Assembly (NCBI GenBank): GCA_044892525.1
Contig: CM097885.1
Location: forward strand, 19,036,001 to 19,100,000
Reading direction: 5' to 3'
From: Schmidtea polychroa
Taxonomy: Eukaryota
DNA: 64,000 nt
The notes under the pieces were generated by a model. That model saw only the letters and a program-made list of their open reading frames with translations, was not told the origin of the DNA and searched no databases. Shown here one piece after another: positions 1-64,000 of the stretch. The first letter of the stretch is position 1, and each line of letters starts with the position of its first letter. The translations under genes and the position numbers were made by a program.

Positions 1-597
1 TTGGTCCGAATAAATTGTTTAAAACCACTGAATTTAAGCAATGAAATGACATTAAAAGTTTAATTATTTAATTATTTAATTTCTTTGTTTGATCTTTCTA
101 TTATAAGTTATTATTGATAAAAAAATAATTTTTAATAAAATATTTAATTAAATAAAATGATTACAATCTTTAATTGTTTTTATTAGACTTAAATATTTAA
201 AAGTTCTATTTTAAATTAAATAAAATGTTACAAATCTATTTTATATTCAGTGTTATATTCACAAAACAAAATATAAATTAATTACTGAAAATTTTCAAAC
301 TAAAAATGCCGATTTCAAATTGAAATGATTAAGAAAATAAAAATGGGATAAATTAAAATTTATTTGATTCCATTATAATTAAAAAAGTAAGCATAAACAA
401 TTTTGTTGGAACATTTTAATCAAATTTCATTTTTATTTTCAAATTTTGATTTTGCTAGAAACTCGATATAAGACAAAAATAGTAAAATATTGTTACAATT
501 AGTTAATTACCATTTAAATTAAAGCAAACTAATAATGTTCTTAATCATAATTATATTATCGGATAAGATTTATAAACATTAATCATAATGAGAAAAA

Positions 598-1165
<568 letters not shown>

Positions 1166-1229
1166 TCAACAGAAAATGATAGTTTCTTAGTAACTAAATA
1201 AATTAAATGCTAATCAAGTAATGGAAAAT

Positions 1230-1440
1230 TGGCAGACATTAAAAGAAACATGCTATAAAAGTTACAACTGGATCCTACTGAAAAATCTTCCGAATATATA
1301 GATATCTTCACCAATATCAGCCAAATTAAGCAAAATACATTAAAAACAATCAAAAATATCAGATTTAAAAAGGCAATTCTTATTATAGATAAACATCCAA
1401 CAATTAAAACTAAAACAGAAGCTGGTAAAATCAATAATCT
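1230..1440 (+). mobile_element. Small Penelope-like GIY-YIG C-terminal relic
   Basis: Reads KNIRFKKAILIIDKHPTIKTKTE, similar to the C-terminus at 7330-7400. Confidence 0.45.
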
Positions 1441-1772
1441 GATTTTTTGTTGATTTTATAGGAATATTTTAATTTTATCACGTTAAGTTTAAATTAGTTT
1501 ACCGCCATCGAATAACATTGCAAACTTTTACTGTGTTAATTTCAACTTTGAAGTTAACATTTACTATATTCATATAAAAAGAATGGAAATATTTCAAGTT
1601 CCAAGTTCAATAAAAAATAATTCTTGTCATTATATGTTGATTAAATTATAATTTCAACACACTGCAAATATCAACAATAAAGTGAAAGTTTTATTAACAA
1701 TTCTTTAAATCAATAATTATATTATTTAAACAAAGTTGATTTTAATTTTTGGCATTCATTAGTAAAATTAAT

Positions 1773-1850
<78 letters not shown>

Positions 1851-3614
1851 CCTAGAAATAATGTGCATATTGGAGAAAATTCAATGATATATTATATTTG
1901 TTTCTTTATTTTGAATACCATAATTCAACTTTCGATATTCGCCATTCAATCATCGCCGTTGGAATACAAAAATTTTGTTTGACAGTGACAGAGAGATGCT
2001 AATGGCTTTGAAAGTTACATCGACATTTTCTGTCAACATATAAAAACAATAAATATTAACTGATAGAACGTTCAGAAATTCGCAAGAAATTAATTAGCAA
2101 CAAAATCACATTACAATATGTAATAAATTCTACTAATATAAAAATCTATTTTTTAACCGAGATGACATCCTACTGTTCAACAGACACTTAGAAAGTGCTT
2201 AAATAAGCTTGACATATGTTCTAAGTGCGGAAATATTTACTCCAATGCTATGTAATTATAGAACGTTGAATATTTTCCATTACAAACAGGAAAGAATTCG
2301 AAATATAATAAAATATTCAATATTGCGAGATTAAAACAAATAATTATTCTCAAATTAGTTAATTAAATTTTACTAACAACATTAATATAATATCTATAGA
2401 TACACGATATTTCGGTATAGTCTTTATCAAGTGTTTATTTTAAATTTATCTATAGTCTAAAGAGAAACTGATGATAAAGATAACAGAATGAAAAGTTCAA
2501 TGGTAAAAATAAACAGACAATTTTTGTTGTTCGCATAATAAAGATGCAACAATGTATTTATTTATTGCATTGATTTGACAAGCAAAGCAATGATAATTAT
2601 GAAAAAGTGGTACAAATATGGAACAAACTAATCGAGATAACAATAAATTTTGTTTAACTTTCTGTTTCGGTTCTTTTGCACGTGTACTTAAGAATGATAC
2701 TAAGAATGACCTTATTTTATTTAATTGTCAGTTTTCATTGATTTTCTTCTGTTCCCTTCTAATTTTTCAATATCTCTCTTCTACTCCTATTTCACTGAGT
2801 TCCAAAATAATGCTCCATTCATTTATCATTATTTCCCTCTATCATTTTACGCCTTTAAGGATTATTTTTATTTTATAATTTAGGTGTTCTTAACATAATG
2901 TTCAATTTATTTATTTACACAAATATAAACAAAGAATATATTTTAAAAAGATTGGACCTTGAAAAACGTACTGCCAATAAAAACATTTTAAAATTTAATA
3001 AAATTTATTAATGATTTTAAATTGGTTTTATAACAAAATAATGATTCCAGGCAAAAAATTAAATAAACAAAATAACATAAACATAGAGAAAATTAATTTT
3101 CGTCAATCTAAAAAATAATGAGAAAAAATATTTTGATATTGAAAATTTGTTTTATCAGTTTTTATCAATAATAAATCTGAATTTTTTGTTTAATAAAAAA
3201 TGATTGGTGATTTTTGTTTCACCAATAAATTTGCTATTTTAATAAGATGATTTCTAGTGATAAAAATGGAAAATAATAATTATATAACACGAAATATATT
3301 TCCCATATATGCACAGAGTGATACGAACAGTACTGCCAGAAATCATTCCGTGATCATTTAATAATCTGAGAAATAAATTCATTTTTTTTTAAAAATAAAA
3401 TTTAATTTTAATTTACTTTTATTTACTCTCAAGGAAATTTATTAAAATCCATCAATAAAACAAATTGAAAATAATTTTCTCATTGAAAAATCTAATGAAA
3501 CTTTTTATGCTCATTGATTTTGATCAAATAAAACTAAATGTTCATTTTCTGAATAAATCATCCGCTTAGATAAGAAATAAGCAAATTTCAATTTATTTCC
3601 AAAAGATAAGTATG

Positions 3615-3770
<156 letters not shown>

Positions 3771-5021
3771 GCAATTTTAATTAAAATAATTAAAAATAAT
3801 AGTTATAATTATAAAAATAATTATTTTTTAACATGACGCAAATATCAAATAAATATACAAACTTCAAATAACGTTAACCTTTCACTGTACTTTTTAAATT
3901 CATGAAGTCAAAGTTCAAAGCATAATATGAATGATATATGAACGGTTCAAATAATAACAGATCAATTAGTCAAACCTATAAAACAAATAGATCAGAAAAT
4001 CTTGTTTGCGGTTTTAATCATATCAAATATCTTCGTTGCTCTTATCAAATTATAAACAAGATTATTTTTCTTTTATGTTAATTAATAATAATTCAAGTTC
4101 AAGGATTATGTAAAATATCGGTATAATTTTTAAAAGGTAAATTGATGCCTATAAAAAAATATCACAATTTATACATTTATATTTTCATTATGTTTTTATT
4201 TGTTTCGAAAGAAACGGATTTTTTTCAATATTAGGTTTAACTTCATCTGTTCCGACAGTTGATTGTGAAAGTTTAATTAAATTCAATTGAAAATACATTT
4301 TTTTATTTATGTAAATAACTTTGTTTATCTAATTTTAAATGTTGAAATTTGGTTTGTTTTGATAGAATTTTTTCCTGTCCTTTTTTCAGTCTTTATTTCG
4401 CTAATAAATGCGTAATTACGAGTGGGGGAGAGAGGATTATATTCTAATTTTCTTTTACTCTTTATAAAAAACCTTTAATATGTAGATCTATTTTTGAACA
4501 ATTTAATTAGATTGTTGCTCTTATGACGTGTATTAATGACTTGATCATGTCATTATTTTTAATTGTCAAATTGAAAATTTCTCCTTTATGGAAAATGAAG
4601 TTTTATGACAACAAAACAAAAATGATCATTTAAACTGTAAAAATGTAAAATTGTAAAAAAAGTTAAAATAATTAAAAGAAATTAAAATTTAATAATTTAA
4701 AGTTTTTATTTTTTTAAGTTTCAGTTGAATATTAATTTCAAAAGGCTTAAAATGTCTGTTTAAAGACGACAAAATAAAAAATCTTGACAATAATAAAATT
4801 TGAAGATTAATGATTTGATTTAATTTGTAGAATGCATTTTGCAATAAAATTCAAACATTTCATTCCTACAATTAAATAATAAAATGAAAATGTTTATTTT
4901 GTCAAAGAGAAAATGGAAATAGTATGGAAGACACGAAATTACGTCATAATATAATTTTCAATGAATTGAACAACAACAAACTGTAATAATTATTTCAGAT
5001 AAAGCAATAAATAATTTAAGG

Positions 5022-5218
5022 CGGTGTTTCTCAAACTATGGGTCGCGAAAGAATTTTTGGTGGGTCGCGATGACTAGAATAACTAGAGTTAAATAGAGTT
5101 ATTCTCATTAAATAAACATTTATTTTAAAATTAATCTTTGTCATGTGGGTCGCAATAAAATTTTTGGCATGAAATGTCAAAAATTTGGGTCGTGATCAAA
5201 ATAGTTTGAGAACCACTG
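5022..5218. mobile_element. hAT (Charlie-type) MITE, 197 bp
   Basis: TIRs CGGTGTTTCTCAAACTAT / ATAGTTTGAGAACCACTG, with a perfect 8-bp TSD ATTTAAGG (5014-5021, 5219-5226). Confidence 0.9.
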
Positions 5219-6208
5219 ATTTAAGGTAATAAATTATTCAAAATGCGTTTTAAAATAATATTCTAAATAAATCTTAATATTAAATGTAATTAAATTATTA
5301 AATAACCAATAATTAAAAAGCGACATGAAAACATGCGTTTAATGATATATTTTGACAGTCATTGTCATTTAAAATAGAAAATCCTTTAGATATAATAGAT
5401 TTCACAAACAAATTACACAATTTTTTTTAATTAAAAATATTTTTAATATAATTAAAATAATTAATTATTTTTTGAAATAAAATATTTTCAAAAAATATAA
5501 AAATTTTAATAATAATTTAAAACAAACAAAATCATTTAAATTAATAATTTAACCATTTTAATTCATCCACATTGAAAACACAAATGTTCATGGTTCTTTA
5601 ACTTTTGAATTAAATGATCTTATCAATGATCTAAAACATTCACAATATTTATTATATTTTTTAATTTAATTTTAAAATCACACATGTCTATTTTACTAAC
5701 CCAGCCCATATGGTTCTGACTAAATATTGTACTAAATAACTGTCGAAATTTGCCGTGAAACGTATGTTTGAATGGAGTTTTAAAAAATAATTATATATAA
5801 TTTGAATTTGAATAAAAATAATTAATTTTGAAAGGAAATGTGGATTAATTATTTGAATGCCATGTGACAATATTATTAGTCGTAGTTTGAAGGTGATGTA
5901 ATAATAATTCACTATAACCTTGATGTTTAATGATTAATGTATGTGTGCAACAAAGTAAAGTATTCGTGTGTATGTGATTTGTATCAATAATATCGCCTAA
6001 AATAATGATACTCTCATTTTCCAGATTATGCAATTGGAAGTACTATAAATAGTATTACAACTACATTTACAGGCTTGGAAAATATTAAATAAATATTAAA
6101 TTTCAATGTTCAATAATAATAATAATTATTATTATTATAATTATAATAATTATTATAATAGTAATAATAACAATAATTATAATTATAATAATGACAATAA
6201 TAATAATG

Positions 6209-6240
<32 letters not shown>

Positions 6241-6379
6241 GAAAGAAGAGAAAATAATAATTGAAATATTCTGTGATAGGAAAACTAAAACTTCATATTA
6301 AATTTCATCATTACAATAGAAAATAACTTGGAAAAAAGTTCGACTTTCAGATTTAATTTGAATATCTTCTCAACTAGAT

Positions 6380-7416
6380 AATCATATAATTCATCAACAA
6401 TTTTCTCGCGCAGAAAATCAGATTCTAAATTGTTTGGCTGATCAGTTTAAATCAATTTAGAATTTTTGTTCATATAATTATTTTCGTTTACTAGGAAAAC
6501 TTTAATTTCAATAGCAAGAAAAAATATCGGAAGAAAAACAATAAAATGGTTTTTCTCAACAAAAGAATTCGCGTTTGTCATGGGGCAATTATCGTGAAAT
6601 AATCGCTGGCTGAGTAGTTGATTCTGGGCGGCAATCTCATGCAAGTCAATTCGACTGACATTTCTGAAATTTAACGCATGAAACTATTTCAATCGTTTTT
6701 TAATTTTTCACCGAGGTTTAAATAAGAATTCAAACAAGTTTATTAATTTTGTGTACATTTATTTTGCATTCATTTCATTAAATGAGCCATTTAGTAAGAA
6801 ATTTTGAATCTTTACAATTTTCCTTGATAAATTCAAAGTTTTCAATTACCAAGAAGAAGCACGGGCATTTAAAGAATACTACGACAATTGTTAAACTTTT
6901 TCGATCATATCCTAATCACATCAGAATCACAAATGAAAAACATGCTATAATAACATATTTCAAATCTCCTTACGTTATTATTATAATAATGAAAGAACTG
7001 AAACACACTGGCCTTCAAATTCGTATAGCACATAAATCTTGGATATTGAGAAAAGCTCTGGCAAATAAAAAATAAAACAATTGCACAATTGAAAATTGCC
7101 AGACACCGAAGGATATGTGCTTTCAAAAAAACATTCTCTTTTGCGTAATGCAATGTATGCAAAGAAATATACATTGAAAGTACGCCCATGACCTTGCGCC
7201 AAAGGGATAAACAAAATCTAGATCATAGTGGAAAATCCTCGGTATAACAAACATTTCCAACAAAGTCAACCAAGAAAGGAAAGAAAAAATATTTCAATCA
7301 AAATCTTAGCCAATGAAAACATCCAAAACAATGTCAAATTTAAGGAAGCAACTCTCATTATAAACAAACGGCCAACAATCACATTAAAGAAGAGATCAAT
7401 GAAATCATCATTTTGA
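6380..7416 (+). mobile_element. Degenerate Penelope-like retroelement, 3' part (GIY-YIG endonuclease region)
   Basis: CNVCKEIYIESTPMTLRQR (7149-7205) and IKILANE...FKEATLIINKRPTI resemble the Penelope GIY-YIG domain. The left boundary is uncertain. Confidence 0.6.
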
Positions 7417-7637
7417 TAATATAAAAAATATAAAAAAAAAAAAAAATATAAAAAATATAAATATAAATATTTTTATAAAAGATCATCAAGATTTAAAAAT
7501 CAAAATAGAAACATTTTTATAATAGTAATAATAATAGTAATAATAATAGTAATAATAATAGTAATAATAATAATAATAATAATAGTAACAATAATAATAA
7601 TAATAATAATAATAATATTAATAATAATATTAATAAT

Positions 7638-7736
<99 letters not shown>

Positions 7737-7997
7737 TGTTTCGACCAGTCAGAGGGGGATTGCCTCTGACTGGCAGTTGTTTAGCTCTTTTCTATCGCGT
7801 CTGTGTGCGCGGTCTGGTTAGACCGATTCTTGTTGGTGTGCGCACACAGACGCGAGAAGTAGGTAATTTATTACTATTGTAATTTTTTATGATTTTTTGT
7901 AGAAATGATTTTGTAAAAATTAGATTGAATTTTTGAGTTTTGTGATTTGTTGTTTAAACTGCGAGAGTTGGAAGGTTTTTTAAATTGAATTCTGGAA

Positions 7998-8538
7998 GTG
8001 GGTTGTGGTTGTAATACAATGAAATTGCGAATCTGGGATACAGCAGATCAAGCAAGATTTGGAACTAAAACCTCGTCTTATTCCAGAGGAGCTCATGGAA
8101 TTATTGTTGTGGTTGATGTTACCGATCAAGATTCGTTTAACAATGTTAAAAATTGGCTTAATGAAATCGATAGATATGCAAAAGGAAAAGTTCCCGATAA
8201 AATGATTGTGAAGAGTTCAGCTACGAGATTGTTTAAGATTATTGAAAGTACTGGAGGTATTATGATTAGTATGATCCCTGATTGTCGATCTCAAGTTTAT
8301 CGTGCACAAATGGAAGCAGCTCGATTCAAATCCAAAATTGGACATAAAATGCCTTGGGATATAATATGTTCTTCTATTGCGGATATTAGTCATTCAATTT
8401 CGTTCAATTTCATTCAATTTCGTCCAAGGATAGCATTATCTCATGACATTGAAATGGACAAACTGTTATTATTCAAAACTGCAACTGATCCACGCGGCCC
8501 TGTAGAGGTGGATAATAAAATTGTTCTTGGACTTATTC

Positions 8539-8543
<5 letters not shown>
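7998..8543 (+). pseudogene. Chimeric intronless ORF: Rab1-like fragment (~8019-8180) fused in frame to a proteasome alpha subunit (PSMA6-like) fragment (~8181-8393)
   Basis: [13 protein letters not shown]...[36 protein letters not shown] is the Rab1 core with a degenerate DTAGQ. KVPDK...RLFKI...[27 protein letters not shown] matches PSMA6. Confidence 0.85.
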
Positions 8544-8607
<64 letters not shown>

Positions 8608-8899
8608 TTTAATAATATTTCTAAATCCAACTTGAAAATTATTTTTACATATCCAATGTCAGAATTAAAATAATTATTTAATCTCAAAAAATGTAATTAT
8701 TATTAGACAGAAAGATATCAATTTTAGTATTAAAGTTTACGTTAAATTTATTATTTTTTCCAATTTTGAGAAAGAAATTTGAATTCAAAAATTTAATAAC
8801 ATTCAATATATAATTTGAGGAGAATATGCCAATATGTTTATGGAAAATTCCTGTTACAGTTAACTGCTTAAAAATTATAATGCAAATAAAGAAATATTT

Positions 8900-9210
8900 A
8901 TATATATGTAAACTTCTGAAAGATGTAAATTTTGATCAGATCTTCCATCGTTTTGAGAAGAATGCTTGGAAATCATTCAAACTTGTGGCTGAGAATATTT
9001 TGGGAAACAAGAAAGCACATAACTATGAAGCACTTGTCACGAGATTTCTTTCTCATTTGGACTTCTTCCCTGATAGGTATGGTACAGTTAGCGATGGATA
9101 TGATGAATGTTTCCATTAGGACATATCGACGATGAAAAACTGGTATCGATGTTAACAGACTACTGCTGGACCATGGTGAGAGATGTCCCAGATGTCGAGT
9201 AAACGTGACA
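8900..9210 (+). pseudogene. DNA transposase C-terminal relic, probably Chapaev3/CMC-like
   Basis: EKNAWKSFKLVAENILGNKKAHNY...FLSHLDFFPDRYGTVSDGYDECFH*DISTM matches a widespread transposase motif (HSHLDFFP.NLGAVSDEHGERFHQDI). The superfamily assignment is from memory. Confidence 0.6.
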
Positions 9211-9263
9211 GTCATAGAAAAAAAGAATGGTTTAATGTAGAGGAATTTTGTTTTAACCAAATA

Positions 9264-9333
<70 letters not shown>

Positions 9334-10510
9334 TTTATCATTCTCATGAACTATATTCTGGTAATGTTCATTTTCAATAATTTACGTTTCAAACTTCACT
9401 AAATATAATAAAAACAATCTTTGCCAATATTTTCAATACTAGAGCTAATTAATCTTTTTAAAAGACATTTTTGTAGTCACCACATTAGTATACATAAAAT
9501 AAATGCAAGAAACTAAACATATTTTAAAATATTCTTGACCAATGTAATTATAATTGATGGTTATATTGTAGTTGGTCAATGATTATTACACTGGCAATCA
9601 CTGATCTGACTTCAAGCGTGTTTTAATAACAAGAATGACTAATACCAATGACGTAAAACTTTATTCATTATCACATTTGATTACAACAAATTCAAAGATA
9701 CGAATTTTCAAAACACCTCAAATGTTTCAAATGCTTATTACAAGAATAGCACAACAATGAAAATACTTTAAGAATACAACCACTTGGCTGCAACCACTGC
9801 CTGTAACGGCCCATTAGTAAAAGTGATCTGGTTGCTTTTTACCTGATTTGAGTTTCTCAAACTACCTCTAATTTATTAATTCAATAAGCAAGTTTCTTCC
9901 AACTGTTCCTGATTCTCAACAATTTGTTTTTAAATTTGATTTTAAACTTGTAAAAATATAAAGTTTTTCAAAATTGATAAAATATTTGTTAGCAAGTACA
10001 AATTTATTTGTAACTGTCATGACCAGCATATTTAAAAAAGACTTGAAATTCTACAAAAGAGGACAGGATAAATTAATTCGATTCGTTATGAATCGCTTCA
10101 AAAGGAAAAGTGCAAAGATGATACCAATGACCAGGAACATTTGACAACTTTTGGAAAAAACACTTTTTTGATTACATATTTGTTTGGATATAAATTGTTT
10201 TGTAGAATTTAGAATAAAATTTGAATAAAATTTATTTAATAAATTTATAATTTAAATAAAATATTCTCCCAAAATATCATTTGGAGTTTGATAAATTTTT
10301 TTCTTCATGACTATAAGAAAATTTGTAATCTTTGTTTGAATTGAATTAATAGTTCAAACAATTTGAATAATCTTGATTTCAATTAATTTCTTTTATTTTT
10401 ATAAATAAATTGAATTATTTGATTTAGCAATAATAAAATTTTAATACTTTCATTTTTATAAATTGGCAAAATTAATATGTTATTGTTTATTTAAATAACT
10501 TTTAATTATA

Positions 10511-10516
10511 TATCCT
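10511..10516 (+). other. Target site duplication TATCCT (left copy; right copy at 25681-25686)
   Basis: Identical hexamer directly abutting both termini in direct orientation. Confidence 0.92.
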
Positions 10517-10874
10517 AGTAGGTAGTTAGTGGCTTACGGCAGCAATAGGGGGGGGGGGTAAAAAATGTTGCAAACTTTTGATTGCATAACTTTTTCCGTA
10601 GACATTTTTTGATTACATAATTGTTGCCGTAATGCCCAATGTTTTCTGGGATTTTAAATACAAATTTTTTTTTTTTTTTTTTTTTTTTTCAATAAACAAG
10701 CCAAGGATAAATATTATTTGGGTGGGTCTCCTTGGTCCTGAGAATTTCAATAGAAAAAGGTAGTCTTCAATAAAAAAGCATGGATTTTTCACACTATAGT
10801 GAGGGGATCTTCTTGGTCATGAGAATTTCAATAGAAAAGGTGGTTTACATTAAAAAACGCATAGTAAATTTTTA

Positions 10875-11480
10875 AAATAAAGTAAATTATGGGTCTAAAA
10901 TTTAAAAATAAAGTAAATGATGGGTCTAAAAATTTAAGTAAATCAAGGTTCAGATTTATTTTTGAAATAAAGTAAATTATGGTCTAAATAAGTAAATTAT
11001 GGGCTAAGATTTTTCAATTAAAGTAAATAATGGTTCTAAAAAATTAAATTACAGTAAATTATGGTCCAAATTTTTAAATTAAAGTAAATTATGGTTCTTA
11101 AAAATTAAATTAAAGTAAATTATGGTCAAAATTTTTGAATTACAGTCCAAAAATTTAAATTAAAGTAAATTATGATCCAAATTTTTAAATTAAAGTAAAT
11201 AATGGTTCTAAAAAATTAAATTAAAGTAAATAATGGTCCAAATATTTTAAATTACAGTAAATAATGGTTCTAAAAATTAAATTACAGTAAAAAATGGTCA
11301 AAAATTTTAAAATTAAAGTAAATTATGGTTCTAAAAATTAAATTAAAGTTAATTAAGGTCCAAATTTTAAAATTAAATAATCAATGGTAAAAAAAAATTT
11401 AAATTAAAGTTAAATAAGTAAATTAAAGTAATAATTTTTAAATAAGTAAATTAAAGTAATGTAATAAGTAAATTAAAGTA
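10875..11480 (+). repeat. Subterminal tandem array of ~30-bp units (AAATTAAAGTAAATTATGGTYCWAAA); mirror at ~24675-25320
   Basis: More than 15 visibly repeated units inside the element ends. Confidence 0.85.
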
Positions 11481-11667
11481 AGATTTTTAAATTTATTAAC
11501 AAAAATAGAAGGTGTTTGAGAATTGAAATTTTTTAATGGAAATTTTAATGAATTATTTTTTAAGTAATTTTTAATAGAAATTTTTATGAATAATTTTCAA
11601 TGGTAATTTTTAATGGAAATTTTAATAGAATAATTTTTAAGATAATTTTTAATGAAAATTTTTATGA

Positions 11668-11750
<83 letters not shown>

Positions 11751-11937
11751 TAATATTAATAATATATCAACCAAATACTATACAACACATAAAAAATTAA
11801 CTAAACACATAAAAATAACTAGACACATAACAAAACATATAAACATTAACTAAACACATAAAAATGAACTAGACACATAACAAACATAAAAATTTACCAA
11901 ATAACAAATGTAAAGATATAAAATTTATTCAATAAAA

Positions 11938-14937
11938 TTAGTCCTCATCGGACAAAATAACGTCATCGATATCGATGTCATCTTCTCCAAAATCTTCATT
12001 TAATTCTTCCTCATCTTCTCCATCATTTTCTCCAACATTTTCTGAAACATTTTCTGCAACAATTTCTCCAACATTTTCTCCAATATTTAATTCACTTAAT
12101 CTTACATGCCCATATGCAAGACTAGTATTTTGCCCCACCCAAACCCTTTTGTCATCTTTGTTAGTTAGTGCTATTTTTGTGTTTTTAATTGTAAAAATTT
12201 GATGATTTTTGCTTGTTATTTTAGTCTGAGGAACCGAAAAAATCTGGTTAGTGTTATAACAATCCAGGTATGACTGATGTTTTATGTCACTACCTTTCAA
12301 TGTTACACCTTTAGCCTTTTTTGTTTCCTCATCACCCAACAAGCTATAACATTTAGGTCTAAGAAAAACCCACTCCTTATATTTAAGACCTTTATTCTCG
12401 TCTTTGAACTTTCCAATGACTGAATCAAGGTTCTTACTATATAAGGAATGACAACTATTGTAATTGGAAGTATCCAATAAATTATCTCGAACCATTGCAG
12501 GTAAAAGAACCTCAAGTTTGCAGTTAATGACTTCGAGGAAAAAAGAATCTGTATCACCTGCAACGATATTAATTTTACAATTAAACTCATTGCGAAATGA
12601 TTCCAGATCCTTATATTGCAATTCATACATTCTAAGTTTAGATAGATCAAGTACAGATTGACCAATGTAACTCGGTCTATCTAAACATATAGAATCGGAA
12701 TTCAATAGTGCTGCAATTAAATTATCTGCTATTTTAATAGATTTTTTAAAAGTCGGTTTTGACGAATATTTAACTAATTTACCGGCAGTTGTACAAAGAC
12801 GAAGATTCATTCTTCTCTTTAAATTTTCAACTGTTTTGCCGTATAAACTATTATTTAGCAATTTATAATAATTTTTATCTAAGCTATTTACGCTTTTTGA
12901 TCTTAATTCGGTATTTGTATCTATATATTTTTTAAAAATTGGTGATTGCTTAAATCTTACACCCCTATTTACACGTGTTACTTTAACACCAAGTTCCAAA
13001 TATAATTTTAATAATCTCCAATGAATAACATAATTAGATTTTGGAAGATGAGTTAATAATAATTTTTCAACCTTAGACCCAGCAGGTTTCATTTTTTCAG
13101 CAGCTACAGGGAAATCATCCAACTTATCATGAAGCTCAGAAGGAATTACAAGATCAACTTCAAGTGTGTATCCATAAGACAAAGATTCAAGATTTAAATT
13201 CCTACATTCATCCATTATTTTATCAAATCCATCAAGAACCCAACAAAATTCGCCACAAGGTAATGATTGACTTAAAGCCCAGCCATAAAGATTATTAATA
13301 TCTATATATAGTAACTCAGTGTTCTCGTCGGTTTTTACGTAATGCTTATTCACAAAAGTAAGACCGCCTCTTATTCCACCCTCATAAAAGCTAAACATTT
13401 CGTTTTCAGTTATGAGTTCAATTGGTTCATTTAAAGACATTAATGCAGAAGACCAAGACATGCCTGGAATTCCGAAATAATTCAATGGTTCCAATCTATT
13501 GTGAGCAATGGATTTCAACCGAAACTGATGAAAGAAATCAGCCAAAAGAAAACAATCAAGTTTTAGGTAGATCATCATATAATCTAATAAAGTTACGCAA
13601 TTAGTTTCTACCCAAATCTCCTGAGCTTTTTCATACTCAAGCTCAGTGACACCCTCCCAGATTGGTGGTAATTCATAAGTAGTTTGGAGAATATCTAAAG
13701 AAGTGGCGAAATTATAAGGGAAGATTCCTTTTTCACTTACTATGGTGCCAGAAAAAGCAGAATTAGTAAAAGGCAAAGAATTCAAAGTTTTGACTGCTTT
13801 AGCCAAAGAATCATTGACAAATTGATACGAATCAATGAATCTTAGGCTAATTTTACCTAAATGAGCAATCAAAGCTATAAATTTTTCCGTAGTTATTGGG
13901 ATGCACCCTAAATTCCAATTTTTAAATTTATTTAATCCATATTTAAGTATATGGTGCATATCGTATCCCTTCAAGTTGTGAAATACGATAGGCAAAATTT
14001 TATTTATTTTTCTATTTACGTTACATGTGCTACAAGCTGCACCCAAGTATTTCCCCATAAAATGATCGTGATCTCTAACAGGATCTACGATAGATTTCAA
14101 ACAAAGATAACAAACCGTTGAATTAATGAATTGTTGTTGCTCAATTTTCGTTAATTTAATCATTGGTTTCCTACCCATTTTATAATAAAAAGGAAGAACC
14201 TTATTTAATGCTATATCCTCTATAGCACTTAAAAAACTCTCGACGCAATCTAAACCTATGAACTGCTGATAAGATTTAGATCCGTCAAAGTTATTTACTA
14301 GTAAAAGACCAGCAGATATTGGCATGTGTCGCTGAAAATGATCATTATCAGAAGGTAAAATAGCCTCAAAATCGGCATAAACTACAAAAGGAGGAGTTAC
14401 TGTTTTCGACCAGTCAGTAAACTGTAAGAATTTATTTTGAGGGAAAGTATAAAGAGTTGTTCCTAATTGATTACGTTTGCATAATATTTCATGTTTTTCT
14501 AGTGCGTTTCTATTATTAAACCCATTCAAACACCGATGGCACCATAATGAACGTATGCGTGTAGGACAAGTAGTGTTGATACCACAATTCAATAACCTAT
14601 TTAAATTGCTTATAGCAACGTAATGGAAATTGTTCCCTTTATTTAATAATAGTAAATTAATTACAGTTCCATTTAAAACTTTGGAACGATGTATAATGTC
14701 TAAATGTGGGTGTTTTAAAACGTAATTATCTATTAATTGTTTGTTATTGTCATAAGAAAAAACGTTAATTATTAAACCAGGATTTTTGGCCTCGAATTTT
14801 CTAATATCTTTTAATTTCATGGGTAAGTCCAATGGATTATATATTAATTCAGATAAATTATAACTGGATGTCCTATTTCTAGCATAACTACTAACCTCAT
14901 CATATTTTAAAATAGCTAAAATGCTATATAAAAACAT
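11938..14937 (-). CDS. polB: Protein-primed family B DNA polymerase (Polinton/Maverick type) with Zn finger, EndoVII-like domain and acidic tail; left copy
   Basis: ExoI VVYADFE, ExoII FHNLKGYD, ExoIII YLKLDC, KGIFPY, motif A YIDINNLYG, motif B KLLNNSLYGK, motif C GDTDS, LRPKCY/KAKGV. Also CYLC..RDHDH..G...GAACSTCN (EndoVII-like) and CHRC..H...C. Confidence 0.95.
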   Translation of the reverse strand: MFLYSILAILKYDEVSSYARNRTSSYNLSELIYNPLDLPMKLKDIRKFEAKNPGLIINVFSYDNNKQLIDNYVLKHPHLDIIHRSKVLNGTVINLLLLNKGNNFHYVAISNLNRLLNCGINTTCPTRIRSLWCHRCLNGFNNRNALEKHEILCKRNQLGTTLYTFPQNKFLQFTDWSKTVTPPFVVYADFEAILPSDNDHFQRHMPISAGLLLVNNFDGSKSYQQFIGLDCVESFLSAIEDIALNKVLPFYYKMGRKPMIKLTKIEQQQFINSTVCYLCLKSIVDPVRDHDHFMGKYLGAACSTCNVNRKINKILPIVFHNLKGYDMHHILKYGLNKFKNWNLGCIPITTEKFIALIAHLGKISLRFIDSYQFVNDSLAKAVKTLNSLPFTNSAFSGTIVSEKGIFPYNFATSLDILQTTYELPPIWEGVTELEYEKAQEIWVETNCVTLLDYMMIYLKLDCFLLADFFHQFRLKSIAHNRLEPLNYFGIPGMSWSSALMSLNEPIELITENEMFSFYEGGIRGGLTFVNKHYVKTDENTELLYIDINNLYGWALSQSLPCGEFCWVLDGFDKIMDECRNLNLESLSYGYTLEVDLVIPSELHDKLDDFPVAAEKMKPAGSKVEKLLLTHLPKSNYVIHWRLLKLYLELGVKVTRVNRGVRFKQSPIFKKYIDTNTELRSKSVNSLDKNYYKLLNNSLYGKTVENLKRRMNLRLCTTAGKLVKYSSKPTFKKSIKIADNLIAALLNSDSICLDRPSYIGQSVLDLSKLRMYELQYKDLESFRNEFNCKINIVAGDTDSFFLEVINCKLEVLLPAMVRDNLLDTSNYNSCHSLYSKNLDSVIGKFKDENKGLKYKEWVFLRPKCYSLLGDEETKKAKGVTLKGSDIKHQSYLDCYNTNQIFSVPQTKITSKNHQIFTIKNTKIALTNKDDKRVWVGQNTSLAYGHVRLSELNIGENVGEIVAENVSENVGENDGEDEEELNEDFGEDDIDIDDVILSDED

Positions 14938-15560
14938 GAATCATCGGTGTTTTTTATATTAATTAAACAATATTTATTTTTTAGATAAGTAGGTAGTTCA
15001 ATGAAACTCCTACCACTTAATCTACTTAGCCTACTTATCTTTGTTATGGTGAAGTGAATTTCTGTTATTTTTTTTATGATCCAGCTACTTCCTAACTCTG
15101 TGATATTACTTATTTTCTCGTTTAGTTCCCTAATGCCTTCGTCAAAAAATGATGCAGTTAAAGGCTTTGCATAATTTGAGATATTATTAACCTTTATTTC
15201 CCCGTCTTTTTCAAATTCGATTGTTATTCCGAATTGAATTTTGACGGAGCCTAATTCGTTAATAATATCTCGTAATTTTTTTATTAGTTGTTCAGGAAAT
15301 ATTATTTCTTTTATATTTAAGTCGCTTGTATTTAAGCTTAATATTTGATGGGTACCTCTTAGATCTTTTTGTATTATTGGAACATTTCCACCTATTTGTA
15401 TTATATTTAATCCATCCCAAGAGTCAAGGGAAATATTATCTAATCCGACCTGGGATTCAACAACCAATCCATCATGGGATTCGACAACCAATCCATCATT
15501 GGATTCCACAAAAGGCAATCCGACCTGGGATTCAAAAGAAGAAGTATCTAATTTAATTTT
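14916..15560 (-). CDS. N-terminal part of the Polinton PolB (separated from the main ORF by a -1 frameshift); left copy with extra VESxxGL repeats
   Basis: Ends GRSFIELPTYLKNKYCLINIKNTDDSCF, which continues as FLYSILA in the PolB frame. This matches the typical Polinton PolB N-terminal motif (GSSYIELP..L.NK..IINIKN.D..CF.WSILA). Confidence 0.8.
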   Translation of the reverse strand, partial: KIKLDTSSFESQVGLPFVESNDGLVVESHDGLVVESQVGLDNISLDSWDGLNIIQIGGNVPIIQKDLRGTHQILSLNTSDLNIKEIIFPEQLIKKLRDIINELGSVKIQFGITIEFEKDGEIKVNNISNYAKPLTASFFDEGIRELNEKISNITELGSSWIIKKITEIHFTITKISRLSRLSGRSFIELPTYLKNKYCLINIKNTDDSCFYIAF

Positions 15561-16278
15561 TTAATTTTTATTATTTTTTTCTATAGTTGAGGGTCTTTTA
15601 AAAACACTATCTTTTTTAAAATTAAACCTATCTAAATGATTTTTATGTTTATTATAAAAAACGCTATATGTTACGGGGTAACTAGTCTTACATACGGGAC
15701 ATATAAAATAAGTTTTATTATAATATTTTTTTGTGTAATAATTCTCCATTATAGAATGGCAATTATTATCATGTTCTTTCGATGAACAATAATTTGGGTA
15801 AAGTATACCTATAAAATAAAAATTTAATAAAAAAAATATAATTTAAATGAAATATTTTAGTAAATGTTTACGCAAAAATTTGCAAATTATTATTATTTTA
15901 CAAATTTTATTTACTAAAAAATAAAAATTTACTAAATTAAAAATATTAACATTTACTTAAATAAAAAATTATATTAAATTTCCTTTAAATTATAAAAAGT
16001 AATCAATACTTACATTGTAAATTTTCATTTCGATTTATTGACACATTGACATAATTTTTTTCTTTATTCGTATTACCTAAATTATTAATTAATTAAATCA
16101 ATAAATTAAAAATTATGTTTACTTTTTCTTTTCAAATTTCCTTTAATCTTAGATTTTAAATTGTCTTCATTAATATTATCTAAATTAATTAATAAATTAA
16201 TTAATAAATAAATTAAAATTTACCAAATTTCTGAATTTTTTCTCGGACATTCATAACGTTTTCTATTAAAGAATTCAT
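15561..16278 (-). CDS. Mirror copy of the 4-exon Cys/His gene; exons 16278-16224, 16179-16123, 16076-16014, 15808-15561
   Basis: Reverse complement of 19956-20673 with the same splice sites. Confidence 0.7.
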
Positions 16279-16890
16279 TTTTAAAGGTTAACTATTTGTT
16301 AAATGTGACTAATGATTGATTATTGTTTATAGATTATTATTGTTTATAGATTATTATTGTTTATAGATTATTATTATTTTTCATAGGAACAAATTCTAAC
16401 CAATCAAAATCAAGGAAGGGTAGGAAAAAATTAATTTATTTTAAAACACATTTTGACGCTAAAGTTGACTTATTTAACATTTTCATAATAATTTAATAAA
16501 AATAATGTGATGAACCCACAAAGTAATATCATTTTTCATCAAATTGCAAAACAGTAATAACGTTTTCATAAAATTGTAACAAAGTAATAACATATTTCAG
16601 ATAAATTTTCAACAGTTGTAAAATATTTAAACAAATTGTAACAAGATTAGAAAATATGACAACAAAGTAGTAACATATTTCAGAAAATTTCAACAAAGTT
16701 GTAAAATATTTATCAAATTGTAACTAAAATAATAAAAATATTGCAACAAAGTAATAAAATAATAATGGTAATTAAGACAAATCAATACATTATTTCGAAG
16801 ATGGACAACAAATTAAAAAGAATATTGTAACTAAAATAATAAAAATATTGCAACAAAGTAATAAAATAATACAACATTTTAAACTCTAGA

Positions 16891-17500
16891 TCAATCCATT
16901 TTATAGAAAATTAAATTTTATCTATATAATATATGAATAAATATCCAAGGAAATTACGTTAACGTATAATAAATACAAATTTATCGTAAAAACATGTGTG
17001 TATTACACACAAAACAAGATACATAATTTCTAATCAATCCATTTTATAGAAAATTAAATTTTATCTATATATTATATGAATAAAATCCTAAGAAAATTAC
17101 GTTAACTGTATAATAAATACAAATTTATCGTAAAAACATGTGTGTATTACACACAACATACGAGACATAATTTCTAATCAATCCATTTTATAGAAAATTA
17201 AATTTTATTTATATATCATATGAATAAAATCCTAAGAAAATTACGTTAACTGTATGAAAAATACAAATTTATCGTAAAAACATGTGTGTATTACACACAA
17301 CATACGAGACATAATTTTTAATCAAGCTATTTTATAGAAAATTAAATTTTATCTATATATTAAATGAATAAAAATCCAAGAAAATAACGTTAAGCGCGCG
17401 AAAAAATACAAATTTATTGTAAAAACATGTGTGCATTACACACAAAGCACCAAACTGAAATTGTAATTGCGCCGTGTTGTAGAAAATTAAATTCTGCCTA
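16891..17500 (+). repeat. About 4 tandem 143-144-bp units, each with an internal near-palindrome TGTGTGTATTACACACA; mirror at ~18720-19330
   Basis: Units start at 16891, 17034, 17178 and 17322. Confidence 0.85.
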
Positions 17501-17635
17501 TACATTGTTACACTTAAATTTCGATCAGACCTGTGAAAAGAGACATAAAAGAGAAAGAACAGTAGAGTAGTATGATTGGGGCCCGCCTGGCCAGGAGCCC
17601 GCTCGGCCACATATACCCTCTCCCCCCCCCCCCCG

Positions 17636-18582
17636 TGTGTAAAATAATGTTAATTATAATATTTATATATCAGTATATAGATTTTGCACTGGGCTTTAAA
17701 ATAAGTGTTTGATTAATAAATTCGGATGATGGAAACATTACTTTTGGGAAGAAAAAAAGTAGGTCACCGCTGGACCAATTAATTTTAAAAAAAAATACGT
17801 AATAGTTATAAAAATATTAAGCATCGTTCTTAAAATATTAGACATCGTTCTAAAATTATGACGTAATCATTCTAAAAATATTAGGCATCGTTCTAAAAGT
17901 ATGACGTAATCATTCTAAAAATAAGAGGCATCGTTCTAAAAATATGATGTAATCGTTCTAAAAATATTAGACATCGTTCTAAAAATATTAGGCGTTGATT
18001 ACGTAATAGTTCTAAAAATATGATGAGTCATTGTCTTTGTTCTAAAAATGTGATGAGTCATCGTATGATAAAAATCTATATCTCATTAGAAAGTTCTTGC
18101 ACAGAGCTTTAAAATAAGCTATCGATCAATATAATATGTTGTCGGGAACATTAATCTTTGAGATGAAAAAAGTAGGAGCCCGCTGGGCCAATTAATAATA
18201 TTTTGACAAATAATAATAATTTAACTTTGAAAAGATGGTGGTCAATAATTGTTAATAACATTAAAACTATTAAAGATATATAAGATACCTATAGCTCATT
18301 CGAAAGGTCTTGGACTGAGCTTTAAGATGAGGTATCGTCCAATAAAATCTGATGGCGGGAACATTAACTTTTGGGATGAAAAAAAGTGTGAGCCCGCTGG
18401 GCCACTAATAATATGGCATCGTTCTAAAAATATGTGGCATCGATTACGTAATAGTTCTAAAAATATGTGGCACCGCTCTAAAAATATTAGGCATCGATTA
18501 CGTAATAGTTCTAAAAATATTAGGCATCGATTACGTAATAGTTCTAAAAATATGTGGCATCGTTCTAAAAAAAATTTTTCCC
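17636..18582 (+). repeat. Unique central spacer made of CATCGTTCTAAAAATAT/TACGTAATAG tandem repeats plus three copies of a ~120-bp module
   Basis: Not mirrored. The module (..GAAAG..GAGCTTTAA..GGGAACATTAA..GAAAAAAAGT..GCCCGCTGGGCCA) lies at ~17665-17780, ~18078-18195 and ~18290-18410. Confidence 0.8.
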
Positions 18583-19804
18583 CGGGGGGGGGGGGAGAGG
18601 GTATATGTGGCCGAGCGGGCTCCTGGCCAGGCGGGCCCCAATCATACTACTCTACTGTTCTTTCTCTTTTATGTCTCTTTTCACAGGTCTGATCGAAATT
18701 TAAGTGTAACAATGTATAGGCAGAATTTAATTTTCTACAACACGGCGCAATTACAATTTCAGTTTGGTGCTTTGTGTGTAATGCACACATGTTTTTACAA
18801 TAAATTTGTATTTTTTCGCGCGCTTAACGTTATTTTCTTGGATTTTTATTCATTTAATATATAGATAAAATTTAATTTTCTATAAAATAGCTTGATTAAA
18901 AATTATGTCTCGTATGTTGTGTGTAATACACACATGTTTTTACGATAAATTTGTATTTTTCATACAGTTAACGTAATTTTCTTAGGATTTTATTCATATG
19001 ATATATAAATAAAATTTAATTTTCTATAAAATGGATTGATTAGAAATTATGTCTCGTATGTTGTGTGTAATACACACATGTTTTTACGATAAATTTGTAT
19101 TTATTATACAGTTAACGTAATTTTCTTAGGATTTTATTCATATAATATATAGATAAAATTTAATTTTCTATAAAATGGATTGATTAGAAATTATGTATCT
19201 TGTTTTGTGTGTAATACACACATGTTTTTACGATAAATTTGTATTTATTATACGTTAACGTAATTTCCTTGGATATTTATTCATATATTATATAGATAAA
19301 ATTTAATTTTCTATAAAATGGATTGATCTAGAGTTTAAAATGTTGTATTATTTTATTACTTTGTTGCAATATTTTTATTATTTTAGTTACAATATTCTTT
19401 TTAATTTGTTGTCCATCTTCGAAATAATGTATTGATTTGTCTTAATTACCATTATTATTTTATTACTTTGTTGCAATATTTTTATTATTTTAGTTACAAT
19501 TTGATAAATATTTTACAACTTTGTTGAAATTTTCTGAAATATGTTACTACTTTGTTGTAATATTTTCTAATCTTGTTACAATTTGTTTAAATATTTTACA
19601 ACTGTTGAAAATTTATCTGAAATATGTTATTACTTTGTTACAATTTTATGAAAACGTTATTACTGTTTTGCAATTTGATGAAAAATGATATTACTTTGTG
19701 GGTTCATCACATTATTTTTATTAAATTATTATGAAAATGTTAAATAAGTCAACTTTAGCGTCAAAATGTGTTTTAAAATAAATTAATTTTTTCCTACCCT
19801 TCCT

Positions 19805-19930
19805 TGATTTTGATTGGTTAGAATTTGTTCCTATGAAAAATAATAATAATCTATAAACAATAATAATCTATAAACAATAATAATCTATAAACAATAATAA
19901 TCTATAAACAATAATCAATCATTAGTCACA
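19805..19930 (+). promoter_or_regulatory. Putative Pol II promoter of the arm transcription unit (mirror at ~16305-16410)
   Basis: Reverse CCAAT box (GATTGGTT) and tandem 17-bp AATAATAATCTATAAAC units with a TATAAA core just upstream of the ATG at 19956. Confidence 0.35.
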
Positions 19931-19955
19931 TTTAACAAATAGTTAACCTTTAAAA

Positions 19956-20673
19956 ATGAATTCTTTAATAGAAAACGTTATGAATGTCCGAGAAAAAATT
20001 CAGAAATTTGGTAAATTTTAATTTATTTATTAATTAATTTATTAATTAATTTAGATAATATTAATGAAGACAATTTAAAATCTAAGATTAAAGGAAATTT
20101 GAAAAGAAAAAGTAAACATAATTTTTAATTTATTGATTTAATTAATTAATAATTTAGGTAATACGAATAAAGAAAAAAATTATGTCAATGTGTCAATAAA
20201 TCGAAATGAAAATTTACAATGTAAGTATTGATTACTTTTTATAATTTAAAGGAAATTTAATATAATTTTTTATTTAAGTAAATGTTAATATTTTTAATTT
20301 AGTAAATTTTTATTTTTTAGTAAATAAAATTTGTAAAATAATAATAATTTGCAAATTTTTGCGTAAACATTTACTAAAATATTTCATTTAAATTATATTT
20401 TTTTTATTAAATTTTTATTTTATAGGTATACTTTACCCAAATTATTGTTCATCGAAAGAACATGATAATAATTGCCATTCTATAATGGAGAATTATTACA
20501 CAAAAAAATATTATAATAAAACTTATTTTATATGTCCCGTATGTAAGACTAGTTACCCCGTAACATATAGCGTTTTTTATAATAAACATAAAAATCATTT
20601 AGATAGGTTTAATTTTAAAAAAGATAGTGTTTTTAAAAGACCCTCAACTATAGAAAAAAATAATAAAAATTAA
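19956..20673 (+). CDS. Predicted 4-exon ~140-aa protein with Cys/His (Zn-finger-like) motifs; exons 19956-20010, 20055-20111, 20158-20220, 20426-20673
   Basis: Three GT..AG introns (44, 46 and 205 nt, all phase 1) join without stops into MNSLIENVMNVREKIQKFDNINEDNLKSKIKGNLKRKSNTNKEKNYVNVSINRNENLQCILYPNYCSSKEHDNNCHSIMENYY...CPVC...HKNH. This lands in frame with the 62-aa ORF. Confidence 0.7.
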
Positions 20674-21243
20674 AAAATTAAATTAGATACTTCTTCTTTT
20701 GAATCCCAGGTCGGATTAGATAATATTTCCCTTGACTCTTGGGATGGATTAAATATAATACAAATAGGTGGAAATGTTCCAATAATACAAAAAGATCTAA
20801 GAGGTACCCATCAAATATTAAGCTTAAATACAAGCGACTTAAATATAAAAGAAATAATATTTCCTGAACAACTAATAAAAAAATTACGAGATATTATTAA
20901 CGAATTAGGCTCCGTCAAAATTCAATTCGGAATAACAATCGAATTTGAAAAAGACGGGGAAATAAAGGTTAATAATATCTCAAATTATGCAAAGCCTTTA
21001 ACTGCATCATTTTTTGACGAAGGCATTAGGGAACTAAACGAGAAAATAAGTAATATCACAGAGTTAGGAAGTAGCTGGATCATAAAAAAAATAACAGAAA
21101 TTCACTTCACCATAACAAAGATAAGTAGGCTAAGTAGATTAAGTGGTAGGAGTTTCATTGAACTACCTACTTATCTAAAAAATAAATATTGTTTAATTAA
21201 TATAAAAAACACCGATGATTCATGTTTTTATATAGCATTTTAG
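20674..21243 (+). CDS. N-terminal part of the Polinton PolB; right copy (open frame without its own ATG, 25 codons shorter)
   Basis: Open frame KIKLDTSSFESQVGLDN...NTDDSCFYIAF*, mirror of 14916-15560. Confidence 0.75.
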   Translation, partial: KIKLDTSSFESQVGLDNISLDSWDGLNIIQIGGNVPIIQKDLRGTHQILSLNTSDLNIKEIIFPEQLIKKLRDIINELGSVKIQFGITIEFEKDGEIKVNNISNYAKPLTASFFDEGIRELNEKISNITELGSSWIIKKITEIHFTITKISRLSRLSGRSFIELPTYLKNKYCLINIKNTDDSCFYIAF

Positions 21244-24221
21244 CTATTTTAAAATATGATGAGGTTAGTAGTTATGCTAGAAATAGGACATCCAGTTATA
21301 ATTTATCTGAATTAATATATAATCCATTGGACTTACCCATGAAATTAAAAGATATTAGAAAATTCGAGGCCAAAAATCCTGGTTTAATAATTAACGTTTT
21401 TTCTTATGACAATAACAAACAATTAATAGATAATTACGTTTTAAAACACCCACATTTAGACATTATACATCGTTCCAAAGTTTTAAATGGAACTGTAATT
21501 AATTTACTATTATTAAATAAAGGGAACAATTTCCATTACGTTGCTATAAGCAATTTAAATAGGTTATTGAATTGTGGTATCAACACTACTTGTCCTACAC
21601 GCATACGTTCATTATGGTGCCATCGGTGTTTGAATGGGTTTAATAATAGAAACGCACTAGAAAAACATGAAATATTATGCAAACGTAATCAATTAGGAAC
21701 AACTCTTTATACTTTCCCTCAAAATAAATTCTTACAGTTTACTGACTGGTCGAAAACAGTAACTCCTCCTTTTGTAGTTTATGCCGATTTTGAGGCTATT
21801 TTACCTTCTGATAATGATCATTTTCAGCGACACATGCCAATATCTGCTGGTCTTTTACTAGTAAATAACTTTGACGGATCTAAATCTTATCAGCAGTTCA
21901 TAGGTTTAGATTGCGTCGAGAGTTTTTTAAGTGCTATAGAGGATATAGCATTAAATAAGGTTCTTCCTTTTTATTATAAAATGGGTAGGAAACCAATGAT
22001 TAAATTAACGAAAATTGAGCAACAACAATTCATTAATTCAACGGTTTGTTATCTTTGTTTGAAATCTATCGTAGATCCTGTTAGAGATCACGATCATTTT
22101 ATGGGGAAATACTTGGGTGCAGCTTGTAGCACATGTAACGTAAATAGAAAAATAAATAAAATTTTGCCTATCGTATTTCACAACTTGAAGGGATACGATA
22201 TGCACCATATACTTAAATATGGATTAAATAAATTTAAAAATTGGAATTTAGGGTGCATCCCAATAACTACGGAAAAATTTATAGCTTTGATTGCTCATTT
22301 AGGTAAAATTAGCCTAAGATTCATTGATTCGTATCAATTTGTCAATGATTCTTTGGCTAAAGCAGTCAAAACTTTGAATTCTTTGCCTTTTACTAATTCT
22401 GCTTTTTCTGGCACCATAGTAAGTGAAAAAGGAATCTTCCCTTATAATTTCGCCACTTCTTTAGATATTCTCCAAACTACTTATGAATTACCACCAATCT
22501 GGGAGGGTGTCACTGAGCTTGAGTATGAAAAAGCTCAGGAGATTTGGGTAGAAACTAATTGCGTAACTTTATTAGATTATATGATGATCTACCTAAAACT
22601 TGATTGTTTTCTTTTGGCTGATTTCTTTCATCAGTTTCGGTTGAAATCCATTGCTCACAATAGATTGGAACCATTGAATTATTTCGGAATTCCAGGCATG
22701 TCTTGGTCTTCTGCATTAATGTCTTTAAATGAACCAATTGAACTCATAACTGAAAACGAAATGTTTAGCTTTTATGAGGGTGGAATAAGAGGCGGTCTTA
22801 CTTTTGTGAATAAGCATTACGTAAAAACCGACGAGAACACTGAGTTACTATATATAGATATTAATAATCTTTATGGCTGGGCTTTAAGTCAATCATTACC
22901 TTGTGGCGAATTTTGTTGGGTTCTTGATGGATTTGATAAAATAATGGATGAATGTAGGAATTTAAATCTTGAATCTTTGTCTTATGGATACACACTTGAA
23001 GTTGATCTTGTAATTCCTTCTGAGCTTCATGATAAGTTGGATGATTTCCCTGTAGCTGCTGAAAAAATGAAACCTGCTGGGTCTAAGGTTGAAAAATTAT
23101 TATTAACTCATCTTCCAAAATCTAATTATGTTATTCATTGGAGATTATTAAAATTATATTTGGAACTTGGTGTTAAAGTAACACGTGTAAATAGGGGTGT
23201 AAGATTTAAGCAATCACCAATTTTTAAAAAATATATAGATACAAATACCGAATTAAGATCAAAAAGCGTAAATAGCTTAGATAAAAATTATTATAAATTG
23301 CTAAATAATAGTTTATACGGCAAAACAGTTGAAAATTTAAAGAGAAGAATGAATCTTCGTCTTTGTACAACTGCCGGTAAATTAGTTAAATATTCGTCAA
23401 AACCGACTTTTAAAAAATCTATTAAAATAGCAGATAATTTAATTGCAGCACTATTGAATTCCGATTCTATATGTTTAGATAGACCGAGTTACATTGGTCA
23501 ATCTGTACTTGATCTATCTAAACTTAGAATGTATGAATTGCAATATAAGGATCTGGAATCATTTCGCAATGAGTTTAATTGTAAAATTAATATCGTTGCA
23601 GGTGATACAGATTCTTTTTTCCTCGAAGTCATTAACTGCAAACTTGAGGTTCTTTTACCTGCAATGGTTCGAGATAATTTATTGGATACTTCCAATTACA
23701 ATAGTTGTCATTCCTTATATAGTAAGAACCTTGATTCAGTCATTGGAAAGTTCAAAGACGAGAATAAAGGTCTTAAATATAAGGAGTGGGTTTTTCTTAG
23801 ACCTAAATGTTATAGCTTGTTGGGTGATGAGGAAACAAAAAAGGCTAAAGGTGTAACATTGAAAGGTAGTGACATAAAACATCAGTCATACCTGGATTGT
23901 TATAACACTAACCAGATTTTTTCGGTTCCTCAGACTAAAATAACAAGCAAAAATCATCAAATTTTTACAATTAAAAACACAAAAATAGCACTAACTAACA
24001 AAGATGACAAAAGGGTTTGGGTGGGGCAAAATACTAGTCTTGCATATGGGCATGTAAGATTAAGTGAATTAAATATTGGAGAAAATGTTGGAGAAATTGT
24101 TGCAGAAAATGTTTCAGAAAATGTTGGAGAAAATGATGGAGAAGATGAGGAAGAATTAAATGAAGATTTTGGAGAAGATGACATCGATATCGATGACGTT
24201 ATTTTGTCCGATGAGGACTAA
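21222..24221 (+). CDS. polB: Protein-primed family B DNA polymerase; right copy, same 999-aa translation
   Basis: Same motifs, and the translation appears identical to 11938-14937. AATAAA follows the stop. Confidence 0.95.
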   Translation: MFLYSILAILKYDEVSSYARNRTSSYNLSELIYNPLDLPMKLKDIRKFEAKNPGLIINVFSYDNNKQLIDNYVLKHPHLDIIHRSKVLNGTVINLLLLNKGNNFHYVAISNLNRLLNCGINTTCPTRIRSLWCHRCLNGFNNRNALEKHEILCKRNQLGTTLYTFPQNKFLQFTDWSKTVTPPFVVYADFEAILPSDNDHFQRHMPISAGLLLVNNFDGSKSYQQFIGLDCVESFLSAIEDIALNKVLPFYYKMGRKPMIKLTKIEQQQFINSTVCYLCLKSIVDPVRDHDHFMGKYLGAACSTCNVNRKINKILPIVFHNLKGYDMHHILKYGLNKFKNWNLGCIPITTEKFIALIAHLGKISLRFIDSYQFVNDSLAKAVKTLNSLPFTNSAFSGTIVSEKGIFPYNFATSLDILQTTYELPPIWEGVTELEYEKAQEIWVETNCVTLLDYMMIYLKLDCFLLADFFHQFRLKSIAHNRLEPLNYFGIPGMSWSSALMSLNEPIELITENEMFSFYEGGIRGGLTFVNKHYVKTDENTELLYIDINNLYGWALSQSLPCGEFCWVLDGFDKIMDECRNLNLESLSYGYTLEVDLVIPSELHDKLDDFPVAAEKMKPAGSKVEKLLLTHLPKSNYVIHWRLLKLYLELGVKVTRVNRGVRFKQSPIFKKYIDTNTELRSKSVNSLDKNYYKLLNNSLYGKTVENLKRRMNLRLCTTAGKLVKYSSKPTFKKSIKIADNLIAALLNSDSICLDRPSYIGQSVLDLSKLRMYELQYKDLESFRNEFNCKINIVAGDTDSFFLEVINCKLEVLLPAMVRDNLLDTSNYNSCHSLYSKNLDSVIGKFKDENKGLKYKEWVFLRPKCYSLLGDEETKKAKGVTLKGSDIKHQSYLDCYNTNQIFSVPQTKITSKNHQIFTIKNTKIALTNKDDKRVWVGQNTSLAYGHVRLSELNIGENVGEIVAENVSENVGENDGEDEEELNEDFGEDDIDIDDVILSDED

Positions 24222-24408
24222 TTTTATTGAATAAATTTTATATCTTTACATTTGTTATTTGGTAAATTTTTATGTTTGTTATGTGTCTAGTTCATTTTTA
24301 TGTGTTTAGTTAATGTTTATATGTTTTGTTATGTGTCTAGTTATTTTTATGTGTTTAGTTAATTTTTTATGTGTTGTATAGTATTTGGTTGATATATTAT
24401 TAATATTA

Positions 24409-24488
<80 letters not shown>

Positions 24489-25497
24489 TCATAAAAATTT
24501 TCATTAAAAATTATCTTAAAAATTATTCTATTAAAATTTCCATTAAAAATTACCATTGAAAATTATTCATAAAAATTTCTATTAAAAATTACTTAAAAAA
24601 TAATTCATTAAAATTTCCATTAAAAAATTTCAATTCTCAAACACCTTCTATTTTTGTTAATAAATTTAAAAATCTTACTTTAATTTACTTATTACATTAC
24701 TTTAATTTACTTATTTAAAAATTATTACTTTAATTTACTTATTTAACTTTAATTTAAATTTTTTTTTACCATTGATTATTTAATTTTAAAATTTGGACCT
24801 TAATTAACTTTAATTTAATTTTTAGAACCATAATTTACTTTAATTTTAAAATTTTTGACCATTTTTTACTGTAATTTAATTTTTAGAACCATTATTTACT
24901 GTAATTTAAAATATTTGGACCATTATTTACTTTAATTTAATTTTTTAGAACCATTATTTACTTTAATTTAAAAATTTGGATCATAATTTACTTTAATTTA
25001 AATTTTTGGACTGTAATTCAAAAATTTTGACCATAATTTACTTTAATTTAATTTTTAAGAACCATAATTTACTTTAATTTAATTTTTAAGAACCATAATT
25101 TACTTTAATTTAAAAATTTGGACCATAATTTACTGTAATTTAATTTTTTAGAACCATTATTTACTTTAATTGAAAAATCTTAGCCCATAATTTACTTATT
25201 TAGACCATAATTTACTTTATTTCAAAAATAAATCTGAACCTTGATTTACTTAAATTTTTAGACCCATCATTTACTTTATTTTTAAATTTTAGACCCATAA
25301 TTTACTTTATTTTAAAAATTTACTATGCGTTTTTTAATGTAAACCACCTTTTCTATTGAAATTCTCATGACCAAGAAGATCCCCTCACTATAGTGTGAAA
25401 AATCCATGCTTTTTTATTGAAGACTACCTTTTTCTATTGAAATTCTCAGGACCAAGGAGACCCACCCAAATAATATTTATCCTTGGCTTGTTTATTG

Positions 25498-25528
<31 letters not shown>

Positions 25529-26295
25529 TATTTAAAATCCCAGAAAACATTGGGCATTACGGCAACAATTATGTAATCAAAAAATGTCTACGGAAAAAGT
25601 TATGCAATCAAAAGTTTGCAACATTTTTTACCCCCCCCCCCCCCCCCCCTATTGCTGCCGTAAGCCACTAACTACCTACTTATCCTAATGATTTAAATTA
25701 AATAATTTAAAATAATATTAATAATTATAAATTTTATTATAAAAATTATACAAGTAATTTTGTCAACACAAATGGATGCCATTGGTTATTTCCAAGTCGC
25801 AATTAAATGATTTGAGCAATGAAATCTCATTTCAATATTATAAGACATTGTCGGGCCAAGTAATTATGAAATATCATTATGAAATAAATTATATCAGTAA
25901 ATTGTTTCACTTTATATAGATTTTTTTTGATCATGATATTTAGTACATTTTCATTTTGAAAAAATAACAAATATTTTATTCTAAGCAACAAAAACGTTTG
26001 GATTTCCCCTTATTAAGCGTTATTCAAACAAAAAACACTTTATTAAAAGAAAGCCGAAAATTTTTGTTATGTCAAATTAAACCTTTGATTTTTTATCAAA
26101 ATGATAAGAGAAGTTGTTGAAATTTGTGGAAATGTATTATAAATAATAATGTGATTAATTGGTTCCTTGTTATTCAAAACAATATTTTGAGAAACATGGA
26201 GATTTTTAAAAAAAAGATTTTTAGAATTTATATTTTAAAATATATAACAATTGGTATATAAAAACAAAGGAGAATTCTTAAAACGTAATCCCAGG

Positions 26296-26751
26296 CATGG
26301 CCGTATTAATAAGTTTGAGCGCCCTGGGCTAAATAAAATTTTGCACCCCCACGTTTTAAAATCCTTATACTTATATAACTGACAAGCAATTAATTTTATT
26401 TTTAGATTGGTTTTAAATGTAATTAAATAATTATGTATAAAGTATTTTTTTTCTTTGGTAATTTTTATAAGAATTTTAATAAAAGTTTGTGATACTTTAA
26501 AATGTAATCAAAGTCGAATTTAATCTTTATAGAAGTTAGGTCATTAGCAGACATGGTTTATATGGATGAGAAAAAATATAACATTGAACACATTACTAAC
26601 TTAAATCACAGATACGCAAAATATAAAGAAAATTACTTTTTTTTAAATTAAAAAAAGTAATAAAATTTCACCATCTTGTTTTCTTAACGCCCTCGGATCG
26701 ATGGCGCCCCTGGGCTGTAGCCCAATTAGCCCTATGGTTAATGGGGCCATG
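26296..26751. mobile_element. hAT non-autonomous element, 456 bp
   Basis: TIRs CATGGCCGTATTAA / TTAATGGGGCCATG, with a perfect 8-bp TSD ATCCCAGG (26288-26295, 26752-26759). Confidence 0.88.
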
Positions 26752-27915
26752 ATCCCAGGTCCGCGTTATTTGACGGTTGCTTGTATTTCAAATTTATTTG
26801 TCTTTAAACAACCCTTCAAAAACAAGTACAATTCAACTTGTTTATTATGGATAGACACTGGACTAAGTGGACATGACTGGTTGTGAACATTACATACATT
26901 TTCGTACTTTATAGTCAACTTGTTATAAACTATGAACATAAACTTTAAATAGGAAAGAACAAAGTGAATATTAGGTAACAAAGACATATTATGTTATAAT
27001 GTTCCGAGACCTTCTCCTGTCTCCTTTTTTGCATATACGCATTTTAAAGATTTTTAAATTTTGTTTAAATCGACTAGTGTTGAACCTTGATATATACATT
27101 ACCTAATCACCATTTTGAAATTTCTGTTTTAGTGCGCCATTTTTGAATTTACCTATTGTTTTAAATGGCTTGAAATACTTTCATTTAAACAATTAATAGG
27201 CAGAGTTTTATTCGCTACAAGAAGACATTAATTAAATTAACAATTTCATAAGCTATACAAGTTATTTAACAAAATTTCACAACAAAACACGTATATAGGA
27301 TAAGCAACGCAACATTTCATATTTTGCATCGAGCCGAATTTTTAAAGAATTAAAATTTTGTTTTTATTAAGTTACAATCAGAACATGGTAAGTGCTTACA
27401 AAACATGCAGGTAGACAGATGTGTGCACTCAAAAACAAAGAAATATTGGGAAACAAGTCCAAAAATAAGGATTAAATTTCAAACATGTAGATATAAAAGT
27501 TCTTATAAAATAATAAATTGATGATGCAATCGTCGATTAAAACCAAACCAAAATTTAAAAGATATTTTTATGCAAAGAATTGTTCTTGCAAAATTATTAT
27601 ATTATATATCTTTGTTACGTAATGATTCTTTGTTTTAAGTGCACACATCTGTCTACATGTTTTACGGATAAAATCTTTATTTTCGATACTTTAAATATTC
27701 AATGAAATTATAAAGTAATTTGTAAATATAAAATTTTTAAATACGTTTTGAATAGAACATGAGAAGGAAAAATATTATTAAAATTGTTTAAACAGAAATT
27801 TAGGGGTTGAATTATCTTTATAAAAATATTTTGATTTTAAAACTTACAAAAATATTTTTTAATCTAATGTAATTATCTTTTTCCTTAAAAATGCCTTTAC
27901 ATCAAGATTATATAA

Positions 27916-27999
<84 letters not shown>

Positions 28000-28049
28000 G
28001 AACTTTTTTTCTTCCAATTTCACCACTGATTAGATTTCCCATTGAATTT

Positions 28050-28125
28050 ATTAAAAAGAGAGCTTGAAGACTATAAATCAGTAATATATTGATGTTTGCT
28101 GATACTCACGAATTTTCGACACGAA
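28050..28125 (+). repeat. Dispersed repeat family (GCTTGAAGACTATAAATCA.TAATATATCGATGTTT.TGATA.TCACGAATTTTCG); other copies at ~30690-30790, ~32595-32670, ~42400-42470(-), ~57440-57510 and ~57940-58005(-)
   Basis: Visible multi-copy similarity on both strands. Confidence 0.7.
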
Positions 28126-28174
28126 CATCGTTATATTATTTATAGTCTTCAAACTCTTCTTTTATTAAATATAA

Positions 28175-28235
<61 letters not shown>

Positions 28236-29046
28236 TTTTTCAATTTTGATCTCTGATATTTTTCCCATTGACATTGTATTTATTAAAAAATTGACTATCG
28301 ATGTTTATTTTGATATCTTTATCGATTCATAGTCTAGCTTTTAATAAATAAAGAAAGAAATTGGTGTTCTTCGGTCAATATTAATTAAAGAATAAAGAAA
28401 TTATGGAAATTCAAAGATTTCATATTGACAGAAGAAATAGGAAGATATAAGATAACAGTGATTTTGATGTGCAAATCATCGAAGAAAATTTAGTAAAGGG
28501 TATTAGATAAATATGTTATTATCAGTATATTTTCTTTTCGAATTTACATCTTTTAAACGAATTGTGCATAAAATTTTAAATAGATATTGTGGGTATTGCA
28601 AAATAATTGATATTAAACAATTTGTTTTTTGACTGTATATATTTTAAAAATGCATTATATTTCTTGCACCATTTTACTACTGCCTTATGAAAGACCATAT
28701 CAAGGATATATTAATAACTATTCTTCCAACATCTGCATTTATAAAGCATTACCCTGGATTTTGAGCAACTAATTATATTTATTTTAATTTTGGATAAAAG
28801 TATGGCAAATCATCTTTCTACATTTATTCATCTCTCAATTCTTTAGATAATTTATTTAACTTGTACACAACTCCATTTTATATTACCCCTTGATTCTGAC
28901 TATAATAATACCTTTTTTGACATTATAAAATATTAATAATCTAGTACAACAAATTTTAAAATATTTTAAGAAAATTTATTTTTAATTTAATTATTAAAAA
29001 AAATATTTATTATTTTATCAAATTAATGAAAAAATAAAATGATCAT

Positions 29047-29149
<103 letters not shown>

Positions 29150-29918
29150 AATTATTATTTATATATTTACTTATATTATGCTTATTATTATTTTGATTAC
29201 TATTTAGATAAATATACCATCTTTCAGAAGATCTCTTTAAAGATTTTTAATAAAAGCCTTTTAAACTTCAAAAAAAAGTTCTATAATTTCAAATAATTTA
29301 TTAGACATTTTCAGTACACCCATGACGGTGAATGCCATCAACCCTTCACTACCAACTGTTTTGACGAAATTTTCTCATAGCCATTTAATAACTAAACAAA
29401 CCATATAAAAGTTATATCCTAAAAAGTTGTTAAAAATAAAAAAAATATTTGTATGAAGTAAAACAAAATGTTAAAGACAAATTATAAACCAGCCGCAAAA
29501 ATTGAAAAAACAAAACTATTTCATCTAGTGAAAATTGCCGGATAAAAGGGAAAATGGTAATTGATTGAAGTATATCAAAGACGCGGTAAATAGTTGTCAA
29601 TTTGATTCCATTTCATAATACATTTCCCAGCATTTACCGTTGCTCTTGATGACGTGATATTTCAACAATGCTCTTTGACAGCATTCAATAATGTTCCTAT
29701 ACGTTTTCTCTATCAAACTAAATCAAATTAATTTCCACTGAGAAATGGTTAGCTGCGCTCCCAGTTAATTACGAAATATATAATTTTATTCATCTCCCAA
29801 ATAGAGTAGTACTCAAGAGCAATATCGTTGATTAGGTTATGGTTAGGATAAAGAATTTAGGAATATATTTCAAGCAGAAATTTACATTTCAAATAAGTAA
29901 AATTAATCTAACCAACTG

Positions 29919-30091
<173 letters not shown>

Positions 30092-30821
30092 GAAGTGTTT
30101 AATATATATATTTATATTAAATTTAAATTAATTAAATTAAAATAATTAAGCTTAATTAAATAAAAAATATAAATTTACCAATATATATAATCCTCACTTA
30201 TTTTATGCTGAATCAATCAAAATATATAATTATAATCTCTTAGATAATGATAATGTATTTCGTTGATCAGACAGGATAAATGTCTTTTAAAAATTGGATA
30301 TTATTTTTGAAATTTTTTTATTATTTATATTATTTTCACAAATATTTGTAGCAACCTATATTGGAATTAAATAAATTTTGCAAATGTTATCACTGTCATT
30401 CTTGAAATGATTGAAATAATTATGAAATCTAATAAAAAATAACAACTTCTAGCCAATATACTATTTTCATTTGAAAATGTTAGAATTAAAAATTAATAGA
30501 AATATAAACTTTTAATAATATTAATCTTTCATTTCATAATCGAAAACTTTCATTTTAGTTTTTAATAAAATCTCATATTAAATAATTTTATATTTAATTG
30601 GTGTTGGTATCAGGAAACCATTCTTAAATAGTTCTTTAGTTCTTTTACCTTTTTTCCAATTTTAACACTGATTTCCTTTCCATTGAACTTTTTAAAAAGA
30701 GCTTGAAGACTATAAATCATTAATATATCGATGTTTTTGATATTCACGAATTTTCGCCACTGCTTTTTTTTAGTGAATATCAAAAACATAAATTCAATAA
30801 AAATAATAAAAATAAAAATAA

Positions 30822-30928
<107 letters not shown>

Positions 30929-33502
30929 TTAATAACCAAGTATAAAAGTGCTGATTTCTTGGTAACGGCATTAATAAAATTTTAAACAATAATATACGGA
31001 AATATTCCTATAGCAAATTTAGTTTTGAAAAATGTTCTATTTTCTGTCACAAATATATTCTTTTATAATCTCTTTTTGTATTTGAACCAATTGGTTCGTT
31101 ATTATAATTGTAGACATTGTGATAATCTTTGCTAAAGCTTTTATACAGGGTTAATCAATCAGCCTTAGGAGAACTTAAGTTATAAAAAATGGATTTTCCA
31201 AAAAAAATATTTAGAAAACTTTAATTAATAAATTATACGCTTATTCTCTTTGTTATTATTTTTTTAATGAAATATAATTTATATATTAAAGATTTATATT
31301 TCGTTCGTAAAATATATCAAGAGTGATCCTTATAAGCTTAAATTTTATAATTTTGTCGGTGAAAGTTTGATTTATGATAAATTGTTTATCAAGTGTCGTT
31401 TCAATAGTATTGCTAACAAGACTTCATTGAGCCGACAAAATGTCGAGTAGTTTTTTAAAAATTATCCTGCTAGATTTTTTTACATAAAAAAAAGTAAAAG
31501 CAAGTTTAAAGTGATTTAATCAAATTTTTCGAATATTTACAAATTTTTTATCGTTATCGAAGATCATTATAAAAATAACGGCGTCAATTAGAATTTCAAA
31601 AAATATCAGAAGTATGGGAACTGTCAATTTATGAATCTGCTTTCCATAGATTGCTTTTAAAAAGATTTTAGATTTTAAATTGAGATAATAAATAATCGGA
31701 CAATTTTAAATATAAATCGGAAAAAAGTACTCTTTAAACAAATTCTTTCAAGGAAATGACGCAATTTGTAAATTATGTATGTTACAACTTGTAATAAATG
31801 TATATTTTAGTAATAATGTCATGGGTATTGTTATTGTTATTATTATTTTAAATAATTAAATAATAATTTAAGCCTATTGCTGCGAATAATACATTTAATA
31901 CAAATGAAAAGATTTTCGACTATAGGATAGCCCTTGTCAATTTCCTGGAATTTAGATTCTTCTATTTTCAAAATGCTTTTTGATCTTTTTATTTATTTCA
32001 TGTTTCTTACTTCTCAATCGTTAAAAATAATAATAAACTTTTTCTGAAGAATTTAAATTTTAAAATTTTTTTTAAATAAATATTTTGTAAAATTTAAAAC
32101 GCAACACTAAAAATTTTTTTAATTTTTAATGCTTTTATAATTAGCTCATAGAAATCTATTTTAATAAATAATATCTTAAAATATTTATAAAATATAGTTT
32201 CTGATAACTATTTATATACGAAATTTAAATATTAACAAAAACATGTTTTTATTTTGAATTTTATTCCTAATGTTCTTTTTAAAATATTTTTTATCTATTT
32301 TACTACATTATTTTAAAATTATTATTTTTTCTTTTTTAATTTAATTTTTTCTATAATTTTGTTTTTTTCTTTAGTGTTGACTGTTGGCCGTCTATTTACG
32401 ACGATAATTGTTTCTTTAAGTCTGACATTTATTTGGATGTTTGAAAAGAAATATTTTATAGTCAAAGGTTCTTTCATTTATATCACTTGAAAATCATAGA
32501 TATATTACTGATTTTTAGACTAAAAGCTCTTATCAATTAATAAAATGGAAACAAAACTCAGTGGTGAAATTGGAAAACATGCTTATAATATATATAAAGC
32601 TTGACTATGAATCAGTAAATATATCGATGTTTTTGATATTCACGAATTTTCGGCACTGCTTTTTCAAGTGAATTTGATCAACAAAGTTCAATGTGATATA
32701 ATAATTCAAATTACTTACATAAATTATTTTTCTAGAGTATGACTTAAACTACTGTTAAATAAATTTAACTAAATTAAATACAGTTTAAATACAATTAAAT
32801 AAACATGCGTAAATTTCAAACCATCTATTATTAGATTCAATTAGGAAATAGTAAATTTACACAAATTTCAAATTCAATCTGTTATTAGCAGGAAAATGTG
32901 TACACTAACTGATGTATGCGCACATATTTATTATTGATATGCACACTAAAGTTAAGAAGTAATATTGTGATTTGTCATTGGCGCAAACCACTTTAACATA
33001 TTAACAAAACATTTAACTTTCAATGTGTAGGTTTAAATGGATCATTCGAAAAACATAAGAATAATATTTCAAATAATTCAATACAAGTCAAACACGGGTT
33101 TGCCTATTTTTATATAAAAAGTATAATGTCACATATTCTAAAACATTGAAGAATGAATGGAATGAATAATATTAGTAAGTACAAAATCTTCTTTGAAAAA
33201 TATGTATGTCTGTTTTTAAAGATGCATTAATGCTATTTTTATTACACATAATAACATAATCATGGTTTATTGTTTAAATCACATTTCTTGTTAAAATTAC
33301 ACGATCGAAACATTTATGGTAATCTATCAAAATATAAATTTAAAAATATATAGTTTTTATATAGATTAATTTATAGTTTTCATTAATTCATTAAATATTT
33401 ATAATATTTATTTAAAATATTTAAATATAAAAATTATTTTAAATTCAACCTTTTTAAATTCCTTAACATTTGTTGATAGACTGGAAAATATAATTTAAAT
33501 AC

Positions 33503-33605
33503 CTTTAAAATAATTCCCAGCTACGTCTTCCACACTTGCTCCTTGCCCAGAATCAGCACTGCAGACATCAATATCATTTGCTGGGGTGGCATTGCTCATT
33601 GATGG
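33503..33605 (-). CDS. Probable isolated exon of a host gene (PSMSNATPANDIDVCSADSGQGASVEDVAGNYFK)
   Basis: GC-elevated open 103-nt block bounded by TTTAG and GTATT on the minus strand. Product not recognised. Confidence 0.45.
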
Positions 33606-34729
33606 CTAAATGAAAATTTAATTTCAAATCCATTTTAAAATTATAATATTTTATAATTTTTTGAAAATAATTTTAATTAATCTATCAAAAAAAATACAAA
33701 TTGATACTTGATATTATTTTAAATTTGTATTTATTATATTTCATAAAAATAATTAAATAAAAACGTTAATTATATTTCAAAGTAGTCCAAAGTAGAAGTC
33801 AATTAAATTTTTCATATTTTGAATATTCTAAAGTCTCATAAAAAATGCAATTATTGAAATTTTGATATAGGAAAAGAGAACATAAAAAGACAGTTTGGAA
33901 TAAATTCGATTGTTCAAAATACTAAACAACTCTAACTATACAAACTAATTTCTTCTTTTAGAGAGTTTTGTCTATTTTTGTAGCTGATATTTGGTCAGTT
34001 GTTTTAATGTGCATTAATTCTGTTCAAGGTTTTGAAGTTCTTCAACAAATGGATCTTTAAAAATTCTGTTATTTTTTGGATAACTTATTTAAAAATCCCT
34101 TTATAATAGAAAGATAATGATAATATGCTTAAAATGATAATATGCTAATATGCTTATGATAATATGCTTAATTTAAAAGTCTTAGATTTGTCGTAGGATT
34201 TGTCGTAGACAAAAATATCATATTATGATAACTTCAAAATTACAAATATATATTACATATATTGGAAATGTTAATTCAAGAAAACTACCCTTTATAATTT
34301 GTCTATGTTGCACACGTTTAATTATTTACAGTGATGAATAATCATATTATAAATTATTAATCATTCTCTTTTTTTATGACTAAAAAACCTTTTTCTTCAA
34401 TACCAACACAGATTTAGGCAAACAATCCTCACACTTGCTTTTTAATTTATTTAACTCATTATCAAAATCACCCACATTTATATACATCATGGTCAAGAAT
34501 TACCAATCCATATTCTTTGTCGATTTCCTTTTATTTAAATTATAATTTTTATAATTTTTAAAGAATAAAATATTTAAAAAAAAATTAAATAATTAAATAA
34601 TTTGTTCAAAAATATGTAATTTCTATAGTTATTATATTCTACCTGAAGAAGACAGAAAACTGTCGATATATATCGTAAAACGAATGTTTCTGTGGCACTT
34701 TCGTTGCCATGTATGTTTAACTATTTATA

Positions 34730-34816
<87 letters not shown>

Positions 34817-35698
34817 TAAAACAATAAAGTGATAATTTAAGCCTTTTACTGCAAATAATGTATTTAATGAAAAACTTTTCGACTATAAGATAGTCCTTGT
34901 CAATCTCCTGGAAATTAGCAATCTCCTTCCCGAAAATACATTTCTATCTTTCTTTTATTTCCTTTTTCTTAATTCTCATTGGTTTATTAATATTATTATT
35001 ATTTAATTTAATGTAATTATCTGTCAGTAATTACGGCTTTCAATTTTATTTAAATAAGAAATTAAATTAAAATAAATGAACTCTCATCACAATCAAATAT
35101 AAATGTGGCTATATAATATCAAAACGCTTGAAAAAATACAGAAGCCACCAAAAGAATCATTTGAGTTGTCATATATAAGTGATTATTTTTAGCCAAGAGA
35201 TACCTGAAAAGTTAAATGAAAAATAACAATTATTTTTATACATAATATTAAATAACCATATCATGCCAAAAATACCTACAAAAATATTGTTTAAGAAATA
35301 AAATTATTCTCAAAAAACTAAATATATGTACTAAAAATGCGATAGCGAACATTATTATGTGAATAATTGAAAATGTAAAAAATAGCCAAATACATCTCAT
35401 GTTATTTTAATTAAAACTTTATAAATAATATAACATTTTAAATAATTTCATTTCCAATTTTGATAATTTTTATCTGAATTGTTTATTCATTATGTTTGTT
35501 TAAAAAAATTATTTTTTGTCCTTACAAAAGTCATGTGGGAAATATAAAAGAGTTATTTGTGCCAATTGCAACTCATGCATTGACAAATTAGAGTCTAAAT
35601 TCTAGTTAATATGCCTTAATTAATATTTGGTTTTAATTCATTAGGGTATATATAATAACACCAAGCACGTTAGAAAAATACTACATTTTATGAATGCT

Positions 35699-36687
35699 CA
35701 GGGCCGGTGCAAGGATACCTGGCGCACCTAGGCAAAGAAAAATTCATGCGCCGCTTATCAATACGTATACTTACATAGCATAGACAAATATAAACAAATT
35801 TCATTTAAAGAAAAAAATTGAGTTAACAAAAGGCTATTTAAATTGCACAATAGAGGAAAACTTTTGCAAAGATTTTCATTAACTCTTTTTTATGCATCAA
35901 TAATGCATTAACATACTTAATAATACATTCAAATGAAAGTTAAATATATATTGCAATCCAATATTTATTATGAGAAATTAATCTGTTTTTTGCTTTTGCT
36001 CTTGCCAATGTCTGAATTAATGTTTCGACGTCAATATTTCATGCAATTACGTGTTCAATTGATAATATTGCCAGACCAGTCAATCTTTCTTGAGCCATGG
36101 TCGAACTAGTGTATACCTTAATCAATTTTGAAAAATTTCTTTCTGAACTGGCTAGTGATACTGCATACAATACGCCTATTTTTTCTACAAATTCTACATA
36201 ATTTTCAACACTGATATCTAACTATCAACATTTGTTTTTGCTGTTTAAAAGTATAATTATTTATGTAACCCGTAGGCCGTAACGTACTATATAAATAGTT
36301 TAATAGTTTTAGTGATGTACTTACCATTTGTTTGTATTGTACAATTTTAAATTCTATATTTCATTCATAGAACCAGACAATCAGTATATGTATATTTGAA
36401 TGGAGGCTTGGAGATGCTTCTTGTTGACTAGACTAAGTAATAAGCGAAAGTACAAGACAGTTGAACTATTGGAAAGTTAAAAAAATGTAGGTTGACGGTT
36501 TATAATGTTTAGTGGATGACGACGGTACTGTCTTAGCGGACGTCATGCACATTCAGTGCAGTCCTCTTTGAAAGTAAAGAAAACGTAAAATTAGAGGCAG
36601 AAGTCCGATGAACAAATAGCATTAATTTCATTGCTCTGGTACCCCTAGGCAGTCACCTAGGTACGCATATTGGTAAAACCAGCCCTG
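35699..36687 (-). mobile_element. Internally deleted hAT element with a transposase dimerization-domain relic
   Basis: Ends CAGGGCCGGT / ACCAGCCCTG. Minus strand ~36050-36165 reads VSLASSERNFSKL..STMAQERLTGLAILSIEH. The TSD is degenerate. Confidence 0.75.
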
Positions 36688-39394
36688 TAAATAATACATT
36701 TTCATTTTATCATTCAATTATAAATAATCTTTTCAAAAACTACATGTTAAATTGTATCAATGAAATTGACAAATATCAAAATATTATTTCTCCTAAAACA
36801 TATAATAATCTGAAAAAATACATGATTAAAAAGACCTTTCTTTCTATGAGAAATAAAGATTTTAATATGATTAATGTAAAGATTTCTCTTATGTATTTAT
36901 ATAGAAATAAATTTTTTTAATTTTAAATCTTATTGTTTGAATGATGTCTTTGACATATTTGGTAATTATTTATTAATCATAATGCAAATTATTTGACTAT
37001 CATATAGCTCAGTTACTCTTCATGTCACTCGTTTACCTTTTGTATGATTAATGCATGTTTGGGTTGTTTTATAAATATTTCATGTTATATTATTGTATTT
37101 ACGTGTATTTCAATTTAAGAGAATTTTAAACAGTTTACAGTTTTTTTTGGTTAAAATATAGTAAAGCTTTTTAGAATATTATTACAAGATTTATTTATTT
37201 TTATTTATTTATTTATTTATTTATTTATTTTTTGAAACGACAGTTTAGTCACTAAATCTTGTTATTTAACGCTTATATGCATGTAAACCAATCAAAATAG
37301 GTTAACAATGCGCACATTCATGCAATTGGGAAGCAAAGTATAATCTTATAATAATAAAATATAAACATGTGTAAAACAAAAATGTAAGTATAAAAAGTAA
37401 GTAAGTTCTTATTTAATTTAAGCTCCTTTTAATAATTTTCTTCTTCATCACTATTCAACACAATAAGGCGAGGTTTTTTAGTCGAACAATATTATCACTT
37501 TCTGTTTTCTTTAAAAATTATGTCATTTTAGTTTGTTTGCTGGCTCTTAATAGTTCGTAGTAAATCTCATTATATGGAAACAGGCAATTTTTTGGCTTCT
37601 TTCATCAAAAGCGGCTTCAGTCAAAAAAAGATGATTAAAAAATATTTCGTCAAGGCAAATCATTTATTTAACTTTCTAATGTAAAATTAGTAACTTTCTT
37701 TAATTTTCATCAGACCTATCGTCTTCAAAATCAATTTTATTAATAACTTCGAACGACATTTCCACAAATTCCACTCCCCAATCTCTTCTATCACTAATAA
37801 ATCTTGAACGTCCTCCAAAATAAAACCCACATACATACTGTGTTTTAAGAGAGTTGTTGCATTTTCATTAACGTATTAGATAAAACTTTATTGTCAGATG
37901 GTTACCTATACTTGTCTTAATTATCGAATCTTAATTACACCGTTTCCAAATTGAATATGTTATAAGTAGATGATTTTTGTTTTTGTAATTCAATTTTTTC
38001 TGCTTATATCATATTGAATTTGGAAATAGTATATCATGATTTAGTTAATAAAATTGTTAACGACAGAGAGTTAATCCTTGAATCTTCTACATTCGTTACT
38101 AGTGACAGGGATTTACCTGATTATTTGATAAACATAGAATTTCAGACAAGAATTTCTATATAATAAATATTTTATTATCTTTAAAACTTTCTTGTTAGTT
38201 GAAATTGCTTTAAATATTTGAAACAATTTAACGTTAAAAATGGTTCGTCAAAGTTTGTTTTAATTAACTCTAAGGCATATGCAAAAATTACTTGATGTAT
38301 GGCCACGAGAATTGGAATATACAATACAATTTTTGGATAGAAGTGGAGGTTCCTTCTTCATATTTAAAAGAATTGCATTACCTCTGCAAGATTCATTATT
38401 ATATACAATGAATTCTTTATTTCTTAACTACTTTATAGAAAACTTTGATAGTTTGAAAAATTTGGTCCTAACAATAAAAAGAAGACTGGAACACACAATT
38501 CTAGATTTTTGTCTAAGGTGCCCGATCAAAGGTTTAGTAAACAATTAAAAAATACAATCAAAACCAGAAATTAATTATTTAGCAAAAAACCAAATCTACA
38601 GATGTTCAAATAAGTAAAGAAAAAAGCGCACTTGATCAATGTAGTGAATTGATATTCATTTGATGCAGAAACTGCGCTAAAGAACAGTGAAAATTTATCT
38701 TTTCACGTTTATAGAAGTGGAAATAATTTGTTTTACTGTATAAAACATCTATTTGAAAATTATTAAAAATCCGATTATATATATATATTTAGCAAACTTT
38801 TATAAAATTGTATATTTGCAATATATTGTTTTAAATATCTGTTTCACATCGGGAACCCTTTCCACTCACATTAGAAACTAAAATTCGAACAATTTATTTT
38901 TACCTAACAAACACTTTAAACAAAGCTCTACGTTTCTAAAATAGACATGTTGATTAAAAGGAAAATGCTTCTTCATTATTTATAATTATAATTTAAGAAT
39001 TTCTTGTTAATTTTAAATAGTTTTGAATATAAATTAAAACAAAAAGAATTAATTAATAGTGAAATTCTTCTACAATTCTCAGTTAAGAGACTTTCGTATA
39101 AATATTTTATTAATATAAATTTAAAATATTTTTATTATCACTTTCAAATATTGAGTTCTAAAATTAGTTTTATTTATAATTAATACGCCACATTTAATTC
39201 TAAAATTGTTATTTATTATTTCTGATAATATTTGCTGTCTGAAAATCAATATTGTAAAATTGTGTTTAAAAACTTTTCTTTTTCGAAATGACAATAATAA
39301 TTTACGACTTTTCTGCTGGCTCTTTTTAAATAATAAATTAATGCTTTATTGGAGCAACTAAATTATCAAGAATCGCTTGAGAATCAAAGTAATA

Positions 39395-39505
<111 letters not shown>

Positions 39506-39827
39506 GATCTTGCTGAAAAGTAGATTTTTATATGAAAAAATAAATTACATTTATATCATTCAACATTATGGTCAATCAAAAGTACCAAAGAACAAATAAA
39601 ATATCATTTAAGTTTCGTTAATTTGATAAACAGGCATCCAACGCGATATTTCATTTACTTCAAATGAATATTGAAATAAGCAAGTGAAAAATTTGTTAAT
39701 TTTATTTGACAGATAGACATTTTCTAATAAGAACGTAATTTTTTAATTAAATTTAAAACATATGTTATTAAACTACAAATCAGATTTTTCATTTATTTGT
39801 CCAAATAATCATAATAGTGATAAGACA

Positions 39828-39908
<81 letters not shown>

Positions 39909-42900
39909 TATACTAATTAATAAGATTTCATTAATAACTGCATTGCCCAACTGTAGATTTCCTTTTTCCTACTCGGTTGACATGTAACTAGATAATTATT
40001 ATTAAAATTAAAATAAATATATGAAATAATTGTAAAATCCTGGTTTGTTTACACAATAAAGTTTTTAAATTTACATTTCTTTGAGATATTATTACTTACA
40101 ATTTTTCTAAAATATTAAAAAATTATTTTATTTTAAAACTTAATTTATTCGATAAATAATTCAAATTATTTTCCTGAAAACAATTTATACACACAAAATC
40201 CAATGAACCATAAATAATTATCAAGAACGAGTCTCATTTAAATATCATTAAAAAGAAATTAACCGAAATATTATTCAGTTCGGTGGAAATAGTAACAGAA
40301 AATAAAATAAAATTTTTAATTTTAACTATACATAACAAATTTGACAGTTTGATAATAAATAATAATTATTGCTAGTTTATAGAAAAATAATAAAATATGA
40401 CAAACCCCATGATTAGATTTTGCAATTTTTCAGAAATGTCGTCTGAAAATGATTTAATACTTTCATGGCCACGGAAAAACAACCCCTTTTGAACATGTTA
40501 TTGTAAACAAATTCACCTGACAAGTTTAAGATAGATTATTTTGATAAAATAATTATGTATTTTTTGTTAGGGGATATGTGAAAATTTGGAAAATTAACTA
40601 CTTAATATTTTGTGATGCTTTGGTCATACAGTCAGAAGTATGTTATCAAAGGTTTTTGATAAAAACATTAAGTATATGAAATGATCAGTGATTCAATACA
40701 AAGGTATGAAAATCAACATTTTGATAATCATAAAGGTCAAGAATTTACACCAACAATAATGCTTTACACATTTATTGTATCATTTTCTTGTTAAGGACAA
40801 GTATCCAACATTTCATTATTAAGGTGGTATGTTTCGAAATATCGAGACTTGAAACTTTGATATATAATTCGCATGTCATATCCAATCTACAGCATACATT
40901 CATTTTACTATTTATTCAATTGTTATTTATTTAGCTAATATTTGTTTAATTAATTAAATTAATTACATTATCATAAATTATACCCTTGTTTTTCTATAAT
41001 TTTAAAAATGAAATATATAGATGTCTACCTGTTTAAAATAAAATGTTCGATAAGATTTTTAATGACAGATTAGTTTCTATTTTATTTGACTCTCGTCGGT
41101 ATCTTGTAAGAAATTGATCCCATCCGGGATTGAATCAATGACTCGGCAATCAAATATAATTTTTTGACTACTCCAATCTCGCAACATATTAATTCAATAT
41201 TTTAATACCTTGACTATAAATATCGTAAAATTAAGTAATAATTATTACTAAAAATTGAAATTATTTTCACATTGTTATTTGTTTATTTTTATCCGAAATT
41301 AACAGAATTAATTTCCTATTTCTCCATAATCAACCTTTAATCAAACCATAGAAAACTTTACAACGATTTCAATAAGTCAGATCCGAACAATTTCTTGTTG
41401 AAAGTATTAAAGGAAATGTCAATCTTCCAGTGACAGCTTTAAATGAAAATACTTAATAAATTAATCAAATCATTTTGATGATTCTAATCAAATTGCATTA
41501 TAAAAAAATACTTTCGTACTCTTATTAATTAAATTTAAATGTGAAATACCTTATATAATTTCTTAAACAAAACAGTATTTATTCACTAATTTAAATTTTT
41601 TTTATTTATTTAAAAAAATATAACATACAATACATGTCCAATAAGCATAATATAAAAAGGTAAATGTAAATGCTGAAATTTTGTAAGAATTTAATGTTTT
41701 TTGTTGTTGTCAGTGATTCATTGACCAACTGCATAATAGACTATTTCTTTTCATAAATAATAGAAAAAAACTGAATCCAAAAAATCATTTTGAAAGTCCT
41801 GAAATTATGAGAGAACTCCAAGAAAATAGTTTAGTATCAAAAAGAAAAAAGCAAAAAAAATTTCTCGAAAACGATTTTATTTTTTTAAAAATAAATAAAA
41901 TATTATGGTGACAATTTAAATTAAGAAAACATTTATAAATATATTTGGAGAAATTGTTTAGACAGAAGGGAGTCACGTATAAAAAATATTGTGCTGGGAC
42001 TGTTGGAATATTTGTATGTTTTTTGGGAATGTTATCTTGAATATAAAATTTAGTTGTTATTTTATTAAAATCGTTTTATTTATCTCCATCTTTCTAAATA
42101 TGAATATAAGATCCAAAATTAATTTAATGAAAATAAGTCAAATTCCAATCTATGTCCTTCTTGTTATTATTTAAACTAATTTCCTTGAGATACTTTTTAA
42201 ATAATTCATAATAGCAGTTTCATACAAATATAACATCTAATTAAATTTTATACGCGTTAAAACTTTAATAGTTTTAAAATATATATTCCGAAATATATTC
42301 AAAACATTTTTATAAAATTTTTCCAACAATTTCTATAAAGGTTTATATTAAATTTGACATTCAGATTATATGATTTTCAACAATTTTCGAATACACACTT
42401 GATAAAGGCAGTGCTAAAAATTCGTGAATATCAAAAAAACATCAATATATTTACTGATTCATAGTCAAGGTTTTTTAGTGGTGATAATGAAGGGGAAAAA
42501 ATAAAAATTATTTAAATTTATGAACAAAAATATAAGTATATAAACCACATTTAATGCTGAAATAATAATTCTGACTATTTTGTTTGTATTCAATTCTTTA
42601 TCCAAAGTTTATTATTTCCTCGCTAATTTTTGATCTTTCTTTAGATATTTTTTATATTTTAAATTCAAACTCAAATTTATTTATTTTATTAACCTTCATC
42701 TCAATAGGAGATTAACAGCTTTTGGAATAAGTTTTAGATTTAACAATAACAAATTTATTTAGTTTATAATTTTTATTATGCTCAGAAATATTAATCATTA
42801 CATTGTGTTAGCAATGCTTTTGAACATGTGTACTGAGATAATGCACAGTTCGCAAAATAAAGACAACACCATTACAACATTATTAATAAGTTTGAGAATT

Positions 42901-45900
42901 AAACACAAAGTGTAGAATATAAATAATTTGAAAAATTCAAATATACGTGTAATAAAATAATAAAGTAATTTGTTTAAATGTTATTTTAATTTTAGTAATT
43001 ATTTATATATTTTACAAAAGTTAAATTAAAACATTTTCACATTAAATAATTAATAAACTAGACAGAAATAAGTAAATGAAATAATTTTCTCAATAATATT
43101 TTCTGTAAAATTCTAAAATTTATTATTTGTGATACATACAAAAAATAGATTTTTTTATTATAGGAAGTAACATTTTCTTTCATCTTGAATATTTGCAATA
43201 AATTTAGAACTGCGAGTGTTCAACTGACAAAGGAAACATTGAGAACGATTTCATTTTAATCAGATATGCGAAACCAGAATGTTAAACAATAAAAATGTAA
43301 ATTAAAAATATTTTTTCAAAATGAAAAAAGTCCAAGTTATTTTTAAAGTTTACAACTGCTTATTGTTTTATTAATAAAAAATAAATAAAATTTTATTATA
43401 TTTTAAAATTGACATGATAGTTTCAATAACATAAAAAATGCAAATTTAGAAGAAAACATTTTGTTTGATAGATAATGGATTTATTAAAATGTTATTTAAA
43501 AGGAGTAAATTGAACAGTAATTGTTAAGTAGTTATAAAAAGGACGAATATTTATTTGTCATGTAGATTACAAAATCAAGAACAAATTGCACATTATATAT
43601 TTGAGTCCCACAAGTCATTCGAAAGTCATACAGTTACAGTTACAAAAATTAGATTTAGAAATGTTTTTCTTTTATTTAATGTTTGTATGAGATTTCTTTA
43701 CAAAGAGAACTGAAATCTGAAGGCAGTAGACAGAAATTATTCAGAAAAATATCAATTTTTAACATTTTAATTTTAAGTTATAATTAAAATAAATTTAAGT
43801 AAATATTTTAAAATTAAAAGAAATTTAATAGTTTTTAGAAATAAAAATATAAAATTGATTTTTTATTTATATTGAGAATATATATATTTTTAAAGAGAAA
43901 ACCCTTTAAATATTAGTAATATTAAATCTTTAGTTTTTATTTTAAATTTGATATTTAATTTTATTTAAACAAATTTTAAACCAATGTAAAAGCATGAAAT
44001 ACATTTGAAAAGAAACCCAGCAAGCTTTGAACATTTTGGCTAATTTCTGACATATTTGTAAAAGATTATTAAATAATTAATTAATTATTAAATATTTGCA
44101 CTAATAAATGTTTTGGAGCAAAGGTTTTTCTTGTTTAACATAAAATATGAATTAATAATTAATTTCTAATTTAAGTTTTCTGGAATTTTACAATTTAGAA
44201 ATTTTATACTCTACAATTTTAATTGAATGCGTAACATAAATTTATTAACAAAACAACAAAAGAATTTTCATAAAATCTCATCTTATTGTACATTTTGTGA
44301 ATGTGTATAAAATTCTTAATTCGGACCATTTTGTTAAAAATACTGTCATTTCTTGATGAATAGCAATTTGTGAAACTTGTTTTTAAGCAATTCTTCCTAT
44401 AAAATGTTTGGACCTTAAAGAAAAAGGGTTTGAAAACATATCAGTTGTGTAAATCCATCCATTATTTGGAAGAAAATTAACAAACCGTTATTTCACATAA
44501 TAAATAGGGTTTATTTTGCTGTTTTTTATGCAAATTTGGATTAAACAATCTCATTTTATACTTTTTGAAATGATACGACATTTTTAAATCGAATTTATTA
44601 TAAGCAGACAGTTTATATGCTACACTGTCTTGTCGGTGTAAAGAAAATACAGTAAAGAATAATTAACTCAAAATTGAGTGATCATTATTTTATTTTATGA
44701 ATGTGGATTGAACCAGATATATTTTGCATTTATTCTCTGTTTCTGACCTTATCTCACTAATACGTATTTGTGCGAACATCGAGTAGTTTACATCAAAATG
44801 CAAATATTACAGTACGTATAATCATAAATTAAGGTTTATGTATATGATATAATTAATTTATATTTAGACAAAATAAACACACCTACTTGAAATAAGGACA
44901 ATTATTAAGGTCATTAGTGTTATTTACGGACATAACACTAAACATAACAATCATATAATAAAATATGCACACATATAAACAAAATTATGGGTAGCAATCA
45001 TTTACTACGAGATTTCTAAATTAGAAAAATGCACAATTTGAGGGTTTCCTAGCGTTTTATCACATTACACATTTTTATAAGTAGTCGAGAAGCATATTTG
45101 AAGGTATTTTAGAAATTTGGGAAAAGATGATAAATTGCCCGAAATTATTGGAAATATAGGAGAAAAACATTGAAAAACGTAATTTATAAATACTCAGAAA
45201 TTGGTAAAAAAAGATTAATCTAAATCATGGAACAAGAAGAAAATTACCGCAATCAGATGAAAATATTTTCCTAAAATAATTTTTAATTGAAAAGATTTTA
45301 TAATATCTTCAAAAATGTATTTAATGACAAATCTTACCGTTGTATTCATAATAAATACGAAATTTGAATTTTAATAAAAATATTATTAACATAAAAAAAT
45401 TAAAATTATTTTCTTAAACTTCAGAAAAATGTAAATTTAATGAAAAATCTAACTATTAATTTACCATTTTCCTATAATATTTGTCATTGTTGCACATTTT
45501 TTTTGCGCTTTGATGATCTTGTACCGTAAATGAAAAAAATTGCACGCAAAAACAAATCCAACATAAGTAACTTTTAATAAATAAATACTATGCCCACCAA
45601 AGTTTATTTGATTATATTGTATTGTCATTTAAAATATGTAATAGACAAACAAACTATTATATTTTGATTTATAAATATAATATTTTAAATTTAAAAATAA
45701 ATGATAAATAAAATGTTATCGGTAGTAATTATGTGTTTGTAACATTTGCAATGATAATTTGTTCCTTACTTTTTATTGTTAGTCGTGAAATTGCTTTGAT
45801 ATTCGGACAAAGAAAAAATGGAAATTTTCAGTCGATTTGTTTAAATTGGTTGATAATAGAAAATAAAAGAAGACTTCAATATGACAACTCGTGGAAATTG

Positions 45901-46176
45901 AATAATGGAAAATATCGATTTAAAAATAATTCCTCTTCCATCAATCTTCTGTCGTGGACGTATTTTGGTCTCGTTTGTTTGAATGCATTGAATTTAGTTA
46001 TCTGGATTAGTTGATTAAAAATGCTTTCATTCAAAATTATAATTTTTCGAAATATCGATTTCTTTCTTTACCTAATTTTTAAAAATTAACTTTAAAAAAT
46101 TAATCATTATGAAAATGTCAAATTTGTTTATTTATTTCAATCTTAATTTATTTTATTTGTATTTAAATTTATACTG

Positions 46177-46235
<59 letters not shown>

Positions 46236-48699
46236 ACAGGATACACGAAGAAACGTAAAGAAGGTTGAATTATATAATTTGTTTATTTATATTTTACTTT
46301 TAATCGTCATGTACGTACGTTCATCTGAAATTATAAAATTACAAAAATTAAATTTAAAAAAATTATTACAACTGATTTATAGTACGGAGATATTAGAATA
46401 AATAATAAAATCATTTTATGTTTTGTCTTTCAAAAAGTATTTTCAATTATATTATTCGTTATGAATAATTGTGTTATAGAAAAATTATAAATCGCTCCAT
46501 AAATCAAATTAAATGATATTTTCAAAGGAAATCTGTTACTTTGCCTAAATTTTTTCACAACAATAGATTTTTTATTATTACGTGAATTTATTAGCCATTT
46601 ATAAAAATTAGTTCTTTAAATCAATTATTAAATTGAAAATATTGTAAAACCTTTGGCAAATTTAGTTTGAAAAATTTTTGAATTTTGTTAGTCCATTTTC
46701 TTTTAATGATATAATTTTGAAAAAAAAACATTTTTCATTTGTAAAATTAATTGTCATTTTGTATTTGTTTAGTAATTTCGTGCAATAAAATATTTTTCGA
46801 ACCATTTTTAAATATTATTAACAAAATTTATATAAATCCTTTTTGATAATAAATTAAAATTTCAAATAAAATATTTTAAAATTCTAACATTTTCTATTCT
46901 GAATCGAAGAGGTTTACAATTTTGTTTAATTCTAACTTGAAGAAATTTTAGCAATAAATACTATTTTTTCTGGAATGCGTTTTATCATTTGTTGGGATTT
47001 ATTAAGATTGTTAGAATCAAAGCATATGAAATAATAATAAGAAGAAATATTATCATGTTTTTCACATAGGCCATTTTAAATAATTATTGCCTGTCAGTAT
47101 TTTTACTGTAATTTATCAAATATGAATTTATATTTTCAAATTTATTCTAATAAATTTGTTTACTTAACAATATATATTTATATAATAACAGTCACTAAAT
47201 AATGACATCGATTTAAATAAAACTAAAAGCGCCAAATACAATATATACAATAAACTACAATATATTTCGACATACTCACTGTCATCGTCAGGTAGAATCG
47301 AAATTCAATCTAAATCAATCTATATTGGTCTTTTTTTAAACAAACTAATTCATTAATTTTTTTAAATATAATTTTGCTAAAATTTCATAAAATTCTGTTT
47401 TTCTCAATTCGAAATTTTCAAAATTCACAAAAGTTGTAATCAAACAACATTTCAATAAATCTTTTACAAAATTTTGTTTACTAATATTAATCAATTCACT
47501 CAGAGAACAGTGATAAAGAAATTGAGACCGAGATGACGGGCAGTTATTCCAATGTATGTAGTCTTAAACTCATGACATAAATATTCATAACCAAGATCCA
47601 AAAACCATCTAAGTAGGACTTGAAATCAACTAACAAACACGAAGTTAAAAAAGCAGGAATTAGAAACAACCTTACAACATTGAATACACAACTTCTTGTC
47701 CAAAATCTTTAGACAAACTGTATAACACTACAAATACAGAAATGTAAACTTAAACATAAAATTGTGTTTGCTGATATAAATCAATTTCATTATATATATA
47801 TTTAAAGTTTGTATTTGTCTATTGAATTATTATTTTTCATAATTTATTTTAATAATAACTCTTATGAAAGGAATTTTTTATTTCATATACAGTAAAAACA
47901 CATAATACAATTTGACTTTATATTTCATAATTTTGGATTTTCAATATTTTAATTATATATTTTGTAATTACATTAAAACTTTATTCTGTTAAAACATAAA
48001 ATTTGTATAAAAAATTCAAATAAATATGTAATCCGAACCTTAATAGTTATTTGCAACCGAACAATTACTATTTTAAAGAGTTAGTTTTTATGAGCAAAAT
48101 GTAAATATCGACATGATATTTACATTTTAATGTTATTTATTCATTGTATATTAACAATGATTCTTTGTAAATTTATTAATTATTTTTAAATTTAATATTT
48201 TAAAATGCATTTTAAGATTTAAAATATTTTAATTATAATTTTATATTAATATATTTTATTAAACAAATTAATTAAAAGTGTTATTGTCGACATTGAACCT
48301 TTCAGTAGGAAAACAAAATTACCCAGTTTGACAGGTGTATTAGCAAATTAAAATTAAGATTATGATGAGTTCTAATTAGATGGATATGCCCCCTCCAGAC
48401 CACCTCGCCACTATGAAAAGTAGTAATAACTAAAATATATTTTTAAGAAAATAAGGTTACATAACCGTGACAACCGATCAAATATTTAGTAGATCATGGA
48501 ATTTTTAATATTTATTACTCATTTTCAAAACAATAATCAACCCAGATCTTTATAATAAATAATTAGGTCGAAAACACACACACACATTTTATACTACATT
48601 ATGATGGTACTAAGACCTTCAACAGTTCAACTATGATGAGTCAAAACCCTCAAATGGTTAAATATTTTGTTACTACACAATAATAATACAAATAATACA

Positions 48700-48769
<70 letters not shown>

Positions 48770-49091
48770 TTAATAAATAAATGATAATTATACATCGTAG
48801 CAATAAATATATTGCAATACACATGTATGACTAATAAAAACATGTGCAATACAAGTGCATGATTTGCAAAGATTAACACAGACTAATAAAGACATTAAAA
48901 TATATCTTTTTATTAATTTACTTAAGAGATATGATTTCTTAATGATAAATTCTCCTCTTATGATACTTTACAACATCAAAGGTTTGTTATTGAAATTTTT
49001 AAAAATTTGAACTTTGAATAAATATTTCAATTTATATACCAATCATTGAATATTGTCTCTTTTCAACGATATATAGATCATTATTGTTTAA

Positions 49092-49619
49092 TTAATGCCG
49101 ACAGGGCAACTCGTACACTTCATCGGCCACCTCATAATCTGACAGACAAATGGAACATGTATCATTAGCTTTGGTGATTTTCTTGACTTGTAATTTCTCA
49201 ATATCTGCCTCATTTGCTGGTGGAGGACCACTCTGTTCAAATTGATTCATAATTCTCGTTACAAAATTTTCTAAACTTTGATCTGAAAATATGTAATCTG
49301 ACGAATCTGATCTAAAATCTAGAGGTAGCAATCCACCAAATAAATTTGATATTAGTTGGCCAAAAACACTATTTCTGTTATCAAGATCTCTTGGAGTAAT
49401 AAAAAAGGAACCATCAGTTTCGGTTGTAGTACTTCCACCAGGAATATGACGAATAATATGAAAAACATTCAAGGCATCATCATCACTTTCCATTGAGTTA
49501 TCAGATTCAATTCTTTCAATAAATCCATCATTGCACGTCACACATTTACCATTCTGAGATATGTGAACGTCCCTGTTTCATTTATGATAATAGTAATTAT
49601 CTGTATTAATCGTAGTCAT
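49092..49619 (-). pseudogene. Processed pseudogene of an RNF115/RNF126-like RING-H2 E3 ligase
   Basis: ATG at 49619 and in-frame TGA at codon 14 in the N-terminal Zn finger. Contains CVTCNDGFIE, GPPPA and CSICLSDY...LPCRH, then is truncated mid-RING. No introns. Confidence 0.8.
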
Positions 49620-50784
49620 TAAACAAATTTACAAAAATTTATTTTCAAAACAATCACAAAACCTACCAAATTTAAAGAACTGATATCAAATCCAAACTTC
49701 ATAAAAAATCCAAAAATTCGATATCATTCGACAATTGTCGATAATGAAATGCTCCAAAATTACACTGATCGCGTCTGTGTGATCATAAATGATTGCAAAC
49801 CCTTTTTTTATGAAATTCAAAAGGTTTGAACTATTTTAGAAGGTTTTTGACTGTGTGTGTTTGAATTAATTATTTATTAAATAAAACTATTTAGTGATTG
49901 TGTGTGTCTGTGATCTACTTATTTATTATAGTAGTCAGGGAAAACTGTTGTTTAGAAAATGAGGCATACATTATACATCACAATATCTTATTTGAATTGG
50001 ATTAAGAAAATGTCAAACTTACTATTTATTTCAGTACAATTTATAATCTTTTAATTATTATTGTTGAAATAATATTTTTTGAGACAAATACAAACTATTT
50101 AATATCAACAATATAAATTTCAATCATGCATTATTCATAAAAATTGTAGAATTTAAAACTTTAAATATTTATTTTTTAATAAATACAATGTCAATGGAAA
50201 AGAAATCTGTGGTGAAATTTGAAAAAATTGTTCTTATAATTTTTTTTTATTTCTAATTTTTTCTCCTCACATCTACTACTAATAATTTAGTTAAGTTGGT
50301 CATGTTTGTATTTTTAGAATAACTTTTTTATTAATTCTAAAATACAGTTTTTGAACATCTACCAATATTTACAAATGCAATGACGCTTTGTTTAAAATTA
50401 CAAAAAAGCTATTAAATTTTAATTTGTTGTTTGAATTATTGAAATCAATATTGGTTATTTGGAATCAGGAACACGTTATTTAATTCAAATTTTAATTAAT
50501 GTTTGCGACAAAGTAATTTAGACAGGAAATTTTGTTATTTACTTTACGGTTAACAGAAATGATCATCTAAATTGATCAGGATGTTTTCCATTAATTTTTA
50601 AAATGATTACATAGATGGTAATTTTATGAGAGTTTCAATTACTTCACTTCATATAGAAAACATCAAAGATAAATTAATAATATATGTTTTTATATTTAAA
50701 AAATTGAAATTCTTTTATTAATAATATTGCTTAGTAGAGTTAAAATGAAATTTCAAATCAATATTGATAATAATAATAATAATG

Positions 50785-50964
<180 letters not shown>

Positions 50965-50974
50965 GTATAAAGTT

Positions 50975-51166
50975 ATGATTTCTTGGTAGCAGCATTTATT
51001 ATTTAAAACAATAAAGTGATAATTAAGGCCTTTTGATGCAAATAATGTTTCGACTATAAGATAGTCCTTGTCAAGGAGATTGACAAGGACTATCTTATAG
51101 TCGAAAAAATTTTCATTAAATACATTATTTCCAGCAAAAGGCTTAAATTATCACTTTATTGTTTTA

Positions 51167-51170
<4 letters not shown>
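50975..51170. repeat. Inverted junction of a dispersed (AAT)n-associated repeat; other copies at ~31870-31945, ~34815-34915, ~54195-54275 and ~62720-62890
   Basis: Shared core AAGCCTTTT.CTGCAAATAATG...TTTCGACTATAAGATAGTCCTTGTCAA. Here TTTCGACTATAAGATAGTCCTTGTCAA is followed by its reverse complement. Confidence 0.75.
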
Positions 51171-51209
<39 letters not shown>

Positions 51210-51225
51210 TAAAATAATAATAATA

Positions 51226-51337
<112 letters not shown>

Positions 51338-53087
51338 GTTATCCATCTAGCTTAAGCCTATTTTTCATAGTTTATTTATTTTATCCGAAGCTATATATTA
51401 TATTTTATAATTTATTTCTTGTACTTGACCATTTAGTGTGATAATCTGGAATTTGAGTATTACATTTATTAAATATACAAATGCGAAACAAATTTGTTCA
51501 ACTATTTTACCAAAAATAATAAATGCATGAATTTAACTATTAAATAACTAAATGTTAATCAATTTCAAATTTCTGATTATTACCACATAATCATAATTTC
51601 AAGAAAAGGTTTCTTGATCCATTTTGATAGAATTTTGATAGAATAGAATTTCTAGAATTCTTTTATTTATTGAAAGATATTCTATGTATAATGTTCAGTT
51701 TTCTTTTTATTGGTGTTTTAGGAGGCTTTAGTTGAAATATTTCTTTCGGATGTTACCGCACTGCGAACTCAGCTCACTACGGATTTATCATCTGACATCA
51801 TTTTAAAAGACTTTATATCCCATTTGATACAAAAATTCACGCCTTTAACGATTGTTTTAAGTTCTCATAAATTGATGTTCCTAACATCATTTTGTTTTCT
51901 CAACCGATATATTTCTTCCATTATATTTACATGGAATTCTAACGCTGCTTCTATGACGAAATTTATTTAAAAGCCATTTTACTTTCTCTGATAATGTTAT
52001 ATCAATTGGTCGATCTCAATCTTCTTCACTTAATCTTTTGAGATGAGATATATATATAAACATTACAAGCTTTTACATTTTAAACGAGGAAATTTTCGAT
52101 TATAAGATAATACTTCCCAATCTATTTTCAATGAAATCAGTAATCTTGACAACAAGGAGACAAATAGTTCATCTTTGGTGTAGAGAAAATTTTCGTTTAT
52201 TTTAGTATTATTTTTAATGTATTATACAACTTTATCATTAATATAAGTTTTCAAAGCCACTGTGGAGTTTAGTTTCAAGCAGTAAATTTTCGAAACCATT
52301 TTAATGATGTTGAATTATTTAGAAAACGGTTTAAAAGATATTTTAAATTTAATGCAACAACAGCATAGATTTCGTCTTACTCTAGACTTTATGATAAAGT
52401 TGTAAGGAAAATGTAATTCTTTGCAAAATAATTTGTTATTCGATTTATTACAATTTATTATGTCCTTGATGATCAGGATTCAAAATACAAATTGTAATTA
52501 TTAACATTTTAGATTATTTAATATGTAAAACTTGTTTATTTATTTTTAAAATTATTTTATTTCCCTTTTCTAAGATATATAAGTCGCTAGGTACAATCGC
52601 ATATAAAATTTACGAAGTAGAGTTAAGTCTTTCAAATATGAAGGTTTATTTTTTAAATAAAAACTGAAACAATCCTCGTCAGTTAAAAAGACTTTATAGC
52701 CTTACTCCAATTATTATTCAAAATTATTCAACAATTAGCTAAACATATATGATACAATATGGAAAATATATTTTTTGGGAAATTTGCATTTATCTAAAAA
52801 TGACCGAAATGTTTTGAAAGATATTCCAATTTTAATTTTTATGTTGTAAAAAACAAAATAAATTCTCAAATAATAAAACAACATTAATTGTATTTTTCAG
52901 TCTATAAGTAGCTACTTTTTTTCTATTTAAAGACAAGAATGACTAATAGAAAGCAGTGGCTTATATGATAAAGTTTGTAACTCTTAAGGTAAGTATATTA
53001 CGTGTCGCGTGATTATATATCGAGTGATTATATGTCGATGTGATTAAGTGTCGTTGTTTAAATGTCGCGTGATTAACTGTCATGGAA

Positions 53088-53173
<86 letters not shown>

Positions 53174-53198
53174 TTCCATGACAGTTAATCACGCGACA

Positions 53199-53235
<37 letters not shown>

Positions 53236-53596
53236 ATCATTCATTTTTATACGTAATAATAAAGAACATGGTTTTTGGTGACTAAATACAAATTATAAGT
53301 TTTTAAGTCTTTCCATAAATGCAAACTAAAAATTGCTTTTGGTTATTTCTTTTAATTTATGAAAATACATTAGATTTATTTGATAGATTTTATATCTATT
53401 GGTTTATCTTATTGTTTCGATAATATAGAATGTTTCACAAAACCTGATACTGAATACTAACATTTAAATTAAGTAAATGTGACCATTGTTTTAATGGGTT
53501 ATTATAATTATTCGTCATTTTGTGTTTTAATTTATGGCGTAAACAGGTAAGCATTCTTCGTCACATCAGTTAAAAATTATAATTATTATGTATTAA

Positions 53597-53814
53597 CCCC
53601 TGAGATTCCGCGAGATTTTAGTACAGTCGTGCGCTACAGGCCGGGAATTTTTCGGCAAAAATAAAATTGATTTTATATTACATTATGTAAAATACTTGAC
53701 CTTAGCTAGTAAAAACAAATGCAAAGTATAGCGAGTTTACACGCTCATTTTGTATGAGCGGCGTGTGGCGCACGGAAATACAGAGCGTCTTAACACACTT
53801 ATGGCATTTAAAGG
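53597..53814. mobile_element. Possible piggyBac-type MITE
   Basis: TTAA|CCCC ... GG|TTAA boundaries around a GC-elevated block, with imperfect TIRs. Confidence 0.45.
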
Positions 53815-55838
53815 TTAAAATGTGATATTATTATTATAGTATTTATGTCTTATTTTTTATATTTAATAAAGTTACATTAATTTATTCAGATGTATGATGG
53901 TTGGAATTGTATTATCCATCCTGATTCATACTGCCACATATGTGGTAGCGTTACACCTGTTAAACAAAGATCGCGCAAATCAAAGTTCTTTAAATATGCA
54001 TATGAAGTCCGCTTTGGCCTTAATGTGGACAGCAGACAGTGTTTGCAAAAATAAATCATTTATAAACCAAAATCTTTGTTCTTTGGAATCCCTATGATAT
54101 GATGAGAGCCTAAAAATCGTATAATACAAACTGTTATTTTTGACTTTTCAGCATAAAAAGCTATAACACTAAGAACAAAATTAAACAAGTAAATGATAAT
54201 ATAAGCCCTTTGCTGCAAAGTATATATTCAATAAAATGAAATAATTCTCGGTAATAAAAATAATCCTTTTCAATTAGCAACACGAGTTACTCGAAATATA
54301 AAATTGCCTAAAGTAAAACTTATTTACAAATTTAAATATTGCATTGTTATGCACCATTTATAATTATGCAAATTTAATTAAACTACTCATTTTTATAGCA
54401 ATAAATTTTATTTATTAACTATAAAATTTTAAAATATGGATTTATTAAAAAAAATTGAAAGAAAAGTTGTAGAATAAAAACAAATAATTCAATAAAGATT
54501 ATTCTTGTATTTTGCAATTCTAGTTCATACAGCTGTAATAATTAAACTTTTTGTCTCGTATCTTTGTAGCATTTAATATTAATTGAATTTATGTTATTAT
54601 TTTGTTTAAATATCATTCTTCAATTATCTAGTTAATATGAATAGTCATATATAAATGTCAAACGAATGAATATAATTGTCCATAAGGTGTTAGACATAAA
54701 AATCTTTCTTTAAGTTACATTCCGAAAAAGCTAGAAAGCTAAAATTTTAATATATTTTTCTAAATAATTAAATTTTGATTTGAAATATATTCATTTTTTA
54801 CATACTTTCAAAACAGTCTTTATCTAGTGTCCGTCAAATATTCTTTATTTCTTAATTAACATAGAAATCAAGGTTTAATAAAAATTATTAGGATACAATT
54901 ATAATTAAAATATTTTAAAATCTTAAAATGCATTTTTAAAATATTAAATTTAAAAATAATTAATAAATTTATAAATAATTATTGTTAATATATAAAAAAT
55001 AGTAACAGTAAAATAGTAATTGTTCGATTATAAATAACTATTAAGGTTCGGTTTATTCATTTTTTTGAACATTTTATACAAATTTTATGTTAAAGTCAAT
55101 GATAAAGTAAATTGTATTATGTATTTTCACTGTATATGAAATAAAAAAATTCGTTTCATAAGATTTATTAAAATAAATTATGAAAAAAATAATTTTAGGA
55201 CAAATACAAACTTTGAATATATATTGTTACTTTGATTTTTTATATAAAATTCGTAAATTAATTAATTAATAAAAAATCTCCCAAAGCTACCATAATAAAT
55301 ATATTTACATAATTCGTATATTATTAAATGAAAAAATAAATTGTAAAAATATAAATTAATATTTGATAAATTACAATAGAAGTACTTACCGGCAATAAAT
55401 ATTCAAAATGGCCAATTTGCAAAACATGATAATATTTCTTCTGATTATTATTTCATATGCCTTATAATAATAGTATTTATATCTATTCATATAATTTATT
55501 TATGAAACCGTCATCAATTATTAATCACAAAAAAGCTCCTGCTGAATTTTGTGAAAGAAATCATCATTTTAAAACATAACATTAATTTCATTGATCCAAA
55601 AACTGAAATTTTCATTACTCCCTTGGGGATTTAGTTTTCAGTTTAATAAGTGAAAATAATTTTCCTGTTAAATTAATTTTATAATTTGTAAACTAAATCA
55701 ATAACATATCAGAAACAATAAAAAAAATAATTTATAAATAAAATAATAATGATAATAAATATTCAAGAATTATTTTTATTATTAATATTATTGTTAAAGA
55801 TTATTAATATTAAATTAATCAAATTTTAAATGTATTTT

Positions 55839-55871
<33 letters not shown>

Positions 55872-58800
55872 TATTATTATTATTATTAATATTATTAATA
55901 TTATTATCATTTTTATTATTATTTTTAATATGATTATTATTATTACATTTGTTAATAATATTTTCTAATTTCTGATACCTAGCAAATGGCAATGATATTT
56001 AAAATAAAATTTAAAGATAAATTATTGTCATTATAATTTTATCTTATGAATTATCTTATTTGATTGATCGGTACAAGAAAAAAGAGTTGTTATTAGACTT
56101 TTCCCACACATTATGCCAAAGTTTATTTTAGTCAAATAAATGACATGACCGAAAATTTCAAATCCATTTTAGTTTCAAATTAATGTTATCAAAAAATTCT
56201 AAAAAAATATTAATCTGGCAAAAAGATAGAAATTTCTCAAATTAAATATTTAATTCGCAGAATATAATTCTAAAATTAATGACATTTTAGCAAAAAATTC
56301 AATAAATTCAGGTCAATTACAGAAACTAATGGATTTGTACGATAAAATGTTCCATAATTCGCATTGAATTTTTATATAATAAAAATCATGAAGAATTTGC
56401 TGAAAGATTCCATTTGCTCATTTTGCAGAATGGCATCATTAATATTTTAGCTTCACTATTTATTTTATCCCATTTGTTCATTTCAACTGAAACAAATGAA
56501 ACAATTGTACAAATTGAGTTAAGTAAAATGTAATTGTGAGTTTATATATTTACTAAAACAAAATATCACAGGGAAACAATTTATAAATAAATGTAAAAGT
56601 ATTGATTAGTAGGATTAGCATTAAAACAAAAATCAAATTTGTAATTAATATAAAATTACTTGATTATCAAAATAATAAGCTGATTTCATAATAATTAATA
56701 TTATTCAAACAGCCGATTTAAATGGCAAATTAATTAATTTAATAATAATGATAATTATGCGTGCCAGCATTTATACTTATAACATTTTTACTTTTAATAA
56801 TATTTGTTACTTATGATACAATATATGTTTTATTTATAAATCAGTTATTTAAATATCCCTAGCAAAATTGATAAGTCAAGTGGAGGTCACAATGACACTT
56901 GATAAAAGGAATAAAGAAAATTGATGTTAAATGTAAAACCAATTGTTGAACAAAATGGTGATCGTTATTGAAAAGTCGAGATGAAAAAAATTATATATTA
57001 AAGAAAAGCTTTAATTAATAAAAATAGACATAAATTATATTAGAAAAATATCTAAGACCAAAGAAATGTTTAAAGAAAGTACAGATTGAAAATAATTGAA
57101 AATTTTATTAATATATTATTAATATTAATAAATTTATTAATATATATTAATATATCATTAATTTTAATATATTAAAACCATTCAATTAAATATTTGAAAA
57201 TAAATACCGACAAATGATTACCTTATTTGTCTTTTAGTTACTAAGGTATGTGTTAAATCTTTTGTCATCAAATTTGGACCCAATTTTAGCTTTAAGACTA
57301 AATCAGGGTAAAAGTGTAATGTGTAAGTAAAATATTTTACTAGTCTCAAAAAAATTTGTTTAAAAATATTATGATAGATTTATAAGAACTTCTTTCAATT
57401 TCACCTCTGATTTCTTTTCAGTCAACATTGTATTTATGATAAATTGACTTTGAATCAGTAAAGATATCGATGTCATTTTGATATCATTACTAATTCATAG
57501 TCAAGTTTTTATTAAATACAATTATGATAGATATTATTGTTATTATTTACAACATATATTGCATACAAATGAATATTAGCTTATGAACTTACATTTATTT
57601 CAACATTACCAAAAACATAAAGTAAAGTACAATAAAAAATTTTGTTATTTATTTTTAATATTTATATTAAAATATAAACAAAAATTTATTTTCTAAGTAT
57701 TCAGAATTTCATTATCAAACAGCTTGTCAAATACTAATTACAAAGTTTTTATCTTTCAAAATTTCGAAAATGAGTACCAAGATTCACAAATTACTGACTT
57801 CAAAATTTTAGTAAATATATCGAAAACAAAATCTTTTCGTGAATAATTTGAAATATTTAAAATTCTTTTTAAAAAACTTTAATTCAAACTAAATAAAAAA
57901 AAATTTTAAGATCCGTCGAAACAATTTATTGAAAAAGGCAGTTCCGAAAATTCGTGAGTATCAACAAACATCGATATATTAGTGATTTATAGTCTCTAAA
58001 CTCTCTTTGTAATTTATTTAATGTTTAAATTAGTTATGAAAGAATATGAACCACCATAATAGGATTAATGATAATGTATGCATGTTCTGGTATCCAATAA
58101 TAAATTGAAGCCATTCATTCAATGCTTACATACCAAATTGTGCAGTGCAGAACAGTGCAAACTGATATCACCAGTGATGCTCGTAGTATTAGAATGGTTA
58201 AAATTATTATTTGTATTTAACTCATTAATGCCAATTGAGTCGACATTGATCTTATTGAGATAATATATTTCTATAAAAATCATTTATAAACAAACTTGCT
58301 ATCAACTTAGAAATAGGTAGATTGGTTCCACAAAAGTACCGTGTAAAACGAAACCGAGTAAAGAAAATCGTGAAATTAAATACATTTTATATTGAAAAAG
58401 TAAAACAATATTACACATGTATTTTTAACATCTAAACAAAAAATTGCAAAAAACGAGTGTTTTTTCTGTCTGACCGTTTTTAACTGAAAATTAGTGTAAT
58501 ATTTCCACATTTCTGCAATCGTGTTAAACCGAAATCGTGCAAATCAAGTACCGTGTAGATCGAGGGTTAGATGTATATCAGCATGTCATTATAAATATGG
58601 TGGTTTGCAATATAGAAGTAATAAAAGATAATTTCAACATAAGTAATTCTAGGCATAAATGTATTATTATTAAAATTAATGCCAACACCGTCCCAAAATC
58701 TTAAGACTTTTTTTTACTTTTATTTGATAACCATTAGGTTATGGTCATTTTTGACCCACAATAAGTAATTATTGAAAATCTTTGTTTTAATTTCAATTAT

Positions 58801-59267
58801 AAAATATTTTAGTAACTTTCCATATTTAGAGCTAAAATGCCTACAATTTATTTTCTTGGCGTTGTTTATTCAAATGACTTCAGAGTTATTTAAAAGCCAA
58901 TGAAATACAATAATGAGTCTAATTTTAAGGTTTCAGGAAATTTTGTACTGTATTTTGGCTCTCACTAAAAAACCTAAATGTTTTTCCTTCTATATATAAC
59001 CTAAATATTTTTTAGGTTCCAGTATTTTTGTACAGGAGTTTATCGTAAGATATTTTCAATAGATGTTATAACAAAAGAAAATAGGTTAATATTTTAAAAT
59101 TAATTAAATTAGGAAATAAATTTTAAAGTAAATACAAAAATTAAATACAAAAGTTAATAATATTTTTTTAAATAAATAATAATTTAATTTAATAATTTTA
59201 AAAAGTAATGGATTTAATCTAATTTTTTTATGAAATAATTTTCAAAAATAATTTCTGATAATATATA

Positions 59268-59588
59268 GTCTGGGTCACACTGTAAGATATTCTTACAATT
59301 GATTAACTCACTAAGTTATGCAACTACCCCTCTGCACCACTAGGTCTAAAAAAAAGACCCTTTACCATACATATCAAGTCAGGATTTAACAAGGCTGCTA
59401 TCAAGTTCTTATCAATTTTAATAGATTTTTTAAAAGTAGTTTTTGATGTATAGGTTACAAAGCTTTTTATCAGAAGTTCATAATCTCAGATTCATCCGTT
59501 GTTTTAAGTTCTCCACAGTTTTGTCATGCAAACTATTATCTAATACCTTGTAATAGCTTTTATCTATTGTGTCTGTACTTTTAGCTCT

Positions 59589-59666
<78 letters not shown>

Positions 59667-59990
59667 AATAGCAGCTAATTTAAACTTTACAGCTCTGTGT
59701 ACATATTTACTTAACACCACTTCAATAACCCCCAATGAATTACATAATTCATTTTTGGGTAATGGATTAATATTAATCCTTCTACTTTTCATCCAACCGG
59801 TTTCATTTTTTTAGCTGCAAAATGAAAGTTGTCCAACTTATCGTAAAGCTCAGAAGAAATTTCAAGATCTACTTCAAACATATATATCTATAAGACAAAG
59901 ATTCTAGATTCAAAATGAAACATTCAGCCATTATGGAATTATATCCATCTAGTACCCAATAAAGTGCTAAATCATGTATTAATGAAAAAT
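59268..59990 (-). pseudogene. Decayed fragment of a related pPolB gene (older Polinton relic), interrupted by (TA)n
   Basis: Colinear nucleotide similarity to ~12550-13250, e.g. ATTTTAATAGATTTTTTAAAAGT, GGTTTCATTTTTT, CCAACTTATC.T.AAGCTCAGAAG, ATAAGACAAAGATTC. Confidence 0.85.
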
Positions 59991-60069
59991 TACAAAAGCA
60001 TAATTAATACGTATGGAAAAATTTAGTAACGAGCTACTATATGGGGGTGTGCGTTTACTAGTGTAATAT

Positions 60070-62340
60070 TTTTGTGATGCATCGATTTTCGTATGTCTTT
60101 TGAGGCCTTTTGATTACTCTTTCGATCACTTTGGTCTTGTTTGGTTGATATTCGTCGTAGTTAAAGCCTAATTTTCTTAAAATTTCGTTGTTCCTCTTAT
60201 TCCAGGAAACCAATGAACATACTACGAAGACATCTATTGTTGTGTGTAATCTAGTTTCTTCTTTAATATCTTGAGCTAGTTTTCTTTATTTATTAGAGTT
60301 TTTTGGTCTTGATGTTTCAATTGTAATTATGTCGTCGAATAATCATTTGATGTCAATAATCATTATTTTATCCTTCATTCTAACGACAATATTGAGCTTT
60401 AGAATTTCTTTTGCCACTTTTGTTTTGTCTCTATTTCAAAGTTTTGGTCTGCTTTTTAGTAGATCTTCTAAGGCTTTTTGTAGTTCGTTATGTTTGTTGG
60501 TACTCATCCTAGTTCCTTTTATGCACATGTTCAGTACGTGATTGGATTATTCGTGAAGATTATCACAATTTCTGCATTTGATGCTTGTTTTTCGGCAGCC
60601 TTAGTTTGATTGCTTCATATTAAGATTTAGTATATTGCCGCCATCCGTGATCTTTAAGGCATTCTAACACCATCCATTCAGTTTCGGTTGATTGAGGTAA
60701 TCTTAGTATGTGGCCTTGGCAATTGGCTTCGGTTCATTTTCTAAAATATGCCTCCAAACTTATTCAATGTAGATTCTTTGAAATTTTCTCTAGATGAGGT
60801 GGAATACTTCTTCTGACTTCTCTCGAGTACTGCATTTGAAGCTTTATGCTTCAATCTTTTGTTGAGCTCTGAGCAGTGATTCGAATATATTTCTTCCTTT
60901 TGTTTCCACTACTTTGAATATTTTGTTAACGTCATTCTTTTTGTGTTGCCTATTGATACACCTAAATAAATATAGAGATTATCTTTATTGATGTGCTTGA
61001 TCTTTGATCAGTTAATGTAGATGTTTTTTTACCCATCCAACTTCATCTGATTTATTTCTGTATTATCCGCATTTCTACAGGTTGAAGGTTAGCTGTGCTA
61101 GTTTAGATTCTTTCATTATTATATTTATCATTTCCTGTATTAGATGGTGCTCTGAAGCCATTAATACTAGATCATCCGCGTATACTAGTATACTTATTTT
61201 ATTTCTTGCCAGTTGTATTCCTTTGTTGCTGTTGATGACTTTTGTATAAGGTATTCTATACAGAGACTAAAGATAGTCATCGACCATGGGTATCCTTATT
61301 TTACTTTGTTAAAGTTTACTAGATGTTATAGTTCCACTTTGGTAGATGATGGAGCAATATTTATAACATTGTTGTAGTCGTTTTATTGTTTTTTTGTTTT
61401 TCTATTTCTTGGTGAGTGAGCCAGATTATTTCATGAGGTTTGCTCCAAAGGCGTCCGCAAGATGAACACGAAATGATATTCTTGATTCTTGTGTTTCTTT
61501 CTATTTGATATTTATTTTTGACGTAGTTATATTTATCGTATCCGTTGGCGGTATTTATTGCTTTCTGTCATTTTGATATTAATCTGTGTTCGTAGATCCA
61601 TTGAAGCAGTCTTTTGTTCATGATTTTTATGAATCTTATGCAGTTGGTAGACATAATTGCAATACACCTCGTATTAGCTGAGTTTTGGCTTTAGTTATTT
61701 TTCCTGATTTTATTAAGAGTTTGTTATGCTCGGTGTTAGCTCTTCAACTCTCTTTTGCTGTTTGGTCTATTTCTTTAAATGCCATTCAGCAGTTCAGGTG
61801 ATATAGTCTTTGAATCTGATAGGAGCACATTGCCAATTTTCTATTTTTTGATATGAATGCCCTTTATGGTTAAGAACCATTTAAGTATTTGTCCTTGAAC
61901 CATTTCAGAATGTCGCTTATTGATATTTGATGGAGTCTGAACTGGTTGATGACATTCTCTATTTCCTCGTTTCTTTCTTTCGAGGAGCATTTTTATATCT
62001 CTTAATATCATCTATTATAAATCGTGTATTCTGAATTTTGGACGTTGTTTCTGGGTTCCTTTGGGTATCTGAGGAAGTTCATAATGTATTGCATTACAAA
62101 TAAACCAGAGTCATATTTAAAGTTTTGCTTTGAATAGTTATTTATGCTCAATATCTGGAATTTGATTTCTTTTTTCCGCGTTTAAGTTGAGGATACTGCC
62201 CATTTTTCTCTTAATGGCTGTTTTCTGATCTTAGGATACATTATCACAGATTTTTAATCTTTTTTCTTAGCTAGGTACACTGTCCAGTGTCCACCATTCC
62301 AATGGATCAACCAAATAGTTTGTTCCCATCTCACAAGTGT
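60070..62340 (-). mobile_element. Degenerate non-LTR retrotransposon, NeSL-like (Ulp1 protease + RT + CCHC + restriction-like endonuclease)
   Basis: Minus-strand translations: HWNGGHWTVY (~62280-62310), KQNFKYDSGLFVM (~62090-62130), DLADAFG-like (~61450), VK*GYPWSMTIFSL (~61265-61305), LVYADDLVLMA (~61156-61188), CRNC...HVLNMC (~60525-60578) and IVV...IIDIK (~60345-60395). Many stops and frameshifts. Confidence 0.8.
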
Positions 62341-64000
62341 ATCTATATTTAGTTTTTTGAACAAGGTTTTTCTGTTATTATTGTGTGTTTTTTTAAATGC
62401 TGTTCAAATTTCAGGAAGAGAGTTTGATTTGGTTTTATATCCTATTATTATGGAAAAATAATTTTGCAAATCAAATTACGAGGCATCATTTACGCTTCTA
62501 TGCTTGAAAAGATTAAATTTCTTTTAAGAATGAGATCAAACCCTATGTTTCAATATTAGCTAGATATAGACAACATTTCGCATACTTTTCAATTTATTAA
62601 TAAAACAATTAAGAAACTAAAGTTTTCTAAAATGTTGAAAGTAAATCTTAGGAAGACTTAAAAATTATAATATTAGATGATTTAATATATTCATGATTGT
62701 AAAAAATATTTATAAAGTGATGAATTCTTGTTAGCAGCATTAATTAAATGTTAAACAATTAAATGATAATTTAAGCCTTTTTACTGAGAGGTAGATATGA
62801 AAGAATTTTCAATTATAAAAATAATAATTATTTATAGTTGAACATTCTTTCATTTTATTAAATATATACTTCGAAGTAAAAGGCTTAATTTTTTAAGGTA
62901 AAATATATGATTATAAAACCAACAACTAAAAATGTTATTTCTTAGTGTGTACCAAAATAACACTTAACTAATTAATTATAAAAATTCATTTTCAATTAAA
63001 AAAAGAAATAATAAAAGCTGATTTACGTAAGACCAATATGTCACCATCCAAGTGAAAATATATTTAATTTATTATTTTTCAATGAATTAAATGAACATAA
63101 AAGTCATAAATTAAGATAACTTATTATTATATTTATTTTAAAGAAAAATAATTTAAATAATAGAAAATGAATATCTTTTGTATAATTCACCACACTAATA
63201 CACGTCTACCAAAACATTGATGTATAAAACATATTCAAACTGTTTATTTGAATACCAACCATCTTTTAGTTATGGGAAACGATAAAATCATTTTTTTTTA
63301 TTTATTTCATTATTTTTATAAATTATAAATATGTCACTATGAACATTTGTGATTTTGAAAAAAAGAGTTTATTTGGTTCTTCGATCCCCTCTTATTATTT
63401 TTAAATTATTGACTGTTCTATTTAGTATTAATACATTTTAATACATACCAATTTAATATATTTTTCATTTTAAAATTATAATTGATGTACATAGTAATGT
63501 TTCTTATTAGTTTTTTTCTACTACATAATATAAGAACTTTGATCTCAAGGCAACAAAAGTCTTAAGAATGATATTTACATATATTATAAAACTTCAATTT
63601 ATATGTTATATTATAAAGTTTATCTATAAAAAGTGCTAAATAATAAATAATTTCTTACATTAACCCCTTCGTTGCGACCATATAGAAATGCTGTGTGTAA
63701 CATGATAATTTGGTAATGTAATTTTGTTAAAACAAAGGATTTTTTATAATAAAACTTATATAGGGTTCCAAAGACTATATACAAAAAAATAACATTTTAC
63801 ATACATCTCACCTGAATTCATTAATATTTTACGTGAATTTTATCCCAAAACATGACTATAGTAAAATAAATAACTAGATATGGAGATCGAATTTTGATGA
63901 AAATATGAATACTAATAAAAATCTTTGAAATATGAGCCAATGCAAATATAAAGGATGCTTATAACTATTAGGGTTGCAAGGTGACACCTTAAAGAATACC

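What the first reader, a model, noticed from the sequence alone, without database searches (positions are those of the whole stretch)
10517..25680. A 15-kb palindromic 'PolB-only' Polinton-like element that appears to have integrated as a foldback
Seen: two ~7.1-kb inverted arms make up about 94% of the element, each holding a whole pPolB unit, around a 947-bp spacer, with AG...CT ends and a perfect 6-bp TSD. Known: canonical Polintons have TIRs of hundreds of bp and encode an RVE integrase, ATPase, protease and capsids; none is visible here. Inference: this is either a snap-back/defective-interfering genome made by template switching during protein-primed strand-displacement replication and integrated by a helper integrase, or a distinct class of self-replicating, integrase-less palindromic elements. 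The intact TSD indicates both ends came from one insertion event.
Basis: partly seen in the sequence, partly recalled or inferred. Interest (0 to 1): 0.93.

Follow-up and report, generated by a model that had tools for sequence, protein, structure and literature searches.

The report
Palindromic polymerase-only Polinton derivative family
A virus-like jumping gene has been stripped down to two mirror-image copies of its own DNA polymerase gene and has spread to roughly 190 places in this genome, apparently borrowing the insertion enzyme of intact relatives that live beside it.

Summary
Window 10517-25680 is a 15,164-bp palindrome with arms of 7,117 and 7,097 bp (about 99% identical), a 950-bp spacer, AG...CT ends and a perfect TATCCT duplication.

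It is not a one-off. The terminal 30-mer occurs 189 + 195 times in the 781-Mb genome (control 0), mostly as pairs 11-16 kb apart. Nine of 10 loci checked have perfect, different 6-bp TSDs.

Each arm carries only a protein-primed PolB, 1,270 aa when whole; the window copy is broken identically in both arms. No other Polinton gene remains.

The genome is full of canonical Polintons. One 15-kb family, with intact integrases, shares the first 12 terminal bases, and its PolB is 62% identical. Integration by a helper integrase is therefore the best reading.

PolB evolves under purifying selection (27 synonymous : 12 non-synonymous variants). The two arms of each element evolve in concert, down to the same 718-bp deletion in both arms at three loci. 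Shorter palindromes turn around exactly at pre-existing short inverted repeats.

I read this as a Polinton end that folded back once, became a polymerase-only satellite replicon and keeps re-forming hairpins. It is a new variant of a known kind. The replication steps are inferred, not shown.

The parts
10511..10516 (.). Left copy of the 6-bp target-site duplication, TATCCT
   Evidence: identical hexamer directly outside both termini.
10517..17633 (-). Left arm, 7,117 bp. Running inward from the terminus: subterminal repeats, outward-facing polB, then non-coding inner region.
   Evidence: 99.1-99.2% complementary to the right arm.
10517..10546 (+). Terminal 30-mer beginning AGTAGGTAGTTA, followed by a G-run and later a T-run. 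Its first 12 nt are shared with a canonical Polinton family.
   Evidence: 189 + 195 genomic hits against 0 in the control; canonical Polinton termini begin with the same 12 nt.
10862..11410 (.). Subterminal array of about 31-bp tandem repeats, left arm. The mirror array lies at about 24746-25321.
   Evidence: families D2, D5, D11, D12 and D1, D3.
11938..15749 (-). Left polB gene region, transcribed toward the left terminus. It comprises a 999-aa open ORF (11938-14937) plus the broken N-terminal part up to the ATG at 15749.
   Evidence: Stop at codon 63 and a frame break near codon 274, both shared with the right arm.
16821..17540 (.). 144-bp tandem repeats of the inner arm, left. The mirror copies lie at 18667-19243.
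   Evidence: families D6, D9, D14, D18.
17634..18583 (.). Unique 950-bp spacer, the centre of the palindrome. It is built of 126-nt units and 21/43-bp repeats. The 147-aa ORF at 18249-18692 has no family match.
   Evidence: homologous at 87-98% to the spacers of other full-size copies.
18584..25680 (+). Right arm, 7,097 bp, mirror image of the left arm.
20485..24221 (+). Right polB gene region, transcribed toward the right terminus. It comprises a 999-aa open ORF (21222-24221) plus the broken N-terminal part from the ATG at 20485. It lacks 75 bp that the left arm has.
25681..25686 (.). Right copy of the target-site duplication, TATCCT

Best explanation
This is one copy of a young, high-copy family (about 190 elements) of Polinton/Maverick derivatives that keep only the protein-primed DNA polymerase gene and exist as palindromes.

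Shown: each arm has the layout of the PolB-proximal end of a Polinton, namely terminus, about 1.4 kb of subterminal repeats, then polB reading toward the terminus. The full-size copies examined share a homologous spacer (truncated in one), so the palindrome was founded once and then spread as a palindrome. Insertions have 6-bp TSDs and AG...CT ends. A canonical 15-kb Polinton family in the same genome, with many intact integrase genes, shares the first 12 terminal nucleotides. PolB has been under purifying selection. The two arms of an element are copies of one another, sharing private substitutions, frameshifts and deletions. Shorter palindromes exist whose turnaround points sit exactly on short inverted repeats already present in the full-length sequence.

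Inferred:
1. The founder arose when a strand-displacing, protein-primed polymerase that had started at the polB-proximal end switched back on its own product (snap-back). This gave a molecule with two identical replication and integration ends and polB in between.
2. The element replicates itself with its own PolB, or with PolB supplied by sister copies. The window copy is PolB-defective and must rely on such supply.
3. Integration, and possibly packaging, is done in trans by co-resident autonomous Polintons. The modal length of about 15 kb equals the canonical genome length.
4. Displaced single strands fold into 7-kb hairpins. Copying or repair within that hairpin keeps the arms identical, and fold-back at other short inverted repeats throws off shorter palindromes.

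In effect it is a defective-interfering-like satellite replicon of Polintons that has become a transposon family.
For: Family and structure:
- 46 of 46 scored PolB matches round to 100% identity, and 34 of the 46 form 17 (-,+) inverted pairs.
- terminal 30-mer 189 + 195 hits, control 0.
- of 96 termini listed on contig C1, 80 form 40 (+,-) pairs (21 at 14-16.3 kb, 11 at 11-14 kb, 4 under 11 kb, 4 over 20 kb) and 16 are solo.
- 9 of 10 distinct loci have perfect, different 6-bp TSDs.
- six full copies of 14,289-15,164 bp with arms 98.6-99.5% identical where measured (5 of the 6). Spacers defined in 5 copies are homologous: about 96-98% in C1_276 and C2_244, 87-89% in C2_845, and 98% over the 170 bp remaining in C3_1116.
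- tblastn of canonical and IMG/VR Polinton ORFs hits only polB in the element.

Helper:
- 98 DJR-capsid matches scored; 123 integrase matches listed (118 candidates scored), 23 of them with the same score and 346-aa open frames.
- a canonical 15,048-bp Polinton with 1.4-kb TIRs, TSD ACAGCC, PolB, protease-like, capsid-like, integrase and ATPase ORFs. Its polB reads toward the nearer terminus, and its terminus begins AGTAGGTAGTTA.
- that 12-mer followed by a non-G base occurs 251 + 246 times against 65 + 74 in the control. Pairs of 14.6-15.0 kb enclose integrase hits.
- PolB is 62% identical over 1,122 aa to this canonical PolB, against 57% for the best hit in the 5.8-billion-protein search.

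PolB function:
- exonuclease and polymerase motifs are invariant across 25 relatives.
- 27 synonymous and 12 non-synonymous variants on 763 and 3,047 sites, dN/dS about 0.11.
- 13 of 46 scored copies have stop-free frames of 1,293 codons or more.

Arm concert:
- arms of one element differ at 0-3 positions over 3.8 kb, against a mean of 12.9 between elements. Only 3 of 20,000 random pairings do as well.
- the same 718-bp deletion sits in both arms at 3 of 3 loci sampled from the 13.3-kb subfamily.

Fold-back:
- two short palindromes (6,873 and 7,403 bp, TSDs CATATA and GGCCAA) have 16- and 20-nt centres. They turn around exactly at an 8-bp inverted repeat with a 16-nt loop, and at a 7-bp repeat with a 5-nt loop, both present in the full-length sequence. 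Two more have loops of 277-286 and 827 nt.
- (abstract read): phi29-type strand-displacement synthesis makes mostly inverted chimeras primed at 2-21-nt complementarities.
Against: - No extrachromosomal, hairpin or protein-capped form was seen, and none could be tested for. Public-run contigs were too short.
- Terminal identity with the integrase-encoding family stops after 12 nt, and helper specificity is untested.
- No autonomous element carrying the full 30-nt terminus was found. Only 2 of the 4 long terminus pairs on C1 were examined, and only in part.
- PolB-defective variants have spread. The codon-63 stop is in 6 arms of 4 of 11 elements. The 718-bp deletion that removes the start codon is at 3 or more loci. 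The window's frame break is shared with the copy at C1:139.4 Mb. PolB in cis is therefore not required.
- A deletion across the centre, between the two direct copies that any short inverted repeat acquires in a palindrome, gives exactly the same product as snap-back. The short forms therefore do not prove replicative fold-back.
- Concerted arms could come from chromosomal gene conversion.
- 3 of the 8 variant copies examined carry ordinary deletions: two asymmetric (C1:17.30 Mb, C3:138.9 Mb) and one confined to the spacer (C3:111.6 Mb).
- 0 of 29 IMG/VR relatives show this architecture. The closer metagenomic relatives (45-57% identity) could not be inspected.
Confidence: 0.6

Rival explanations
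1. Purely chromosomal dynamics. The family is an ordinary non-autonomous Polinton derivative with very long TIRs, moved by helper enzymes. Its arms are kept alike by gene conversion between closely spaced inverted repeats in the chromosome. The short symmetric forms arise by hairpin-guided slippage or microhomology deletions in situ. PolB is a passenger that has not yet decayed, and no hairpin replication cycle exists.
For: - A deletion between the direct copies of a short inverted repeat in the two arms gives the same junction as snap-back (reasoning).
- Asymmetric and spacer-only deletions also occur.
- PolB-defective variants have spread.
- The family is very young, with copies rounding to 100% identity, so lack of decay alone is weak evidence of function.
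- Gene conversion between palindrome arms is well known elsewhere (recalled, not from a call).
Against: - dN/dS of about 0.11 among copies is not expected for a passenger gene.
- Two of the eight variant copies examined have breakpoints that are mirror-symmetric to within about 30 bp across 7-kb arms. That is unlikely for deletions whose ends fall independently.
- A 7-kb hairpin is hard to extrude during chromosomal replication but forms automatically on a displaced single strand.
- The element retained exactly the replication gene and nothing else.
Confidence: 0.27
2. A truly integrase-independent class. The element integrates by itself, using the Endonuclease-VII-like (His-Me finger) insert or another activity of its large PolB protein.
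For: - No integrase lies in the element.
- PolB carries a conserved Cys/His nuclease-like insert: a weak Pfam Endonuclease_7 match with E = 0.013, below the cut-off. C547, C550, H561, H563, C576 and N577 are invariant in 25 relatives.
Against: - The same insert is present in PolBs of canonical relatives that encode rve integrases: 3 of the 4 IMG/VR loci scanned. It aligns in the co-resident canonical PolB. It is therefore ancestral, not a replacement.
- A 6-bp TSD, AG...CT ends and a 12-nt terminus shared with an integrase-encoding family are the signature of the Polinton integrase.
Confidence: 0.05
3. Assembly artefact or a single local rearrangement: a fold-back read or an inverted duplication created at this locus.
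For: Palindromes are a known artefact of some long-read libraries (recalled). The public contigs laid here could not span the arms.
Against: - About 190 copies lie inside chromosome-scale contigs.
- Ten distinct loci were checked, 9 with perfect and different TSDs.
- Subfamilies with distinct centres recur at several loci.
- The family's sequence, spacer included, is present in runs of 3 studies.
Confidence: 0.01

Closest known systems
Polinton / Maverick (polintovirus) elements, in particular the canonical 15-kb family of the same genome (example G000:C3:8632970-8648017)
   Same: - Protein-primed PolB of the same clade: 62% aa identity, with the same OTU-like, zinc-finger and Endonuclease-VII-like modules.
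- polB reads toward the nearer terminus.
- AG...CT ends, identical first 12 nt and a 6-bp TSD.
- Overall length about 15 kb.
   Different: - No integrase, capsid, ATPase or protease genes.
- The inverted repeat is 7.1 kb and carries the whole polB gene, against 1.4 kb here and 240-550 bp in IMG/VR relatives.
- Terminal sequence differs after nt 12.
- The two arms evolve in concert.
Snap-back (inverted-duplication) defective genomes of protein-primed linear viruses such as adenovirus incomplete particles (recalled from the literature, no paper read here). Also the inverted chimeras made by phi29 polymerase in multiple displacement amplification (PMC1855051, abstract read).
   Same: - One genome end is duplicated in inverted orientation around a short unique centre.
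- Junctions lie at short complementarities.
- The element depends on intact relatives for missing functions (inferred).
   Different: Here the product kept its polymerase gene, is integrated in the germ-line genome with TSDs, has amplified to about 190 copies, and shows purifying selection on polB. Defective viral genomes are transient by-products.
Foldback (FB) transposons of Drosophila and other long-inverted-repeat transposons (recalled)
   Same: Very long inverted arms containing tandem repeat arrays around a short centre, with variable arm lengths among copies.
   Different: FB arms are non-coding repeat arrays with a different, 9-bp TSD (recalled). Here each arm is a gene-bearing Polinton end with a 6-bp TSD.
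Palindrome formation at short inverted repeats next to a DNA end, as in the ciliate rDNA palindrome (recalled), and hairpin-capped intermediates in the ODIRA model (10.1101/2023.07.03.547456, search listing only)
   Same: A 3' end folds back at a short inverted repeat and is extended, giving a large palindrome with a small loop (junctions).
   Different: Those are host-chromosome events. Here the substrate is a mobile, self-replicating-type element, and the products are themselves mobile.
Bidnaviridae (Polinton-type PolB on about 6.5-kb linear genomes with inverted terminal repeats; naming recalled)
   Same: Small PolB-centred linear genomes with TIRs. A 6,543-bp IMG/VR contig with 237-bp TIRs and a 1,115-aa PolB was recovered as a distant relative (L054).
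   Different: Only 26% identity over the polymerase core. Bidnaviruses carry other genes and are not palindromes.

Membership tests
Polinton/Maverick (autonomous element) | [quoted passage not shown] | tested here: met
   Pfam DNA_pol_B_2 E = 4.7e-31. Exo I-III and Pol A-C motifs are invariant in 25 relatives. 62% identical to a canonical Polinton PolB.
Polinton/Maverick (autonomous element) | Encodes a retroviral-type (rve) integrase | tested here: not met
   No ORF of 100 aa or more other than polB, an overlapping-frame ORF inside polB and a 147-aa spacer ORF without any family match. tblastn with canonical and IMG/VR Polinton ORFs hits only polB.
Polinton/Maverick (autonomous element) | Encodes virion-module genes (double-jelly-roll capsid, packaging ATPase, maturation protease) | tested here: not met
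   no hit outside polB. The same queries do find these genes in the canonical element.
Polinton/Maverick (autonomous element) | Terminal inverted repeats with 5'-AG...CT-3' ends and a 6-bp target-site duplication | tested here: met
   AG...CT in all copies. 9 of 10 loci have a perfect 6-bp TSD. One locus has an extra ACT between the right end and the duplicated hexamer CAAGAT.
Non-autonomous Polinton derivative mobilised in trans | Shares its termini with an autonomous, integrase-encoding family in the same genome | tested here: met
   The first 12 nt are identical to the canonical family's termini, and identity ends there. Pairs of about 15 kb enclose intact integrase frames.
Non-autonomous Polinton derivative mobilised in trans | Mobility depends on the helper's integrase | not testable with these tools
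   Needs biochemistry or genetics.
Snap-back / fold-back defective genome of a protein-primed replicon | Inverted duplication of one genome end around a short unique centre | tested here: met
   Arms have the terminus-polB layout of the canonical PolB-proximal end. Spacers are 312-990 bp.
Snap-back / fold-back defective genome of a protein-primed replicon | Turnaround at short pre-existing inverted repeats | tested here: inconclusive
   Met for two secondary variants, but the same junction can arise by deletion across the centre. The founding junction cannot be read because any such repeat is now part of the arms.
Drosophila-type Foldback transposons | Non-coding repeat-array arms and a 9-bp TSD (definition recalled) | tested here: not met
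   The arms carry polB and the TSD is 6 bp.
OTU-like cysteine protease domain (N-terminal part of PolB, aa 251-382) | OTU fold with catalytic Cys and His | tested here: met
   AlphaFold model with pLDDT mostly above 90 in blocks 251-330 and 351-380, dipping at 331-350. 22 of the 50 rows listed by VIA-align name an OTU domain, Z 4.6-7.6 (middling Z). C272 and H376 are invariant. Activity not tested. In the window copy the frame break falls at this Cys motif.

The most novel reading that the evidence does not exclude
A new life-style within the Polinton world: a minimal 'ori-polB-ori' replicon that lives as a giant hairpin. Each cycle a displaced single strand snaps back, so that one arm is regenerated from the other. 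The element replicates with its own polymerase. It parasitises intact Polintons for integrase and, being genome-sized (about 15 kb), perhaps for capsids. That would make it a heritable, evolving defective-interfering satellite of an endogenous virus, and a natural demonstration that Polinton PolB really does replicate these elements.
Probability: 0.3. Interest if true: 0.88.

Novelty: new variant of a known kind. Interest (0 to 1): 0.76.

Why it matters
- The idea that Polintons copy themselves with their own protein-primed polymerase (the 'self-synthesising transposon' idea) has, as far as I recall, not been demonstrated experimentally; no paper read here addresses this. A young family that has discarded every gene except that polymerase, yet shows purifying selection on it and has reached about 190 copies, is the cleanest natural argument so far that the polymerase matters for spread.
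- The family offers a simple substrate, with two identical ends and one gene, for testing that idea.
- It is a documented case of a defective-interfering-like genome becoming a stable, heritable transposon family.
- It shows how very long coding inverted repeats can arise and be maintained.
- It puts hundreds of 15-kb perfect palindromes, which are potential fragile sites, into a genome.
- Repeat annotation would mis-split such elements into two inverted 'polB fragments'.

Tried and rejected
- Ciliate genetic code: not needed. The polB frame is open under the standard code.
As a result only 10 loci were seen end to end, only one solo terminus was sampled, over 4 kb (it begins as a normal arm), and only 2 of the 4 long terminus pairs were looked at, interiors only.
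- Long pairs: no Polinton genes. The 26-kb pair holds two reverse-transcriptase ORFs, so these are nested or composite insertions, not an autonomous form.
- Pattern AGTAGGTAGTTAGTGG followed by a non-C base: 27 scattered sites, only one pair. This is not a partner family.
- Single-protein scans of metagenome and viral contigs: one distant locus and none, respectively.
- Alignment-based IMG/VR scan: 0 of 29 loci are palindromic or polB-only.
- Earlier findings of this scan: nothing.
- PDB by sequence: no match. Foldseek against PDB: nothing at E <= 0.001.
- Rfam on the element: no match.
- Sequencing runs: no RNA holder listed. All four runs laid are short contigs (at most 406 nt among those listed), so neither expression nor the arm-spacer-arm order could be tested.
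- Paper searches and passages read in three of the four papers opened on this point (the fourth, only names Polintons as a piRNA-targeted class): no description of a palindromic or polB-only Polinton derivative was found. Subscription journals and Repbase reports are not covered.
- Residues 131-239 resemble the little-finger domain of Y-family polymerases (10 of the 50 rows listed, Z 5.5-7.7). This is too weak to build on.
Full report
**1. The observation**

The inverted repeat is real and exact. The repeat finder gives collinear inverted segments of 3,790 nt (100%), 1,357 nt (98%), 863 nt (100%), 688 nt (99%), 462 nt (100%) and 142 nt (100%). They are offset from each other only by length differences in homopolymer and tandem-repeat tracts and by one 75-bp indel. 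By blastn the arms are window 10517-17633 and 18584-25680 at 99.1-99.2% identity, around a 950-bp spacer.

The element begins AGTAGGTAGTTAGTGG... at 10517 and ends with the exact complement at 25680. TATCCT lies immediately outside both ends.

Each arm holds a 999-aa ORF with a strong DNA_pol_B_2 match. The genes read outward, from the centre toward the termini. Nothing else in the element has a family match.

Other copies have a 1,270-aa ORF. The window copy has a stop at codon 63 and a one-base frame break near codon 274 in both arms, and its right arm lacks 75 bp.

**2. It is a family, and the palindrome is its normal form**

The window lies on a 271.6-Mb contig of a 781-Mb, very AT-rich genome.

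A PolB search of that genome scored 46 matches, all rounding to 100% identity and without internal stops. Thirty-four of the 46 form 17 (-,+) inverted pairs whose starts lie 4.5-9.4 kb apart. At least three of the 12 unpaired hits also lie inside terminus pairs.

The terminal 30-mer, allowing 1 mismatch, occurs 189 times forward and 195 times reverse, against 0 for the reversed control. Of the 96 termini listed on contig C1, 80 form 40 (+,-) pairs and 16 are solo. Twenty-one pairs are 14.0-16.3 kb long, 11 are 11-14 kb, 4 are shorter and 4 exceed 20 kb.

Ten distinct loci were read at both ends. Nine have perfect and different 6-bp duplications: TATCCT, AGTGAT, TAATAA, AATATA, ATGATA, CATATA, GGCCAA, AAGTCG and CACCCT. 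The tenth has CAAGAT with three extra bases at the right end. An eleventh copy, on contig C26, has reverse-complementary flanks to the C2 locus and was counted as the same locus.

Six copies read end to end are 14,289-15,164 bp long. Arms measured in five of them are 98.6-99.5% identical. Spacers defined in five copies (950, 911, 990, 312 and 906 bp) are homologous to one another: about 96-98% for C1_276 and C2_244, 87-89% for C2_845, and only 170 bp remaining in C3_1116. One founding fold-back therefore gave rise to the family, which then spread as a palindrome. An assembly artefact or a one-off rearrangement is excluded.

**3. What the arm is**

The 1,270-aa protein has 1,477 relatives at E <= 0.001 among the 8,000 candidates scored. 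The best are 57% identical, on metagenome contigs, and animal genes such as one from Mytilus are about 32% identical.

In an alignment of 25 relatives the exonuclease motifs, polymerase motifs A-C, a C2H2 finger and a Cys/His nuclease-like insert are invariant.

The N-terminal half was modelled (mean pLDDT 64.9; mostly above 90 in blocks 251-330 and 351-380). Residues 251-382 match OTU deubiquitinase or protease domains: 22 of the 50 rows listed, Z 4.6-7.6, a middling score. Cys272 and His376 are invariant there. Residues 131-239 weakly resemble the little finger of Y-family polymerases.

IMG/VR relatives (29 loci, about 26-40% identity) are ordinary multi-gene genomes. None of the 29 has long inverted polB copies, and the terminal repeats seen in 4 of them are 237-552 bp. 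In the four loci scanned with Pfam, rve integrase is present in 4 of 4, an A32-type ATPase in 3, a double-jelly-roll capsid in 2, and a protease in 1. The PolB carries the Endonuclease_7 match in 3 of 4. The nuclease-like insert is therefore an ancestral feature of this PolB clade, not a substitute integrase.

**4. The neighbours**

The same genome is full of canonical Polintons. A capsid query gave 98 scored matches (2,995 first-look candidates), mostly with open frames. An integrase query listed 123 matches (118 candidates scored of 10,566). Twenty-three of these have the same score and 346-aa open frames.

One such element was fetched. It is 15,048 bp long with 1.4-kb TIRs and TSD ACAGCC. 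It has a 1,303-aa PolB plus protease-like, capsid-like, integrase and ATPase ORFs, and it is itself nested in another Polinton.

- Its polB also lies next to one TIR and reads toward that terminus.
- Its stop codon is about 1.5 kb from the end, against 1.42 kb in the palindromic family.
- Its PolB is 62% identical to ours over 1,122 aa, closer than anything in the 5.8-billion-protein search.
- Its terminus begins AGTAGGTAGTTA. That matches the first 12 nt of ours, after which the sequences differ.

That 12-mer followed by a non-G base occurs 251 + 246 times, against 65 + 74 for the control. Pairs of 14.6-15.0 kb enclose integrase hits, for example C1:26860275-26875305, 63269909-63284938, 63755606-63770591 and 101951701-101966341.

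tblastn of all ORFs of this canonical region and of the IMG/VR loci against a full palindromic copy hits only polB. The arm is therefore the PolB-proximal end of a Polinton, and the element is polB-only.

**5. Signs of how it works**

(a) Selection. Among 17 arms of 11 elements there are 27 synonymous and 12 non-synonymous substitution variants, on 763 synonymous and 3,047 non-synonymous sites. That gives dN/dS of about 0.11. Leaving out one clustered haplotype still gives about 0.25. Thirteen of the 46 scored copies have stop-free frames of 1,293 codons or more. PolB has mattered for the lineages that spread.

Yet defective versions have spread too. The codon-63 stop is in 6 arms of 4 elements. 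A 718-bp deletion that removes the start codon is at three loci. The window's frame break is shared with the copy at C1:139.4 Mb. PolB can evidently be supplied in trans.

(b) Concerted arms. Over the 3.8-kb ORF the two arms of an element differ at 0-3 positions (mean 1.3), against a mean of 12.9 (minimum 2) between elements. Only 3 of 20,000 random pairings of the 12 arms do as well. Private substitutions, an 18-bp deletion, the window's frame break and the 718-bp deletion are each present in both arms. If the palindrome were merely copied faithfully, left and right arms would diverge as separate lineages. They do not, so one arm is repeatedly copied from the other.

(c) New palindromes. Eight copies with variant centres were examined.

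- Two (6,873 and 7,403 bp) are near-perfect palindromes with unpaired centres of only 16 and 20 nt. Compared with the full-length sequence, each turns around exactly at the end of a pre-existing short inverted repeat: 8 bp with a 16-nt loop, and 7 bp with a 5-nt loop flanked by TTAA.
- Two have loops of 277-286 and 827 nt.
- One subfamily has symmetric deletions in both arms.
- Three carry ordinary deletions: two asymmetric and one confined to the spacer.

Fold-back priming at short complementarities is what strand-displacing phi29-type polymerases do in vitro. More than 85% of such chimeras are inverted, and over 70% are primed at 2-21-nt complementarities (PMC1855051, abstract).

A caveat applies. 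In a palindrome every short inverted repeat also exists as a direct repeat across the centre. A hairpin-guided deletion therefore yields the same junction, and the two routes cannot be separated from sequence alone.

**6. Best model**

A Polinton replicating from its PolB-proximal end snapped back once. This produced a molecule with two identical ends and polB between them. The molecule can be replicated by PolB (its own or that of sister copies) and inserted by the integrase of co-resident Polintons that recognise the same terminal bases.

Its displaced single strand is a 7-kb hairpin. That explains both the concert of the arms and the occasional shorter palindromes. The modal length of about 15 kb equals that of the canonical genome, so packaging by helper capsids is conceivable, though this is pure inference.

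- Shown: structure, family, TSDs, shared 12-nt termini, presence of helpers, selection on polB, arm concert, and junctions at short inverted repeats.
- Inferred: protein-primed self-replication, trans-integration, the hairpin intermediate, and packaging.

I give the composite model 0.6. A purely chromosomal alternative (gene conversion plus deletions, with polB a passenger) gets about 0.27. Self-integration through the nuclease-like insert gets about 0.05, and an artefact 0.01.

**7. Comparison with the known, and novelty**

The element fails the definition of an autonomous Polinton because it has no integrase and no virion genes. It meets the tests for a Polinton-derived, trans-mobilised element and for a snap-back-type genome. 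It is unlike Drosophila Foldback elements: its arms are coding and its TSD is 6 bp.

Four paper searches, and passages read in three of the four papers opened on this point (only names Polintons as a piRNA-targeted class), gave no description of a palindromic or polB-only Polinton derivative. One 2026 preprint discusses 52-nt terminal palindromes in virophages, which is a different thing. The nematode Polinton preprint gives TIRs of 100-1,500 bp. Repbase reports and subscription journals were not searchable.

I rate it a new variant of a known kind.

**8. Limits**

Only 10 loci were read at both ends and only 8 variant centres were examined.
- Public-run contigs were too short to test the arm order or expression.
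- Relatives outside this genome at 45-57% identity could not be inspected for the same architecture.

Noticed in passing
G000:C3:8631001-8659000 (L055-L057; canonical element at joined positions 1970-17017): An apparently complete canonical Polinton (15,048 bp, 1.4-kb TIRs that each hold a 157-aa ORF, TSD ACAGCC) is inserted inside another Polinton of a different family. Capsid-like, integrase and ATPase ORFs lie on both flanks. The outer element also carries 31-bp repeats about 80% like the subterminal array of the palindromic family.
   Followed up: partly
G000:C1:113132351-113137876 (L076): A 5.3-kb element with the canonical family's termini (AGTAGGTAGTTAT, TSD AGTACT) is also a long-arm palindrome: arms of 2.45 kb at 97.6% with a 290-bp spacer. 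Only its outer 600 bp or so match the canonical TIR. Palindromic derivatives may therefore be recurrent among this genome's Polintons (1 of 3 short derivatives sampled).
   Followed up: partly
G000:C2:84538855-84554184 (L005, L060, L019): One copy has three extra bases (ACT) between its right terminus and the duplicated target hexamer CAAGAT. This amounts to one extra copy of the terminal trinucleotide. It would fit a slip in a stepping-back protein-primed initiation, but it is a single case.
   Followed up: no
G000:C26:115021-132274 versus G000:C2:24404528-24421791: The copy on the small contig C26 has flanks that are the reverse complement of those of the C2 copy, and near-identical arms. 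It is probably the same locus assembled twice (haplotig or duplicate), so it was counted once.
   Followed up: partly
G000:C1:132350135-132365502 and G000:C1:132912997-132928299: Two copies 563 kb apart share an identical arm (0 differences, L014 vs L016) and the same flank. This suggests a segmental duplication or an assembly duplication rather than two insertions.
   Followed up: no
G000:C1:209700100-209712300 (L069, L070): Between a 26-kb pair of element termini lie two reverse-transcriptase ORFs (864 and 787 aa, Pfam RVT_1) in inverted orientation, with mirrored 174-aa ORFs. This is a retroelement that is itself arranged head to head.
   Followed up: partly
polB codons 79-301 in L012, L013, L007 (G000:C1:27.66 Mb and C3:17.57 Mb): A subfamily differs from the rest by 19 substitutions clustered in codons 79-301 (about 670 bp) of the N-terminal region. 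Seventeen of them are synonymous. The rest of the gene is nearly identical, which suggests a recombination or conversion tract from another polB lineage.
   Followed up: no
window 60001-62000: A sharp local shift in composition: GC 0.33 against about 0.22 for the window, and AT skew -0.31 to -0.32. Not examined.
   Followed up: no
PolB residues 131-239 (model m1506fce35af1): A compact domain upstream of the OTU-like domain resembles the little-finger (polymerase-associated) DNA-binding domain of Y-family polymerases (Z up to 7.7). If real, it could be part of a terminal-protein or DNA-end-binding module.
   Followed up: partly
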